Made by a program: the position numbers and the translations under genes
NCBI GenBank assembly: GCA_964434105.1
Contig: CAYSTJ010000003.1
Coordinates: 64,672-128,671, forward strand
Length of the DNA: 64,000 bases
From: an uncultured Cellvibrionaceae bacterium
GTDB lineage: Bacteria > Pseudomonadota > Gammaproteobacteria > Pseudomonadales > Cellvibrionaceae
Reading direction: 5' to 3'
Shown here: positions 1 to 64,000 of the stretch, one piece after another
Layout of the letters: each line of letters starts with the position of its first letter
How positions within the stretch are numbered: the first letter of the stretch is position 1
Notes under the pieces: model-generated
Databases searched by the model: none
The model's input: only the letters and a program-made list of their open reading frames with translations
Told to the model about the DNA's origin: nothing

Positions 1-1346
1 GCGGCCGGAGCCGGCGACTCATCCGTCACGTCCAACCGTGGTGGATATCGGAAGAAGTCGTAAATAAACAAGGCTACACCAACGGTGAATATGGACGCAG
101 TGGCGATTAACATCAGGAAATGCACCTGGATTTTCAATTGCGCATCGAGGTATCCCATACCCATTATCCGCTCCAGATACACCTGACCAATCCCCGCAGT
201 AGCAAAGGACAGGGTCATGCCGAACATGCCGGTCAACTGCATCCAGAATGCCCAATACCCGATGCTACTGCCGGATTCCGGCCGTCCTCGGGTCAAGTAG
301 GGGAGCGCGTAAGTTATCATCGCCAGCGTGATCATTGCATAGGCGCCATAGAATGCCGCGTGTCCATGCATGGCGGTAATGAGTGTACCGTGCGTCCACT
401 TGTTAACGCTGGGCCAGGTATGGGCCAGACCGAGCAGCCCGGCGCCAAAAAGGGTAAAGACGGCGCTGCCGAGCGTCCAGTGTAACGCCAGGGTATTGGG
501 GTGAGACAGCCCTGATCGGCGCATGGCGCCGTAAGCATAAATCGCCATCGCAACCAGGGCAGCCGGTTCAAGGGCGCTAAAAAATCCACCGATTGGCAAC
601 CAATAATACGGCACGCCAACCCAATAATAGTGGTGTGCGGTACCGAGAATACCTGCAATAAACACCAGGCCAACAATCACATACAACCACTTTTCCATAA
701 CCTCGCGGTCCGCTCCCGACAAACGGATCAACAGATAGGCCAGAAACGCCCCCATGATCATCATCCAGACACCTTCTACCCATAAGTGGATCGTCCACCA
801 GCGATAAAATATGGAAACGGTGTAGTTTTCATAATGTAAAAGCGCGGGGAAAAACAATACGGCGGAGCTGACCAGACCTATCATTAAGACGCCTTCGGTG
901 GTCGTAAAGCGTCCGGATTTTTTTATCGTCATACCAATGTTATAGAGAAAAATAAGCATACAAACGACTATTACGAGTTTGTGCGGTAATGGCTGCTCCA
1001 GTAACTTGTTACCGGTTCCATAGCGAAACAGGTAGCCGATGATCGCGGTGACACCCATGAGTGTCCACAGACCAAGTTGAATATAGGCCAGTTTGACGCT
1101 ATGCAATTCGGCGCGGGACTCTTCCGGAATCATCCAGTAGGTCGCGCCCATAAATCCCGTCAGTACCCAGACGATCAGCAAATTGGTATGAATCACTTTC
1201 GTCACGTCAAACGGCAAAATATAGAGAAGTGGATCCGGACCCAGGTACTTGGTCGCCGACAGCAGACCAAAAACGAGCTGCAAGCCGAAAAGTACCATTG
1301 CGACGGCGAAGTACCAGTAAGCCACTGTTTGCGATTTATACCGCAT
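1..1346 (-). CDS. norB: Nitric-oxide reductase large subunit NorB (3' end runs off the window)
   Basis: The minus-strand frame is open from the ATG at 1346 (GGAG 9 nt upstream) to the window edge. It is absent from the ORF track because it has no stop inside the window. My translation begins MRYKSQTVAYWYFAVAMVLFGLQ and contains HLWVEGVW, GTAHHYYW, SALEP and AMHGHAAFYG, which are the haem/FeB ligand motifs of NorB-type haem-copper oxidases. Confidence 0.9.
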   Translation of the reverse strand, partial: MRYKSQTVAYWYFAVAMVLFGLQLVFGLLSATKYLGPDPLLYILPFDVTKVIHTNLLIVWVLTGFMGATYWMIPEESRAELHSVKLAYIQLGLWTLMGVTAIIGYLFRYGTGNKLLEQPLPHKLVIVVCMLIFLYNIGMTIKKSGRFTTTEGVLMIGLVSSAVLFFPALLHYENYTVSIFYRWWTIHLWVEGVWMMIMGAFLAYLLIRLSGADREVMEKWLYVIVGLVFIAGILGTAHHYYWVGVPYYWLPIGGFFSALEPAALVAMAIYAYGAMRRSGLSHPNTLALHWTLGSAVFTLFGAGLLGLAHTWPSVNKWTHGTLITAMHGHAAFYGAYAMITLAMITYALPYLTRGRPESGSSIGYWAFWMQLTGMFGMTLSFATAGIGQVYLERIMGMGYLDAQLKIQVHFLMLIATASIFTVGVALFIYDFFRYPPRLDVTDESPAPA

Positions 1347-1602
1347 TGATTTTCTCCATCGAGTTTGAGAGTGGTTCCCGCTCTACAGAAACCCCGGGGT
1401 TGTCTGACATCGTACGTCAATCCAGATGGCAGCTTCCGTAGCCCGGACTGAATGGCCCGTCGAAAGCCGGGTCACCGGCGGCTGAAACTGCGCGCCGGCA
1501 ACATCCCGGTTGACTCGCGAAACCTGCCCGTCTACCGGGTATAGCGGCCAGTTACCTGATTCTGTTGGCGCGGGAACAGCCAGAATCAACAGATGTACAT
1601 CG

Positions 1603-2457
1603 TTATTTATAGGTCGCCAGGTACGCAGTAAGTTGCTCCAGCTGTTCCTGTGTCAGGGTATCTTTATATCCGGTCGGCATAAAAGAGGTACCGCTGGCGG
1701 AGTACATGGAACCGGGGACAATGTGCGCGCTCGGCTCGACAATCGCTTCGTAAATGTATTCCTCGACCGTCTTCGCCTTACCGGTGTAATCACTGGACGC
1801 AATAACTTCTGTGGCGCGCGATACAAGTCCTGCCATTGTCGGCCCGGCCATATCGGCTCCGGGTGCCGTCGAATGGCACGCGTTACAGGCCGGCGTGGCT
1901 GTACGGAAGATTTGCTGCCCAAGCGCTCGTGGATCATTGTCGGCCTTAACAGGGCGGGTACCCGGTGGTACATCCTCACTGTCGACATCATCGCTGATTG
2001 AAACGACGTCCGCACCGGGTATAAAGCTTCCAGTGACGAGAATAGGGCGCGGTGGCCAATCCTGATTATCGACCTTGCTCACCCAATCGAGAAACGCTAT
2101 GAGATCAATAATTTCTTTTTCACTGAGATCCTGTTTGGGCATCAGCCGGCGATGTTTGCTTTCGTCGTAAAAACGCGACGGATCGCGCATATAGGCCTGA
2201 AGATAAGCTTCGCCTCGATGCTGGGTAATCTTGGTGAGATCAGGTGCGTAATAGGCACCTTCGCCAAACAGCGTGTGACAGTTTATACAGTTATATTTGT
2301 GCCAGACGTCCTTACCGTGCGTAACTTCCGGCGTAATATTCTGCGCATTGGTAAGCTTGGGAAATTGTCTGTGGCTATCGATGGTCAGCACAAGAAATAC
2401 CAGTGCAGCAATCGCCGTGGAAGCAATTGCGAACAGACGGGATTGGCGGTTAGTCAT
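1603..2457 (-). CDS. norC: NorC-like cytochrome c subunit fused to a second mono-haem cytochrome c domain
   Basis: 284-aa ORF. It has an N-terminal TM helix and then WHKYNCINCHTLFGEGAYYAPDL...DWPPRP, which matches NorC (normally about 150 aa). The extra C-terminal roughly 120 aa carry a second CNACH haem motif and a class I cytochrome c pattern. Confidence 0.8.
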   Translation of the reverse strand: MTNRQSRLFAIASTAIAALVFLVLTIDSHRQFPKLTNAQNITPEVTHGKDVWHKYNCINCHTLFGEGAYYAPDLTKITQHRGEAYLQAYMRDPSRFYDESKHRRLMPKQDLSEKEIIDLIAFLDWVSKVDNQDWPPRPILVTGSFIPGADVVSISDDVDSEDVPPGTRPVKADNDPRALGQQIFRTATPACNACHSTAPGADMAGPTMAGLVSRATEVIASSDYTGKAKTVEEYIYEAIVEPSAHIVPGSMYSASGTSFMPTGYKDTLTQEQLEQLTAYLATYK

Positions 2458-2469
2458 TGTCGGGGCGCC

Positions 2470-2595
2470 TTATACGCTTATTCCGGACCAATAAAGGATA
2501 GCAATTGAGAACGCGTAAACTATTGCAATTGCCATAGCTGACAAAACAACGAAGCTCAGGATTCTGATGGGTCCGAATAGTTGTTTGGCTTGCAT
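2470..2595 (-). CDS. Possible 41-aa single-TM peptide just upstream of norC
   Basis: Hand translation gives MQAKQLFGPIRILSFVVLSAMAIAIVYAFSIAILYWSGISV. GAGAG lies 4 nt upstream of the ATG and the stop is 13 nt before the norC start. It is too short for the ORF track and I recognise no homolog. Confidence 0.25.
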   Translation of the reverse strand: MQAKQLFGPIRILSFVVLSAMAIAIVYAFSIAILYWSGISV

Positions 2596-2995
2596 ATGAA
2601 CTCTCTTTTTTTTTATTCGTTCAGAACAGAGGATAACATTGGACAGCGAAAGCGCAAGCGCTGCATCACTATTCTTCTGGAAATTTTTTCGACACGGCAG
2701 ATCTTTTCGTCACCTGATGCACTCGACATTCATTCGCATCTTTCACATATTCCGGCGCTATCGGAATAACCGGTTTCTCTGCTCACGACCTTCCCGGTGG
2801 CTTCTCACGGGGGGGGCAGATCGCCGGGAAAAATCCCTCCGCAGCTTTGGTCGTCGCGGATTACCCAGACAGCGTTGGCTATACGGGACTCTCGCGGAAC
2901 AGGATCAATCTGTCATCGACAGCATAAGATGCATCCAATATACACCTTAAACGACTCGCGGTACAATGACAAAAGCCGGGTTTTCGACGACGTGG

Positions 2996-3025
2996 TGTGA
3001 CCATCGCCGTTGAAATGCCTATAAT
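2996..3025 (+). promoter_or_regulatory. Candidate sigma70 promoter for gdhA
   Basis: TGTGAC (2996-3001), an 18-nt spacer and a perfect TATAAT (3020-3025), about 50 nt upstream of the gdhA start. Confidence 0.3.
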
Positions 3026-3059
3026 GACGCACTTTTTTCCAAGTCTAACGCCAGACTGA

Positions 3060-4430
<1,371 letters not shown>

Positions 4431-4471
4431 CATCACATCCTGCCGCCGGCGTATCGTCTGCACCGGCGACA

Positions 4472-4532
4472 GTCACTATTCAGCTCATGCCGTAGTAACT
4501 ATTCAGCTCGTTTCGTAACTGTTTAGATCGCG
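4472..4532 (+). repeat. Three tandem units of a dispersed (G)TAACTATTCAGC-type motif
   Basis: The units are gtcactattcagctc, gtaactattcagctc and gtaactgtttagatc. The same motif recurs at 19862, 40595-40692, 57845-57973 and 62553-62568. Confidence 0.7.
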
Positions 4533-4722
4533 TCCAGATTTGTTCAGAGCAAGGCGAAAAATGTGAGTTTACGCGTGTAAATACGCCGCGCATCCTGGGC
4601 TTCGCCCAGCGGGCTGCCTGGTCAGGTATTCAAACCTGTTCCCGCCAGGTTTGTAACAATTTTTTAACGCAGCTTTCATTTGTAGGTGCAGGGGCAAATC
4701 GGGGTTGAGCTGAACAGCTATC
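4515..4722 (+). repeat. Copy 1 of a roughly 180-210-bp intergenic repeat (MITE-like or sRNA-like)
   Basis: It aligns in the same orientation with 62388-62568, including a long near-identical core (gcgtccagatttgttcagagcaaggcgaaaaatgtgagtttacgcgtgt). The ends are inverted copies of the AACT..TTCAGC motif. An internal hairpin CAAACCTG-N7-CAGGTTTG (4631-4653) is followed by T6. Confidence 0.85.
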
Positions 4723-4753
4723 ATAAATACAAACCATCCATGACAACCCAATC

Positions 4754-6208
4754 ATGATAAACCGCACGGTAACATTTTACCTCCTGACGTTCCCGGTCGG
4801 TTTGATGGGCGCGGTGCAAAGTATTTTTGGTCTGATGTCATTAACGGCCATACAGGATGGCGTCGGTCTGCATTTTCTGGGGCCGGGCGCCGTTATGCTA
4901 CTCATGACCGTAATCGTCATCGCACTCAGAGGACGCATTGACACGAGCAGGCTGGGCTTTCGTGACGCACTGTTTTTCGCAACGACTGCCTGGGTGATAT
5001 CGGGATTGCTCGGCGCGATACCGATTTTTTTAATCACGGGGACATCGGTAACGAACAGCGTATTCGAATCTGTCAGCGGCATCACGACAACGGGCGCGAC
5101 CGTACTTGCCGGGCTGGATGAAATGCCACCGACATTTTTAATGTACCGCCAATTTCTCCAGTGGTTGGGTGGGTTGGGTGTGGTCATTTTTGTTGTTGCC
5201 GTGTTACCCATGTTGAATGTGGGAGGCATGAAGCTGCTGAAGGCGGAAACACCCGGTCCCATTAAAGATGAAAAACTGTCACCACGAATAGCGAACACCA
5301 CACACTATCTGCTACTTGTTTACCTGTCCCTGACGTGCCTGTGTGCTGTCATTTATTATATTTGCGGGATGAGCGGATTTGATGCTGTCGCGCACGCGTT
5401 TACCACGGTTTCGACAGGCGGATTCTCCACTTACGATGCCAGCCTGGGCCATTTCAATAGCTACTGGATATTGTTGGGCGCGAACATTTTTATGCTGGCA
5501 GGGGCCATCAGCTTCGCCCTGCATTACAAGGCATGGCACTTCAGAACATCCCGATTATATTGGAGCGATGAAGAAACGCGCTGGTTTATTCTCATCGTCG
5601 CGGCGCTGTCTCTGTTTATTATGCTTGTGTTAATCAGCAACAGTCATTATGACAGCGCACTGGACACCCTGGTTTTTTCCTCATTCCATTTGGTCTCTTT
5701 CATTACCAGCACCGGCTTTGAGGCCGCCAATGTTACGGAATGGCCGTCAGTCGTCATGTTTCTGTTGGTATGCGCCGGATATTTGGGGGGCTGCGCCGGA
5801 TCGACAGCCGGCGGAAATAAAATCATCCGCAACATTTTATGCGTTCGCCTGGTGAACCTTGAGATAAAACGACTGATCCATCCAAAAGCCGTGTTCGTCG
5901 TCAAGTACCAGGGACGACCACTGGAAACCGACGTCATGAGCGCAACCGTCGCTTATATGACGGCGTCCGCCAGCATCACACTGCTGTTTACACTCGCACT
6001 GATAACGACTGGCCTGGACTTCTGGTCAGCATTTACTGCAGTCGCTGCGTGCATCAATGTTCTGGGGCCTGCCTTTGGAACGCTGGGAAGCAACTACCAG
6101 CCAGTTTCTGATGCCGGTAAATGGATACTGACTGTTGCGATGATAATGGGCCGTTTGGAATTCTTCACCATACTTGCACTTCTCTCGCCCAGCTTCTGGC
6201 GCCAATAG
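4754..6208 (+). CDS. trkH: TrkH/KtrB-family potassium uptake membrane subunit
   Basis: 484-aa polytopic ORF with repeated selectivity-filter-like motifs (SGITTTGATVL, TVSTGGFST, ITSTGFE, STAGGNK) typical of TrkH. Confidence 0.9.
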   Translation: MINRTVTFYLLTFPVGLMGAVQSIFGLMSLTAIQDGVGLHFLGPGAVMLLMTVIVIALRGRIDTSRLGFRDALFFATTAWVISGLLGAIPIFLITGTSVTNSVFESVSGITTTGATVLAGLDEMPPTFLMYRQFLQWLGGLGVVIFVVAVLPMLNVGGMKLLKAETPGPIKDEKLSPRIANTTHYLLLVYLSLTCLCAVIYYICGMSGFDAVAHAFTTVSTGGFSTYDASLGHFNSYWILLGANIFMLAGAISFALHYKAWHFRTSRLYWSDEETRWFILIVAALSLFIMLVLISNSHYDSALDTLVFSSFHLVSFITSTGFEAANVTEWPSVVMFLLVCAGYLGGCAGSTAGGNKIIRNILCVRLVNLEIKRLIHPKAVFVVKYQGRPLETDVMSATVAYMTASASITLLFTLALITTGLDFWSAFTAVAACINVLGPAFGTLGSNYQPVSDAGKWILTVAMIMGRLEFFTILALLSPSFWRQ

Positions 6209-6217
6209 CGGCACCGG

Positions 6218-7993
6218 CTATTTATGCAACGGCCAGCCGAGTAACAGAATGGTCACAGTGACCATACCCATGCAAATATTCATCGGCAAACCGACCTTGA
6301 TAAAATCTGTAAATCGGTAACCGCCGGGGCCGTAAACCATGAGGTTCGTCTGGTAGCCCAGCGGCGTCGCGAAACTGGAAGAGGCCGCCATCATAATGGC
6401 GAATACAAACGGCTCATTGTTCAAACCCGCCGCTGCGGTAAGGTTTAGCACGATAGGCAGCATAATAATCGCAGCCGCATTGTTGGTGACTACCTCAGTC
6501 AGGACTGACACCGTCAAGTAGACCAAAATCAACATAAGCCAGGCATGGCCGCCGCTCAGGCTGACTATATTCTCGGCCAGGAATGCCGACACGCCCGTTT
6601 TCTGCAAGGCTACACCCAGCGAGAATGATGCGCCGATGGTCACGAGTACATTAAGATCCAGACTTTTTTCTGCCTGACTCAGTGAGCAGCAACCGGTGGC
6701 AATCATAAGCGCAGCACCGATCAACGCCGCGTTCAACATACTGATAAGCCCCAATCCGGCGGCACCAACAATAATAATCAAAATAATCCAGGACAGGTAG
6801 GCACGGTCGTGGCGGGGCGGTTCAGAATCCAGGTCGCTGATCAGCAAAAAGTCTTTATTGTACCGTTGACGACTGACAAAGGCGGGGCGGGCTTCGAGTA
6901 ACAGCGTGTCTCCGGCAGCCAGCCTTATGGTGCCGAGGTTGCCCTTCACTCGCTCGCCATTCCGCGCCACAGCGAGGACGGCAGCACCATAACGATCGCG
7001 AAAGCGCGCATCACGAATCGCGTGACCCACAGCGTCGCAGTGCGGCGACACCACCGCCTCTACCAATCGACGCTCGGAGTGTGCCGTTGCCAACGTCATT
7101 TCCCCGCTGACCTGTTCCGACGGCAAAACACCGTTAATGCGTAATAAGTCGGAGATAGCTTCAGTGTCGCCGGCAAACACCAATCGGTCTCCCCCTTTAA
7201 GCACCTCCTCTGAGGACACTGCCGTTACAATATTGCCTTCCCGTTCAATCTCGATCAGATAGACCCTTTTCAGGTTACGCAGACCGGCCGCGACAACCGT
7301 TTTGCCAACGAGAGGGCCATTCGGATCGACCAATAATTCGAGCGTAAATTCACGCAGGTTGGCGAAAACCTGACTCTGCTTCCGATCGGGTAGCCATTTC
7401 GGAAAGAATATCAGCATAAAAGTCACCCCGAAAATCGCAGCAGGGAGGCCCACCGCCGTGATAGAAAACAGGGAGAAGCCGGACTCACCGGTAATTGATT
7501 GATACTGACCATTGACAACCAGATTGGTGCTGGTCCCGATCATGGTGAGAGTCCCGCCGAGAATGGCGCTATAACTCAAAGGGATCATCAATTTGGAGGG
7601 TGATATATTGATTTTACGCGACCAGGCGTGAATTCCCGGGATCATGGTGGCAACGACAGGGGTGTTATTGAGAAACCCACTCAGCAGCATAACTGGCGAA
7701 AAAATCCTCACCAACGCTCCGCGAACGGACCTGGGTTGCCCCAACGCTTTGTTTACAAGCAGGTCTATGCCGCCCGATGCGTGAATACCTGCTGCAACAA
7801 TAAACATGGCAGCAACCGTAACCAACCCTTCATTGGCGAATCCACCCAGGGCTTCGCTTGCTGTCAGCACGCCCGTGACGCTGAGTAAGGTCAGAACGCC
7901 CATCATAACCAGATGCGGGCTGACCCTTGTGGTCACCAGGGTTGCCAGAGCCCCAAATGTCAGCAACAACGAAAACCAGCCTTGCCACGCCAT
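6218..7993 (-). CDS. SLC13/DASS-family anion permease with two central TrkA-C (RCK_C) domains
   Basis: 591-aa ORF. Two membrane halves flank a soluble segment with two repeats of the GKTV..L..RV.LIEIER / GHAI...RF...YGA.VLAVAR type, as in YbiR/CitT-like permeases. Confidence 0.85.
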   Translation of the reverse strand: MAWQGWFSLLLTFGALATLVTTRVSPHLVMMGVLTLLSVTGVLTASEALGGFANEGLVTVAAMFIVAAGIHASGGIDLLVNKALGQPRSVRGALVRIFSPVMLLSGFLNNTPVVATMIPGIHAWSRKINISPSKLMIPLSYSAILGGTLTMIGTSTNLVVNGQYQSITGESGFSLFSITAVGLPAAIFGVTFMLIFFPKWLPDRKQSQVFANLREFTLELLVDPNGPLVGKTVVAAGLRNLKRVYLIEIEREGNIVTAVSSEEVLKGGDRLVFAGDTEAISDLLRINGVLPSEQVSGEMTLATAHSERRLVEAVVSPHCDAVGHAIRDARFRDRYGAAVLAVARNGERVKGNLGTIRLAAGDTLLLEARPAFVSRQRYNKDFLLISDLDSEPPRHDRAYLSWIILIIIVGAAGLGLISMLNAALIGAALMIATGCCSLSQAEKSLDLNVLVTIGASFSLGVALQKTGVSAFLAENIVSLSGGHAWLMLILVYLTVSVLTEVVTNNAAAIIMLPIVLNLTAAAGLNNEPFVFAIMMAASSSFATPLGYQTNLMVYGPGGYRFTDFIKVGLPMNICMGMVTVTILLLGWPLHK

Positions 7994-8170
7994 ACGTTAT
8001 CCTTAAGAAAATAAGGCGCATAGAGTAGAACCTTTTTGCACAATAAAAAAGATCCGAAAAGTTATGAGCTAATAACCGTTGAACAGGTACTCGTAATTAA
8101 TTGACAAAACGGGTCGACAACCCAGGAGGAGGGCGCCTCAGCCTGGGGCATACCGCTGTATTCTGAGCTC

Positions 8171-8204
8171 AAAAAAAACCGGGATCGACTCGCGTCGACC
8201 CCGG
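8171..8204 (-). terminator. Rho-independent terminator of the GH5 gene
   Basis: On the minus strand, CCGGGGTCGAC-gcga-GTCGATCCCGG (10 bp, one mismatch) is followed by T8, about 60 nt after the stop at 8267. Confidence 0.8.
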
Positions 8205-8266
8205 CTGGTGTTGCTTCATGTATCGCCCGTTCGGATATTATCCGTCAGGACGCAAGGGGAGTTATA

Positions 8267-9892
8267 TTAAATACCCCAGAGACGCTTCAACAATGAAGTT
8301 TTTCTGGTATCCATTTCACCCCACTCACCCCAGGCTTCTTCGTTGGTGTCGGGTGCATATGGCGTAGTATAGATACCGCCGGTATCCCCGGATTCAGGGT
8401 TGATTGACCAGTAGCAGGCGAATATATTTTTCTCGATCATATAATCGACAAAATGATTTTGCCATTCTTCGTCAATACCGGGTGAGATGTGGCTCCACAT
8501 TTCCTGCTCTGCTGCACGGGTGTTGTTGGGCCAGTCCATGTTTCCGCCGAACTCACCGACGATCATGGGGTGGTTGTACTCACCATCGCGGAGGTAGCCG
8601 AAGTGCTCATCCCAGCCTGCTCTCATCAACTCGACAGTACTGGCACTGAATTCAATCTGGCAATCCGCATTACCGGCTTCATCGCCTTCCAGGCCTTCAC
8701 AGCCAGTCAGGAAGTGATTCTGTACGAACACCGACGGACCATAGGTGTGCGGAGAAATTACCAGTCGCTCATGAGGAATGTCGAGCGGCCGACCGTTAGT
8801 GCCATCGCCTGCGTATCCCCAAAAGTTCTCACCCCAGTTTGGGTTGGTCGCTGAATCGCCATGTGGGATTTCTACGCCTTCAGAAGTCAAGGAACCTATA
8901 CCTTCAACCAGAATCAACACGTCAGAGTTGACGGAATCAATGGCCTCAAACGCTCTCTCGGACAGCGTGGCCCACTCATCCCAGGTGTAATCCCACGGTT
9001 CGTTAAAAATATCGATACCCAGGATGTTGTCTACGCCGAGCTCTGCATTAAATCCAGCGATCTGCCGCAGATTATCCAGCCAGGCGGCCTCATTATAAGG
9101 CTGGTCATTGGTGGCACCGCCGCCACACGACCATTGGCTGCGAGTAAACTCATAACCTTCACGATCCTGATCAGCATAGGGTGGGTTGGCATCCAGTCGG
9201 CCTGCGCGCCAGCCGAGATAGTTAGAGCAGGAATGAATGTCGATGATCAAATCGATATCATTCTGGTCAGCCAGCTGGATAAAATTCTTCAATGCATCCA
9301 GGGCATCACCGCTGTCCTGGCCAAGCTCTGCACGAACAGACTCGTGGTTTTTCAGCGCACCGCCGTCCTGTGCAGCACCCATACCCTGCTCATTACCAGC
9401 TTCAAGTGTTTGCGGTGCGATAGGCAGACGGACTACGTTAATGCCCAGATCCTTGATTTCGTCAAAAGTCTGCTGAACGGTTCGGCCGCTGCCTTCACCG
9501 CCATTTGCCCACCACATATTACCGACGTACAGCTCCAGTGGCGCACCGTCCGCATTGTTATCGGCATCCTTCGGCTCGTGTTGACCTTCCAGACCAAACC
9601 AGTTGCCGCAACGAACCGGCAGGGGAGAACCGTTTTTGGTGATCTCGCCAGCTGAGTTAACCCGGAACATACCCTCAGTAACAGGCGTAGGTGTCGGTGT
9701 CGGTGTCGGTGTCGGCGTAGGCGTTGGCGTAGGGGTTGGCGTCGGAGCAGGGGTTGGCGTCGGAGCAGGGGTTGGCGTCGGAGTCGGCGTTGGACCATCA
9801 CCACCACATGCAACCAAGCTAAACGCTATTATACTGGCACTGGCCAGTTTAATCGGCATTGGCCATGAAGTTGGCTTTTTAAATGAGGACAT
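8267..9892 (-). CDS. Glycoside hydrolase family 5 endoglucanase, lipoprotein with a (Thr-Pro)n linker
   Basis: 541-aa ORF with a lipobox (SLVAC) and a roughly 35-residue TP/AP linker. The GH5 catalytic motifs are IFNEPW (acid/base) and VGEFGG (nucleophile). Confidence 0.9.
9683..9793 (-). repeat. Low-complexity tandem coding repeat ((Thr-Pro)n linker of GH5)
   Basis: ggtgtcggtgtcggtgtcggtgtc, followed by an exact 18-nt tandem duplication (gcaggggttggcgtcgga x2). Confidence 0.9.
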
Positions 9893-10457
9893 AGGACTTA
9901 TTCCTTCGTTGAGTCTTTAGGACTATTGGTTGAAATACCTTATTATTGTTAGCCGCAACACGATGCAATCTGTGCAGCATTCAGAAGCAGTTAACTTCAC
10001 GAAATACCTTACAGTAATTCAGCAAGTGGAGAAGCCACGCAATTCTCAATCCTGAGGAATAGCTCCTTTTTATAAGGGGCCCATTGTAGCCCAGCGTTCT
10101 CAAAGGAGTGCACTAGACAGATTTTGTATTTTTTAACTGTTTCTCATTAACAAGCCGGCAAATGGAACCGGTGTGAACTGGTCGACCCATTCTTCGTATA
10201 ATTACCGGCTTCTCTGCAAATTAATAAAGCTTATTTTTGTAGGTCCTGTCTGTCCATTGTTGTAGTCCCGCCGTACGTTTTTTGCCCGCCCGCGCCCGCG
10301 CTCAGTGCGTCAGGCTTTAACCATTATTTGGCCGGCGGCAAGCAATAGGGTTGCGAACACAAAAAATTCAAACATCGACGATGATCAAATTATGGACAGC
10401 AAATGCTTGCGTGTTCTGAAGCAGGGGGACGGTATCGCTGTTTATACCCATGGCTTT

Positions 10458-10486
10458 ATAGCCTCGTCTTTTGAGGCTATTTTTTT
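10458..10486 (+). terminator. Orphan intrinsic terminator in the 730-bp GH5/VIT intergenic region
   Basis: ATAGCCTC-gtctttt-GAGGCTAT followed by T7. There is no credible protein gene upstream on the + strand. Confidence 0.7.
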
Positions 10487-10624
10487 GAGGCTGAGGCTAT
10501 AGCTTTAAGTCTATAGTTCTGAGTACTCTTATTATGCGAAACGCCGTGTGCGCTATAGACGCCTGTCTGAAAGGCCTGAAACACGGTAGAATATCACATC
10601 AGTCAATATCACGCCGAGTCCGTC

Positions 10625-11341
10625 ATGACCTCAACCCCAACTCACGTCCATGCCGAGCCTCATAAAACTAACCGTTCAGGCTGGCTCCGTGCCGCAGTTA
10701 TGGGCGCAAACGATGGTATTGTATCGACGGCCAGTCTGATCATCGGTGTGGCTGCCGCGGGTACCAGTCATAACGAAATCCTTCTCGCAGGCGTAGCCGG
10801 TCTTGTTGCAGGCGCCCTGTCGATGGCGGCTGGCGAGTATGTCTCCGTAAGCTCTCAAGCCGACATCGAAAAGGCGGATCTGGCGCTGGAACAGAAATCG
10901 CTCGACGAAAACCATGAATCCGAAATCAATGAGCTGGCTGAAATATATGAATCGCGCGGACTTGAGCCTGGGTTAGCGCGTACCGTGGCAGTCAAGCTCA
11001 TGGCGCATGACGCGCTCGGCGCACACGCACGTGACGAGATCGGAATTTCGGAGATCACCCGCGCCCGACCGGTTCAGGCGGCGACATCGTCTGCGTTGGC
11101 GTTTACACTCGGCGCCGGACTCCCGCTATTGGCCACCTGGCTGTTTCCTTTACAATTGATCATTACAGCCGTGGCGACGTTTTCCCTGCTCTTTCTGGCG
11201 CTGCTGGGTGCCACCGCGGCCCGTACAGGTGGCGCGTCCATTATAAAGGGCGCACTGCGAGTGACCTTCTGGGGCGCGCTTGCCATGCTCCTGACAGGTT
11301 TAACCGGCGTCTTTTTTGACATGATGACTGCCAGTTCCTGA
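10625..11341 (+). CDS. VIT1/CCC1-family iron/manganese transporter
   Basis: 238-aa ORF with WLRAAVMGANDGIVSTASLIIGVAAA, then an acidic cytosolic helix region and C-terminal TM helices, as in the VIT family. Confidence 0.85.
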   Translation: MTSTPTHVHAEPHKTNRSGWLRAAVMGANDGIVSTASLIIGVAAAGTSHNEILLAGVAGLVAGALSMAAGEYVSVSSQADIEKADLALEQKSLDENHESEINELAEIYESRGLEPGLARTVAVKLMAHDALGAHARDEIGISEITRARPVQAATSSALAFTLGAGLPLLATWLFPLQLIITAVATFSLLFLALLGATAARTGGASIIKGALRVTFWGALAMLLTGLTGVFFDMMTASS

Positions 11342-11431
11342 AGCCGGTTTATAGTCATGCCGGGCTTACGCCGTTTCGGCAGATTGCATTACACGGGCGC
11401 GCATACTCAAAACAAAGGTGACTCCTGTCCT

Positions 11432-12730
11432 ATGTCGATACCACAACCCATACTGGACATCTCCACCGGCTTTGCGCGGTTTATGGTACAACCGCCCCAC
11501 TTCGAGCCCGGGCATAATTTCACCAATGAAATTGGCAATATCGATGCAGAAAACGACTGGGAGGCCATGCTTGCCTTTCTGAATGAATACCGTTATTCGG
11601 AAAAGACCTTCCGGTCGTATGCCACGGAGCTGGAAAGACTGTGTTTGTGGCTAATCCATGTTCACAAGGTCCCCCTGTCCGGCCTCAAACGGACGGATCT
11701 GGCCGCCTATTACGAATTTGTGGCATCCCCACCGCCGGCCTGGTGCGGCCCATCGGCCAAGAAATTCAGGAAAGACGGCACGGTCAATCCAGCCTGGCGG
11801 CCGTTCAAGCTGGAACCCGACGGCACCGCCGGACTCGCGCCCGGCAGTGTTCAGCGTCTTCAGAAAATACTGCGATCGATGTTTACCTATTTTGTGGACG
11901 AAGGCTTTCTGCTGGGTAATCCTGCGACTGCACGTCGAACCAAAGGTCAGCGGTCAGGCAAAGCATCGAGAATCGTAGAGCGTTTTTTGCAGCCCCACGA
12001 AGCCGCATTTGTCGAACAGCTTTTACAGCAGGAAATAATCAGGGCCCAGCAAAGTGGCAACAAAGAACGTTATTTTCGTTCGTTGCGACGGCATTATATT
12101 TATGAACTTTTTCTGCATACCGGGCTGCGCATCTCCGAACCGGTTAAATATACAATGGGAGACATCCAGGTGCGCGGCACCGGTGAGAAAAAAACGCTGT
12201 CTTTGGAGATCAGCGGAAAAGGCAATATCGATGGAGAAACACGAACGGTGGTACTTGGTGAAGCCTTTATCAATATACTTAAGACCTACCGGATCGCGTT
12301 GAACGCTGCGATCGACGACAAGCGCTGGACGGCGCTGGACCCCCTGCCCGCTTTCAATGAGCCAACACCGCTTATACCGGATATGTCCGGGCTTCGCGCC
12401 ATCGGCGAACGTCAATTGAGTTCGATATTTGGTGAGATCCGTGAAATCTGCCTCGAAGCCCTCGATGGATTGCTGCAAAAATCCCAAGACCCCGAGCAAA
12501 CCAACGACCTGAAACGTATGCGATCAACTCTGGCCGTGTTTACCTGCCATTGGATGCGTCATACCCATGCCACCTATTTTCTGGCATTATCCGGGGATCT
12601 GCGGGCTACACAGGATCGTCTGGGGCATGCAGACCTGTCGACTACCCAAATATATGTACACGTGCTGGACAAATCCAGGGAACAGGCTGCGAATAAATTC
12701 GACCCTTCGAAAATGTCCGATTTGATCTGA
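11432..12730 (+). CDS. Tyrosine-type site-specific recombinase/integrase
   Basis: The ORF-track frame is 11357-12730. The likely start is the ATG at 11432 (MSIPQP). It has an N-terminal SAM-like core-binding region, the catalytic signature [11 protein letters not shown] (HxxR) and [15 protein letters not shown] (nucleophile Tyr). Confidence 0.9.
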
Positions 12731-12744
12731 CCGGTGTTTGCATC

Positions 12745-13641
12745 TCAAGATCTGACATCAATATAACGATAGAGATTAAGCGCGGGGATATAGGCCAGTT
12801 TCTGTATTGCCACGTCGGAACGCTCAAGCCGAAGTGGAGACTCACCCGGATCATCACGCCATATCACGTGCTTTGGCAAGTTCAGATCCTGCGACAGGAG
12901 AATTCCACTCACATTAATCGCCTTGCGTTTTCGGATGCCCTCCTCCCAAAAAACGATATTGGCGCGCAGTGTGTTCGGTAAGGATTTCTTCATGGCCAGC
13001 TTTTCACCGGGTTTAAGCTGACTCAGCGCATGCAACACAGCACTGCGGGTGGCGGGAACAGGTAAAGCGTTGGCCATGGCTTCGGCTTCCACGAGTTCTA
13101 TCAGCTTGATCGATGAATGCCGAGTGGCCCACGTCCATGAAATGGACTCAAGTTTTGGTGGCAACACCCGAATATGCGCATAGCACCGCAACAAATCAAG
13201 ACGGTGCAAGTGCAGACGCGATAACGCGCGCTCCAGCGCCTCTGTACGTCTGCCCTCTCTGTGAAGTGCTCTGTCCACGAGTTTATCAATCGCCGTCTTT
13301 TTACTGCCTCCCAGCTCTCTGACCGTGGCGACTGCCTGCTGAAACTGATCCTTTACATGGTTCAGTCTCGCCACGGCATCAACCGTATCTGCCGTAGCGC
13401 AAACAAGCCCCGCCAGTTGTTCCTCTTCATTTTCGTCAAGATAGAAATTGCGCGTCATGGCCGGTATTGCGTGAGAGCGAGCCTGTATTGAATCACCGTG
13501 AAAACCGGGCAGGAAACAAGGCAAATTTTTATCGGCAAGGATAGCGCTTCTAAACTCCGCCTGGGAATCCTGTAAAGCATCGTAGGCGCGCATTAAATCA
13601 ATGACTGCTTCGCTGAACATACTGAATACCCCTGCCATCAC
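12745..13641 (-). CDS. Hypothetical protein, possible Tus-like replication terminus-binding protein
   Basis: 298 aa, versus 309 aa recalled for E. coli Tus. Collinear similarity to my recalled Tus sequence: QLAGLVCA/RLPGVLCY, LESISWTWATRH/TLRFGWANKH, LRANIVFW/PIARVWY, IPALNLYRYI/IPRLHLYVAD. This is a memory-based alignment only. Confidence 0.45.
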   Translation of the reverse strand: MMAGVFSMFSEAVIDLMRAYDALQDSQAEFRSAILADKNLPCFLPGFHGDSIQARSHAIPAMTRNFYLDENEEEQLAGLVCATADTVDAVARLNHVKDQFQQAVATVRELGGSKKTAIDKLVDRALHREGRRTEALERALSRLHLHRLDLLRCYAHIRVLPPKLESISWTWATRHSSIKLIELVEAEAMANALPVPATRSAVLHALSQLKPGEKLAMKKSLPNTLRANIVFWEEGIRKRKAINVSGILLSQDLNLPKHVIWRDDPGESPLRLERSDVAIQKLAYIPALNLYRYIDVRS

Positions 13642-13797
13642 TTTTGGTAGCCGGATTAGGGCTATGTAAATTTTAGCGTGTTCGGGGATGGTATATTATT
13701 TTATGGAAGACAGCTATGCCTATAACGGAAAGCCTCCCAACGTTACAGAAACACCTGGCCGTAATTGCAATTTACTGCGACTTGTGTCTGGAATCAT

Positions 13798-14248
<451 letters not shown>

Positions 14249-14492
14249 ACGCGCCTTATCACGCTATTGCAATCGCAGCCGTTCACGCCATCCGCAGGAC
14301 ATTCATTCGCTTAACGTTCAATGCAAAGCGTAGCCTCGGCTAACAGGACGTCAGGCGCTCAGGTCGGTTCGGGCCTTAACGGCACTGATTTTGCAAAATC
14401 TTGACGACGGGTAACAGTACATATTAAAAATGCTTGAATGCAGGCTCATTGTTACCGAACTTTGTACTTTTTATAAATTTGCGGAGGTCAAT

Positions 14493-14819
14493 ATGACTAT
14501 TAAACAATTACTTGGCACGGCTGTTCTCGGCGCACTGATTCCCATGGGCGCTATGGCCGGTTCTGACGATAAAAGTGAGAAGATTGTAGAAGCGTTGAAT
14601 CTTGAGGGCGATCGTGCCGATCAGGTGCAGGAAATCATGGCGGATTTCCACGATCAGAAGAAGGCGGTGAAAGAGCAAAGCATGGACCAGATAAAGTCAC
14701 TGAAGAGCCAGAAGGAAGACCGCCTGAAAACCATTTTGTCTGACGACGAGTTCGAACAATATGAAAACATCAAGGAAGTAAAAAAGGATAAACGCGACAA
14801 GAAATGGAAAAAGGATTAA
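14493..14819 (+). CDS. Small secreted Lys/Glu-rich helical protein (Spy/CpxP-like character)
   Basis: The ATG at 14493 has GGAGG 5 nt upstream. It has a signal peptide (MTIKQLLGTAVLGALIPMGAMA) and a charged helical body. The upstream extension in the ORF track is unlikely. Confidence 0.6.
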   Translation: MTIKQLLGTAVLGALIPMGAMAGSDDKSEKIVEALNLEGDRADQVQEIMADFHDQKKAVKEQSMDQIKSLKSQKEDRLKTILSDDEFEQYENIKEVKKDKRDKKWKKD

Positions 14820-14958
14820 TCTTCTACAGGGTAAATCCAGGGTCTGTTGCCGTTTAATCAGCGCCTCTGTTGCGTCTGAAAACGCGCTAATTTTGTGATG
14901 CGGCATGCCGACACGACGAATGTGGTTTGGTGGCCCCAAATAAGCGACTGATAACGAC

Positions 14959-15013
14959 GCCAGGTGGAAAAATGGCCGCCAGCAGTGGTGATAATAGAAC
15001 GTCAACAGACCCT
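14959..15013 (+). repeat. Copy A of a roughly 55-nt repeat located at convergent gene ends
   Basis: gccaggtggaaaaatggccgccagcagtggtgat..gaacgtcaacagaccct aligns with 23645-23700. The terminal 16-mer also occurs at 59826-59841. Confidence 0.7.
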
Positions 15014-15093
15014 GGCACCGGTCAGCAACGCGATGACCGGAGTCAATAGCGCAGAATCCGTGATCTTTCGATAGAACGTCAATCGATCCGGAC

Positions 15094-16518
15094 TCAGCCT
15101 TCCTGATATTCTCCCGCTTCCCGGTCGGCGTCCCAGCCCCCACCCAACACCCTGAACAGATCCACCAGTGCATTCAGCCGCGCCTGGCGCAACTGGATTT
15201 GTTGGTCCTGAGCCTGGAACAGGCCTCTCTGCGCTTCGAGCAAGGCTAACAGGTTTTCGTTTCCCTCCTGATAGCGAATTTCCGTAAGACGCAACGCGCG
15301 TTGCGCGTGGTCAATAATTTCCTGCTGGAGATGCTCCTGCTGCTCAAAGGTTAGCACCTGATCGACGGCCAGTTCCGTCTCCTGCAGTGCATTTAAAATC
15401 ACTTTGCGGTACTGCTCAACAAGTGCCACTCGTCGCGACTTGCTGATGTTGACCAGATGGCGTCGGCGCCCATGGTCAAATAGCGTTTGCGCCAGCGATA
15501 AACTCCAACCGACCGTATCAACGGGCGCGGTCAGCGCCCATCGGGCGGCAGAAGAGCGGCCAGCGCTGGCGCCAAGTTCCAGCCCCGGCAACAACGCCGC
15601 TCTGGCCGCCATAACATCCGCGTTGGCCATTGCCAGCTGAGCTTCCATGCTGGCTATATCAGGTCGCCGGGTCAGTAGGTCGGAAGGAATCCCCGCCCAT
15701 ATCTCGGGCAGGGTTATATCCAATAAATGTTCTTTATCCAGCGCCAGGGCGTGTGGCGGCGCCCCTATCAGAGTGGCTAGTGCGGCGCGTGTTTGGCGCG
15801 CCTGCAACGCGAGTGGCAAAACAGCCGATTCCTGCGCGAGCAGATTGCCTTTCTGTCGGGCGAGGTCAGCCGAGGAGGCCGTACCAAACCGAAACCTTGC
15901 ATCCACAATAGCCAATATGCGTTCCGCGATACGAATGTTTTCTCGCGCTGTTGCCAGTCGCTCCTGCAACCCAAGCCAGTTAAACCAGCTGGCGGCGATA
16001 GTCGACACCAACTCCAGCCGGGCGGCATCATGATCAAAGCGCGTGGCGTCGAGCAAAGCATCAACGGCAAGACGTTCGGCCGCAAGGCGTCCCCAAAGAT
16101 CAATCTGATAGGATGCCTGAACACCGACGCGGCTATTGTCCGTACTCTGCCATTCGTCTCCCTCAGAGCGACTTCTGCTGCCGCCCGTTTGCGCAGTGAA
16201 TCCAACCCCCGGCCACAGACTCGCCCCGGCAATATTCACCTCCAGTTCGGCCTGATAGAGTCGCTCTGCCGAGATACGCAAATCGGGGTTGTCCTGCAGT
16301 CCGCGCTGCACCAACGCTTGCAATTGCCCGGATCCAAATGCGTTCCACCAGTCAGGCGTGATTTCATGAGACAATGCATCTGCATCGAGCAGCCAGGCGA
16401 CGTCGGGGCGGAGGGCCGGCTTCTCGTCGGGTAATAGCGTCTGACAGGCAGCACTCACAAAGATGGCCACAAGCACCATCAACCAGCGGGACTTTCGCAA
16501 TACACGCTTCAGCATCAA
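15094..16518 (-). CDS. Efflux outer-membrane factor lipoprotein (NodT/OprM family)
   Basis: 474 aa with a lipobox (VSAAC) and the two-repeat OMF architecture. It lies directly downstream of macB. Confidence 0.9.
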   Translation of the reverse strand: MMLKRVLRKSRWLMVLVAIFVSAACQTLLPDEKPALRPDVAWLLDADALSHEITPDWWNAFGSGQLQALVQRGLQDNPDLRISAERLYQAELEVNIAGASLWPGVGFTAQTGGSRSRSEGDEWQSTDNSRVGVQASYQIDLWGRLAAERLAVDALLDATRFDHDAARLELVSTIAASWFNWLGLQERLATARENIRIAERILAIVDARFRFGTASSADLARQKGNLLAQESAVLPLALQARQTRAALATLIGAPPHALALDKEHLLDITLPEIWAGIPSDLLTRRPDIASMEAQLAMANADVMAARAALLPGLELGASAGRSSAARWALTAPVDTVGWSLSLAQTLFDHGRRRHLVNISKSRRVALVEQYRKVILNALQETELAVDQVLTFEQQEHLQQEIIDHAQRALRLTEIRYQEGNENLLALLEAQRGLFQAQDQQIQLRQARLNALVDLFRVLGGGWDADREAGEYQEG

Positions 16519-16524
16519 TGTTGT

Positions 16525-18489
16525 CTACTCCGAGGCCAGGGCAACCACCGGGTCCAGACCGGCGGCCTTGCGTGCAGGCAGATAACCGAAAACCAGACCG
16601 GTCGCAAAAGCACAACCGAATGCCAGAACCACAGGCGCGACGGAGAAATGCACAGGCGTACCGAAGTAGCCAACCAGCATCGCACTGCCCAGCCCTACAA
16701 ACACCCCCACTACCCCACCCAGCGCCGATACCACCAGTGCTTCCAGCAGAAACTGCTGCAGAATATGTCGACGTCTTGCGCCGATTGCCATTCGCACGCC
16801 GATCTCCCGGGTGCGTTCCGTGACATTTACCAGCATGATGTTCATCACCCCGATGCCTCCGACCAGTAACGATATTGCGGCAATTGATGCCAGCAACACT
16901 GTCATCGTATTCTGGGTTTCCGCCACGCTGTCAATCAGTGAGGCCATATTGCGAATGGTAAAATCCTCGCGCCCGTGACGCGCCATCAACAGTGCATGCG
17001 CCGCATCCTGGGTTTCATTGATAAAGCGTGGGTCTTCCACAGCCACAGTAACACTGCGCAGAAAAGTCTGACCGAATACCCGCAGACTGCCGGTGGTATA
17101 GGGGACAAAAACAACATCGTCCTGATCCTGCCCCATTGGAGAGGCGCCGCGCCCGGCCATAACACCCACCACCTGAAATAAAATATTGTTGATAATCAGG
17201 TACTCGCCCAATGGATCCTGATCACCGAACAGCTCGCGGGCCGTTGTTTGCCCCAACACCGCGACGGTGGCATAAGCCAGTTCGTCGTCCCGGGAAAAAA
17301 ATGTTCCCCGGTCTATATCCCACTGACGGGCAATCGGGAACGCGGCCGACGTCGCGTTAACTTCTGCGCTATGGTCCTCATTGCCGTATCGCAGCGTGTA
17401 ATTCCCTGTCAACTCGGCCACGGCAGCGCGTACATTGGGCAGTTCATTGAGGGCACCAACGTCACCGGGTACCAACGTCGCTATGTTCCAGCGACCGCCA
17501 CGCTGGTTGGGGCCTCCCGGCCGCACCAGCAACAGATCGCTACCCATGGCGCTGATACGGTCTATGACTTCCTGCCGGGCGCCATCGCCAATGGCGAGCA
17601 TGGCAATGACCGACGCCACACCTATCACGATGCCGAGCAGTGTCAGAACCGTGCGAAACAGATTGCTGAAAAGTGACCGAATGGCGGTCCGAAACCCTGC
17701 AACAATTTCACTCAGCCAGGCCGGTTCGCCGTACAGCGTCGATCGTTGCAGTTGGGCCGGTCGTGCCCGGGAGACGCTGTTGTAACCCGGGTCCGATACA
17801 ATAATGCCGTCCCGGATTTCGATTTGTCGATGTGCATGTGCGGCGACACCGGCATCATGGGTAATCAGAATTATCGTGAGCCCCTGCCCGGAGAGTTCAT
17901 CCAGCAGCTGCATCACCTCGCGACCGCTCTGGCTGTCAAGCGCCCCGGTGGGTTCGTCTGCGAGAAGCACGTACCCGCCGTTGATGAGTGCGCGGGCAAT
18001 CGAAACCCGTTGCTGTTGCCCGCCGGACAATTGGTTCGGTCTGTGCCCGGCACGGTCCCGCAACCCCAGCCGGGCCAGTAATTGCAAGGCCCGCTCCCGG
18101 CGCTGTGCGGGCGGCATACCGGAATAGGTTGCCGGCATCTCCACATTTTCACAGGCACTCACTCCTGGCAGGAGATTGTAGCTCTGAAAGATAAACCCGA
18201 AGGTTTCGCGACGCATACCAGCCAGCTCATCAGGCGACAGGCCAGCGACTTCCCGTCCCGAAAACAGATAGGTACCATCCGACGGCCTGTCCAGGCACCC
18301 CAGAATGTTCATCAATGTTGACTTTCCGGAACCCGAGGCCCCCATAATCGCAACAAACTCTCCGGCTTCGATATCCAGATCAACACCGTTGAGTACCTGC
18401 GTCCGTATCTCACCGTTACTGAACACCCGGGTTACCTTGCGCAACCGAATCAGCGGCGCAGCGCCCGTGCCTGAATCATTCAGAGGCAT
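16525..18489 (-). CDS. macB: MacB-type ABC transporter (fused ATPase-permease)
   Basis: 654 aa with Walker [10 protein letters not shown], signature LSGGQQQR and Walker B LLADEPT, followed by a FtsX-like 4-TM permease with a large periplasmic domain. Confidence 0.93.
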
Positions 18490-19715
18490 CAGAGCCTCAT
18501 CCCGCGGCCAAAGCGGCGTATATCCTGGGGCCGGGCGGCCTGCCCCGCAGCATCGCCGGCAATACCCGTAATGACCAGATCTCCCTCCCGAAGTCCGCTC
18601 AACACTTCCACCCGAACACGGTTGGAGACCCCCGCTGTTATGATGCGCTCCTCAGCGTGACCCGTCGCATTCAGTACCTGCACACGGTATTGGGTGGCGT
18701 CGGCACCGGTCCGGGCCGCCGGCTTTCCGGAGCCGGCGTCCAGAGGTTCCACTGCTGACACCGGAATCAGCAGCACGTCCTTTGCTTCAGCCGTTATAAA
18801 AAATATCTCCGCCGTCATCTGGGTCATTAACTGGCGGTCGTCATTGGGCACCTCAAATAACGCGTTATACAGAACCACATTGTTGAGGATTTCCGGCGTC
18901 GGCTCGATGCGATTCAGGCGGCTGTGCCAACGCCGCCCCTGACTGCCCAGAGTGGTGAAATATACAGGCATGTCCGGACGGAGCCGCCCGACATCGGCTT
19001 CGGATACCTGTGCCTGGACCGTCATCACTGACAGGTCGGCTATACGCAGCAGGGTCGGAGCGGTCTGGTTGGCATTCAACGTTTGCCCCTGTCGGCTGGT
19101 AATCGATACCACAGTGCCGTTCATGGGCGCGTGAATACGCGCAAACTCGAGGTTGGCTTCTTCGGCACGCAACGTGGATTCAATTTGATCTATCTGGGCG
19201 AGCAGCGATTCGATCTGAGCCCGGGCCGACTGCAGGCCTGCCTCAGCGCCTTCCACCTCTTCAACCGTCGTTGCATCTTCCCGGTGCAGATTGACCTGGC
19301 GCCGGTAGTGGATTTCCGCCAGTTTCAACTGAGCCTCCCGATCCTGCAATTGTGCCCGTTGAAAGCGTAATTGCGCGCGCGTGGCGTCAACCCTGGCACT
19401 GTAAACAGTGGCGTCAATCTCGGCGAGCAGGTCTCCGCTCGAGACTTCACTGCCGATACCCACATGCAGTACATCCAATTGACCGGATACCTGCGCGCCG
19501 ACATCAACGTAATCCCGGGGTTGCAGGATGCCGGTGGCCGTGACCAGGTTCTGAATAGTGCCGCGTGTCACCGGTGCAGTAAGGTAGCGGGGTTCATTTT
19601 GCCGACCGGCCAGCCATAGCATGAGCATCACTACGCCGACAAATATCGCTACTGCGACAGCCAATCGATACCTGAATTTAAAAAATCGTGAACGCAAACG
19701 TGAAATCACAGACAT
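18489..19715 (-). CDS. macA: MacA/HlyD-family periplasmic adaptor
   Basis: 408 aa with an N-terminal TM helix, coiled-coil hairpin and beta-barrel regions. Its stop overlaps the macB start. Confidence 0.9.
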
Positions 19716-19940
19716 ACTTTCTTATTACGCGGGTTTCCGCCGGGGTCAACGAACCCGGGAGATCGACAAAACATCGGCAGGTTACGGCGGTTTAATCCCT
19801 TGTACACTGAGCCGCGTACAGGTAAAAACGTTCAACCAACCATCGGTTAGGTATTCATCGCCAACTATAGTTCAGATTTGCGGCTATCCGGACCATCCCT
19901 TTCTGTAGAACAACGTCAAGTTTAACCACTAACTCTGGTT

Positions 19941-21074
19941 TTGCCTATGAACACGATTTCGTCCCTGTTGCAACACTGGTCTTCGCTTGCCAATCAGCCG
20001 GGTATTGTTACCATTTTTGTTATCTGCGCAAGTGTTCTTATCGCCCTCACGCTTCATCTGATCATATTTCATTTGATCGGCAGAGCACTCAGGCTGCGCG
20101 GGTCGCCGGATGACAATGCAACGTGGCACACGCTGACCAACAAGACCCAGCGTGTTACACGGTTAATTTTTATTCTGATTGCCATAGAAATATCACGACC
20201 TCTGGTACAGCTTTCCAGTTCGGCGGAGCTGTTTATGTCGCGACTGGTCACTGTCGGTATCATAGCCGCAATCGGCTGGATGGCACTGCTGTTAATTCAG
20301 GCAGCAACACATACCATGGCATCGCGCTACCGGATCGACGTCGAGGACAACCTCGAAGCCCGCAAAATGCGCACCAAACTGCGGGTGTTCCGCCAGATTA
20401 TCAGTCTGCTCGTTATTGGTATTACCATCGCATCAATGCTCATGTCGTTTCCCAGTGCACGCAGTCTGGGCCTGTCGATGTTCGCGTCGGCGGGTGTCGC
20501 GGGCATCGTCGTTGGCTTTGCTGCACGGCCGGTCCTGTCCAATCTGCTGGCCGGGCTGCAGATCGCACTCACCCAGCCCATCCGTATTCAGGATGCCGTG
20601 GTTATTGAAGGTGAATGGGGCTGGATTGAAGAGATCACACCCACTTATGTCGTCGTTAAGATCTGGGATTGGCGACGCCTGATTGTGCCTCTGAGCCATG
20701 TTATTGAGCACCCCTTTCAAAACTGGACACGGGAAACTGCCTCCATTATTGGCAGCGTATTCTGGCGCACAGATTATACGGTCCCCATTGATGCCATGCG
20801 GGTGAAATTGCAGGAATTCCTGCAGGAGTCAAAACACTGGGACGGAAACGTACAGGTGTTGCAGGTTGTCGAGTGCCACGCCGACACAATTGAGCTACGC
20901 GCATTGATGAGTGCAAAAAACAGCCCGACCGCCTGGGATTTGCGCTGTGAAATTCGGGAAAAAATGATAGTCTGGCTTCAGGCAACCTACCCTGGCGCTC
21001 TGCCCCGCCGGCGCGCCGAGCTCGATCTGGTTTCTGCCGATCCTGTACCGGAACCATCGGCTGTGAAAGCGTAG
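19941..21074 (+). CDS. MscS-family mechanosensitive channel
   Basis: 377 aa with N-terminal TM helices, then the pore helix and beta-domain pattern (GVAGIVVGFAARPVLSNLLAGLQIALTQPIRIQDAV). Confidence 0.85.
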   Translation: MPMNTISSLLQHWSSLANQPGIVTIFVICASVLIALTLHLIIFHLIGRALRLRGSPDDNATWHTLTNKTQRVTRLIFILIAIEISRPLVQLSSSAELFMSRLVTVGIIAAIGWMALLLIQAATHTMASRYRIDVEDNLEARKMRTKLRVFRQIISLLVIGITIASMLMSFPSARSLGLSMFASAGVAGIVVGFAARPVLSNLLAGLQIALTQPIRIQDAVVIEGEWGWIEEITPTYVVVKIWDWRRLIVPLSHVIEHPFQNWTRETASIIGSVFWRTDYTVPIDAMRVKLQEFLQESKHWDGNVQVLQVVECHADTIELRALMSAKNSPTAWDLRCEIREKMIVWLQATYPGALPRRRAELDLVSADPVPEPSAVKA

Positions 21075-21243
21075 TAGGATCTGTTAACGTTTCTCGAAAC
21101 TCGTTGAAATAAAAAGCGTTCCAGGATTTCAGCCAAAACCGTTAATTCCCTATAAATCAATTGGTTAGATTAAAACACCAACAGACCCTGGAAGTACAGT
21201 TAACAGCGCCCCACGGCATTTCAAAACTTGAAGCGTTCAATGC

Positions 21244-22965
21244 ATGTCAATTGAAACGACCAGTCAGTATATTTTCGGTGGAGCCGCGCTGGCGCTTCTC
21301 TGTATTTTCGCAAGCGTGCTGTCCCGTCGCCTCGGCGCTCCCCTGCTTCTCGTTTTTCTTGTGCTGGGGATGCTGGCCGGCGACAGCGGGCCCGGCGGCA
21401 TTGCCTTTGAGGATGTCGAGCTGGCATTCCTGTTCGGTAACCTTGCCCTTGCCGTTATTATTTTTGACGGCGGACTGGGCACCCGACGCGATACATTTCG
21501 CGTCAGCCTTAGCCCCGCGATTTCTCTTGCCACACTCGGCGTCGTCATCACGGCCGGGCTGACCGGCCTGGCAGCTCACTGGATTCTGGGCGTGTCATGG
21601 CAGCAGGGTCTGCTTATCGGCGCAATAGTCGGTTCAACCGATGCGGCCGCGGTATTCGGTCTGTTACGTGCCGCCGGGCTCGAACTGAAAGAACGAACCG
21701 GGGCAACCCTCGAAATCGAATCTGCGACCAATGACCCCATGGCGATCTTCCTGACGTTGACCCTGGTGCAAGTGATTGCGCTTGAAGCAACGGCACCGGG
21801 CTGGTCGATGCTAACCGAGTTTATCCGGCAAATGGGATTGGGCGTCGCATTGGGGATTACCGGCGGATACGTGATGTCGTTCCTGTTAAGACGGCTGAGC
21901 CTGGCTTCCGCGCTGTATCCACTGTTGGCTCTGGCAGGAGGTCTGAGCCTGTTCGGCATTACCAACCTGTGGGGCGGCAGTGGCTTCCTCGCCATTTTCA
22001 TTGTCGGCCTGATGATCGGCAACACTTCCTTGCCATACGGCAACGACATACACCGCTTCCACAATGGCATGGCCTGGTTGAGCCAGATCGGCATGTTCCT
22101 GATGCTCGGTCTGCTCATCACCCCGGGCAATCTGCCTCCTCTGGTGATTCCGGCGGTAGCGATCGCGCTGGTTCTGATATTTATTGCCCGGCCCCTTGCT
22201 GTTTTTGTCTGTTTATTGCCGTTTCATTTTCCGTGGCGCGAACAGCTTTTTATCAGTTGGTGCGGCTTACGCGGCGCGGTTCCCATCATTCTCGCACTGT
22301 TTCCGACATTGGCGGGTCTTGATGACACCGGCATGTACTTTGAGCTGGGGTTTTTCGTGGTGCTGATATCTCTCGTACTGCAAGGCTGGAGTATCGCGCC
22401 CGTTGCGCGCTGGCTGCAAATCGAGTTGCCGCCGTCCACTAGAGAACCGGAGCACCTGGCCCTCAAGATTCCCAATGAACATGAAAAGGTACTGCTGGTT
22501 TATCAGGCCCTGACCGGCAGCAATGCCGTAGGGATGAATGCGCGGCATCTACCTTTATCTGAAGGCGCCCAGCTGGTCGGTCTTATACGCCGTGGCATGA
22601 TGATCGTCGAATGGGCCGGGCAATGTCTGCAGCCTGGTGATCAGGTGGTCATCCTGACATCCGCCGGCAGTACGGCGAAGCTAAATCGCACGTTTGCCAC
22701 GCGTGCAACCATATCACGACTGGAGCCTTCGACATTCTTCGGTAACTTTGTCATCCACCCCGACGCCCAACTGGCAGATCTCGCCCAGCTCTATGGATTT
22801 GAACTGCCGGCGGAACTGCGCAATCTGCGGCTCGCTGAATACATTGCCCGGGCGTTTTATGGCAAGCCCGTCGTCGGCGATCACGTCCAGATGGGTAATG
22901 TGCAGTTTGTGGTAAGGGAAATCAAAGGCGATACCATTGCGGCGGTTGGGCTCAAACTGTCATAA
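21244..22965 (+). CDS. nhaP2: K+/H+ antiporter NhaP2/CvrA with a C-terminal TrkA-C domain
   Basis: 573 aa with a CPA1 membrane domain (LGMLAGDSGPGGI...TDAAAV...ESATNDPMAI) and a C-terminal RCK_C-like domain. Confidence 0.9.
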   Translation: MSIETTSQYIFGGAALALLCIFASVLSRRLGAPLLLVFLVLGMLAGDSGPGGIAFEDVELAFLFGNLALAVIIFDGGLGTRRDTFRVSLSPAISLATLGVVITAGLTGLAAHWILGVSWQQGLLIGAIVGSTDAAAVFGLLRAAGLELKERTGATLEIESATNDPMAIFLTLTLVQVIALEATAPGWSMLTEFIRQMGLGVALGITGGYVMSFLLRRLSLASALYPLLALAGGLSLFGITNLWGGSGFLAIFIVGLMIGNTSLPYGNDIHRFHNGMAWLSQIGMFLMLGLLITPGNLPPLVIPAVAIALVLIFIARPLAVFVCLLPFHFPWREQLFISWCGLRGAVPIILALFPTLAGLDDTGMYFELGFFVVLISLVLQGWSIAPVARWLQIELPPSTREPEHLALKIPNEHEKVLLVYQALTGSNAVGMNARHLPLSEGAQLVGLIRRGMMIVEWAGQCLQPGDQVVILTSAGSTAKLNRTFATRATISRLEPSTFFGNFVIHPDAQLADLAQLYGFELPAELRNLRLAEYIARAFYGKPVVGDHVQMGNVQFVVREIKGDTIAAVGLKLS

Positions 22966-23143
22966 GTAAGGGCACCGGTAAAATGCAGATTTGTCTCTTT
23001 TAATTCATCGAAGGTTGCGCGATGCGCGGTTGATATACCACGGCGTCGTGCACTATCATCCCGCTATCGCTGGATAATCGGCACTAACCGCCAATCCTGC
23101 CCGCGCCCAGCGAGCCCAATACAGACCAATCCCGGAGAAACGA

Positions 23144-23596
23144 ATGACTTTACACCGATTTATGATGGTACTCCTGCTTACCGCCTCACCACTGTCTGCT
23201 ATTGCCGACGGCGAAATCGAGCTGGTCGAAAATATGGGGCAGCTACAATACTTCACCCACAAAATGACCTTGGCTATTGATGCCGGCAACCAACCCCTGG
23301 CCGACTTTTACGCACACGAACTGGAGGAGTATCTGGAAGACACGCTAACAGTGAAGAGCTACCATGACAAGCCCATAGGTACACTGGCCAAAGCAATGCT
23401 GGTTCCTGCATTTGAAAATGTCGAAAAGGACATTAAAGCCGGCAATCTGAAACAGGCTTCCGACAAACTCGATACGATGATCAACGCCTGCAACGCCTGT
23501 CACAATGCAACCGGCTTCGGGTTCATCGCCATCGAAAGACGGTCTGACAATCCGTACATGCAGAAATTCGACACATCGTCAAATAAGGCCAAGTAA
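23144..23596 (+). CDS. Secreted c-type cytochrome, class II (cytochrome c'-like four-helix bundle) candidate
   Basis: 150 aa with a signal peptide, a predicted helical body and a single CNACH haem motif near the C-terminus, as in class II cytochromes c. Confidence 0.45.
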   Translation: MTLHRFMMVLLLTASPLSAIADGEIELVENMGQLQYFTHKMTLAIDAGNQPLADFYAHELEEYLEDTLTVKSYHDKPIGTLAKAMLVPAFENVEKDIKAGNLKQASDKLDTMINACNACHNATGFGFIAIERRSDNPYMQKFDTSSNKAK

Positions 23597-23644
23597 CACC
23601 GCAGACGGCCTTCACGGGTCACATTAGAGCGGGCCTTCTGCCTG

Positions 23645-23700
23645 GCCAGTCGGAAAAATGGCCTCCAGCAGTGGCGATGATGATGAAGGAACGTCAACAG
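23645..23700 (+). repeat. Copy B of the roughly 55-nt repeat
   Basis: gccagtcggaaaaatggcctccagcagtggcgat...gaacgtcaacag. It ends 3 nt from the stop of the TPR gene. Confidence 0.7.
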
Positions 23701-23703
23701 TCT

Positions 23704-24975
23704 CTAAGAGGCAGCCCCTGCGTCTTCCTGTTCCGGCTCCCCGGCAGGACTCAATCCTTCGGCTGCTTCCTGTTTGGCTTTCTCTGACTCCAGATAGGAG
23801 ATCCATTGCAAAGCCAGCGTTTCGGTCTCCGGGAATTCCTCAGACGAGCGAAAAGCCTGGCGGGCAGCGCGATAGTTCTTTTGATAAAAGCGGCTCATGC
23901 CCAGCATCAGCAGCGCATCGCCCTTGCGACGCAGATTACCTTCCACTGCCTTTTCCAGGGCCTTCTCGGCGTCCTGCCATCGGTACAGACTCATATAGCT
24001 CTGGGCAAGACGCAGATAGATTTCGTGGTCGCCTGAGACTTTCGCGGCTTCTGCAAAATACTGCACAGATTTGTTGGTTTCAGCAGCCAGTTGCCAGGAT
24101 TGCGCGAGCAATTCCAGGTTGCGGGGGTTTCGTGCCACTATGCCGTCCTTGATGCCCTTCTCGAGGATCTTTGCTCCTTTATACGGGACACCGTGATGGC
24201 TCATCAGGTTTGCCAGGTTCAGTATTTCCGTCGGATTATCGAGCATTCCTTTATCGTAAAGGGGTTCCATCAACAACAACTGTTTCTCTGTCTCCTCCAG
24301 TTGCCCGTAAATCGCTGCGAGATTCAAGACATAGGCTTTTTTTGGATAGAGCGCAATCAGCTCTTTAAGAACCTCGACAATATGCCGATACTGCCCCTGA
24401 TCATAGTAGATAGCGTTCAGGACCAGTAGCCAGTTCTCCGGAATCTGTCTGCCGCTTTCCCGCTCCAGGTTTATCGCTTTCAACGCGTAATCCAACGCTG
24501 GCTGCATTTTTTCCTGTCGGTAATACACCTGCGCAATCAGCATGGTATTGACGGGATCGGGAACACTGACAATCGATTCCAGACGTTGCGAATAACGTAA
24601 AGCGTCGGCAAGATTATCCTGCATCAGGTTCAACTGCGCGAGGGTTCGTAAAGTGATTTGCAGAAAGCCTTCAGGCAGGTCGGTATATTCGACCGCATTT
24701 CTGAAGGCTGCAATGGCCTGATCATAATCTTCCTGATGAAAATGCAAATTGCCGATCAGGCTCCAGGTCTGCGCCAGTTCGAAGTTATTCATCCGCGTCC
24801 GCTGGAGAATCGCGTTGAGCACGGTCGACGCTTGCGAATATTGCTTTTCATCCATTAACACCTGGGCTTCCTGCATTCGTTCAAACACATCCTGGCTGAT
24901 CGCCAGCCGCGAACGCGATTGCCCGTTGGCACCGACAACCATCAACAACAGGCAGATACTCAATAGGATTTTCAT
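23704..24975 (-). CDS. TPR-repeat periplasmic protein of the TonB2-type cluster (TtpD-like)
   Basis: 423 aa with a signal peptide and multiple TPR repeats. It is the last gene of the Ton cluster and overlaps the tonB stop by 1 nt. Confidence 0.8.
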   Translation of the reverse strand: MKILLSICLLLMVVGANGQSRSRLAISQDVFERMQEAQVLMDEKQYSQASTVLNAILQRTRMNNFELAQTWSLIGNLHFHQEDYDQAIAAFRNAVEYTDLPEGFLQITLRTLAQLNLMQDNLADALRYSQRLESIVSVPDPVNTMLIAQVYYRQEKMQPALDYALKAINLERESGRQIPENWLLVLNAIYYDQGQYRHIVEVLKELIALYPKKAYVLNLAAIYGQLEETEKQLLLMEPLYDKGMLDNPTEILNLANLMSHHGVPYKGAKILEKGIKDGIVARNPRNLELLAQSWQLAAETNKSVQYFAEAAKVSGDHEIYLRLAQSYMSLYRWQDAEKALEKAVEGNLRRKGDALLMLGMSRFYQKNYRAARQAFRSSEEFPETETLALQWISYLESEKAKQEAAEGLSPAGEPEQEDAGAAS

Positions 24976-25643
24976 TACCGACGACTTCCATCGTTGCTTT
25001 GCAACTCAAAGGTAAAAATATTCCTGACGTTTTCGACCTCGACCGCTTCGCCGTTGATCACTCTGGGCTTGTACTTGAACTTAAGGGCTGCCGCAACCGA
25101 CGGCCGCTTGAACCCGCCGAACGTGCACTCGTCATCTATGACGCGCACGTCGCGCGTCGCACCCGTGGTCGTTACGGTATACTCAACCACGCAGTGACCT
25201 TCGATTCCTCTGCTCGCAGCGGTTGAGGGATAAATTGGTGCAACCTTGACGATGGGCAGAAATTCACCTTCCCCCATTCCCGTGCCAAGCCCACCCAATT
25301 CCACATTCATACCGTCGCCCGTTGGTAGCTGCGCCACTGCGATTGCGGTCAGATCGCTCTGGCTGTCGCTCGTATCCGGTGTGGCCGGCGCGGGCGGGGC
25401 TTCGGTCCTTTCAGGCCTTTCCAGTCGCTGATCCTTGCGGACAGAGGCTTCCTCACGTTTCAGCATAACAAAGTCAAGAATATGAACCCGCGCGGACTCA
25501 TCCATCCTCTGCTCGCTGACCTGAATCAGAAAGTACATGAACCAGGTAAGAAACCCGGCAATTACCAGCCCCAACAGCAGCATGATGACAAACCGGACCG
25601 GTAGCCATTTGTCATCGAACACTACAGACTGATTTTCAATCAT
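24975..25643 (-). CDS. tonB: Energy transducer TonB
   Basis: 222 aa with an N-terminal TM helix, a Pro/Glu-rich spacer and the C-terminal TonB domain (PIYPSTAASRGIEGHCVVEYTV...KFKYKPRVINGEAV). Confidence 0.85.
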   Translation of the reverse strand: MIENQSVVFDDKWLPVRFVIMLLLGLVIAGFLTWFMYFLIQVSEQRMDESARVHILDFVMLKREEASVRKDQRLERPERTEAPPAPATPDTSDSQSDLTAIAVAQLPTGDGMNVELGGLGTGMGEGEFLPIVKVAPIYPSTAASRGIEGHCVVEYTVTTTGATRDVRVIDDECTFGGFKRPSVAAALKFKYKPRVINGEAVEVENVRNIFTFELQSNDGSRR

Positions 25644-26050
25644 TAGTTTTCCTGTGCGGCAATCGCAATTTCGTACACACCGGCACGACGGGAGGCATCC
25701 ATCACCTGCACCAGTGTTTCGTTGGTCGAGTCCCGATCCGCCTGAATCACTACGGACCCCTTGGGATTTTCCGCGTGCAGCCGTTCGATATTCGGACGCA
25801 GCGCTCTGACATCGACTTCACGTCGATTAATCCAGATACGGTTGTCCGCATCTATGGCAATAAGAATATTGGCTTTCTCCTGTACAACCGCGGTGGAGGC
25901 CTGCGGCTGGTTCACTTCAATACCGGACTGCTTGACGAAGGTTGCTGTCACAATAAAAAAGATCAGCATAATGAATACCACATCCAGCATTGGCGTAATA
26001 TCGACCGTGGCTTCCTGATCCTCATTGCTGCTTGAGAGAAGTTTTCGCAT
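25643..26050 (-). CDS. exbD: ExbD/TolR biopolymer transport protein
   Basis: 135 aa with the DITPMLDVVFIMLIFFIV motif and an ExbD fold pattern. Confidence 0.9.
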   Translation of the reverse strand: MRKLLSSSNEDQEATVDITPMLDVVFIMLIFFIVTATFVKQSGIEVNQPQASTAVVQEKANILIAIDADNRIWINRREVDVRALRPNIERLHAENPKGSVVIQADRDSTNETLVQVMDASRRAGVYEIAIAAQEN

Positions 26051-26060
26051 AACTGTTTCC

Positions 26061-26591
26061 TCAACCGTCCAGCGGAAGCTGATTGGATAATTGTTCCCGT
26101 TTTCTCTCCACCAGCCGGTTGATATAACCCATCACAGGCAAGGCTGAGATGGCTACCACCATGCCGGCCATGGTTGTGATAATGGCTTTGGAGACACCAC
26201 CTGCCGTCGCGCGCGGGTTGGTACCGCCCGTAATTGCCACCGCATCGAAGATCTCAAGCATTCCCAGCACCGTGCCAAGCAGCCCCAGCAAAGGGCACAG
26301 TTTGATCAGTGTCTTGACGAGTCCGATGTTCCGCTGTAACCCCTGATTGGCTTTATGCAGCAAATAAACCCGAAACTGCTGCGCATGCCAGGACCGGCGT
26401 TCTGGCCTGTCACGCCAAAAACCACGCGCATTCTCGGCCATCGCCGGGAAAACCTGCTTGATATAGATAAACCGCTCAAGAATCAGCGCCCATAAAATGG
26501 CAGCGAGCACGATAATCAGCAGCAGGATGTCTCCCCCCATGTCCAACATATAGCCAAACCAGGGGAATACATTTTCAATGGTAGCGATCAC
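26061..26591 (-). CDS. exbB: ExbB (MotA/TolQ/ExbB proton channel)
   Basis: 176 aa with the conserved LGLLGTVLGM..F and TTMAGMVVAI helices. Confidence 0.9.
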   Translation of the reverse strand: MIATIENVFPWFGYMLDMGGDILLLIIVLAAILWALILERFIYIKQVFPAMAENARGFWRDRPERRSWHAQQFRVYLLHKANQGLQRNIGLVKTLIKLCPLLGLLGTVLGMLEIFDAVAITGGTNPRATAGGVSKAIITTMAGMVVAISALPVMGYINRLVERKREQLSNQLPLDG

Positions 26592-28021
26592 TCCAGGATA
26601 CCTTTACGCACGGGTCTCGGGGGCGGCTCCGGTTGCCGGGCAGTCCGCACGTGCTTTTCTGACTGCGTGGCAATAATGGCTACCGCTTCCTGTTCGAGCA
26701 CATCTGTAATGGCTTTGGCACGGGTGTAGACCAGGTTGTGCAGGAGCAGTGTCGGAATTGCCACAGTCAGCCCCAGTACGGTTGTTACCAGCGCCTGCGA
26801 AATACCGCCCGCCATCATTTTCGGGTCGCCGGCGCCAAACAGCACTATAGACTGGAAAGTGATAATCATGCCTGTGACTGTCCCCAGCAGCCCCATCAGT
26901 GGCGCCACCGCGGCAATAATTTTCAGGAAGGAAAGGCCGCGATTGATCGGTGGCACTTCACGCAGTACCGCTTCGCTCATTTTCAGCTCGAGTGTTTCCA
27001 GGTCGCGGTCCTTAAAGGAAATGTACTCCTTAAGGATCCGCCCAAGCGGATTATTGCCGGCCTTTTGTGGATGTCTGATCTGTTTGTTGATCCGGCTTTG
27101 TACCGAGAGCAGATAGACGAATCGCAGTACGGCAAGAATGACTGCTATAATACCCAGCCCGATAATCACGTAACCAATCACGCCACCCTGCGCCACTCGC
27201 TCCTTCATGTTAGGTGCAGCGACCAACAGACTGAGCAATTGCCCGCGTGTCGGATCAATGGTAAACGGAACAACGTCGACTGATGCATCATCGATCTCCC
27301 GTGCGCCCTCGAGAAAGCGGGCAGCCGGCTGACGGGCATATTCAAGTACACGTCCGGTCTCCGGCACAAACTGGAGATATTTGCCCTCGGATACAATATT
27401 GAACTTGCCGACACGGATAACGTCCTGCTGCCGTTCTTCACCACTGGTGGTTACAACCGGCTGTTGACGCCGGACAACCTTGCCGGATTCAGTCATTTCA
27501 CGCTGCAATTCAAACCACAGGCGCTCAATTTCTTCGATGGATGGCAGAACAGTCGTTTGTCCCATTTTTTGCGAGAAGTCAGCAAGATAATCGGCGCGCT
27601 CCGGATACTGTAATTGCGTCAGCGAACCGTAAAACTGCCCCTGGGCATCGCTGGAAACCTGCTGAAGTACGCCGAACAGTTCTTTCAATGCCCCCAGACG
27701 TTCATTCAGTCGGGCTCTGGTCGCCGCAATCGTCAAATCGTTTTCTTCGAACGTTTTTTCCTGCTGTTCACTCAAAGCTTCTGCGGCCTGCTCTTCCTTT
27801 TTGAGCTCGTTCAACAGACGTTGCTGGCTGGCCTGTTCGCGCCTGAACTCAGCCAGCCGCCGCGCATTCTCGGCGTTATCGCTGACCCGTCCTTCACGAA
27901 CAACATTCAACAGTTCGTCCATCGACACTTCACCGCGGGACTGAGCAACAGCGCCAACGGTCAATTGCGCCAACCCGACCAGCAAGAGCGCAGAGATGAG
28001 GAGTTTCACTGAATTTCTCAT
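26588..28021 (-). CDS. Large MotA/TolQ/ExbB-family protein (TtpC-like)
   Basis: The likely start is the ATG at 28021 (MRNSVKLL, signal-like), which forms an ATGA overlap with the upstream gene. It has a long coiled-coil periplasmic region and a C-terminal ExbB channel domain (PLMGLLGTVTGMI...ALVTTVLGL). Confidence 0.8.
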   Translation of the reverse strand: MRNSVKLLISALLLVGLAQLTVGAVAQSRGEVSMDELLNVVREGRVSDNAENARRLAEFRREQASQQRLLNELKKEEQAAEALSEQQEKTFEENDLTIAATRARLNERLGALKELFGVLQQVSSDAQGQFYGSLTQLQYPERADYLADFSQKMGQTTVLPSIEEIERLWFELQREMTESGKVVRRQQPVVTTSGEERQQDVIRVGKFNIVSEGKYLQFVPETGRVLEYARQPAARFLEGAREIDDASVDVVPFTIDPTRGQLLSLLVAAPNMKERVAQGGVIGYVIIGLGIIAVILAVLRFVYLLSVQSRINKQIRHPQKAGNNPLGRILKEYISFKDRDLETLELKMSEAVLREVPPINRGLSFLKIIAAVAPLMGLLGTVTGMIITFQSIVLFGAGDPKMMAGGISQALVTTVLGLTVAIPTLLLHNLVYTRAKAITDVLEQEAVAIIATQSEKHVRTARQPEPPPRPVRKGILE

Positions 28022-28830
28022 GATGATGCCTTGCCCTTGACCAACGGAATTGTTATAAGCTCGGGCGCCATCTCCTGACGCGCCATCTTTATGCCTTTGT
28101 CTATATTGCGCTGGTAGTTCGATGTACTGATTTCCTGCCAACTATCGCTGTTTTTATCCCAGTAACCATAGCTGTCACCGCCGACGGTCCGATACATCAG
28201 GCCGACCCGGCCAACACGCAGGTAATCCACATCGAACGTTTTGTCTTTGATGTCCAGCTTTCCTTTGTAGGATTCGATAGTGTTACCGTAATCATTTTCG
28301 ATCTGGAACGCTTCAAAGACCCGACGGGTCTTCTCGGCGTTACTCAGCTCGGAGCGTTCAATCAGACGGCGCAGACTTTTGATTCGGTTTTCACGCTCTT
28401 CCATATTGAACGGTATATCCAGCCGCACGAACTCATCCAGGCCGTCGAGCATACGGGTAAGAAGGGGCAGAATCTGCCGCTCAATAACCGCCGCATTGGC
28501 AATGGATGCGTTCAGGGACGAAATTTCAGCCTCCTGATTCTCCAGCTGACGTGCGAGAATCCTGTTGTAAATATTCAGCCCATCAACCACCTTCAGAAGA
28601 TTCTGATAGCTGTCGACAATATTCTGCGTTTTCTCGTGGGTGGACGAAACGTTTTCCTGCGATTTCTGGTTCTCTACCAGACGGGTTTTGCCGGCATCAA
28701 TGACAGGTTCGGTTTTGTCTTGCGCCAAAGCGCAAAGTGAGGCAAATGGAATGAGGAATAACCATAGCCTGCAGCGGAGAATGTTCAAAAAGTTAACCCT
28801 CAAATGGAAGTCAGTATGCATCACTGGCAA
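28018..28830 (-). CDS. DUF3450-like periplasmic coiled-coil protein (first gene of the TonB2-type cluster)
   Basis: 270 aa with a signal peptide and coiled coil. Its position and size match the first ORF of Vibrio-type TonB2 clusters. Confidence 0.7.
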   Translation of the reverse strand: MPVMHTDFHLRVNFLNILRCRLWLFLIPFASLCALAQDKTEPVIDAGKTRLVENQKSQENVSSTHEKTQNIVDSYQNLLKVVDGLNIYNRILARQLENQEAEISSLNASIANAAVIERQILPLLTRMLDGLDEFVRLDIPFNMEERENRIKSLRRLIERSELSNAEKTRRVFEAFQIENDYGNTIESYKGKLDIKDKTFDVDYLRVGRVGLMYRTVGGDSYGYWDKNSDSWQEISTSNYQRNIDKGIKMARQEMAPELITIPLVKGKASS

Positions 28831-28888
28831 GGCGGCAAGTGACGGGACGTTACTGTGAGTTTAGACTAACATTTAGCGAAATGGGGCA

Positions 28889-28904
28889 ATTGACATATGT
28901 CAAT
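28889..28904. promoter_or_regulatory. Perfect 16-bp palindrome ATTGACATATGTCAAT (FNR/FixK-type TTGAC-N4-GTCAA box)
   Basis: Read directly from the sequence. It is centred about 67 nt upstream of the first gene of the Ton cluster. Confidence 0.35.
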
Positions 28905-29012
28905 GAATGGCGGGATACGGCTATCTGGAATAGGGAATATGGAAAATTCGGGCCTGCTGCAATTTCTCTGGCGAACACACGCCATCGCCAAGGTTAGCAG
29001 GACCCGCTGGTA

Positions 29013-30851
29013 TTAAGCGGCCTTTTTAGGTGCCGAATGGAATAGAGAGTCAATTTCCTGCAGAAAACGGTCATAATCGGGCGTATTTTCTGCCGCATAA
29101 TTGAAGTTGCGGAACAGTCCCGTCACACGGGTGAAGTATTGCAACGCCTGCGGTTGTGTATCAAAAACGTAGTCCGCCGTAACCAGCCGGTATAGCCTGT
29201 CAAAGGCAAATGCCTGCCGATGCAATGGCACACTGGCATCAACCTCATCGAATGCGTCCTGCTGCAGGTAGACCATATCGACCAATAAGGATTTTTGATA
29301 GAGAACATAGTCCGCCACCGAAATGCCCTCTTCACCTGACACCTGCATCATTTTTTGCACGCTGTCCCCATCCACCAGTAGTTGCTGCATGGTCCTTACG
29401 CGGGTTATCCAGCCCGCTTCGAAGTTCTTCTCAAACCACTCACCCAGCTGGTCCATATACCGTGACCAGGAAATCAATGGATCGATCGCCGGGTAGAAGC
29501 GCTTGTATGCACGGGCATAGGAAAGCCCCAGAAAATTCTTGACGGTATTGAGTGTGGACTGCGTGACGGGTTCTTCAAAGCTGCCACCAGCGGGCGACAC
29601 CGTGCCGATCATGGTGAGACTGCCGGTGGCGCCGTCGGCAGTCCGGACAACACCGGCACGCTCATAGACCGAACGAATGGCAGAATCCAGATAGGCGGGG
29701 AATGCCTCATCGCCGGGGATTTCTTCCAGTCGCCCCGATGTTTCGCGCATGGCCTGTGCCCAGCGCGACGTGGAGTCGGCCAGTAAAAGCACCTGAAAAC
29801 CCATCTGCCGGTAGTATTCACCCAGCGTAATGCCGGTGTACATGGAAGCCTCACGTGCCGCCACCGGCATGGAGGACGTGTTGCAGACAATGATTGTGCG
29901 ATCGATCAGCGCACCGCCGGTCTTGGGGTCCTTAAGGTGAGGAAATTCGGTGATGGTTTCCACGACCTCCCCGGCTCGCTCGCCACAGGCAACCACAATG
30001 ACGATATCGACGGAGGAGTGGCGCGCAATAATATGTTGCAGCACGGTTTTGCCTGAACCGAACGGGCCGGGAATACAGCCGGTGCCGCCAAGCGCCAACG
30101 GGAAAAACGTATCAATGAGACGCACCGTCGTACTCAGTGGCTCGCTCGGGTACAATCGTTCGCACTGACGGCTGTGCAGCATATCCGTGGTAAGAGGTCT
30201 CCGGACAGGCCACCGTTGCTCCAGTGTCAGAGTACGCTCTTCGCCCTTCTCTGTTCTAAGCCGAACCACCGGCGTGTCGACAGTGACGGACGCCTCCTGA
30301 ATCCAGGTGACCTCCACTTTACCTTTCAAATCGAACGGCACCATAATTTTGTGGTTAAAACGCCCTTCCTGGACGGTGCCGAGAACATCACCAGCGGCCA
30401 GCCAGTCCTGTTGCTGGACTGTCGGAATAAAGGACCATTTGCGGGTCTTGTCCAGAGCCGGCAAGTCCACGCCCTTTGGCAGAAAAGTGCCAAAGTTGCT
30501 GGCCAGATCTTCCAGGGGGTTTTGAAGACCGTCATAAACCTTCCCCAGCAAACCGGGGCCCAGACTGACGGATAATAACTCGCCACTTTGTTCTACCGGA
30601 TCACCAATGGCCACGCCAGTCGTGTCTTCGAATACCTGTACATCGGCAAAGCGGCCTTTGACCCGCAGGATTTCCGCTTTCAATCGAACGGTCCGTTTAC
30701 CGTCATTGCGCGTTGGCAGGATGTAGACTACCTCGTTCTTCAGCATGGGGATAGACTGACCGTCACGGATGCCGGCTTCTATTCTGACCAGGCTCTCCTG
30801 AACGGCTGTTACCCGGGTTGGATGATCCGCTACTTTTTTTTCGGTAACCAT
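29013..30851 (-). CDS. atpA: V/A-type ATPase catalytic subunit A
   Basis: 612 aa with Walker A GPFGSGKTV and the typical non-homologous insert of A subunits. Confidence 0.95.
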   Translation of the reverse strand: MVTEKKVADHPTRVTAVQESLVRIEAGIRDGQSIPMLKNEVVYILPTRNDGKRTVRLKAEILRVKGRFADVQVFEDTTGVAIGDPVEQSGELLSVSLGPGLLGKVYDGLQNPLEDLASNFGTFLPKGVDLPALDKTRKWSFIPTVQQQDWLAAGDVLGTVQEGRFNHKIMVPFDLKGKVEVTWIQEASVTVDTPVVRLRTEKGEERTLTLEQRWPVRRPLTTDMLHSRQCERLYPSEPLSTTVRLIDTFFPLALGGTGCIPGPFGSGKTVLQHIIARHSSVDIVIVVACGERAGEVVETITEFPHLKDPKTGGALIDRTIIVCNTSSMPVAAREASMYTGITLGEYYRQMGFQVLLLADSTSRWAQAMRETSGRLEEIPGDEAFPAYLDSAIRSVYERAGVVRTADGATGSLTMIGTVSPAGGSFEEPVTQSTLNTVKNFLGLSYARAYKRFYPAIDPLISWSRYMDQLGEWFEKNFEAGWITRVRTMQQLLVDGDSVQKMMQVSGEEGISVADYVLYQKSLLVDMVYLQQDAFDEVDASVPLHRQAFAFDRLYRLVTADYVFDTQPQALQYFTRVTGLFRNFNYAAENTPDYDRFLQEIDSLFHSAPKKAA

Positions 30852-31601
30852 TTAAAGACCTGTCGATTCGTTTCTTGGATTGCCGGCGACATCCAGGGCG
30901 GTAGCCAATGCATCGGCGACGTCCGTACTATCCGGCCTGGTCGAGCGAAGCGTTTCCGCCAGAATCTGTCGAAAACGTCGCTCGGCGGACGCTGTATCAT
31001 AGGAAGTCCATCGTGCCGCAAGGTCCCACTTCATTCGGTATATGGCAACTGCGGGAAAGTCGAATTCATGCTCTACTTCCCGGCGCTTCAACCAGTTCCA
31101 CACACGCAGCAGAATGAACTTTTCGAGTTCATAGGCCTTGCCTTCTTCCAGTAATTTGCGCGCACTGGCTACCCATGGGTGCAGCTTCTCCATCCCCATC
31201 AGGGGCTCATGCCAGTGTTTCTGCATGAGCGGCTGCCAACGACCATAACCCCACTTTCCAGTGGCTGGTGTCGAACCGGCGCGCTTGTGACGGAGCGCGG
31301 CAATGATACTGCGCAATTCCAGTCGCCAGATGATACTTTCCACAATAAATTCCGAGCGTAGCTCTTTCAGCCGCTTTTCCAGTAACTGTATGAATTCCTC
31401 ATCGCTTCGCTCGGCGGGTTGGCGGAACCAGTCAAGCAGTTCGCCGAGAATTTCCATATCTTCCAGATCCCGGGGCTCCAGCATATGAAAACGCTGCCGC
31501 AACTGTATTCGGGAAATGGGCATACGACGCAGGGGGGCCAGGGATTCAAACCCCGGCAGACTGCAAATCAATGTGGTGTACTTATTGGATTCAGCTTTCA
31601 C
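30852..31601 (-). CDS. DUF2764-like protein (subunit C substitute of Bacteroidetes/Chlamydia-type V-ATPases)
   Basis: 249 aa with the N-terminal YTTLICSLPGF motif. It sits between the E and A subunits, as in that operon type. Confidence 0.6.
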   Translation of the reverse strand: MKAESNKYTTLICSLPGFESLAPLRRMPISRIQLRQRFHMLEPRDLEDMEILGELLDWFRQPAERSDEEFIQLLEKRLKELRSEFIVESIIWRLELRSIIAALRHKRAGSTPATGKWGYGRWQPLMQKHWHEPLMGMEKLHPWVASARKLLEEGKAYELEKFILLRVWNWLKRREVEHEFDFPAVAIYRMKWDLAARWTSYDTASAERRFRQILAETLRSTRPDSTDVADALATALDVAGNPRNESTGL

Positions 31602-32302
31602 TACCTGACCATACCTTCCAGAATCGCGCGAAAGCGCGGCTGCAGGTGTTCCAACAGTAAGCTCGAGATGCGCTCATCGGTAAAATCGATCTGTACGTCC
31701 CTGTCATTTAGCGTTATCAACAGTCCATTGCGACCGTCCGCTGACGGGGCAAACGTCACGCCCTCACGCAATACGTCCGCTGCAACGTTTATAATGAAAT
31801 GTGAAAGACTACCCTCTTCCAGTTCCAGCGGATGGTGACGCAATTCTTCTATGCCTATTAGATCCCGGGGCAGCAGTACCGTCAGGCCCTCGCATTCATC
31901 CAGGCGGTTCTCCTTGCGCACCTTGCCGGCGATTTCCAGAATCAGCGACTGTAGAAACGCTTCCTGCTGCAGTTCTGTGGCAATCAGTCGTCGAACACGT
32001 TCACCGACCACATCGGACAGTTGTGCCTTGAGCTTCAGTACAATATCACGCATGGCGATATTTAAGGCGTCCTCGCCCCCGCGCCTGATCTTCTCCGCCT
32101 CCTGACGGGCGCTGGCGACGGTGTCCTGCGCCTGTTGTTCTGCTTCGGCCAGGATTTTGCCCGCCTTTTCCCGGGCCTCTGCGATCAGTTGCGCGGCTTC
32201 ACTTCGACCCGCCGCCACACCGTCGTCCCGCAAACGCTGAATCAACTGGTCAACGCCGGAGGATATCATTGCCTCGTCTTTTGCTTTCAGTTCGTTTTTC
32301 AC
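31601..32302 (-). CDS. atpE: V-type ATPase subunit E
   Basis: 233 aa with a long charged N-terminal helix (AEAREKAGKILAEAEQQAQ...) and a globular C-terminus. Confidence 0.75.
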   Translation of the reverse strand: MKNELKAKDEAMISSGVDQLIQRLRDDGVAAGRSEAAQLIAEAREKAGKILAEAEQQAQDTVASARQEAEKIRRGGEDALNIAMRDIVLKLKAQLSDVVGERVRRLIATELQQEAFLQSLILEIAGKVRKENRLDECEGLTVLLPRDLIGIEELRHHPLELEEGSLSHFIINVAADVLREGVTFAPSADGRNGLLITLNDRDVQIDFTDERISSLLLEHLQPRFRAILEGMVR

Positions 32303-32320
32303 ACCGACTCTCCGATCAGA

Positions 32321-32767
32321 TTACACAGGGATGTTTTCGGCGGCCACCAGGGCGAAAACAAACGCAAAAACCGCAAAACCTTCAACGATTGCCGCCGGAG
32401 CAAGCGAAAGACCGAATATTTCAGCTTTCATCTTGCTGGCATGAATCGCCGAAGCACAGGCCTGCCCCTGTCGGATTCCGGAAAACATCAGTGCCAGACC
32501 GGCCATAATACCAATACCGGCAAGCGCAGGCGCGGTTGCCACAGTCACTTCGCGCTGCAGGGTAAACATCACGACCACGCCATAGATAACCTGTGAAGAG
32601 GGCATTACGGATACACCAATAAATCGACCGTAACCCGACTCGCTATCCAGCATGGCGCCGATGGCCGCCTGCCCTGCAATGGCGCAACCGATGATACTGC
32701 CGATAGCACCGAGAGCCATTACACCATACATACCCGCCCAACCCAGGGCGATGACCAACTCATTCAT
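32321..32767 (-). CDS. atpK: V-type ATPase proteolipid subunit K (4-TM)
   Basis: 148 aa forming a duplicated hairpin, with the motifs MPSSQVIYG, SGIRQG and AIVEGFAVF. Confidence 0.9.
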   Translation of the reverse strand: MNELVIALGWAGMYGVMALGAIGSIIGCAIAGQAAIGAMLDSESGYGRFIGVSVMPSSQVIYGVVVMFTLQREVTVATAPALAGIGIMAGLALMFSGIRQGQACASAIHASKMKAEIFGLSLAPAAIVEGFAVFAFVFALVAAENIPV

Positions 32768-34568
32768 TCGGAAACTCCTGCTTTTTGAAGGCTCGAAAAG
32801 GGTAACCCTCGCCGTGCAACGCCCAGTTATAGAACTCTATGAAATTCAGGCGCAATCCATGCACCACACCGCTGACAATCGCCAGCACCAGATTCAGCGT
32901 GTGACCAATCAGCAAAATCGACACGCCGCCCAGGGTTCCCAGTCCCGAACCGGACTCGAAGGCATTGTTCGCCAGCCCGTTAAACGTCAACGCCAGCGAA
33001 GTCGATGCAAGACCCAGCGCAAACAGCCGAAGATAGGACAATACATCGCCGAACATGGAAGTGACATTGGTCAGGGCCTTTAGACCTTCCAGCGCACGCA
33101 GCAACAGGCTCAGAGGCGATGTTACTTTGCGATCGCTGCCACTGGCGAAAATCAAAACCATGGCGGTACCTCCCAGCAGCCAGACGCTGCTGCGCGCCAG
33201 CGTCCCGGCGCCAGACAGCGCATAGACTGCGCCGGCAACCAGCGCCAGCGCCCAGCCTATATGGCCCAAAGACCGGGTCGACCCACGCCATAAAAATGCC
33301 TGCTGCAGATTGGCAATCAGCAGATGCAGTATGCCGCAGCCAACGGAGATGGCCATCATGGTGTCAAACTGATTGATATCCAGTAACCGGGCCCGGTCGA
33401 AAACCGTATTTTCTGCCGGCGTATGCCCGAAATAGCTGCCAACCACCATCCCCCACACCAGAGACGTTCCACTCAACGCGGCCAGAAGGGGCCGCAGTTT
33501 TTTGCCGGTCTGTGAACGCCCCAGTGTTTTCCAGCCCAGCGCCAGAGCAACCAACAGCAAGACTGAATAACCGGCGTCGGACAAAATCATGGCGAAAAAC
33601 AGCGAAAATGAAATCATCAGGATCAGCGACGGATCCCATGTGCCATAGGCCGGTGTCTGGTAAAAATTCACGAGCAGCTCCGCGCCCTTCACAGACTCGG
33701 GATTTTCCAGCAGTGTCGGCGGCATTTCATCAGGCTGATGATCTTCGATGTGTGCGGCGGTTCCGGATTCTTCGCAAAACCGGGACAATGACGCAAGCCG
33801 CGAGGCCTCAATCCAGCCCTGCAGGACAAAAACGTCTTCGTAATCAACGCTATAGTACTGCGCAATGGTGAGTGCACTGCTATCGTCGGCACGACTGCGG
33901 TAACGGATCAGCAGGCTTATCCAGCGCGTATAACGCTGACGGTCCGCTTCGATATCCTCCAGTGCCAGTTCCACTTCGCGACGTTGTCGGGTTACCTCCT
34001 CCCGCGGCAAAGCGCCGGTATGATATCGTTCGACGGGCAGAATGTCGTGCGGTGGTTCTTCCTGGCTGACAATAACAACCCAAAAACGGTTGTCCTGCTT
34101 GTGAACAACCTGCCATGGCAGGTCAACCTTTAACAGCGCATCCCGGTGTTTGTAAGGCACAATATAAAACCATAACCGAAAACCGCCCATGTCAGTCAGC
34201 GGCGGCAAGCGGAAGTTGCCCCAGGCTTTCAGCGTTTCTTCCCTTTCTCGCAAAATTTCCAGTCGATCCGTAAGGTCGCGCTTCTCATTCTTGTTTTGTA
34301 GTACCTCCTCGATGACAGTTTCCAGGTCGATGTCATCGAAAAACGCCTGTTTCCGGCGTACCGGAGAATCTTCAAGGTAACGTATCGCCTTTTGCAGGTT
34401 TTCGCTTAGCGTTTGTGACCGGGCAAGCTCGGCGTCGTCCAGATCATTTCGATTCACAGATAGATCGGTCAAATGCACGGTCCCAAACGTCTGCAACGCT
34501 TCAAGCGCCTGGGCCTTTTCATTCAGTCGGCCCACCAACCAGACTTTCTTCAGCGTGGCGATGCTCAT
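32760..34568 (-). CDS. atpI: V-type ATPase subunit I (stator a-subunit)
   Basis: 602 aa with a soluble N-terminal half and a C-terminal polytopic half containing the conserved Arg region (LSYLRLFALGLAS). Confidence 0.9.
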   Translation of the reverse strand: MSIATLKKVWLVGRLNEKAQALEALQTFGTVHLTDLSVNRNDLDDAELARSQTLSENLQKAIRYLEDSPVRRKQAFFDDIDLETVIEEVLQNKNEKRDLTDRLEILREREETLKAWGNFRLPPLTDMGGFRLWFYIVPYKHRDALLKVDLPWQVVHKQDNRFWVVIVSQEEPPHDILPVERYHTGALPREEVTRQRREVELALEDIEADRQRYTRWISLLIRYRSRADDSSALTIAQYYSVDYEDVFVLQGWIEASRLASLSRFCEESGTAAHIEDHQPDEMPPTLLENPESVKGAELLVNFYQTPAYGTWDPSLILMISFSLFFAMILSDAGYSVLLLVALALGWKTLGRSQTGKKLRPLLAALSGTSLVWGMVVGSYFGHTPAENTVFDRARLLDINQFDTMMAISVGCGILHLLIANLQQAFLWRGSTRSLGHIGWALALVAGAVYALSGAGTLARSSVWLLGGTAMVLIFASGSDRKVTSPLSLLLRALEGLKALTNVTSMFGDVLSYLRLFALGLASTSLALTFNGLANNAFESGSGLGTLGGVSILLIGHTLNLVLAIVSGVVHGLRLNFIEFYNWALHGEGYPFRAFKKQEFPNE

Positions 34569-35182
34569 TGCGCGTCTCCCGCCGTATCCTGCTCTGCACG
34601 TTTGCGTTTGGATATTTTGGAGCGTACGACTGCGGCGCGTTCATTGTCAGAGAGAAATATCTCGATTCTCCGCATATTGCTGCGGGTATCCGGTATCAAA
34701 ATCTTGTCCAGCAGGTTCACCCTCTGTGTTGCTTTCCTCACCGCATAGGTCAGCTTTTCAACCCGCTGCCGGTGGATATCAACCTGAATACTGAGTCGTA
34801 CCGCTTCGTACAGATTGGTAATCAGTAAATCCACCCAGTGCGGCCGAACCAGATAACCATAGGTTTGTCGGGTCAGCGTCAATTCCTGCAGCTTCGGCAG
34901 GTAAATTCCCATCAGGTTTTCTTCAACTACCTTCACGGCGTCGATCTTTACCAGGTTATTGAATTCGAGTTCTTCGTTCGCCAGCATCGGCAGCCCGTGG
35001 GAGGCGCTCTCCATCGCGGACTGCAATTGTTCTTCCAGCTCCCGCAACAAATCCTGCTGTCGCTTCTTTTCGATGACGAGCTGCTTGCGTTTTAGATCCA
35101 GGGACGGCAGAAAGCGCTGGTAGTTCTCCAGCTTTTTCGCCTCCTTGAGATAGGTCGATTTACTGAGTGTCAGCTGTGCCAT
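34565..35182 (-). CDS. atpD: V-type ATPase subunit D
   Basis: 205 aa with LTLSKSTYLKEAKKLENYQRFLPSLDLKRKQL and a coiled-coil central stalk pattern. Confidence 0.9.
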   Translation of the reverse strand: MAQLTLSKSTYLKEAKKLENYQRFLPSLDLKRKQLVIEKKRQQDLLRELEEQLQSAMESASHGLPMLANEELEFNNLVKIDAVKVVEENLMGIYLPKLQELTLTRQTYGYLVRPHWVDLLITNLYEAVRLSIQVDIHRQRVEKLTYAVRKATQRVNLLDKILIPDTRSNMRRIEIFLSDNERAAVVRSKISKRKRAEQDTAGDAQ

Positions 35183-36515
35183 CTGGGAAGTACTTGTCGA
35201 TAAGTTGTTGTTTCATCAGCAATTCTTCGGGTCGAAAACATTCGGCCAGGGTCTGCCAGGACAAGTCGAGTGCATCTTCCAGCTCAATACTCACATCGAT
35301 ATCCATAAATCGTTGACGGAACAGCTTCCCGAATCGCAGCACACGCTGATCGAATTCGGATAGCTCGAATGCCATTGCCTGTTTCTGCTCCGCATCGCGC
35401 GCCGATGAATAAAAGCGAATCATGGTATTCATGATCTGACTGTGATCATCCCGGGTCTGCTTGCCGATAACATGCTGCTTCAGGCGCGACAGGGATCCGA
35501 ACGGATCGAGCACCCCGTCGTGCAGGTAAAACTGACCTTCGGTAATATACCCGGTGTTATCCGGTACGGGGTGAGTGACGTCATCGCCGGGCATGGTGGT
35601 CGCAGTCAGTATGGTGACAGACCCGCCTTTTTTGTAGTCGGCTGCTTTTTCGTAACGGCGCGCCAACTGGGAATAGAGGTCGCCCATATAGCCGCGGTTG
35701 GAGGGAATATTTTCCATGGCGATGCCGACTTCTTTCATGGCATCCGCATAGGCCGTCATGTCAGTCATCAGTACCAGTACCCGCTTGCCCTCTTCCACGG
35801 CGAACTTCTCCGCCACAGCGAGACACATATCCGGCACAAGCAAACGCTCCACCACGGGATCTGACGCCAGATTGACAAACATAATGGTGCGTGCAAAAAC
35901 ACCGGCATCCGTAAACTGCTGCTGAAACATATGGTAGTCATCAAAGATCAAACCCAGCCCCCCGAACACCACCAGATCAGCATCGGCCTGAATACCAATT
36001 CTTGCCAGCAACTTGTTGTAAGGCTCTCCCGCTACGGAAAATATCGGAATTTTCTGGCTTTCGACCAGGCTGTTGAATACATCGATCATGGGAATATTGG
36101 TGCGAATCATTCTGGATGCCAACTGACGCCTGACCGGATTCACGGAAGGCCCGTCAATATCGATCCTGACGTCCTGGGTCAGGTTCGGCCCCATATCCAT
36201 TGGCTGCCCGTCACCGCGAAATACCCGCCCGAGAATATTCGCTGAACAGGTAACGCGAAAGGGACTGCCCAGGAAACTGATATCGGCTTTGGTGGACAGG
36301 CCGGTAGCACCGGCGAATACCTGTAGCGAGGCAATATCCCGATCCAGCCGAATCACACGCGCCAGCGAACTAAAGCCGTTGGCGTCCTCGACCCGCGCCA
36401 TATCGTTCAGCGCGATGGTCGCATTGTTACTGGTCACATCGTGTGCGGTGCGTACCTTGACGATATCCCCGACGATTTCCAGAATTTTCGAGTAACGGGT
36501 CAGTTGCTGTGACAT
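35160..36515 (-). CDS. atpB: V/A-type ATPase subunit B
   Basis: The ORF track extends to 36686, but the first 57 codons are Arg-rich junk. The ATG at 36515 (MSQQLTRYSKILEIVGDIVKV) gives a canonical roughly 451-aa B subunit. Confidence 0.95.
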   Translation of the reverse strand: MSQQLTRYSKILEIVGDIVKVRTAHDVTSNNATIALNDMARVEDANGFSSLARVIRLDRDIASLQVFAGATGLSTKADISFLGSPFRVTCSANILGRVFRGDGQPMDMGPNLTQDVRIDIDGPSVNPVRRQLASRMIRTNIPMIDVFNSLVESQKIPIFSVAGEPYNKLLARIGIQADADLVVFGGLGLIFDDYHMFQQQFTDAGVFARTIMFVNLASDPVVERLLVPDMCLAVAEKFAVEEGKRVLVLMTDMTAYADAMKEVGIAMENIPSNRGYMGDLYSQLARRYEKAADYKKGGSVTILTATTMPGDDVTHPVPDNTGYITEGQFYLHDGVLDPFGSLSRLKQHVIGKQTRDDHSQIMNTMIRFYSSARDAEQKQAMAFELSEFDQRVLRFGKLFRQRFMDIDVSIELEDALDLSWQTLAECFRPEELLMKQQLIDKYFPDGTADTQ

Positions 36516-37115
36516 GTGACGGGATGAATCCTGTGTGTAATTATTCGGGATGATAGCAGCTATGATTCGCCGCGGTAACCGGCAGCGCACCACGGGCATT
36601 GTGCGCCGGCTCGCCCGGATTCTCATCAGGCGACTGCCTCCGCTGCGTACACTGGAATGCCCCGACTTCGCCTTCAACGTCGCCAAATGGATAAACGCCA
36701 GCGTACAATATCTCCGACCACCCGTCGCCTGTCAGAGGGTATCCTGCCGGATAGCGCAGAGAAAAATATTCGTCATCCTGATCAAAACGGGGACATACCG
36801 CTGCAATGATAAATCAGGCGCAGCAAATCACCAAATGGTCATCCGGCAATGCCGCACTGCAGCCTTATTCCGCGGACTGGGTTGAGCCACGGCTACCGAC
36901 ACCGTCAAACAAGCATAGCGGCACTGATTCCGTGGTATTTGTTCCAGATCAGAAGCTGCTACAGTAAATGGTTTGACACCCTTTTTATCCTGTTGACAGC
37001 GGAACAGTCAGCTTACCACCTAACTACAGAATACGGGCGATTTATTACCTGTTCACTACGGTAACCTATTACACTTTAGGCCCCGGCAGACAAAAATCAA
37101 CCATCTGGACAGGCT

Positions 37116-38309
37116 ATGACACAAATAATAATGGTATTCAACAGCGGTAGTTCCTCTTTCAAATTTTCGCTGTTTTCCGTCGATGAAACCTTGTTGCTGC
37201 ACGGCATCGCGGACAAACTGGGTCATGATGACGCCTACATCGAGCTACGCAGGGGTAAAGACCGGCAACACGTCGCCATTACAGGCGCGACGCACCGCCA
37301 GGCGATATCCAAACTGATCGATATACTGCCTACCTTTGACATCCAGTTTCGGGATATTGCCATAGTCGGTCACAGGGTCGTGCACGGGGGGGAGAAATTC
37401 TCACGGTCTGTTCTTATCGACGATCAGGTCCGTGAGCAGATTGCCACGTGCAATAGCCTTGCCCCCCTTCACAACCCAAAGAATCTGCTGGGTATCGAAA
37501 TCATGCAGGACCTGAGTCCAGAGCTGCCGCAGGTCGCGGTATTCGACACTGCCTTCCATCAAACACTGCCCCAAAACGCCTTTCTTTATGCCATTCCATG
37601 GAATCTGTACCAACAGCTGGGCGTAAGACGGTATGGGTTTCATGGCACCAGCCATCGGTATGTCGCACAATCGGCAATGGATCAGTTGGCGCTCGACCGA
37701 GACGACAGTCAGTTGCTGACCGCGCACCTCGGGAACGGTTGCAGTGCCTGCGCGATCGTTAACGGGCGCAGTGTCGATACCACGATGGGACTGACGCCAC
37801 TGGAAGGATTAATGATGGGAACGCGCTCCGGCGATGTGGACCCGAGCCTGCACGAATTTCTGCAGGAGCGGCTGGACTGGTCAACTGCCCGCACTACCGA
37901 GATGCTGAATCACGAATCGGGCCTGCTGGGCCTGTCGCAGAAAAGCAATGACATGCGCACCGTCTACGCAGCCGCGCTTGCAGGCGACCAGCAATGCAAG
38001 CTGGCATTCGACGTATTCTGCTTCAGGGTTGCACGACAATTGAGTGCGCTCGCAGTTTCCCTGCAACGCATCGACGCGCTGGTATTCACCGGTGGTATTG
38101 GCGAAAATCATGCACCAACCCGGGCAGCCGTAATTCAGCAGATGTCACTGTTCGGCTTCAAACTGGACAGTGCAGGCAATGCGGAGCACGGCAGAAATCG
38201 GCGCGGTCTGATTACAACGCCTGACAGCACGCGAGCCTGCGTCGTTAAAACCGATGAGGAACTTATGATCGCGCGTGACTGTATCCAGTTACTGGCGCAA
38301 GCCCATTAA
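37116..38309 (+). CDS. ackA: Acetate kinase
   Basis: 397 aa with the FNSGSSSFKF, VGHRVVHGG and HLGNGCS motifs. Confidence 0.95.
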   Translation: MTQIIMVFNSGSSSFKFSLFSVDETLLLHGIADKLGHDDAYIELRRGKDRQHVAITGATHRQAISKLIDILPTFDIQFRDIAIVGHRVVHGGEKFSRSVLIDDQVREQIATCNSLAPLHNPKNLLGIEIMQDLSPELPQVAVFDTAFHQTLPQNAFLYAIPWNLYQQLGVRRYGFHGTSHRYVAQSAMDQLALDRDDSQLLTAHLGNGCSACAIVNGRSVDTTMGLTPLEGLMMGTRSGDVDPSLHEFLQERLDWSTARTTEMLNHESGLLGLSQKSNDMRTVYAAALAGDQQCKLAFDVFCFRVARQLSALAVSLQRIDALVFTGGIGENHAPTRAAVIQQMSLFGFKLDSAGNAEHGRNRRGLITTPDSTRACVVKTDEELMIARDCIQLLAQAH

Positions 38310-38381
38310 CCGGGTGGCTGCCACCGGGCGTATACACCTGTAACGCCGGGGCTGTCCCTTTCAAAAAAACAAGGAATTGCC

Positions 38382-40511
38382 ATGCACACTTTTTTTGTTG
38401 CGCCAATTGCAGCGGGTACCGGCCTGTCCTCAGTCTGCATGGGGCTGGTGCGATCACTGGACCAGCTCGGGGTACGCGTCGCCTATTTTAAGCCCATAGC
38501 GCAGAGCGACAACCTGGAACGCAAGAAAACTCACCTGGCCGAGGAATTTCCACATTCTTCACACATTCAGTTGAGTCTCAACTATGCCCAGAAAATGATG
38601 TCGCACGGCAAGGCCGATTTACTGATGGAGGAGATCCTCAATAATTGGCAACGCTATCTTGATACGGCCGATGTCGTGATCGTTGAGGGGCTGGTCCCGG
38701 AAGCCGACGAAGAATATATTGAACAACTGAATCCACTGCTGGCACGGGTCCTTGCCAGTGATGTCATCCTGGTTGCGGCGCGCAAGCGCTATACACTGGC
38801 ACAACTGAATGACCGTATCGAAATGACCGCCAGCCTGTTCGGCGGACGAAAAAATCCAAAGGTTATTGGTTGTATCATCAATAAAGTCGGCGAACCGCCA
38901 GAAGCGTATCATAAGTACCATTCCACAGCGGACGACAGCGCACCACAGCCTGAAGTCGATGCCGTTCCGGATCAACTCCGGGCGCTTCCGGTATTCGATA
39001 GTCCGGGTTTTATCTGTCTGGGCCTGGTCAGTTGGAACCCGGAATTGATCGCACCACGTACGGCCGATGTCGTTCGGCATTTGCGGGCAGAGATTTTGTA
39101 TGAAGGCGAGCAACACAAGCGTCGGGTAAAGTCGATGGTGTTCATGGCGCGCACGGTGCCCAACATGATGCACACACTGAAAGCCGGAACGCTGGTCATT
39201 ACCCCTGGTGACCGGGTGGATATTCTGCTTGCCAGTGTCATAGCGGTGCTCAACGGCGTACCGCTGGCCGGCATTGTCTTTACCGGCGGCCTGTTGCCAG
39301 ACGAACAGGTTATGGAACACTGTCAGACGGCCATTCAGACGGGGCTGCCACTGCTGACATTGCCGGGCGATACGCTGACAACGGCACAATGGCTGGGCGA
39401 GATGAGCCAGGAAGTGCCGTCCGACGATCAGGAAAGGCGCGACGCGGTGATGGAAAACATCGCCCTGCATATCGATGCTGTCTGGCTTGCAGAGCGTGGC
39501 CGGTTGCCCCAGGAAACGCGACTGTCTCCCCCGGCTTTCCGCCACTCCCTGATGATGCGATCGCGCCTGGCCAACAAGCGGATTGTTCTACCCGAAGGTG
39601 AGGAACCGCGTACGATTCAGGCGGCAAAAATCTGCGTCGAACGGGAAATTGCCCGCTGCGTGCTGCTGGGTAAACGTGACACAATTCTCCGCCTGGCGCA
39701 CAGCCAGGGATATGAGCTGCCGCGGGGCGTGGAAATAATAGATCCCGACGCTGTACGCCACCGGTATATCGAGCCTATGGTGGCTCTGCGCAAGCACAAG
39801 GGAATGACTGCCGCCACCGCTGAGGCCATGCTGGAAGATTCCGTAGTCCTTGGAACCATGATGCTGGCGCGCAATGAAGTAGATGGTCTGGTCAGCGGCG
39901 CCGTACACACGACCGCCAATACAATCCGCCCGGCGCTGCAATTGATTAAAACCCGACCGGACACCACGCTGGTCTCGTCAGTGTTTTTTATGCTCCTGCC
40001 GGATCAGGCACTGGTATACGGCGACTGCGCGGTTAACCCCAATCCCAACGCGGAAGAACTGGCGGATATCGCGATTCAGTCCGGTGACACTGCGCGGGCC
40101 TTCGGTGTAGAGCCACGTATCGCGATGATCAGTTACTCCACCGGTGAATCCGGCAGCGGCAGCGACGTGGAAAAAGTGCGTGAAGCAACGGCCATCGCCC
40201 GTCGCAAACGCCCTGACCTGACCATAGATGGTCCAATGCAATATGATGCGGCGGCTATTCCGAGCGTTGCGGCGGCGAAGGCACCAAACAGTCCGGTCGC
40301 CGGTAAGGCCACCGTCTATATTTTTCCTGACCTGAATACCGGCAATACCACTTACAAGGCCGTGCAGCGCAGCGCCAACGTGCTCAGTGTAGGCCCGGTC
40401 CTGCAAGGCCTGAGAAAACCGGTTAACGACCTCAGTCGCGGGGCGCTGGTGGACGACATTGTCTATACCATCGCCATCACGGCCATACAGGCTGATCAGA
40501 CGCCAGCCTGA
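38382..40511 (+). CDS. pta: Phosphate acetyltransferase (long form, DRTGG + PTA domains)
   Basis: 709 aa with an N-terminal CobQ/DRTGG-like region and a C-terminal PTA_PTB domain (SGAVHTTANTIRPALQ...YIFPDLNTGNTTYK). Confidence 0.95.
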   Translation: MHTFFVAPIAAGTGLSSVCMGLVRSLDQLGVRVAYFKPIAQSDNLERKKTHLAEEFPHSSHIQLSLNYAQKMMSHGKADLLMEEILNNWQRYLDTADVVIVEGLVPEADEEYIEQLNPLLARVLASDVILVAARKRYTLAQLNDRIEMTASLFGGRKNPKVIGCIINKVGEPPEAYHKYHSTADDSAPQPEVDAVPDQLRALPVFDSPGFICLGLVSWNPELIAPRTADVVRHLRAEILYEGEQHKRRVKSMVFMARTVPNMMHTLKAGTLVITPGDRVDILLASVIAVLNGVPLAGIVFTGGLLPDEQVMEHCQTAIQTGLPLLTLPGDTLTTAQWLGEMSQEVPSDDQERRDAVMENIALHIDAVWLAERGRLPQETRLSPPAFRHSLMMRSRLANKRIVLPEGEEPRTIQAAKICVEREIARCVLLGKRDTILRLAHSQGYELPRGVEIIDPDAVRHRYIEPMVALRKHKGMTAATAEAMLEDSVVLGTMMLARNEVDGLVSGAVHTTANTIRPALQLIKTRPDTTLVSSVFFMLLPDQALVYGDCAVNPNPNAEELADIAIQSGDTARAFGVEPRIAMISYSTGESGSGSDVEKVREATAIARRKRPDLTIDGPMQYDAAAIPSVAAAKAPNSPVAGKATVYIFPDLNTGNTTYKAVQRSANVLSVGPVLQGLRKPVNDLSRGALVDDIVYTIAITAIQADQTPA

Positions 40512-40525
40512 TCTGAACAATACTG

Positions 40526-40550
40526 ACAGCCCGGATCGTCGGGCTGTTAT
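40526..40550 (+). terminator. Candidate terminator after pta
   Basis: ACAGCCCG-gatcgt-CGGGCTGT followed by a weak T tract (TTATC). Confidence 0.4.
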
Positions 40551-40594
40551 CGGCCGAAACTGCCGCCAAGGCGCCAATCCGCGTCTAGCTCGCT

Positions 40595-40692
40595 GTCACT
40601 ATTCAGTGCGTGTCGTCACTATTCAGTGTCACTATTCAGTGCCTGTCGTAACTATCCAGCGCGTATCACACGGTAACTATTCAGCTCATGCC
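40595..40692 (+). repeat. Five clustered units of the AACTATTCAGC-type motif
   Basis: The units are gtcactattcagtg, gtcactattcagtg, tcactattcagtg, gtaactatccagcg and gtaactattcagctcatgcc. They lie between the convergent pta and cydB ends. Confidence 0.8.
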
Positions 40693-40694
40693 GG

Positions 40695-41690
40695 CTACTC
40701 GTAGCTCAGATCGCGGGCCTTACCCCAGAAGACACGGTAAATAAAGATTGTGTAACACGCAATCAGGGGAACGACGATCACCACGCCCACGAAAACAAAT
40801 TTCAATGATGCGGTGGACGCGACGGTTTCTGCCATAGTCAGGCGATCAATCACGATATCCGGATAAATGCTGTACGCCAGACCCAGCGCCGCCATGATGC
40901 AAATCACCACCATGCCCGCATAAACCATCCAGCCATTATCATCGCGCAACGCACCGGGCTTCCAAAGCAGGCTGATGATTATCGCGTAGGCGACGGTTGT
41001 GGTAACCGGGATAGGCAGCAGCATAAGCGCCGCAGGCAGGGTAAACCATTTATCGGCAATAACCTGACTGGCTACGGGTGTGGCGATGGAAATCAGAAAC
41101 AGGCCCACCCCCATCGGAATAACTGTGAGGCGCGCCCAGCGAGCTGCTTTACGGTAAAGATCGCCACTGGTTTTGATAAACAGCCAGCCGCACCCCAGCA
41201 TGACATACAACGTTGGCAACGCCAGCGCAATGGCTACCGAGAACAGTATTGCCGTTCTGGTCGACTGCAACCCCATCACATAGGCACCCAGCATCCAGCC
41301 CTGTGACAGCGCTGCCAGCAACGACCCGACAAAAAACAGTCTGTTCCAGCGCTGCCTGTATCGAACTTTGGCTTTTACCCGGAAATCAAACGCAACGCCG
41401 CGCAGGATCAGGCCCAGCAACATCAGGGTTACTGGTAAATACAGCGATGTCAGTATCATGCCATGGGCTGTGGGAAACGCGATCAGGAGTACCCCGACCC
41501 CCAATACAATCCATGTCTCATTGGCGTCCCAGAAAGGGCCAATGGTCGCAATCATCTTGTCCTTCTCTTCTTCAGTTGCCAGCGGCACTAGCAGACCAAT
41601 ACCCAGATCATATCCGTCAAGGACGATATAAACCAGCAGTGCCAGCCCCATCACTGCGAGAAAAAACAACGGCAACCAGGCTTCCATCAA
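40695..41690 (-). CDS. cydB: Cytochrome bd-type quinol oxidase subunit II
   Basis: 331-aa polytopic ORF whose start overlaps the subunit I stop, with a typical CydB/CioB N-terminus (LDGYDLGIG). Confidence 0.9.
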   Translation of the reverse strand: MMEAWLPLFFLAVMGLALLVYIVLDGYDLGIGLLVPLATEEEKDKMIATIGPFWDANETWIVLGVGVLLIAFPTAHGMILTSLYLPVTLMLLGLILRGVAFDFRVKAKVRYRQRWNRLFFVGSLLAALSQGWMLGAYVMGLQSTRTAILFSVAIALALPTLYVMLGCGWLFIKTSGDLYRKAARWARLTVIPMGVGLFLISIATPVASQVIADKWFTLPAALMLLPIPVTTTVAYAIIISLLWKPGALRDDNGWMVYAGMVVICIMAALGLAYSIYPDIVIDRLTMAETVASTASLKFVFVGVVIVVPLIACYTIFIYRVFWGKARDLSYE

Positions 41691-43054
41691 GGCACCTCCC
41701 GCGGCACTGTCTGCGTTCCGGGATTCTTGAGCTTCTGCTCGTCTGTCAGAGAACGTGATGATTTACTGGCCATATAGCGCAAGGTAAGAATAAAAGACGT
41801 CAGCAAAAAAGCGTACAGCAGCATATAGGCCGTAAACGTTGACAACACCATACCGCCAGTGTGGTCTGCCACCACCTCAGCCGTTTTTATTTCGCCATAA
41901 ACAATCCAGGGCTGCCGGCCAATCTCGGTCACATACCATCCCGCCAACACCGCCACCCAGCCCGAAAATGTCATCCAGGAAAGCGCAAGCATCAAACGAG
42001 GACTCTCGGACGCTTTCCCGCGCCATAGCGCCAGGCTGCCCCACCACGAGACCAGCAACATCAAAAAGCCGAGTCCTGCCATGATCCTGAATGACCAGAA
42101 AACAATCGCCACAGGCGGATGCTCACCTTCGAACTCGTTCAGCCCCAACAATTCGCCCTGTAAATCGTGCGTCAGTATCAAACTGGCCGCATTCGGTATC
42201 TGTACGGCCATATGGGTGGTGCGGGAAGCTTCATCAGGAAAACCGAACAGCGTGAAGTCGACACCTTTTTCAGTATGCCAGATGCCTTCAATCGCGGCGA
42301 TCTTGGCAGGTTGATGCTGAAGCGTATTAAGCCCCAGGAAGTCGCCCAGCACGATTTGGGTCGGCGCCAGCACGGCGGCTATGGTTACACCAGTGCGAAT
42401 GACTTTCCACGTACCGGGACCCGCTTTGTCCATTCGCACCCGCCAGGCACTGACCCCGGCGACAAAAAAGGCGCTGGTGAGCAGTGCGGCAATGAACATG
42501 TGCAGAAATCGGTACGTAAAAGAGGGGTTGAAGATAATCTCCCACCAGCTCGCCACCATTAAAACGTTATTTTCGACAGTATAACCACTCGGCGTTTGCA
42601 TCCACGAATTGAGCGCCATGATCCAGAAGGCCGAGAATGTGGTTCCTACTGCCACCAATGCCGTTGCAATCAGATGCAGCCGGTTTGACACAAGATTTTT
42701 GCCAAACAGCATTATCCCCAAAAACGAGGCCTCCAGAAAGAAAGCCGTCAATACCTCATAGCCCAACAGCGGGCCGGCAATATTCCCTGCCCGCTCCATG
42801 AAGCCGGGCCAATTGGTCCCGAACTGGAAACTCATGGTGATGCCAGATACCACCCCCAGTGCAAAGCTTAACGCAAAAATCTTGACCCAGAAAAAATAGG
42901 CATGCTCCCAGTCCCTGTCTCCGCTGAATGTAAAACGCAGCCGGAAATACAACAGGATCCACGCGAGACCGATGGTGATGCTGGGAAAGAGAATATGGAA
43001 ACTGATATTGGCTGCGAACTGCAAACGGGATAGAAGGAACGGATCGAGCTCCAT
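41687..43054 (-). CDS. cydA: Cytochrome bd-type quinol oxidase subunit I (short Q-loop, CIO-like)
   Basis: The likely start is the ATG at 43054 (MELDPFLLSRLQFA). The motifs FHILFPSITIGL and GWYVTEIGRQPW are present. A length of about 455 aa implies a short Q-loop. Confidence 0.93.
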   Translation of the reverse strand: MELDPFLLSRLQFAANISFHILFPSITIGLAWILLYFRLRFTFSGDRDWEHAYFFWVKIFALSFALGVVSGITMSFQFGTNWPGFMERAGNIAGPLLGYEVLTAFFLEASFLGIMLFGKNLVSNRLHLIATALVAVGTTFSAFWIMALNSWMQTPSGYTVENNVLMVASWWEIIFNPSFTYRFLHMFIAALLTSAFFVAGVSAWRVRMDKAGPGTWKVIRTGVTIAAVLAPTQIVLGDFLGLNTLQHQPAKIAAIEGIWHTEKGVDFTLFGFPDEASRTTHMAVQIPNAASLILTHDLQGELLGLNEFEGEHPPVAIVFWSFRIMAGLGFLMLLVSWWGSLALWRGKASESPRLMLALSWMTFSGWVAVLAGWYVTEIGRQPWIVYGEIKTAEVVADHTGGMVLSTFTAYMLLYAFLLTSFILTLRYMASKSSRSLTDEQKLKNPGTQTVPREVP

Positions 43055-43168
43055 ACTGCATACCTGCTGCCGAACATGGGCCACATAGCTTAAAGCATTC
43101 GCGATTTTATCGCCAGCGGACAGTTACCCCGGTTGACGGGTCTGTCTGCGGTGCAGCTGTTGAAGCGA

Positions 43169-44071
43169 TCAATCGTAGTGGTCGCGACAGTGCTCACCCG
43201 GGAATTCAAACTCAATGGTCGTGTGGGCCAGATTGAAGTCTTCCAAAGCGAGCGCGACACGCGCTTTCAGTACTTTCAGTTGACTCGCTCCCAACGCCTC
43301 CTCCAGACACAGGTGGACAGTCAGCACATGCTGTTCGCCATCCAGTGACCACAGGTGAACACCGTGCACGCCGTTTACACCGTTCAGTTCCACCAGTCGC
43401 GCGTGGACCTGCGCATAGGTGTGGGAATCCGGCGTTGCCTGGAAGAAAACAGCAGCGGTGGACTTTAACACTCGAAAGATATTGAACGCGATAAACAGGG
43501 TAAACACGATCGAAAGCAACGGATCAAGGATCGGCCATTCAAAGAATTGCAGGGTAATCGACACGATCAGCACCGCAAGCCAGCCAAGAACGTCCTCCAG
43601 GAGATGCCAGTTCAACGCTTTCTCGTTCAGCGTCGCGCCCTTACTCAATCGGTAGGCTGCATAGCCGTTGACGACGACCCCCAGCAATGCCAGATACAGC
43701 ATCCCCTGCGCATGAGGCATGACCGGGTCGCTCAACCGCGGAATAGCCATTGATAACACCCAGACACTCCCTCCGACGAGTACAGCGCCGCTTATCAGGG
43801 CACCCAGCAAAGAAAATCGCCGGTACCCGTAAGTAAAGGTCTGGTTGGCGGCCTTTCTACTGTATGTCTGTAGACCCCAGGCCATGCCAAGTGCCAGGGT
43901 ATCGCCCAGGTCGTGCACCGCATCCGCCATGATCGCCGTACTGTTGGTGAGCAACCCACCGACAACTTCGATCAGTGTAAAAACAAGATTTAGAAAAAAG
44001 GCCAACGCTATCGGATTGCCGGAAGCAGATCCATGGCTTTGAGTATGACTGGCGTGGGAGTGGTTATGCAT
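43169..44071 (-). CDS. czcD: Cation diffusion facilitator (CzcD/ZitB-like) metal exporter
   Basis: 300 aa with a His-rich N-terminus (MHNHSHASHTQSHG), the TM motifs ADAVHDLGD and HLLEDVLGW, and a C-terminal cytosolic domain. Confidence 0.9.
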   Translation of the reverse strand: MHNHSHASHTQSHGSASGNPIALAFFLNLVFTLIEVVGGLLTNSTAIMADAVHDLGDTLALGMAWGLQTYSRKAANQTFTYGYRRFSLLGALISGAVLVGGSVWVLSMAIPRLSDPVMPHAQGMLYLALLGVVVNGYAAYRLSKGATLNEKALNWHLLEDVLGWLAVLIVSITLQFFEWPILDPLLSIVFTLFIAFNIFRVLKSTAAVFFQATPDSHTYAQVHARLVELNGVNGVHGVHLWSLDGEQHVLTVHLCLEEALGASQLKVLKARVALALEDFNLAHTTIEFEFPGEHCRDHYD

Positions 44072-44306
44072 GCATCTGACCCGAGTATGTCCGTGCTATC
44101 CCTTATTACAGCACATACGACCGCGACCGGTAACGAAGCGCGCGAGAATCTACCTCGTCCATGGCGCGCCGGGCAAATGCGAAAATAAAATGTCAACCGG
44201 CCTGAATATCGCGACTGCAATCCTGTACAAGACCGGGGCACAATGCTTATGATCACGCGTTTCAACCACCGGGCCTCCAGCCCGCCTGCCACCCCAGATT
44301 GAGGTT

Positions 44307-44630
44307 ATGTCCATGCACAAGAAAATGATCGGTTCCATTACGCTGAGTTCGATGGTTGCGCTCGCCGCAAGCGGTGCCCACGCCGCCGACACGCCGTTCT
44401 CCGCCGAAAAGCTGGAATCGGGCTATCAGCTGGCCGCGGCAGAAAAAGACGCTGAGGCCAAGTGTGGCGAAGGCAAATGCGGCGAAGGCGCCTGTGGCGC
44501 AAAAAGCAAGGACAGTAAAAAGGACAGCAAATCCGCCAGCGACCCGGACAGCGACAAATCGGCCAAAGACGGGGAAGGAAAGTGCGGCGAAGGTAAATGT
44601 GGTGAAGGTGCCTGCGGCGCTGCCGGCTGA
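44307..44630 (+). CDS. hvfA: RiPP precursor: Sec-signal peptide + two EGKCGEGKCGEGACG modules (HvfA / EGKCG-bufferin type)
   Basis: 107 aa (the start could be 44313). It has a signal peptide ending AHA|AD and six Cys in two identical modules. The two 42-nt modules differ only at synonymous positions. A DUF692 gene follows immediately. Confidence 0.8.
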   Translation: MSMHKKMIGSITLSSMVALAASGAHAADTPFSAEKLESGYQLAAAEKDAEAKCGEGKCGEGACGAKSKDSKKDSKSASDPDSDKSAKDGEGKCGEGKCGEGACGAAG

Positions 44631-44649
44631 ACATCGGCGCCCTTTACTG

Positions 44650-45501
44650 ATGACTAGGTCGCTGTCGGGATCCGGTCTGGGTCTGCGTCGGGAGATGCTG
44701 CCGGTATTGCAGCAGGCGGATCTGTCCGTCATCGACTTTTTTGAAGTCGCCCCGGAGAACTGGATTAACCTGGGTGGTCGCTACGCGGCCGATTTACGCC
44801 ACTACAGCGAACGGTTTCCCCTGGTTTGTCATGGCCTTTCACTTTCGTTGGGAGGCTCTGACCCGCTGGATTTTGATCTGCTGCGCAATATCCGGCAATT
44901 TATGCGCGAACACGGCGTCACACTCTATACGGAGCATCTATCCTGGTGCGGTCATGACGGCCACCTTTATGACCTGTTGCCGTTACCGTTTAATGAAGCG
45001 GTGGCCCGGTGGGTGGCGGATCGTATCCGTCAGGCCCAGGATGCGCTGGGGAGGCGTATCGCCATTGAAAATTCGTCCTATTATTTTTTACCACCCGGCA
45101 GTGACATGTCAGAGTCAGAATTTATTGGTCAGGTGGTGTCCCTCGCAGACTGCGATTTACATCTGGACGTCAACAATCTGTATGTGAACAGTCGCAATCT
45201 CGGCTATGACGCAGACGATTTTCTGCACAGTATTCCGCGTGAGCGAATATGCTATATCCATGTCGCCGGTCATTACACTGAACCCGATGGCTGGATGGTC
45301 GATACACACGGTACGGCGGTTATCGACGACGTATGGCGCCTGTTGCAATTAACCTACCAGCTGACCGGCCGCCCCTTGCCCACCTGCCTGGAACGCGACT
45401 TCAATTTCCCGGCCTTTGCGGAATTACAGGGCGAGTTGCGGACTATTCGGCAACTGCAGTCAGGCAATGCGATCGCAGCCGATCATACAGTGGCCCGATG
45501 A
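44650..45501 (+). CDS. hvfB: DUF692 / MNIO (multinuclear non-haem iron oxidative) RiPP maturase
   Basis: The start is the ATG at 44650 (MTRSLSGSGLGLRREML). Family motifs are GLGLR, EVAPENW, HGLSLSLG, TEHLSW, AIENSSYY, HLDVNNLYVNS, HVAGH, DTHG and CLERDFNFP. The upstream ORF-track extension overlaps the precursor out of frame. Confidence 0.9.
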   Translation: MTRSLSGSGLGLRREMLPVLQQADLSVIDFFEVAPENWINLGGRYAADLRHYSERFPLVCHGLSLSLGGSDPLDFDLLRNIRQFMREHGVTLYTEHLSWCGHDGHLYDLLPLPFNEAVARWVADRIRQAQDALGRRIAIENSSYYFLPPGSDMSESEFIGQVVSLADCDLHLDVNNLYVNSRNLGYDADDFLHSIPRERICYIHVAGHYTEPDGWMVDTHGTAVIDDVWRLLQLTYQLTGRPLPTCLERDFNFPAFAELQGELRTIRQLQSGNAIAADHTVAR

Positions 45502-46283
45502 CGACGCCCCCGATCTCACTGCAACGCTTCCAGTCGGCATTCAGTCAGCGAATGCGTGACCCGGGGGGCGCGGCGCTACCGGACGTGCCGTCGCGCCAGC
45601 AAACGCTCTACGAAACACTATTGTTCAATAATCTGTGCGGATTTCTTGATCGGTGTTTTCCTGTCACAAAACAGCGTCTGGGCGACGGACCCTGGCTGGC
45701 GCTTTCCCGACAGTTCTATCAATTGCATGCCTGCGAGACGCCCTACTTTCGCGAGATTCCTCTGGAGTTTGTCAAATACATCCAGCGTAATGACGCCGAT
45801 TTCCCTGCCTGGCTGCCGGAATTGGTGCATTATGAATGGATTGAGCTGGCCGTTGCCGGCGATCCAGTCACCCTGCCCACTGAAACCGCACCCGTCCGAT
45901 CACTCGAATCGGATACCGTCGAATTTAAAGTCAATCCCACCCTGCAAAACCTGCAATACCACTGGCCAGTTCACCGGCTTACCGCAGACATCACGCGCGA
46001 TGACCCAGTGGCGCCCGACGCAGTCACTTGCCTGCTGGTTTACCGTCGCTGCGATCACAGTGTTCAGTTTGTGCAGGTCAACCCGCTTACCGCCTGTCTT
46101 TTGCAATTACTGGCTGAGCTTCCCCAACGAAAAAGCCGACTGGACGAGGCCATGCTGCGGTTGTTTCCGGCCATGGATCAACAGTGGTTGTCAGCGCAGA
46201 TCGCGGCCCTGCTGACCGGACTGCTGAGCGATGAAGCGATATTTATTGCGAGGCGACCGGCGGATGAATTATCGACTGACTGA
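45498..46283 (+). CDS. hvfC: DUF2063-family partner protein (HvfC/BufC-like)
   Basis: The ATG at 45498 forms an ATGA overlap with the hvfB stop. The protein begins MTTPPISLQRFQSAFSQRMRDP, with LYETLLFNNLCGFLDRCFPVT typical of the DUF2063 N-terminal domain. Confidence 0.8.
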   Translation: MTTPPISLQRFQSAFSQRMRDPGGAALPDVPSRQQTLYETLLFNNLCGFLDRCFPVTKQRLGDGPWLALSRQFYQLHACETPYFREIPLEFVKYIQRNDADFPAWLPELVHYEWIELAVAGDPVTLPTETAPVRSLESDTVEFKVNPTLQNLQYHWPVHRLTADITRDDPVAPDAVTCLLVYRRCDHSVQFVQVNPLTACLLQLLAELPQRKSRLDEAMLRLFPAMDQQWLSAQIAALLTGLLSDEAIFIARRPADELSTD

Positions 46284-47520
46284 GCACACGGGACCCGGAT
46301 CCCAGCAAGGCATTAAATGCCAGCTCAAGATCACTTCGCCCGACTCTTCCCGGCAGCTTCAGCCGCCGAATTAAATCGTCCAGATTGTACTTCCCACCGG
46401 ATTCTTTCCGAATTTCCTGATCGAGTTCGGCAATCAATTGTACGGCCCGCGCCGTGACCGGCCCTTTGGCATCGCTGGTCAGCAGTGAACCGGTGTCCTT
46501 TCCCCATTCGGCGAGCCCGTCGAGTACCGTCTGACGCCGCTTCGCCGTAATACCGCCGGACCGGTACAGAAGTTCCACAGCGTAGTATTCGGCCATGCCT
46601 TCCGCAATCCAGTCATGCTGTGGCTTGCCGCGCAAACCGGTCACGACATGAAACAGTTCGTGTAACACAGTGCTGGTGCCGTTTTCGCTGACAAGGGGGC
46701 GACCCCGGTGTAGAAAGAGCGAATTCGGGCCGGACAGCCCCCCCCGCCAGAAAGGGTCGTCGGCGCCGGTGATCAGCAATTTATCCGGAACCGGGTCGAA
46801 AGCGATCTCGAATTGCGGCCACACAAAAGTAATAAAGCTCAATAACTCCATCGGTCGGTAACCATGCCCACGAGGTGCGCTGACAATAATATTGGTATCG
46901 CCCACTCTCTCGCGGCGGGTCGCCAGCTTCCCGGCCACCAGCCAGCCGGTCGGTCGCACAAAACTATGCTGCCGTTTGGGGATGGAAAAACTGTGTTTTC
47001 CGGCGCTTTTCCACGGTGTATTGACCGATTGCCAGGCGTCTGGCAGGTCGAAATGAATAAACGCACGGGATTCCGCCCCATCGATGTGCCGCACCCGCGC
47101 CGGGGGCACCAGATTATCGCCGCGCATCAGCAGCCAGTCTTCTGCAAAGTACGCATCATATTTTCCGTCGCGCCGGATACGATCCACTGTGACCGTGTAC
47201 TCCAGATGGGCATTTTCATTGGGGGGTGCCCAGTCCAGCCGCCCGCCCTCCGTCGTCAAGTGGCCCGTATGTCGGACGACGTCGAGTTTCAGGTCGGCAA
47301 TATTAAAGGACAGATGCTCTAATCCGTGATTGTCCGCGGGCAAAATGGTGACGCGCGCATGTCGACTCTCCAGGTCAAAATCGACGCGATAATCGAGGCG
47401 ATACGCCTTGTGGTGACTGCCGTTTTGCGGTGGTGCAGTAGCAGGCTCAGGGGCAGATTTGTCCGCCTGGGCACAGGCAGACAAGAACAGGAGGGCAAAA
47501 AGAACTTTTAATGGCATCAT
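46243..47520 (-). CDS. Lipoprotein zinc metallopeptidase (HExxH, gluzincin; M61/M1-like)
   Basis: 425 aa with a lipobox (LSAC), VLHELFHV and a downstream AEGMAEYYA glutamate motif. Confidence 0.6.
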   Translation of the reverse strand: MMPLKVLFALLFLSACAQADKSAPEPATAPPQNGSHHKAYRLDYRVDFDLESRHARVTILPADNHGLEHLSFNIADLKLDVVRHTGHLTTEGGRLDWAPPNENAHLEYTVTVDRIRRDGKYDAYFAEDWLLMRGDNLVPPARVRHIDGAESRAFIHFDLPDAWQSVNTPWKSAGKHSFSIPKRQHSFVRPTGWLVAGKLATRRERVGDTNIIVSAPRGHGYRPMELLSFITFVWPQFEIAFDPVPDKLLITGADDPFWRGGLSGPNSLFLHRGRPLVSENGTSTVLHELFHVVTGLRGKPQHDWIAEGMAEYYAVELLYRSGGITAKRRQTVLDGLAEWGKDTGSLLTSDAKGPVTARAVQLIAELDQEIRKESGGKYNLDDLIRRLKLPGRVGRSDLELAFNALLGSGSRVLSQSIIHPPVASQ

Positions 47521-47624
47521 GGCATCTGTGAACCCCGCGTTCGGGAGAGTGTCTTCGGCGTTACGATCACCGGCCGTGATCAGTGGTCTCTCGTCATTGA
47601 ACCCGCCGGTCGTTAACGTGGTGC

Positions 47625-50282
47625 TCAGTCATCCTGACGAACCGGGGCGCCCAGCACCGTTATACCAGTGCCACCGCCATCTATCGGTATGGCAGGAATC
47701 CCGGGTGGCGGGAAACCTTCCAGAGAAAAGTCGACATCGTCGACAGTGCGGGACAGCGCGACTGGCGCGGGGTCCAGCAGGGTCGGATAAACACCGCAGT
47801 TCTCCGCACGACCACACAGGCTGAGGTCATTGTTAATATCGGGACCGGCAACAACATAGTAGTGTCCGGCCGCAACGCCTTCAAAAACGTACGGGTACAA
47901 TCCGTCTCGCGCTTCCACGCGCACCGCGTCCACCAGTTGCAGCGACACTGCGTCGAACAGCCCGGCGTAAATCGTTCCTGCGTCACCGGGCGCTTCAACT
48001 TCAGCAACCTGCACAGTAACCTCAAGCAACACCATGCTGCCATCGCTGGCATGTATATCCAGCTGACCGGTATAACGGCCGGGCGCCAGCCTCGAGCGGT
48101 CGACAGTCGCTATATAGTCGCCCAGGCCATTTCGGTCAACGTCAACGGCTTTTACCGACAACCAGTCGACTGGCACTACGATACGGTTGACCGCCAGCCC
48201 GGCCTCACCCCCCGCCCCCATGGTCCCCGCTGTCACGACGGTAAAACCACGGTGACTCTCCAGGCTGCCGATTTTCAGATTGCCCGGGTCAGCAACAAGT
48301 GTCGTCGTGCGATCCGCGTTGCTCAGGTTCACCGCCGCGGCTACCGCGTTCGACGCATTGATGATGCCATACCCGAGCGGGCCGGAGTGCACGGCATTGC
48401 CGGTCAGGGCGCCGCTGCGCAGTAACCCGTAGATATCGGCCTGTGTTATATCCGGATAAACCGACTTCATCAGCGCGAGAGTGCCGGCAACGATCGGCGT
48501 AGCAGCAGAAGTACCGTGACTGAAAACATAGCCTGGCGATCGAACGCCATCGACGCTTTCGTTTACCGACAGACTCAGCACCCCATCCGGATGGCCGTCC
48601 GCATTCAGATCCTGCGCGAGATCCCCACCGGGAGCCGCCAAATCTATGAACTGACCAAAATTGGTGTAGGGTGCCGGTTTGCCGTCAAGATCCGTTGCCG
48701 CCACGGATAACACCTGGTTATACGCCGCCGGGTAAAAAGGTTCCGTTGTCGCTTCGTTGCCGCCCGCCGCCACAGTCATGACGCCAAGATCGAACAACAC
48801 ATTGAATAATTCCTGGGAAGATGCCGAATAGCTGCCACCCCCAAGACTCAGGTTGATAATATCGGCAGGACGGGATGGCACAGTGCCACTGTCATTATCC
48901 AGCCCGGCCGCGTAGCGTACTGCCTGCATAACGTCATAGGAGTCTGCGCCACCAAATCCCACCGCACGCAGTGGCATCACTTTCACACCGGGCGCCGTGC
49001 CGACCATACCCTGGCCATTGTTGTCCATCGCAGCGATGATGCCCGCGACATGGGTGCCATGCCAGCTACTTTCTCCGATGACATTGCTGTCGCCAACATC
49101 TTCCGGGTCCGGATCCAGGCCATCACCATCGCGGGATACGTCAGGGTTTACGATAAAATCATAGCCTGGCACCAGCTGTCCCTGCAGATCCGGGTGGGCC
49201 GAGTATATCCCGGTATCGACGACGGCAACGAGTACATCCCCGGACCCCACAGTGGTATTCCACGCCGCACCCACATCCACTGCCGGCAAATACCACTGAA
49301 AACCAAAAGTCGGATCGCTTGCCGCCGTCTGCTGGATGTACATGCGGTAATTGGGCTCGGCCCGTAAAATGCCCTTCTCCCCAGCCAATGATTTTATGGC
49401 ATGCAACGTCTCAAGCCTGTCGAACGATGTCCGGTTGCGCTGCGCCAGCCACGCCTCAAAACCGTCTTTGACAGGCTGCAGTTGCAGTGCTGCCCGGGTC
49501 TGGGGGTTGATGCGATTAAAGCGCGCCAGCGCCGCCCGACGGGGATTCCGATGGGAAAGGCTTACCTGCAGACGGCTCTGCAGCGCTTCCGCCGTTGCCA
49601 TATCGGCACTGGCGTGTACTTCGTCGAGCTGAACGATCGCCGTGTCCGGCTTGAAGTCAGCTTTCTGACCGAACCGCGCAATTCCCGGCATCATCGACGT
49701 GGTGTCAATACTGAGGAGATAACCCGCGCTGCCTCGCACAGCGTTGACCACGATGATATAGGTATCATCGGCCGGCACGCTGACAGAATCAAATTCACCG
49801 GCTGTGGTAGAAGACGCGACCAGCATCATGTCGGATTCCCGATAAAGGTACAGATCGCAATCCGCCGACATAAAATCGGGATTTTGCAGGGAAACAAAGT
49901 GTCCACGCGCGAGCGACGCCCGGAATACGTCATTTTCGTCTGGCATGGTCGCGAAACGATCTCCAGCGATCCCGGTGGGTACCGCCGTAACGAAGCCGCT
50001 CAGTAAAACCCGTCCGGGTATCGACTGAATGCTTCCGGCCGATTCCCCATTGTTATTGAAGTAGGCGGCCTGCGGATCATTGGTGTCGCCGTCGACCGCT
50101 GTGTCCGGTCGCGCATGCACTGTACCCGCCAGCCGGTATGTCGCCGCCGGCGAGCCCGGCTCCGTCAGGACACCATTGACGGCGCCGGTGCCTGCTTCAC
50201 CACCACATCCACCGGTTGCCAGCACCGCCATAAGAAACCAGCGCTTTATGCCGGTCGGCAACCCTGTCTGATATTGATTCAT
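47625..50282 (-). CDS. Secreted/lipoprotein subtilisin-like serine protease (S8) with N- and C-terminal accessory domains
   Basis: 885 aa with the catalytic triad motifs VAVVDTGI, HGTHVAGI and GTSAATPIVAG, and a lipobox-like LATGGC. Confidence 0.9.
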   Translation of the reverse strand: MNQYQTGLPTGIKRWFLMAVLATGGCGGEAGTGAVNGVLTEPGSPAATYRLAGTVHARPDTAVDGDTNDPQAAYFNNNGESAGSIQSIPGRVLLSGFVTAVPTGIAGDRFATMPDENDVFRASLARGHFVSLQNPDFMSADCDLYLYRESDMMLVASSTTAGEFDSVSVPADDTYIIVVNAVRGSAGYLLSIDTTSMMPGIARFGQKADFKPDTAIVQLDEVHASADMATAEALQSRLQVSLSHRNPRRAALARFNRINPQTRAALQLQPVKDGFEAWLAQRNRTSFDRLETLHAIKSLAGEKGILRAEPNYRMYIQQTAASDPTFGFQWYLPAVDVGAAWNTTVGSGDVLVAVVDTGIYSAHPDLQGQLVPGYDFIVNPDVSRDGDGLDPDPEDVGDSNVIGESSWHGTHVAGIIAAMDNNGQGMVGTAPGVKVMPLRAVGFGGADSYDVMQAVRYAAGLDNDSGTVPSRPADIINLSLGGGSYSASSQELFNVLFDLGVMTVAAGGNEATTEPFYPAAYNQVLSVAATDLDGKPAPYTNFGQFIDLAAPGGDLAQDLNADGHPDGVLSLSVNESVDGVRSPGYVFSHGTSAATPIVAGTLALMKSVYPDITQADIYGLLRSGALTGNAVHSGPLGYGIINASNAVAAAVNLSNADRTTTLVADPGNLKIGSLESHRGFTVVTAGTMGAGGEAGLAVNRIVVPVDWLSVKAVDVDRNGLGDYIATVDRSRLAPGRYTGQLDIHASDGSMVLLEVTVQVAEVEAPGDAGTIYAGLFDAVSLQLVDAVRVEARDGLYPYVFEGVAAGHYYVVAGPDINNDLSLCGRAENCGVYPTLLDPAPVALSRTVDDVDFSLEGFPPPGIPAIPIDGGGTGITVLGAPVRQDD

Positions 50283-50787
50283 CTGCAGCTAACCGTTTAA
50301 ATTATTGGGAACTCCCGGCGGTAGAAGGGACATCATTTTCTGCCGGTTCACCGGTTTAAAGAGAGAGTCTGCCACCGGGTCGGCCGGCAGCACCAAATTT
50401 TGGGCCAAGTATGCCAGAGATGTGTCGTGAGAGCGCTCGCCAGGTCCATGTGTTGATGATCCCGGTTGTGCGTCGCTTCACAGTTGACATCGAAGTTGAC
50501 GTCATATACCGAACCTGTCGTGAATATTGCCTTTTTGGGCAAATCGCTGCAGGATCAATTCGTTACACGCCAACGTGGTGCACGCTTTGACAGGGGCATG
50601 CCCAAGACTTGCCCCAAAGGGAACCTCAACTGAATTCTGCGGACTAAAAATGAGTAAAAAAATGCTGGGCGATGCACAAAAGCAACACGAGGTTCAGCGT
50701 ATTGCCAGCGCCTATTTGGTAAACGGGCGCAAATTCGCTATGTTATAGTAAGTATCCTAAAAAGATTTACAGCGGGACGAACGAATT

Positions 50788-52884
50788 TTGATGAAGTCAT
50801 ATCTCAGCAGCGTCGCAATTGCACTGGCTTTGGTAACCACACTACCTGCTCACGCAGTCACTGAAGCCCTAAAGCCCACCAGTACGCAGTCCATTACCAC
50901 CATTGACATAATCGACAAGCTGTCAAAGCGTCATTACCGCAATCTGGTGCTGGATGACGCCCTCTCGGAAGCTTTCCTCAATGGTTATCTCGACAGTCTG
51001 GACCCCGGCCGACTTTACCTGCTGCAGTCGGATGTACAGAAATTCGAAGCGGACAAAAAGAAACATGACGACTATCTGAAAAAGGGCAATCTCCAGCCTG
51101 GCTTCGATATCTACCATACCTACCGCCAGCGGGTCTCCACGCGGCTGGAGTGGATCCTCGCCCGCCTGGAGGACCCGGAACTAAAGTTCGATTTCACCGT
51201 TAAGGAAGCCGTCGAGCGCGACCGCAAAAACGCACCCTGGCCTAAAGACCAGAAGGAAGCCGACGCCCTGTGGCAGAAGCACCTCAAACTGAACGTACTC
51301 AATCTTAAGCTGGCCGGCAAGACCGTTGAAGAGGCCCGCGAGACCGTCACGCGACGCTACCGCAATCAGCTCAATCGTATCCGTCAGCAGAACAGCCAGG
51401 ATGTGTTTGAGGCGCTGATCAATTCCTTTACAACACTTTACGACCCACACACCAATTATTTTTCGCCGCGGACCTCCCAGAACTTCAATATCAACATGTC
51501 CCTGCAGCTGGAAGGTATCGGCGCCGTATTGCAGTCGGAAGACGAGCACACCAAGGTTGTGCGTCTGGTGGCTGGAGGGCCCGCCGACAAGCAGGGCCAA
51601 CTCAAACCGGCCGACCGTATAATCAGTGTCGGGCAGGGTACTGACGGCGAACTGGTGGACGTGGTGGGCTGGCGTCTGGACGAAGTCGTTGATCTGATAC
51701 GCGGCAAGAAAGGCACCACCGTGAAACTGGAAGTCCTGTCGGGCGATACCGACGCCAAAACCGTGGCTATTCAGCGTGGCACCGTCAAGCTCGAAGATCA
51801 GGCGGCCCAGAAAGCCGTGCTGGAGGTCAGCGACGGCGAGCGTATGCGCAAGGTGGGCGTCATCGATATTCCGGCGTTTTATCATGATTTCGAAGCCTAT
51901 CGCCGCGGTGATAAGGATTACCGAAGCACAAGCCGGGACGTTGCCGAACTGCTGCAGGAGCTGGAAAAGGAAAACATCGAAGGTCTCATTCTGGACCTGC
52001 GCGACAATGGCGGCGGATCTCTGCAGGAAGCCACCATGCTGACCGACCTGTTTATTGATCAGGGCCCCGTGGTGCAGATACGTGAAGCAAACGGGCGGGT
52101 TAGCCAGCACAACCGATCACGCGCCAAGGCGCGGTACCGCGGACCGTTGATCGTGATGGTAAACCGGCTCAGTGCTTCGGCGTCCGAGATCTTTGCCGGT
52201 GCCATTCAGGATTATAACCGGGGCATCATTGTCGGCTCACAGTCGTTTGGCAAAGGGACTGTGCAGTTGCTGAACGAACTGCCGGAAGGTGCCCTGAAAC
52301 TGACCGAATCGAAATTTTATCGGGTATCCGGCGAAAGCACCCAACACCGGGGCATCGTGCCCGATATCAATATGCCGTTCTTTATCAATCACGATGAAGT
52401 CGGCGAGTCGGCGTATGATAATGCCCTGCCCTGGGACAAAATAAGCCCGGCCAAGCATGGCACTTATTTTGACTTCTCTGCCCTGTTGCCAAAACTCGAC
52501 AAGCGGCATTCCGAGCGCGCTATAAAAGATCCCGAGTACGTCAGGATTCTCGACCAGATTGCCCTGAACGAGAAAAACCGCAAGCGTACGACGATTTCCC
52601 TGAATGAGGAAGAGCGATTGGCAGAAAAGGAGGCTCAGGAAATCGCCGAGATGGAAATCGAGAACAAACTTCGGCGCGCCACGGGTCTTGAACCTTTTAA
52701 AACGCTGAAAGACTACCGGGAATTTGACACCGCGGATCAGGAAAAGGCCGAAGCGGAAGCGGCGAAAGCCCAGCCCACTATTGACCTGAAAGGGGATGCA
52801 TTGTTAACCGAAACCGGTTATATGATGCTGGATATGGTAGACATGATGGAAAAATCCGAACAACAGCGGGTAGCCAATTTTTAA
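50788..52884 (+). CDS. prc: Carboxy-terminal processing (tail-specific) protease, S41
   Basis: 698 aa with a signal peptide, a PDZ region and the S41 catalytic region (NRLSASASEIFAGA...SFGKGTVQ). The ATG at 50791 may be the start. Confidence 0.93.
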   Translation: MMKSYLSSVAIALALVTTLPAHAVTEALKPTSTQSITTIDIIDKLSKRHYRNLVLDDALSEAFLNGYLDSLDPGRLYLLQSDVQKFEADKKKHDDYLKKGNLQPGFDIYHTYRQRVSTRLEWILARLEDPELKFDFTVKEAVERDRKNAPWPKDQKEADALWQKHLKLNVLNLKLAGKTVEEARETVTRRYRNQLNRIRQQNSQDVFEALINSFTTLYDPHTNYFSPRTSQNFNINMSLQLEGIGAVLQSEDEHTKVVRLVAGGPADKQGQLKPADRIISVGQGTDGELVDVVGWRLDEVVDLIRGKKGTTVKLEVLSGDTDAKTVAIQRGTVKLEDQAAQKAVLEVSDGERMRKVGVIDIPAFYHDFEAYRRGDKDYRSTSRDVAELLQELEKENIEGLILDLRDNGGGSLQEATMLTDLFIDQGPVVQIREANGRVSQHNRSRAKARYRGPLIVMVNRLSASASEIFAGAIQDYNRGIIVGSQSFGKGTVQLLNELPEGALKLTESKFYRVSGESTQHRGIVPDINMPFFINHDEVGESAYDNALPWDKISPAKHGTYFDFSALLPKLDKRHSERAIKDPEYVRILDQIALNEKNRKRTTISLNEEERLAEKEAQEIAEMEIENKLRRATGLEPFKTLKDYREFDTADQEKAEAEAAKAQPTIDLKGDALLTETGYMMLDMVDMMEKSEQQRVANF

Positions 52885-52952
52885 TGTATTATGGATGCAC
52901 GCCGTAGCGCACGCGCAACACTTGAAGCACGCTCCGTGCGCGTCCCAGGAAC

Positions 52953-52980
52953 AAGCCCCGACAGGGGCTTTATTCGTTCT
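52953..52980 (+). terminator. Candidate terminator after prc
   Basis: AAGCCCC-gaca-GGGGCTT followed by the T-rich tattcgttct. Confidence 0.4.
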
Positions 52981-53023
52981 GGTCACCCGTCATCTCCCTT
53001 AAGGATTTTCACACTGGCCCACC

Positions 53024-53848
53024 ATGAAATGTGTATCTTTTAACGTCAACAGTATTCGTATGCGCCTGCACCAGCTCGAGGCAGTCGTTGCAAAGTATCA
53101 ACCGGATTTTATTGGCCTGCAGGAAACCAAGGTAACTGATGCCGAGTTCCCATTGGATGCCATTAACGCGCTCGGATATCATGTCGAGTTCACCGGCCAG
53201 AAAACCCATTACGGCGTCGCCTTATTGTCACGCTTCCCATTCCGCCACTGCATCAAGGGCTTTGTCGATGATACTGAAGAATCCCAGAAGCGATTTATCG
53301 GTGGGCAGTTTGAACTGGACGATGGGTCCCGAGTGGCCATTCTCAACGGGTATTTTCCCCAGGGCGAAAGTCGCCACCACCCGGTCAAGTTTCCCAATAA
53401 GCAAAAATATTATGCCGACCTGCTTTTGCACCTGAAGTCACTCCATAGCGAACATGATCCGCTGATTCTGATGGGCGACATGAATGTGTCTCATACTGAT
53501 CAGGATATCGGTATCGGCGAGGACAATCGAAAACGGTGGCTACAGACGGGAAAGTGCAGTTTTCTGCCGGAAGAACGGGAATGGCTTAATCAGCTGCTGC
53601 AGTGGGGGCTGGTGGATACCTACCGTCAGGTTCATGGCGATGCAGGTACGCAGTACAGCTGGTTTGACTATCGCAGTAAAGGTTTTGAACGGGATCCGAA
53701 ACGTGGCCTGAGAATTGATTTGATTCTGGCCAGCGCCGGACTGGCACAGGCCTGCGACGGTGCGGGGATCGACTATGACATTCGAGCCATGGAAAAGCCA
53801 TCCGATCACTGTCCTGTCTGGGCATCTTTCACAACGGCTGCGAAATAA
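53024..53848 (+). CDS. xthA: Exodeoxyribonuclease III
   Basis: 274 aa with the motifs FNVNSIR, LQETK, GDMNV and PSDHCPVW. Confidence 0.95.
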   Translation: MKCVSFNVNSIRMRLHQLEAVVAKYQPDFIGLQETKVTDAEFPLDAINALGYHVEFTGQKTHYGVALLSRFPFRHCIKGFVDDTEESQKRFIGGQFELDDGSRVAILNGYFPQGESRHHPVKFPNKQKYYADLLLHLKSLHSEHDPLILMGDMNVSHTDQDIGIGEDNRKRWLQTGKCSFLPEEREWLNQLLQWGLVDTYRQVHGDAGTQYSWFDYRSKGFERDPKRGLRIDLILASAGLAQACDGAGIDYDIRAMEKPSDHCPVWASFTTAAK

Positions 53849-53920
53849 ACTCCGGCGCTACAACGACGGGCGCCAGTCTGCGCCCTTCCTCACGGGAACT
53901 CCGGTCTCAACAAGGCACTG

Positions 53921-56080
53921 TCAAGCGTCAAGCCAGTAGCGCAGGTCCCTGGTGTCATTCACGAGTTTTTCAATTTCAATAAAATGGTCGGCGCCGGCTT
54001 CCAGCATTTCGCGCTGCGCTGCGGCCGGGCCCATTCCTACAATCGGATTAATCCGTTCTACGCCTTTTTCCAGTTCGGACACCCTGATCGCACTTATGCA
54101 GCCCAGATCCTCTATTCCCGTGTATTCGATAATGTACCGATCATAGGTTTTTTCGTCGAGGTACCGGGGTAACTGTTTTATATCGCCCAGCCGGGTAATA
54201 CGCGTTGTCTGTGACTCACTGATGGCGGACGCATTGAATGCTTTGCCAATCGCTATCCATAAAATGGAAACGGTTCCCTGCGGCCTGGCAGACTGTACCG
54301 GCTCCAGATCGGATACATAACGCATGGCAATCTGCAGTTCGAAAATGCCGGCGGGTTTGTCGACAAAATGAACCAGCGGCGATTCGTGTACCATTCGGTC
54401 GGAAAAGTACTTGCGCGCCTTGGGCGACGTTATCACGAAATGATGCGTGTACTTGAGTTCGTTATGATCGAGCAGCTCGTTACAGAACTGCGATGCCGCC
54501 TCATCTACAGGCGTCGCGCAGTAGATAACGCGCTCAATCAGCTTTCCGGTATTCAGGGAGGCTACCAGCAGTTTCACAGCTTTTTTGAAATCCGTGCAGG
54601 TTTCCACGTCAAAGCCGAGGATGCCAAGCTCCAGGCGCCGACTGTCCACCCATCGTGCGTAGGGGTGCACCAGTAGCACGCTGCGGCCTTTGAACGGTGG
54701 ATTGGAGAAATCGACCTCCGGACTCCCCTTCGCCACTTCCATTTGCAGCCTGAGCCGCAACCAGCGGCCCTCCTGGATTTCCGGGCTGCCAATTTCCAGA
54801 TCGCCCCCCATGCTCTCGGCCAACCCTTTCGCGACAACCAGATCAAGTCCCGGCTGAACAGGTAATTCGCTCTGCTCACCAAAAAAACCCCGTTTCACCA
54901 ACGGAAGCTGTCTGATCAGACTTATCTGCAATTCGCCATGATTGCCGAACTCACGCAAATAATCGGTCTCAACGAAGACCAGTCCTTCCGAAGACTGCGC
55001 CAGAACACTCCTGATCATGGCGTCGACAATCTGTCCCAGGCGACTGACTTCACCGACCAGATGCGCCGGCAGGGCTGGCGAAAAAGCCGTTTCCAGTTCG
55101 ATACCCTTACGTTCTGCCGCCTCCATCTGCTCGCCCGTCAGGAACCGAAGATAATGATAGGCATTAAAGGCGGTTGGAGCGAGGTCCAGCTCCTTATGCA
55201 GTACCCGCCGAAAATCGCGCACATAATCCCTTATTTCCGCCAGTTCATCTGCACGTGAGGCTGGCGGTGCATTCGGGCTCAAAGCCTCTGTCAGTTTTTG
55301 TAATCGCTCATCAAGCAGCGCTATAAACTCCTGATTAAGCGCAACACTGGCCCGGGTATCCCGCTTCTCCTCCTCCAGCGTATGGGCTCGGTGCGACAGG
55401 CTGTATGCCGCCTCCAATTGTTCCCAATAGCTTTTGGATATCAGCTCGCAATGGTGGTTGAGGGTCCAGTAAAACATCACCAGTATCAACCCGTAAAACA
55501 CCCCGGTCAGTTCCCCAATGAAAAAGGTGCAGGCCGCGGCGGGGACGATTCCGATGAACTGGTAAATCGACAGAAACTTTTGAAATGGCGCGAACGCATT
55601 GGCCGTAATGGAAAAAAATACCACCGTATAGAGCCACAATAGCGGCGACATGCCCGATAAATCGAGTGTCAGGGTAAAACTGCCGAGGATCAGCGCCCAC
55701 CAGCATGCACCCACCAGCGTCACGAAAAAATACCGATTGCGCCACGCTGCCGGCGCACGCGGGTAGATCGTATCGAATCGGAATAGCAGGTATCCGCGGA
55801 ACAGCGCTGTCAGCATCAGTCCGCTGGTGAGCACCATCGTGAGGTGCGGGTGCGCCTGATAGAATTCGGGTTCAAATGCCAGGCACAGAATATAGATCAG
55901 TATATTTGAAATAATGCCGCGCCGGCTGTATTTCACCATCCGCGCGTCCGTCTGACGAATGATCTGCCGGTTTTTTTGAACTTTCAACTGCGGTTCAAAC
56001 AGAGTTAACATTCGTTCGCCTTCGGGAATAGCCTGTCGGGTGTTTCGCTCTGCGGCGCCGGCGCTGAGCCGGCGCCGCAT
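53921..56080 (-). CDS. Membrane sensor protein with a degenerate histidine-kinase ATPase domain and receiver-like domains
   Basis: 719 aa (the likely start is the ATG at 56011). It has about 6 TM helices and a G2-box-like GLDLVVAKGLAESMGGDLEIGS. I see no clear H-box, N-box Asn or receiver DD/D motifs. Confidence 0.5.
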   Translation of the reverse strand: MRRRLSAGAAERNTRQAIPEGERMLTLFEPQLKVQKNRQIIRQTDARMVKYSRRGIISNILIYILCLAFEPEFYQAHPHLTMVLTSGLMLTALFRGYLLFRFDTIYPRAPAAWRNRYFFVTLVGACWWALILGSFTLTLDLSGMSPLLWLYTVVFFSITANAFAPFQKFLSIYQFIGIVPAAACTFFIGELTGVFYGLILVMFYWTLNHHCELISKSYWEQLEAAYSLSHRAHTLEEEKRDTRASVALNQEFIALLDERLQKLTEALSPNAPPASRADELAEIRDYVRDFRRVLHKELDLAPTAFNAYHYLRFLTGEQMEAAERKGIELETAFSPALPAHLVGEVSRLGQIVDAMIRSVLAQSSEGLVFVETDYLREFGNHGELQISLIRQLPLVKRGFFGEQSELPVQPGLDLVVAKGLAESMGGDLEIGSPEIQEGRWLRLRLQMEVAKGSPEVDFSNPPFKGRSVLLVHPYARWVDSRRLELGILGFDVETCTDFKKAVKLLVASLNTGKLIERVIYCATPVDEAASQFCNELLDHNELKYTHHFVITSPKARKYFSDRMVHESPLVHFVDKPAGIFELQIAMRYVSDLEPVQSARPQGTVSILWIAIGKAFNASAISESQTTRITRLGDIKQLPRYLDEKTYDRYIIEYTGIEDLGCISAIRVSELEKGVERINPIVGMGPAAAQREMLEAGADHFIEIEKLVNDTRDLRYWLDA

Positions 56081-56098
56081 AAAGCGGCGGCTCGCGGG

Positions 56099-57028
56099 TT
56101 AAAGTTTACTGGTCAGCTCTGGAACCGCCTCAAAAAGGTCTGCCGTCAGGCTGTAATCAGCGACCTGGAAGATGGGAGAATCCGCATCCTTGTTAATGGC
56201 AACCACCACTTTCGACCCCTGCATGCCGGCCAGATGCTGAATGGCTCCCGAAATGCCGACGGCGATATACAGATCCGGCGCAACAATTTTTCCCGTTTGC
56301 CCGACCTGCAGGTCATTCGGAACGTACCCCGCGTCAACCGCCGCCCGGGATGCCCCTACAGCGCCGCCCAGCTTGTCAGCCAGCGCGTAGAGCATGTCGA
56401 AATTCTCTGCGCTGCCCAGTGCGCGTCCGCCGGACACGACGACTCTGGCTGAAGTCAGGTCCGGCCGGTCTGAGTTCGCCAGCTCTTCCCGCTTGAACTG
56501 GCTCAGGCCCAGCGCCGGTTGAGGTTCGATGGTACGAATACCGACAGGGCTTTCACCCTGCGGCGCTTCGTCAAAGGCGGTTGCCCGAATGGTCAACAGT
56601 TTGATGGAATCCGTACTTTGTACCGTGGCGATTACATTGCCGGCATAAATGGGACGCTTGAACGTGTCTGCTGATTCGATCGCGATCACATCGCTAACGG
56701 GCTGCATATCCAGTAATGCGCCCAGTCGCGGCAGCAAATTTTTTCCGAAAGTTGTTGCCGGCGCCAGCACTGCCGTGTAATTTCCCGCAATGCTGGCAGC
56801 AGCAGCGGCTAACTCTTCGGCAAGCAGGTGTTGATAATGTCCGGCCTGTACGGTGATCACTTCGGTCACCCCGGCAATGGCAGCGGCCTGCGCCGCAGCA
56901 GCGTCACATTGCCATCCAATAACCAGCAGGTGAATATCCTCGTTAAAGCGACCTGCGGCTGACACGGTATTGCGGGTCGCAGGTTTTAACGCCTTGTTAT
57001 CGTGTTCTGCAATGACCAGTACGCTCAT
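56099..57028 (-). CDS. etfA: Electron transfer flavoprotein alpha subunit
   Basis: 309 aa with the FAD-binding C-terminal motif ([19 protein letters not shown]). Confidence 0.95.
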
Positions 57029-57777
57029 GAAATCACCTTTGCTTCGTTTTTGAGTTTATCAAGCAATTCATCGACTGAACCTACTTTGATGCCGGCTTTG
57101 CGCGGCGCTGGCGTTTCCACCTGCAACAGCGTCGTTCGATTGCGGTCGGCTACGCCCAGTGCATCGGCTGCAACGATATCCGGGGGCTTCTTCTTGGCCT
57201 TCATGATATTGGGAAGACTGGCATAGCGTGGTTCGTTCAGGCGCAGATCCGTGGTTACCACCGCGGGCAGCTTTAAAGAAAGGACTTCCAGACCGCCGTC
57301 AATTTCCCGGGTTACTTCGAGGCTGCCGTCTGCTATGGTCATTTTTGACGCGAATGTGCCCTGCCCCCAGCCCAAAAGCCCTGCCAGCATTTGCCCGGTC
57401 TGATTATTGTCACCATCAATCGATTGTTTGCCCATAAGAACAAGGTCCGGTTTTTCCTTTTCAACGATCGCTTTAAGCAACTTCGCCACCAGCAATGGTT
57501 GTGGCGGCGTGTCCGTTTCCACCAGAATCGCCCGGTCAGCGCCCAGCGCCATGGCGGCCCGCAGCTGTTCCTGCGCCTTGCCGCCGCCAATCGTAACCGT
57601 CACTATCTCTGACGCCAGGCCGCTTTCTTTCAGGCGGATCGCCTCTTCAACCGCAATCTCACAAAATGGATTAATTGACATCTTGGCATTGGCCACATCG
57701 ACATCCCGGCCATCCGCCGCTGGCCTGACCTTAACGTTGTAGTCGACTACCCGTTTTATTGGAACAAGAATCTTCAT
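57025..57777 (-). CDS. etfB: Electron transfer flavoprotein beta subunit
   Basis: 250 aa starting [18 protein letters not shown]. Its stop overlaps the etfA start. Confidence 0.95.
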
Positions 57778-57844
57778 AGCAGAACCGTACTCCCCAGTCT
57801 GACGCCCGACACGGTATTCGGGCAGGTATTATTCGTGTTACGTT

Positions 57845-57973
57845 GTCGCTATTCAGCTCATGCCCGGAATTCACGTCGCGCTCGGACTATATCTATATCT
57901 GGACGTAAACTGAACCGTTACGACTTACGCTGCGACATAAGCTGAACAGTGACGACTTGAACTGAATGGTTAC
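57845..57973. repeat. Four units (one forward, three inverted) of the AACTATTCAGC-type motif in the etfB/ETF-QO divergent region
   Basis: The forward unit is gtcgctattcagctcatgccc. The inverted units are aactgaaccgttac, agctgaacagtgac and gaactgaatggttac. Confidence 0.7.
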
Positions 57974-58004
57974 TTATACTAATACTTTCGGCAAGGATAA
58001 GTGC

Positions 58005-59666
58005 ATGATGAGTGACGATAGTAAAGCAGAACGGGAATCCATGCCATATGATGTGGTCATCGTGGGTGCCGGGCCTGCTGGCCTTAGTGCCGCCTGCAGA
58101 CTGAAGCAGCTAAACGGCGAGTTGACTGTCTGTGTCCTGGAAAAGGGATCGGAAGTCGGCGCACACATACTGTCGGGTGCGGTACTGGAGCCAAGAGCGC
58201 TGGATGAGCTCTTTCCCGACTGGCAATCGCTCGGCGCGCCGGTAACCACGGCTGTAAAGCGCGATGAAGTGCACTGGCTAAGCTCGGCGACCAGAGGTCG
58301 CAGGCTGTCGTCCGCGCTGGTGCCCCGGACCATGCACAACCGGGGAAACTATATCATCAGCCTTGGCAGGTTTTGTCAGTGGCTGGCCGAACAGGCAGAG
58401 CAACTGGGTGTCGATATTTTCCCCGGTATTCCGGCAGCCGACCTGGTGTATACCGCCGACGGTGCAGTGCAGGGTGTGATTACCCGGGATATGGGCGTAG
58501 ATGCCAGTGGCAATCGCAAAGCGGGATTCGCGGCCGGTATGGCGTTGCATGGCAAGTACACCATTTTCAGCGAGGGATGTCGCGGTCATTTGGGCAAAGC
58601 CCTGATCCGGCAATTTGCATTGGACAGGCAACGCAACCCCCAGCACTATGGCCTCGGCATAAAGGAGGTATGGAAAATACCACCCGACCGGTTCGAACCG
58701 GGTCTGGTGTTGCATACGGCGGGCTGGCCACTCAACCTGTCGAATTCTACCGGCGGCGGATTCCTTTATCAGCTTGATGATCAGCGCGTATCCGTTGGCC
58801 TGATTACGGATTTGTCCTATTCGAATCCGCATCTCAACCCTTATCAGGAATTCCAGCGATTCAAACATCATCCGTTGATCAAGCAATATCTCCAGGGCAG
58901 CGAACGGTTAAGCTATGGCGCCCGGGCCGTTGTGAAAGGCGGATTGCAGTCGCAGCCCCGCCTGCACTTTCCCGGCGGCGCACTGGCGGGCGATAATGCG
59001 GGCACCCTGAACTACGCAAAGATAAAGGGCATCCATACCGCCATGAAATCCGGCATGGTCACGGCCGAGGTCATCCACGCAGCCATTGCGGCGGGGCGCG
59101 CCCAGGACGACCTGTCGGAACTGGCCGACGCCTATGGTCGCAGCTGGGCCTGGGAGGAGCTGCATCAGCAACGGAACTTCGGTCCGGCACAGCACAAGTG
59201 GGGTACCTTTTGGGGCGGCGTCTACAGCTATGTCGACATCAACCTGTTCAGGGGTCGACTGCCTGTGACGCTGAACGATCAGCAGCCGGACCACGCGCGC
59301 CTGCAGCCTGCCCGGTCCAGCACGGTTATCGACTACCCCAGGCCCGATGGTATTATCAGTTTTGATATCGCCTCGTCGGTGTATTTATCCAACACCAATC
59401 ACGAGGAGGACCAGCCGTGCCACTTGCAGCTTGCGGATGATTCGATTCCGGTCGCGCATAACCTGCCAGAATTCGACGAACCCGCACAACGTTATTGTCC
59501 GGCAGGGGTTTATGAAATCGTTCGGGACAGCCAGGGCGAGGCGAGCTTTCAAATCAACGCCAGCAATTGCGTGCATTGCAAAACCTGCGACATCAAGGAC
59601 CCAGCCCAGAATATCAACTGGGTGGTACCGGAGGGCGGCGGTGGCCCCAATTATCCCGCAATGTAA
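58005..59666 (+). CDS. Electron transfer flavoprotein-ubiquinone oxidoreductase
   Basis: The ATG at 58005 has an AAGGA RBS; the track start at 57966 lies inside the repeat. It has the FAD motif VVIVGAGPAGLSAA and a C-terminal 4Fe-4S region (CVHCKTCDIKDP). Confidence 0.95.
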   Translation: MMSDDSKAERESMPYDVVIVGAGPAGLSAACRLKQLNGELTVCVLEKGSEVGAHILSGAVLEPRALDELFPDWQSLGAPVTTAVKRDEVHWLSSATRGRRLSSALVPRTMHNRGNYIISLGRFCQWLAEQAEQLGVDIFPGIPAADLVYTADGAVQGVITRDMGVDASGNRKAGFAAGMALHGKYTIFSEGCRGHLGKALIRQFALDRQRNPQHYGLGIKEVWKIPPDRFEPGLVLHTAGWPLNLSNSTGGGFLYQLDDQRVSVGLITDLSYSNPHLNPYQEFQRFKHHPLIKQYLQGSERLSYGARAVVKGGLQSQPRLHFPGGALAGDNAGTLNYAKIKGIHTAMKSGMVTAEVIHAAIAAGRAQDDLSELADAYGRSWAWEELHQQRNFGPAQHKWGTFWGGVYSYVDINLFRGRLPVTLNDQQPDHARLQPARSSTVIDYPRPDGIISFDIASSVYLSNTNHEEDQPCHLQLADDSIPVAHNLPEFDEPAQRYCPAGVYEIVRDSQGEASFQINASNCVHCKTCDIKDPAQNINWVVPEGGGGPNYPAM

Positions 59667-59839
59667 TTCAGCAGGGTAACAGGAAGCCGGCGGCCATCCC
59701 TGCGTCGATAAATCGATCGCCAATCCCAGGGCTGTTGATGTTTCGCGATAACTCATTGAAACAAAAAGTCTTTCAGGGTTTTGACCAAAACCGTGAATTT
59801 CTTTTAAATCAATTGATTGGATTCAAACGTCAACAGACC

Positions 59840-60466
59840 CTAATGAATCAGCTGATCAAGCATCAGCGTGATTGCCTCGTCAGCCAACGGGTTGCCCAGC
59901 GCCAGGTCCGACATGTACCAGGGGCGTCTGGCCGAGATACTGACAGTATCCAGCAACCGTCCCGTGTTGGACTCATAGACCTGCAGCGACATCCGCAGTT
60001 TTTTATGCCGGATGTCCGTATCGGCGGCGCTGTCCACCCTGACAGCGGGTACATCCGGAAACGCCGATGGTGCATCCACCTGATGAACCCGCAACTTCAA
60101 TATAAAGTCGGCGCCCGCCGCCACAGCCAGATCCGCCAGATCCGCGGACGCATCGTCCACTGTGCCCGGAATGACCCGCTGGAACCGTTGCCCCGCCTGA
60201 TCCGCCAATCGCTCTGCCAGGTAAAGGCGGGTGCGGGGCCATGATGATCGGCCCCCTGTGTCGGCCTGGGGCCAGGCCAGAAATACACCGGCCTGCCGCG
60301 ACATACGCCATTCGCCCTGACGATTCACTTTAAACGTATTACCCAGGATCGATGAATCCGCGACAGGTGATCCCACCGGTCTGGAGGGCGAGAACCCGCA
60401 TCCTGCCAGTCCCACCGACGTCAAAAGAATCGCACCGCAATACAGGTAGACGAATCTGGCTTTCAT
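59840..60466 (-). CDS. Hypothetical lipoprotein
   Basis: The ATG at 60466 gives MKARFVYLYCGAILLTSVGLAGC (lipobox). I recognise no family. Confidence 0.6.
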   Translation of the reverse strand: MKARFVYLYCGAILLTSVGLAGCGFSPSRPVGSPVADSSILGNTFKVNRQGEWRMSRQAGVFLAWPQADTGGRSSWPRTRLYLAERLADQAGQRFQRVIPGTVDDASADLADLAVAAGADFILKLRVHQVDAPSAFPDVPAVRVDSAADTDIRHKKLRMSLQVYESNTGRLLDTVSISARRPWYMSDLALGNPLADEAITLMLDQLIH

Positions 60467-60624
60467 AGTCGCATCCGTTGGGTTGATATACAGGTTTTCG
60501 GGTTTGCGCCACGCGCCTGATGTGGCGATCACCGATGTTTGCTATATTGGCCGCACGTCCCTACAGTCTAAGCCTTATTTCGCCAAACTGCCGCAGGCCC
60601 GACCGCCGAATCGGAGAATATTCC

Positions 60625-61467
60625 ATGCTCGCTGCCATCCTGGATCTCGAACCGCTCGCGCCTGACCGATACAGCACACGTCAGCATTTGCAGAATTTTC
60701 GTCGCAGCCTGTTCGGTGGGCAGGTTCTGGCGCAAGCTCTTATGGCTGCCGGGCTGACCGTGCATGCCGGACGCCCTCCGCATTCGCTGCACGCCTACTT
60801 CCTGCGCGCCGGGCATCCGAACGCTGCCGTCGAATTTACGGTTGAAAGCCTTCGGGATGGCAAGAATTTTTCGGCGCGCCGCGTCAATGCCATTCAGGAT
60901 TCCAGACTGATTCTCACACTGCACGCGTCATTCCATGCACCGGAAGCTGGATTTGAGCATCAACCTCCAGCCCCGGCCAACGGACCGACGCCAGCGGCTT
61001 TGCACGCCGCACAGAATGAAGATAAAGCACATAGCCATACGATCGGCGCTGAGTTCAGGGAGCCGCCCCTGGACTATTTACCATTCAACAACCACCTGAA
61101 ACTGACCACGCCCCAGTCCGGTTCAGAGGCCCGTTGCTGGACCCGATCCCGCGGACCACTGCCGTCAACCGCGCTTCACCATTTCTGCGCGCTCGCTTTT
61201 GCCTCTGATATCGCCCTGCTCGCATCAGCCCTGTTGCCGCACGACGCATCACTTTTCAGCGACAATATCTTTCCGGCAAGTATTGATCACAGCCTTTGGT
61301 TTCACCGTATTCCGGTATTCAGCGAGTGGCATCAGTACATCACGGACAGCCCCTGGGCGGCTGACGCCCGCGCTTTGTGTCGTGGACAGTTCTTTGACCT
61401 TGCCGGAAACCTGACAGCAACTGTGGCGCAGGAAGGTCTCCTGAGGCAGAAGACATCGTCAATTTGA
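60625..61467 (+). CDS. tesB: Acyl-CoA thioesterase II
   Basis: The ATG at 60625 has a GGAGAA RBS. FGGQVLAQALMAA and LRDGKNFSARRVNAIQ closely match recalled E. coli TesB. Confidence 0.9.
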   Translation: MLAAILDLEPLAPDRYSTRQHLQNFRRSLFGGQVLAQALMAAGLTVHAGRPPHSLHAYFLRAGHPNAAVEFTVESLRDGKNFSARRVNAIQDSRLILTLHASFHAPEAGFEHQPPAPANGPTPAALHAAQNEDKAHSHTIGAEFREPPLDYLPFNNHLKLTTPQSGSEARCWTRSRGPLPSTALHHFCALAFASDIALLASALLPHDASLFSDNIFPASIDHSLWFHRIPVFSEWHQYITDSPWAADARALCRGQFFDLAGNLTATVAQEGLLRQKTSSI

Positions 61468-61606
61468 GCCAGAGAACTGTAGAGACACAAGTATAAATGC
61501 TGGCATCGACAGGCCCGCGGGACGGTCGTCAGGTCCGGAAGTGCGGGCGGCCATGAGAATAGTCACTATACTGGGTTTATCCTGGACCAATTGAACTGAG
61601 GAGCAT

Positions 61607-61942
61607 ATGGAACGTATAACGATTGCCGATGCCATTCGATATCTTGAGAACGTCCTGACCGTACTCGACAATGCCTACTGGGAAGCATCCTGCATTCAAC
61701 ACAAGGATGGGCTGTACGATCTTATCGCCATCGTTCACACGGAGCTGAACGAAACGGCAAAACTCAGCGTCGAAGATCACTATATCGCCTACGAACCCAT
61801 CTCGGCGCACTTTCGGGCGAGCGGCCCACGGTTCCGTCTGCTGCAGCAGAATCTGCATCTATGGGTACCCCGCTCCATGACGGCACAGCAGCTCGACCTG
61901 GCCCTCGCTGACGTCCTGCGAATGCATAACCGTATCGATTGA
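61607..61942 (+). CDS. Hypothetical protein (111 aa)
   Basis: It has a good RBS (GAGGAG, 5 nt spacer) and protein-like composition. I recognise no family. Confidence 0.5.
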   Translation: MERITIADAIRYLENVLTVLDNAYWEASCIQHKDGLYDLIAIVHTELNETAKLSVEDHYIAYEPISAHFRASGPRFRLLQQNLHLWVPRSMTAQQLDLALADVLRMHNRID

Positions 61943-62174
61943 TGGCTCCGATGATGTCTGTTGCAGCGCTCGCCAATCCCGGCGACGGGCGTGCGTCATA
62001 TAACCGCCTCGGGTCCGATTATAAAGTGTGATATTGCTAAAAATATTGCAATTGCAGGGAACTTTAATTGTTATTCCCGTACAAAACGCGACGTACACCT
62101 TGTATTGCTAATTCGTTTAAGAATCTAAAGTGCAAAACTGGAAGTTTTCTGTATCTGCGCAATACTGTAATTAA

Positions 62175-62310
62175 CTGATGCCATTTCATCCCCCCAAGTG
62201 AATTTGGGCATCAGCAGAGCCGCCTCGGCGGTTCGTCGGGATGAAAGTCCCAAATGTTTCACTCCTAATGGTCCTGGCCCGGCGTTCCCCCGAACGCCGG
62301 GCATTTTTTT
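62175..62310 (+). ncRNA. Candidate structured sRNA or 3'UTR element ending at a strong terminator
   Basis: There is a hairpin CTGATGCC..GGCATCAG (62175-62214). Three long-range complementarities are tttcatccc/gggatgaaa, agtgaa/ttcact and atttggg/cccaaat. An 11-bp GC-rich terminator follows. No ORF is present. Confidence 0.35.
62277..62310 (+). terminator. Strong Rho-independent terminator
   Basis: GCCCGGCGTTC-cccc-GAACGCCGGGC (perfect 11 bp) followed by ATTTTTTT. Confidence 0.85.
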
Positions 62311-62387
62311 GTGACACGCATCACAACAATAAAAATTCTTCTGTTTGTATTCCTGCGTACTTCAACGTATAAAAGTCTCAATTCTTT

Positions 62388-62568
62388 GTAACTGTACAGA
62401 TTGCGTCCAGATTTGTTCAGAGCAAGGCGAAAAATGTGAGTTTACGCGTGTCAATACGCCGCACTTCCTGCGGGCCGCCTGGCCAGGCGTTCAAACCTGT
62501 TCCCACAGGTTTGTGACCATTTTTTAACGCAGCTATGGGCAAATCGGGGCGCAAGCTGAATAGTTACC
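62388..62568 (+). repeat. Copy 2 of the roughly 180-210-bp intergenic repeat
   Basis: It is in the same orientation as 4515-4722. The conserved hairpin CAAACCTGT-tccc-ACAGGTTTG (62492-62513) is followed by a T run. Relative to copy 1 it lacks two short segments. Confidence 0.85.
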
Positions 62569-62690
62569 AATTCTTTTTGGCGGACTCGACATCACTCCTG
62601 CCTGCCCATATCATCGCTGTCTCGTTTAACAGGGCTGATCAGGTCAGGCTATACCAGTCCGCAGAACCGACATGAGGTCTCGTTTTCGTC

Positions 62691-63842
62691 GTGAATGCCC
62701 AATTTGAATTTCGCTGTTTGGCCTTTCACGAAGGGTTGGCGCACGGCCGTGCGCCGGGTCACTTACATATAGACCAGGACTGCATCGAATTTGTGGTGGG
62801 AGAAAATACCGGCAGCATGTCGCTGCACGGTATGCAGTTACACGCGGGTGGTACGCTAAACCGGCAAATCATAATTACGCATCCGATTTGGCGCGGGTGG
62901 ACGTTTCGGACGTCCAATCGTGCCCTGCTGCAAAACCCATTTCTTCGGTCACATCCGGCAACATCGTTTCAGATCGACGATATTCGTCGTAAGCGTCGCG
63001 TGGGATTAAGTTTTTTTGTCCTGCTATTAGTGGCCATTATACTGACCTCGCTTTATTTTATTACCCGCCTGGAGCTGGTCAGCGACAGGCTGAGCCGGCA
63101 TACGCCTCCAGCCTGGGAGTCCTCCCTGGGAAAGCTTGGCCTGCAGCATTACCAGCAAAATCGGATTTTTCTGGATAGCGAAAAGACATCACCGTTGCTG
63201 GCACCCTTCGCCGCGCCGTTATTGGAATCTTTACCGGAGGCCACGGCTGGCAGGTTCGTCTTCTACCTGGTTGAGGACGCCGAGCGCTATGCTCTCGCCT
63301 TACCCGGGGGACATATTGTTATTCATACCGGTCTCATCGAAGCTGCCGGGTCAGCCGATGTGCTGATGGCACTGTTGGCCCATGAAATATCCCATGCCAC
63401 ACAGCACCACAGCATCCGTAACCTGCTGATGCATTCTGGGCTTCATACTGTGTTGCTCGCCGTATTGGGCGATAGCGCTGGCTGGGACGGCGCCGGCGCG
63501 GCCGTAATGCCGCAATTATTGAACCCGACCTATTCTGCACGACTGGAGGCCCAGGCGGATGTGCAGGCATACAACCTGTTAAAAGGGGCGCGCCTGCCGA
63601 CGACTGGATTGCACGAGCGCCTCGCCCTATTGACTTCACCTGGTCAAAACGGCACTCAGCGTTATGTTGCTGCACATCCAATGAATGCGCAGCACAAAAG
63701 CCACCTTCAGTCCCTGGTTAACGACACGACCGACGGGCAACGGCAACGGGACCTGGCCGCCAGGTACGACGAGCTGATTCGCGATATCCATACACTTACG
63801 GACCGTACCGGGTCGCCAACAGGTACCGATGATGCTGGTTGA
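62691..63842 (+). CDS. M48-family zinc metallopeptidase with an N-terminal cytosolic domain and one TM helix
   Basis: 383 aa with a GTG start, a TM helix (VGLSFFVLLLVAIILTSLYFI) and the active site LLAHEISHATQHH. Confidence 0.75.
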   Translation: MNAQFEFRCLAFHEGLAHGRAPGHLHIDQDCIEFVVGENTGSMSLHGMQLHAGGTLNRQIIITHPIWRGWTFRTSNRALLQNPFLRSHPATSFQIDDIRRKRRVGLSFFVLLLVAIILTSLYFITRLELVSDRLSRHTPPAWESSLGKLGLQHYQQNRIFLDSEKTSPLLAPFAAPLLESLPEATAGRFVFYLVEDAERYALALPGGHIVIHTGLIEAAGSADVLMALLAHEISHATQHHSIRNLLMHSGLHTVLLAVLGDSAGWDGAGAAVMPQLLNPTYSARLEAQADVQAYNLLKGARLPTTGLHERLALLTSPGQNGTQRYVAAHPMNAQHKSHLQSLVNDTTDGQRQRDLAARYDELIRDIHTLTDRTGSPTGTDDAG

Positions 63843-64000
63843 CATCAGGTCCAGCTCCGCTTTCTCCCATCTTTATGTCGCGTTGAATCCCGGTGAAGCG
63901 TTATTCGCCACGCCGGGAGCACTGGTTGGATATGAAACCGGTCTGGAGGTACGCACCGTACTTGCGGAAGGCCGCTGGCAGAGCACTGCAAAACGATGCC
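63829..64000 (+). CDS. AIM24/TIGR00266-like protein (5' fragment, continues beyond the window)
   Basis: The ATG at 63829 overlaps the end of the M48 gene. MMLVDIRSSSAFSHLYVALNPGEALFATPGALVGYETGLEV resembles the AIM24-family N-terminus. The frame is open to the window end. Confidence 0.45.
   Translation, partial: MMLVDIRSSSAFSHLYVALNPGEALFATPGALVGYETGLEVRTVLAEGRWQSTAKRC

Follow-up and report, generated by a model that had tools for sequence, protein, structure and literature searches.

The question raised by this locus is whether three tightly packed genes in the analysed window, i.e., the whole 64,000-nucleotide stretch of DNA from an uncultured Cellvibrionaceae bacterium, form a copper-peptide cluster, and, if so, whether that cluster has properties of its own. 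A first-pass annotation had called it an HvfA/bufferin-type MNIO plus DUF2063 RiPP metallophore cluster, a call that is borne out here by every HMM check that it had asked for, and had singled out several features as specific to the locus. The EGKCG class is now named captophorins, with 5-thiooxazole as the modification (PMC13097082; bioRxiv 10.64898/2026.06.05.730506), and four EGKCG-type members have been studied experimentally, namely, oxazolin, fontiphorin, gonophorin, and bulbicupramide. Captophorins are defined here by conversion of Cys to 5-thiooxazole (-4 Da each, with absorbance at roughly 302-305 nm) and by Cu(I) binding of the modified peptide. The three genes very probably make up a functional RiPP cluster of the captophorin class (EGKCG/HvfA-type, bufferin-like). 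It is an ordinary HvfABC-type copper-peptide cluster of an already characterised family, and the features supposed to be special are common in its relatives. The genes are as follows.

44313 to 44630, plus strand: hvfA-like precursor gene, 105 aa; alternative ORF start at ATG 44307 (107 aa)
44650 to 45501, plus strand: hvfB-like MNIO (DUF692) maturase, 283 aa (NF003818, PF05114)
45498 to 46283, plus strand: hvfC-like partner, 261 aa, with a DUF2063 N-domain and an NGO1945_C/RRE C-domain

All three genes are intact, lie in the order A-B-C on the plus strand, and are present as ORFs where they had originally been placed. The close packing of precursor and MNIO was described correctly, but the gap is 19 nt, not 20 (MNIO ATG at 44650), and the ATGA start/stop overlap said to couple hvfB to the DUF2063 gene is seen at 45498-45501. 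Gene order, gap, and overlap together indicate one transcript. On the minus strand, two ORFs antisense to the precursor (44262..44732 and 44338..44634) gave no family matches and were taken as by-products of the GC-rich repeat. For comparison, a related set of 80 loci, with as many MNIO sequences, was used; DoxX was counted on the 60 loci with enough flank, and precursor counts were made on 74 or 61 sequences. A precursor with a signal peptide and xGxCG repeats lies directly upstream of the MNIO gene in 74 of the 80 related loci, and the cluster is conserved across the close lineage, in which precursor identity runs from 90% to 49%.

The MNIO protein passes the HvfB equivalog model NF003818 (386.9 bits, cutoff 360, with a match that runs over positions 2-264 of the 264 in the model), and matches PF05114 (4e-96) and PDB 3BWW (2.1e-68), although it is without the insertion of about 24 residues present in the latter. 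It reaches neither the BufB equivalog (247.3 against a cutoff of 310) nor the MbnB equivalog TIGR04159 (42 against 325). Alignment to MbnB (7DZ9) and 3BWW placed nine metal ligands (H61, H96, E140, D173, N176, H204, D218, H220, and E248), which are present together with the catalytic Asp D250, the equivalent of FonB D249, and are at least 97% conserved among the 80 sequences. N176, D218, and H220 correspond to HvfB N175, D242, and H244, the site-3 residues essential for activity (bioRxiv 10.64898/2026.07.17.739211). The determinants for Lys-Cys substrates, an Arg-Arg pair near the N-terminus and a Phe after the catalytic Asp (PMC13097082), are also found, as R13 (shared by 76/80), R14 (78/80), and F251 (73/80); taken with the ligands and the catalytic Asp, each position is kept in 73 to 79 of the 80. 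Homologue N-termini and the relative with 90% precursor identity favour ATG 44650 as the start; the gene caller used on the identical public contig chose GTG 44599 (300 aa). That an exact-sequence lookup of the 283-aa protein returned no record is therefore not a real absence, since the gene on that contig is called from the upstream GTG. The closest MNIO, 68% identical, comes from an uncultured Cellvibrionaceae MAG.

The partner, of PME type 1, likewise conforms to the DUF2063 call, with 216.3 bits against a cutoff of 142 for HvfC (NF050145), matches to PF09836 (1.4e-18) and PF22106 (6.8e-19), and similarity to PDB 3DEE, i.e., NGO1945 (2.1e-15); 3BWW and 3DEE both serve as family references in the literature (PMC13097082). 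Chance is ruled out by the E-values of the three proteins, namely, 5e-116 for HvfB, 5.3e-64 for HvfC, and 1.8e-06 for the precursor domain model, the last being above its curated cutoff. That model, NF050137 (KCGExKCG_twice, NCBIfam), recognises two stretches of the precursor with 27.5 bits against a cutoff of 19.5. Pfam gave no match for the precursor. The HvfA equivalog NF050188 scored 41.4 bits, under its cutoff of 95, so that the precursor is best described as an HvfA-family member and not as an orthologue of H. influenzae HvfA. The parts of the precursor gene that bear on its expression and processing are listed below.

44301 to 44304, plus strand: Shine-Dalgarno GAGG, 8 nt before ATG 44313, shared by the window and the 90% and 75% relatives
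44313 to 44384, plus strand: predicted Sec-type signal peptide, 24 aa, MHKKMIGSITLSSMVALAASGAHA, with predicted signal peptidase I cleavage after AHA
44391 to 44435, plus strand: leader-like motif TPFSAEKLESGYQLA; the pattern xxF-(4-10)-GY-(2-4)-A occurs in 61 of 74 related-locus precursors
44454 to 44498, plus strand: core module 1, EAKCGEGKCGEGACG, 3 Cys
44574 to 44618, plus strand: core module 2, EGKCGEGKCGEGACG, 3 Cys

A precursor of 107 aa had been proposed, and the ORF 44307..44630 does exist, but the 90% and 75% relatives have ACG or ATT in place of its first ATG. ATG 44313 and the GAGG preceding it are conserved in both, and an identical 105-aa product is recorded in public data (P0001); the likely gene is therefore 44313..44630. 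Judged by rule, the N-terminus has a basic HKK n-region, a 17-residue hydrophobic core (mean Kyte-Doolittle 1.49), and A-x-A at -3/-1, a layout shared by 70-plus homologous precursors. This supports the Sec signal peptide suggested earlier, with a predicted 24-residue MHKKMIGSITLSSMVALAASGAHA cut before AD. The signal peptide of HvfA also has 24 residues, and its cleavage has been shown experimentally (PMC11252979). The motif TPFSAEKLESGYQLA is presumed from the literature to be the contact for the RRE domain of the partner.

The precursor contains exactly six Cys residues (53, 58, 63, 93, 98, and 103 in 107-aa numbering) in two 15-residue modules, which together make six x-G/A-x-C-G 5-mers. 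The confinement of Cys to two modules was thus rightly noted, but their sequences need correction: module 1 reads EAKCGEGKCGEGACG instead of EGKCG..., and module 2 reads EGKCGEGKCGEGACG. The two modules differ from each other in 9 of 16 codons, 8 of the differences being synonymous and 1 non-synonymous, and divergence of this mostly synonymous kind points to a translated, selected sequence and a peptide under purifying selection. The two-module, six-Cys design had been regarded as specific to the locus, a view that does not survive comparison, as six is the commonest Cys count among relatives (25/61), 8 related precursors have triple 5-mer modules, and 11 have EGACG units. In the 90% and 75% relatives, EGACG units are retained in both modules.

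The steps that would lead from these genes to a copper-binding peptide are modelled on characterised homologues, the present results being sequence features. The 105-aa precursor would be translated in the cytoplasm and then gripped by the HvfC-like partner via its RRE domain, probably at the PF...L..GYQ.A leader motif. The partner would heterodimerise with the HvfB-like MNIO and so enable the mixed-valent diiron state of the enzyme. With O2, HvfB would carry out a four-electron oxidation of each core Cys and join it to the carbonyl of the residue before it, which is Lys or, in EGACG units, Ala. The product would be a 5-thiooxazole, each Cys losing 4 H in the process. As many as six rings could form, which would lower the mass by 24.19 Da; the computed monoisotopic masses are 10311.76 Da (full length, 105 aa) and 7918.52 Da (mature, 81 aa). 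Sec export of the modified peptide and cleavage by signal peptidase I after AHA would then release an acidic peptide of 81 residues into the periplasm, where the N/S pairs of its thiooxazoles may bind Cu(I) and buffer copper or related stress. The chemistry given in the first-pass annotation, i.e., conversion of Cys to copper-binding heterocycles in the periplasm, was right in outline, with the ring now described as 5-thiooxazole (PMC13097082; bioRxiv 10.64898/2026.06.05.730506).

A refinement of this scheme, which is considered rather unlikely, is that the four Lys-Cys sites alone are converted and that C63 and C103 (107-aa numbering), which follow Ala, are left as thiols or as a disulfide, giving 4 rings and a shift of -16.13 Da. 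Such selectivity would fit the substrate logo of the family and the conserved F251 contact, both of which centre on Lys at position 3, and turnover can drop with variants of flanking residues (PMC13097082). However, FonBC processed an EAACGEGACG double variant (PMC13097082), and the natural occurrence of EGACG in related precursors, including both modules of the close relatives, argues that Ala-Cys units are used. A further alternative would be a cryptic remnant cluster, or a peptide that acts unmodified as a Cys-rich periplasmic peptide. There is a precedent for silence in the homologous mmr cluster, for which no expression was detected in Microbulbifer with or without added copper. Protection of E. 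coli was marginal (PMC12538549), and any physiological role is tentative even in characterised members. At the present locus, three intact and tightly coupled genes, the conservation of every catalytic residue, purifying selection on the peptide, and conservation of the cluster across the lineage make silence or lack of modification highly improbable.

Among characterised systems, oxazolin of nontypeable Haemophilus influenzae (HvfA/HvfB/HvfC(/HvfX)) resembles the locus in its precursor, which has a signal peptide, a length of about 100 aa, and six Cys within EGKCG-type repeats, followed by an MNIO and a DUF2063/RRE partner, for which the locus proteins pass the HvfB and HvfC models. HvfA carries six -4 Da modifications and binds Cu (PMC11252979), and its ring has been revised to 5-thiooxazole (bioRxiv 10.64898/2026.06.05.730506). 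The differences lie in the absence of DoxX/HvfX at the locus, in the arrangement of Cys (three two-Cys AEGKCGEGKCG repeats in oxazolin, two three-Cys modules here), in the absence of the N-terminal disulfide Cys pair from the locus precursor, and in the sub-cutoff HvfA score and missing 3BWW insertion described above. Fontiphorin from another gammaproteobacterium, Fontimonas thermophila, is similar in its minimal three-gene FonABC cluster without DoxX, its EAKCGEGKCG units with one FonA segment of three consecutive modified sites, and the R-R and D-F residues of its MNIO (PMC13097082). It has seven sites instead of six, and its genomic neighbours differ; the EGACG unit, which FonABC tolerates, is natural at the locus, whereas in FonA it was examined only in engineered variants (PMC13097082). 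The ring thiols of fontiphorin are alkylated by iodoacetamide. Bulbicupramide (MmrABC, Microbulbifer) also has three genes without DoxX, EGKCG cassettes, and six Cys, all of which are modified in MmrABC with selectivity for Cu(I) (PMC12538549), but these are arranged in three two-Cys cassettes as opposed to two three-Cys modules. No protease is encoded near mmr (PMC12538549), whereas three peptidase genes follow the cluster at the locus.

More distant are the bufferins Buf1 and Buf2 (BufABC(D), Caulobacter and others), which have an enzyme-partner pair and a Sec signal peptide in common with the locus, and probably also the 5-thiooxazole chemistry and the logic of periplasmic copper buffering (PMC11626156, PMC12452194). 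Their precursors, however, have DUF2282 or 6/12-Cys folds in place of EGKCG repeats, and ECF sigma/NrsF regulators, which often accompany them, are absent from the locus, with no ECF sigma or NrsF gene found in the 64-kb window. Methanobactin (MbnABC) would be alike in its use of an MNIO-family enzyme, by which Cys residues of a ribosomally made peptide are oxidised to give a heterocycle that binds copper; it differs in its oxazolone-thioamide product, in its MbnC partner compared with the DUF2063-type partner here, and in being a small secreted chalkophore for copper uptake.

The lack of a DoxX gene had been put forward as another distinguishing feature. A search of the 64-kb window with an HMM made from the 38 DoxX neighbours at related loci indeed found none (no match at E<=10), but the absence is not distinctive: DoxX is missing in 28 of the 60 related loci with enough flank, and the fontiphorin and bulbicupramide clusters comprise three genes without it (PMC13097082, PMC12538549). 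DoxX is therefore not a defining feature of the class. Downstream of the cluster, three peptidase genes were observed, whose link to it is putative at most; the gene for a lipoprotein HExxH peptidase overlaps the 3' end of hvfC. An M61-like neighbour was considered as a recurrent partner and rejected, being near only 1 of 80 loci. It has no PDB relative and no NCBIfam match, and its Pfam M61 match is sub-threshold only.

What remains of the proposed peculiarities is the divergent exporter, which had been said to share a 236-bp control region with the cluster, suggesting a metal-stress regulon. The relevant features are these.

43169 to 44071, minus strand: CDF-family divalent-cation exporter, 300 aa, His-rich N-terminus; a neighbour whose membership of the system is putative
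44103 to 44116, minus strand: invariant block TTATTACAGCACAT, minus strand TGcTGTAAT, extended -10-like, about 32 to 45 bp before the start codon of the CDF gene
44224 to 44253, plus strand: candidate sigma-70 promoter of hvfA, TGTACA-18-TATGAT, with the candidate -10 at 44248-44253; a consensus match only

The exporter matches TIGR01297 CDF (2.7e-60), PF01545, and PF16916; its nearest equivalog is ZitB, with 131.9 bits against a cutoff of 408. A divergent spacer is present, but it measures 235 bp from the CDF start (44071) to ATG 44307, or 241 bp to ATG 44313. The window and the 90% and 75% relatives share the candidate hvfA promoter block, of which only ACAATGC remains in the 49% relatives; conservation together with a consensus match is not evidence of function. 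In the other block, the five lineage members agree without exception at positions 44105 and 44107-44115, and we infer that TTATTACAGCACAT may be the CDF promoter. As candidates for a shared operator, an 11-nt direct repeat (44086/44306) and a weak 18-nt inverted pair were rejected, neither being conserved in relatives, as was a GTATGT...ACATAC dyad spotted by eye, which is missing in the 90% relative. Inspection of the CDF-hvfA spacer by eye found no resemblance to CueR, CopR/CusR, or Zur boxes. Rfam, with NiCo/czcD and other riboswitches among its models, matched nothing in the 64 kb at the gathering threshold and nothing in 43950-44700 at E<=1, and the folding of the 5' UTR is not better than that of shuffled sequences (z = 0.66).

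It could still be supposed that peptide and exporter form one Zn/Co/Cd stress module, in which the captophorin would act as a periplasmic sink or hand-off for the exported metal. The divergent arrangement is kept in every close relative recovered, down to 49% precursor identity, and the spacer between the two genes holds two conserved blocks. Against this, the close lineage has kept pta-cydBA-CDF<>hvfABC-peptidase in its entirety as a block, as plain synteny would lead one to expect, and a CDF homologue lies within 6 kb of hvfB in only 1 of 80 related loci, the other 79 having none. With about 130 bp between them, the two spacer blocks resemble separate promoters, and no shared dyad or operator is conserved; in addition to the lack of a riboswitch match, no metal regulator was present among the window genes scanned. 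Bulbicupramide binds Cu(I) and not Zn(II), Ni(II), or Mn(II) (PMC12538549), and the text of the MNIO landscape survey makes no mention of CDF or cation diffusion. A joint module is thus very unlikely, the proposal of a shared control region and metal-stress regulon is not upheld, and the exporter is most likely just a syntenic neighbour. Equally hard to credit is the broader idea that the captophorin has been recruited to a non-copper role in this Cellvibrionaceae-like lineage, be it by CDF co-regulation (Zn, Co, or Cd) or by cleavage to smaller metallophores by the HExxH peptidase, for which lineage-level synteny is the sole favouring evidence. If true, such a role would speak to two questions of the field, namely, what induces EGKCG clusters and whether their product is cleaved.

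With the locus read as an ordinary HvfABC-type copper-peptide cluster, its significance goes little beyond correct annotation. The statement that the class was recognised only very recently and is mostly uncharacterised is out of date: NCBIfam has curated models for it, and at least four EGKCG members have been studied. With the standard NCBIfam models, the labels HvfA-family, HvfB, and HvfC would be assigned to the locus automatically. Of the published surveys, one counts about 2,000 EGKCG precursors, and another covers more than 24,000 genetic loci around the genes of PME1 partner proteins. Within this family, the locus offers a modest natural test case for the modification of Ala-Cys units and for the signals that induce DoxX-less clusters without an adjacent ECF sigma factor.

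The three genes described in the first-pass annotation, i.e., an hvfA-like precursor, an hvfB-like MNIO (DUF692) maturase and an hvfC-like DUF2063 partner, were confirmed as co-directional open reading frames, divergent from a cation exporter (CDF) gene.

Genes of the cluster and its divergent neighbour
43169..44071, minus strand: CDF gene, separated from the precursor start by 235 bp (ATG 44307) or 241 bp (ATG 44313)
44313..44630, plus strand: hvfA-like precursor, 105 aa; the ORF also opens at ATG 44307 (107 aa)
start ATG 44650, plus strand: MNIO, 19 nt past the precursor stop
start 45498, plus strand: partner gene, within an ATGA overlap with MNIO

A 107-aa precursor had been proposed, of which the ORF from ATG 44307 and the six Cys in two modules hold, but the likely start is ATG 44313. 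The upstream ATG lies only 2 nt past GAGG (44301-44304) and is not kept in the 90% and 75% relatives, whose sequence there is ACG or ATT. The gene was therefore placed at 44313..44630, since ATG 44313 is kept in relatives, is spaced 8 nt from GAGG, and yields the exact 105-aa product held in public data (P0001). Public calls dispute the MNIO start: an identical contig uses GTG 44599 (300 aa, 32-nt overlap with the precursor), and the gene of the 90% relative is called from the position matching ATG 44650 (283 aa). Judging by the N-termini of homologues, ATG 44650 is the probable start.

All three proteins passed curated family tests, in agreement with the assignment made earlier, and the orthologue-level HvfA model was the sole fail among those.

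NCBIfam scores and cutoffs
MNIO, HvfB equivalog NF003818: 386.9 bits, cutoff 360, pass
Partner, HvfC NF050145: 216.3 bits, cutoff 142, pass
Precursor, KCGExKCG_twice (HvfA family) NF050137: 27.5 bits, cutoff 19.5, pass
Precursor, HvfA equivalog NF050188: 41.4 bits, cutoff 95, fail
MNIO, BufB equivalog: 247.3 bits, cutoff 310, fail
MNIO, MbnB TIGR04159: 42 bits, cutoff 325, fail

In Pfam, MNIO corresponds to PF05114 and the partner to DUF2063 plus NGO1945_C; the closest solved structures, 3BWW for MNIO (2.1e-68) and 3DEE (NGO1945) for the partner (2.1e-15), are the reference structures of the family in the literature. Alignment of MNIO with 79 homologues revealed nine near-invariant metal-ligand positions (H61, H96, E140, D173, N176, H204, D218, H220, and E248). 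Also present and near-invariant are D250, which corresponds to catalytic base D249 of FonB, and the Lys-Cys substrate-type determinants R13, R14, and F251.

The precursor contains exactly six Cys, located in two 15-residue modules on either side of a Lys/Asp/Ser-rich spacer, with its leader motif (xxF...GY..A) reading TPFSAEKLESGYQLA. Module 1 is EAKCGEGKCGEGACG, and thus does not start with the EGKCG unit initially reported; module 2 is EGKCGEGKCGEGACG. The codons of the two modules differ by 8 synonymous and 1 non-synonymous changes, of 16, and the repeat is therefore preserved as protein sequence. In the relative L088 (175-675), the 166-aa precursor P0003 shows 89% identity to the window precursor through module 1 and the spacer, followed by a shortened second module, an EF-hand pair and one further EGKCGEGRCG unit. 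P0003 represents, at close range, the known Buf_EGKCG/EF-hand fusion type; comparison of the two precursors shows core-module swapping among very close relatives.

A genome scan yielded 80 loci, the best match (68% identity) being in an uncultured Cellvibrionaceae MAG. An xGxCG-repeat precursor lies directly upstream of MNIO in 74 of these, and 61 of the 74 share the leader motif. The first-pass annotation had singled out three features as specific to this locus, none of which is unusual. Six is the modal core Cys count (25/61), triple 5-mer modules occur in 8 related loci, and EGACG units in 11, so the two-module, six-Cys core is not distinctive. For the accessory genes, neighbouring ORFs were clustered and named with Pfam in the 60 loci whose flanks were long enough: DoxX was found in 32, an ECF sigma factor in 23, NrsF in 12, and neither DoxX nor ECF sigma in 25. 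The HMMs of these neighbour clusters, including all three named, had no match across the 64-kb window; the absence of DoxX stands, but as a trait shared with many relatives.

The third feature was a control region shared with CDF, taken to suggest a metal-stress regulon; the regulon idea is backed by lineage synteny only, and the known metal selectivity of the class speaks against it. A homologue of the CDF gene occurs within 6 kb in just 1 of the 80 loci, the closest relative, and the block pta - cydBA - CDF <> hvfABC - HExxH peptidase is kept in all closer relatives found through the precursor (90%, 75%, and 49% identity). CDF adjacency is therefore a lineage-level piece of a larger syntenic block and not a recurrent family feature. 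Subunits I and II of cytochrome bd oxidase (40695-43084, minus) are encoded directly downstream of CDF, co-directional with it and 84 bp away, an arrangement retained throughout the lineage. Alignment of five sequences of the CDF-hvfA spacer gave two conserved blocks, approximately 130 bp apart. Block 1, an invariant A-TACAGCACA (44105-44115), reads on the minus strand as a putative extended -10-like TGcTGTAAT upstream of CDF. Block 2, TGTACA-18-TATGAT (44224-44253), coincides with a sigma-70 scanner match (candidate promoter) and is conserved only in the three closest sequences. Searches of the control region for a conserved dyad, a riboswitch and a structured leader found none, and neither a copper/zinc regulator nor a copper-homeostasis gene is among the window genes scanned. 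An 11-nt direct repeat (TATGTCCGTGC at 44086-44096, near the CDF start, and TATGTCCATGC at 44306-44316, spanning the hvfA start region) showed no conservation in relatives and probably arose by chance.

Past the cluster lie three peptidase genes, namely, a 425-aa putative lipoprotein with HExxH (HELFH; 46243-47520, minus), an 885-aa S8 subtilase (47625-50282, minus), and a Prc-type tail-specific protease (50788-52884, plus). The first overlaps the hvfC 3' end convergently by 41 bp and holds its position in all longer lineage contigs; it matches M61 only below threshold (E = 0.0036) and has no relative in NCBIfam or the PDB. The window shares the S8 gene with the 90% relative, which additionally has a PrcB_C gene next to it; the 49% relatives lack the S8 gene. 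Elsewhere in the window, a V/A-type ATPase set (29013-36686, minus; two ATP-synt_ab subunits, subunit D, subunit I, and two ORFs without assignment) lies in what looks like gammaproteobacterial (Cellvibrionaceae-like) chromosome. A VIT1-family (iron/manganese transporter-like) gene, directly followed by one for a 457-aa protein whose C-terminal part is a phage-integrase domain (10625-12730, plus), may mark the edge of a mobile element. A tripartite efflux operon (15094-19715, minus) encodes a MacB-type ABC transporter, an HlyD/CusB-like membrane-fusion protein and an outer-membrane efflux protein.

From the characterised homologues, it is anticipated that HvfC would bind the precursor and pair with HvfB, which would act as the HvfC-dependent mixed-valent diiron oxidase described for HvfB (bioRxiv 10.64898/2026.07.17.739211). 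Each Cys would be converted by four-electron oxidation to 5-thiooxazole, the structure to which the earlier ring assignment was revised (PMC13097082; bioRxiv 10.64898/2026.06.05.730506). Following Sec export, signal peptidase would cut after AHA to release an 81-residue periplasmic peptide predicted to bind Cu(I); in HvfA itself, six sites show the -4 Da change, the signal peptide is cleaved off, and copper is bound (PMC11252979). All six Cys are probably modified, the Ala-Cys sites (Cys of EGACG units) being the least certain; FonBC tolerates EAACGEGACG, and three consecutive modifications occur in one FonA segment (PMC13097082). It is very improbable that the cluster is tied to Zn/Co/Cd efflux, or that the neighbouring lipoprotein peptidase processes its product.

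FonABC is likewise a minimal three-gene cluster (PMC13097082), and MmrABC of Microbulbifer has three genes and six modified Cys, with a product that is Cu(I)-selective over Zn, Ni, and Mn and expression that was undetected with or without added copper (PMC12538549). About 2,000 EGKCG precursors are counted in a survey of the family, which describes the core genes as occurring "in various combinations" (PMC12452194). The cluster would be annotated correctly by standard pipelines and, by analogy with these systems, would work like oxazolin, fontiphorin, and bulbicupramide.

Follow-up and report, generated by a model that had tools for sequence, protein, structure and literature searches.

Synonymous divergence of two cysteine modules in a probable HvfA-family metallophore precursor gene of an uncultured Cellvibrionaceae bacterium

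Organization of the locus

The window, which is the whole 64,000-nucleotide stretch of DNA analysed here (contig CAYSTJ010000003.1, positions 64,672 to 128,671), carries a short gene whose sequence makes it very probably the precursor of a ribosomal peptide metallophore of the HvfA/oxazolin type (Buf_EGKCG, captophorin). The gene, its parts and its neighbours are the following.

43169..44071, minus strand: CDF-family metal efflux transporter, divergent (TIGR01297, 204 bits; the same neighbour is found in close orthologous loci)
44313..44630, plus strand: hvfA-family precursor gene, 105 aa (NF050137 match, GAGG, starts of orthologs; the alternative ATG at 44307 would give 107 aa)
44313..44384, plus strand: Sec-type signal peptide of 24 residues, A-H-A before A-D (read from the sequence: Lys-Lys n-region, hydrophobic core, AxA site)
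44385..44459, plus strand: leader with the motif P-F-x-A-x-x-L-x-S-G-Y-Q-L-A (F29, L34, G37, Y38 and Q39 invariant in the alignment)
44460..44501, plus strand: Cys module 1, KCGEGKCGEGACGA, three Cys (sequence; dN = 0 in three lineages)
44502..44579, plus strand: spacer, Lys/Asp/Ser-rich, 26 codons (length kept, sequence not; dN 0.19-0.36, 0 indels among three lineages)
44580..44621, plus strand: Cys module 2, KCGEGKCGEGACGA, three Cys (sequence; dN = 0 in three lineages)
44650..45501, plus strand: hvfB, MNIO (DUF692) maturase (NF003818, 386.9 bits, cut-off 360; PF05114, E = 4e-96)
45498..46283, plus strand: hvfC, DUF2063/RRE partner protein (NF050145, 215.4 bits, cut-off 142; PF09836 and PF22106)

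Two in-frame ATG codons could start the precursor, and a GAGG at 44301-44304 lies 2 nt before the one at 44307 and 8 nt before the one at 44313. Since the second has the GAGG at a distance of 8 nt and agrees with the equivalent start used by the gene call of the protein collection (P0001, 105 aa) and by the orthologs, translation probably begins at 44313 and gives a protein of 105 rather than 107 residues. The hvfB gene starts 20 nt past the precursor stop, and the stop of hvfB is overlapped by the ATGA of hvfC, whose start was placed from the 4-nt overlap in orthologous loci. No DoxX (hvfX) gene occurs in the cluster in the window; a search of the genome found a single match, which lies on another contig (C16).

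The surroundings of the cluster are shared with the close relative P0002, described below. In this lineage the gene for cytochrome bd oxidase subunit I and that for the CDF exporter, both on the minus strand, precede hvfABC in the same order as in the window (41687-44071; L111-L116). The 3′ end of hvfC overlaps the 3′ end of a convergent gene of 424-425 aa by 41 nt in the window (46243-46283) and by 29 nt in the P0002 lineage (L111:4436-4464), and on these two sequences the tail-to-tail overlap is conserved. The genome also has a second MNIO gene outside the window (C24:38537-39280), which is 33% identical to hvfB, has counterparts in all three congeners and is probably part of a bufferin-type cluster.

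The precursor and its family

The precursor matches NF050137 (KCGExKCG_twice, the HvfA-family domain of NCBIfam) with 27.5 bits against a cut-off of 19.5, in two stretches that correspond to the two modules and are the only matches to this model in the whole genome. Against NF050188, the equivalog model for Haemophilus HvfA, it scores 41.4 bits, below the cut-off of 95. By these profile scores the precursor is a member of the HvfA family and not the Haemophilus HvfA equivalog. The signal peptide is conserved in the alignment of orthologs, and a loose form of the leader motif is present in 72 of the 99 precursors of the family-wide survey. An AlphaFold model built from a seven-sequence alignment has no confident fold (mean pLDDT 45.7, pTM 0.15), and this short peptide is predicted to be disordered.

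The two cysteine modules

The six cysteines of the precursor make up two three-unit modules that are identical as peptides, both being read as KCGEGKCGEGACGA in the frame of the ORF 44307-44630. The sequence-only reading had placed the modules at 44460-44501 and 44580-44621, exactly 120 nt apart, and had claimed that they differ only at synonymous sites. On re-reading, the coordinates and the letters are as it gave them, the distance from start to start is 120 nt (40 codons), and a comparison by codon finds 7 of the 42 nucleotides different (offsets 6, 15, 21, 24, 30, 36 and 42), each in a third position and each synonymous. Seven differences scattered at random over 42 positions would lie exclusively on third positions with P = 1.3e-4, and seven random single-base changes would all be synonymous with P = 2.7e-5. 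The Cys codons are TGT/TGC/TGT in one module and TGC/TGT/TGC in the other, and the longest unbroken run of identical nucleotides between the modules is 8 nt.

A repeat search extends the similarity 15 nt further upstream, to 56 nt at 80% identity (44445-44500 versus 44565-44620). The five additional codons encode K-D-A-E-A on the side of module 1 and K-D-G-E-G on the side of module 2. Because of this similarity in the flanks, the duplicated unit is probably 19 codons long, with two replacement differences in its flank.

Conservation among close relatives

A protein search recovered two close relatives, P0002 with 90% and P0004 with 75% amino-acid identity, and the comparison is made among these two and the window, three lineages only. 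The P0002 gene is found with identical sequence on eight contigs from eight different samples, which are independent assemblies; where flanks are present these contigs have the same synteny, with cytochrome bd oxidase, CDF, hvfA, hvfB, hvfC and a peptidase. P0004 was found on a single contig. In each of the three lineages hvfA has 105 codons, the alignment is colinear and free of gaps, and the peptide of both modules is 100% conserved.

Divergence was estimated pairwise among the three lineages from Nei-Gojobori counts (dN, dS, pS). The sequence-only reading had proposed the alignment of orthologs with dN/dS per module as a check on selection at the peptide level, and the check supports its claim: in the two close lineages there is no frameshift, and over the 28 module codons dN is 0 in every pair, with pS of 0.43-0.64 and dS of 0.64-1.46. 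The three-taxon tree requires at least 16 substitutions in the modules, all of them synonymous (P about 3.5e-11 if they were placed randomly). The spacer, in contrast, has dN of 0.19-0.36, with 11-18 replacement changes per pair, and the difference in replacement changes between modules and spacer is significant (Fisher P = 6e-4 and 8e-7). Outside the modules and in the whole gene pS is 0.48-0.64, and dS of the whole gene is 0.8-1.4. Synonymous sites have diverged in the modules much as they have elsewhere in the gene, which places the constraint on the peptide and not on the RNA or DNA. Together with the NF050137 match above its cut-off, the synonymous-only changes of the modules and their contrast with the spacer bear out the proposal that the hvfA frame is translated and its peptide under purifying selection.

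The spacer (44502-44579) has exactly 26 codons in all three lineages, despite its 11-18 replacement changes and its slippage-prone Lys/Asp/Ser low complexity. This constant length may reflect a constraint on spacing, or simply the small number of lineages. In more distant congeners the modules themselves have drifted by replacement, for example to E-A-K-C-G, to G-M-C-G and, at one position, from Cys to Ser; these species keep the C-G core and the C-terminal E-G-K-C-G-E-G-A-C-G.

Reading frame

Several frames are open across this region of the window, among them an antisense ORF of 156 aa (44262-44732) and the hvfB frame, which extends upstream to 44356. These open frames are what would favour assigning the repeat to an overlapping shadow ORF, or to a non-coding element, with the hvfA frame unexpressed, an assignment that the orthologs leave with a negligible probability. 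The 156-aa antisense ORF is open in the window only, both orthologous lineages have stops in every alternative frame, and the curated family model matches in the hvfA frame only. Four of the alternative frames have 38-62 of about 104 residues changed, three to four times more than the 11-26 of the hvfA frame. The exception is the codon-aligned antisense frame, whose conservation comes close to that of the hvfA frame (14-28 residues changed) and which is interrupted by stops in all three lineages. As stops interrupt each of the other five frames in two or all three of the lineages, the alternatives were rejected, and on the sequence evidence hvfA is the frame to which the modules belong, as had been claimed from the window.

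Age and independence of the two copies

The layout of two modules 40 codons apart is common to the three lineages, and the duplication therefore predates their divergence, in agreement with the view of the sequence-only reading that it is old. How old is not estimable because the synonymous sites are saturated. When synonymous codons are shuffled within the gene, 7.19 +/- 1.7 codons differ, and two independent draws from the codon usage of the window (24 long ORFs) give 8.2 +/- 1.8, so the seven differences observed are those expected of random codons.

That the copies are not being homogenised, the remaining claim made from the window, agrees with the distances between them. Paralogous modules differ at 7, 5 and 5 nt within single genomes (mean 5.7) and at 3-8 nt between genomes (mean 5.8). 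Concerted evolution or gene conversion between the modules was rejected, because the distances within genomes are not below those between genomes. Orthologous pairs differ at 4-6 nt (mean 5.2), and so near saturation the synonymous sites give no sign of orthology, such as module 1 being nearest to module 1 of the relatives (5.2 against 5.7-5.8). RecA-dependent recombination needs roughly 20-30 nt of identity. An unbroken identity of at most 8 nt is far below this and would no longer offer a substrate for homologous recombination, which would be a simple reason for the copies now evolving separately.

The short identical run, and the alternation of TGT and TGC between the modules, would also be compatible with selection on the synonymous differences themselves, that is, with codon diversification against recombination or slippage of the repeat that guards against the loss of a module. 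This is very unlikely, since diversification would be expected to exceed the random values of 7.19 +/- 1.7 and 8.2 +/- 1.8, which the seven observed differences do not. The family-wide comparison below likewise finds genes above their shuffled expectation at the chance rate only, and 21 of the 65 genes significantly below it. Selected diversification was rejected on these grounds; plain saturation explains the data.

The same randomised sites carry no nucleotide signal of common descent, so the resemblance of the modules could in principle come from convergence on the motif preferred by the enzyme, each module having been built separately by local expansion of its units. The E-G-K-C-G unit is the consensus of the family and expands repeatedly, with recent repeats in 21 of 65 genes. 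Convergence is nevertheless unlikely, because the third unit of both modules has Ala in front of Cys, an uncommon context (44 of the roughly 690 for Cys in the family), and is followed by G-A, because both have the K-D-x-E-x flank upstream, and because three lineages have this layout and a fourth species of the genus has it in part. Descent from one duplication rests on the peptide, with its shared Ala-Cys third unit and K-D-x-E-x flank, and not on the nucleotides. The two copies most likely derive from a single old duplication, the duplicated unit being about 19 codons long.

Repeats across the family

From 110 loci anchored on hvfB, 99 precursors were collected that have a signal peptide and x-x-K-C-G units and lie upstream of hvfB. 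Codons were compared in the 65 genes with intragenic repeats that are identical as peptide over at least 10 residues. In 21 of these the repeats have significantly fewer codon differences than shuffled codons, and these genes contain recent duplications or homogenised repeats. Only one of the 65 has more differences than its shuffles at P < 0.05, which is the rate expected by chance. The intragenic repeats of hvfA thus range from fresh to synonymously saturated, and since the repeats of 21 of the 65 genes are significantly more alike at synonymous sites than shuffled codons and those of the remainder are saturated, the birth of repeats is ongoing in parts of the family. A repeat of 33 residues at one locus (L088) has 0 nucleotide differences.

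The number of modules, whose variation between strains the sequence-only reading had proposed to test, is constant in the three close lineages and variable within the genus and across the family. Counts of Cys within the genus are 5, 6, 6 and 9, one species having an extra half-module, and those of the sampled precursors are 2-17.

One metagenome contig from ENA (L120:1-2218, containing P0003) matches the P0002-type locus at 99.6% identity as far as the E-G-K-C-G-E-G-K-C-G stretch in module 2. Past this point it continues as an EF-hand-type hvfA, followed by an hvfB that is only 54% identical, and its coverage is about 3x. Such an HvfA joined to EF-hands at module 2 was not taken as evidence of recombination, given the abrupt switch of locus and the coverage of about 3x; the contig is probably an assembly chimera formed at shared motif-coding bases, a real recombinant being the alternative.

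Comparison with known systems

Among the nearest known systems is HvfA/oxazolin of nontypeable Haemophilus influenzae (NTHI1441, with HvfB, HvfC and HvfX). HvfB and HvfC together cause a loss of 4 Da on each of the six Cys in the three AEGKCGEGKCG motifs of HvfA, and the resulting oxazolin takes up about one Cu(I) for every two modified residues (PMC11252979). Originally read as oxazolone/thioamide, the modification has been reassigned to 5-thiooxazole (PMC12668002; bioRxiv 10.64898/2026.06.05.730506; 10.64898/2026.07.17.739211). The family is described as Sec-exported (PMC11252979, PMC12452194). The window precursor resembles NTHI1441 HvfA in its Sec signal peptide, short leader, repeated E-G-K-C-G and six motif cysteines, and in the adjacent genes for an MNIO (HvfB) and a DUF2063 protein (HvfC). 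Unlike NTHI1441 HvfA, with its three AEGKCGEGKCG repeats, it has two three-unit modules 40 residues apart, whose third unit is Ala-Cys-Gly; in the Haemophilus peptide the E-G-K-C-G cysteines are the only ones modified. The window peptide also lacks the N-terminal disulfide cysteine pair, its cluster lacks DoxX, and its host appears to be an environmental gammaproteobacterium. The best named match of the cytochrome bd subunit I, at 74%, roughly suggests a relation of this host to marine groups of the Pseudomonadales type.

FonA/fontiphorin of Fontimonas thermophila, of the "captophorin" class (PMC12668002), is similarly a precursor with Lys-Cys 5-mer repeats; it is processed by an MNIO-PME1 pair, and its modification is 5-thiooxazole. 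FonA has seven modification sites, unlike the window precursor with its six motif Cys. The minimal substrate for FonA processing is two repeats, and FonBC tolerated Ala before Cys (PMC12668002); this tolerance of Ala at position 3 fits the Ala-Cys units of the window.

The Buf_EGKCG/oxazolin family takes its name from the survey by Leprevost et al., which found about 2,000 members, 31-506 residues in length, whose repeat number varies and whose Cys number reaches 58 (PMC12452194). The window locus has the signature of this family, its core cluster of precursor, MNIO and DUF2063, and its phylum, Pseudomonadota (PMC12452194). DoxX (HvfX) is frequent in these clusters, where genes occur "in various combinations", and is not universal (PMC12452194). 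Unlike the published 17-residue repeat with two EGKCG motifs, the window has two three-unit modules, and its architecture differs from type 1 of the survey (PMC12452194) in having two modules of 14 residues, a non-repeated spacer of 26 residues and a period of 40 residues.

Proposed maturation and metal binding

If the locus functions as the HvfA and FonA systems do, the diiron MNIO HvfB and its partner HvfC would convert the module cysteines to 5-thiooxazole rings in the cytoplasm, each conversion costing 4 Da and giving absorbance near 302-305 nm. The Sec signal peptide would then take the product into the periplasm or out of the cell, as in published work. Outside the cytoplasm, pairs of heterocycles would bind Cu(I), and a peptide modified at all six Cys would take up at most three Cu. 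The enzyme would need the local x-x-K/A-C-G context and the metal site would need the rings, so that every residue of a module would be constrained while its codons drift, a process that would leave the synonymous-only pattern.

In all three close lineages the modules retain Ala-Cys as their third unit, and the other species of the genus has it in its C-terminal module. This unit and the fixed 26-residue spacer could mark a distinct sub-architecture, in which the two Ala-Cys cysteines are not heterocyclised and instead link or co-ordinate the modules, by way of either a disulfide between them or a copper site of mixed thiolate/thiooxazole type. Folded back on itself in this way, the peptide would form a single multi-copper centre, as opposed to a string of independent two-ring sites. 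Such a centre is improbable.

Significance

The biology of the system is already known, and a synonymous-only pattern is what a published family of RiPP precursors would be expected to leave. The finding thus matters little beyond annotation, and the family-wide result is incremental to published surveys, which already report variable repeat number. The locus is, even so, a clean quantitative case of purifying selection acting residue by residue on the core motif of a RiPP metallophore, and the correct reading frame is confirmed for a piece of DNA with several open frames. The range of repeats across the family, which shows no sign of selected codon diversification, may help studies of how copper sites are gained and lost in these precursors.
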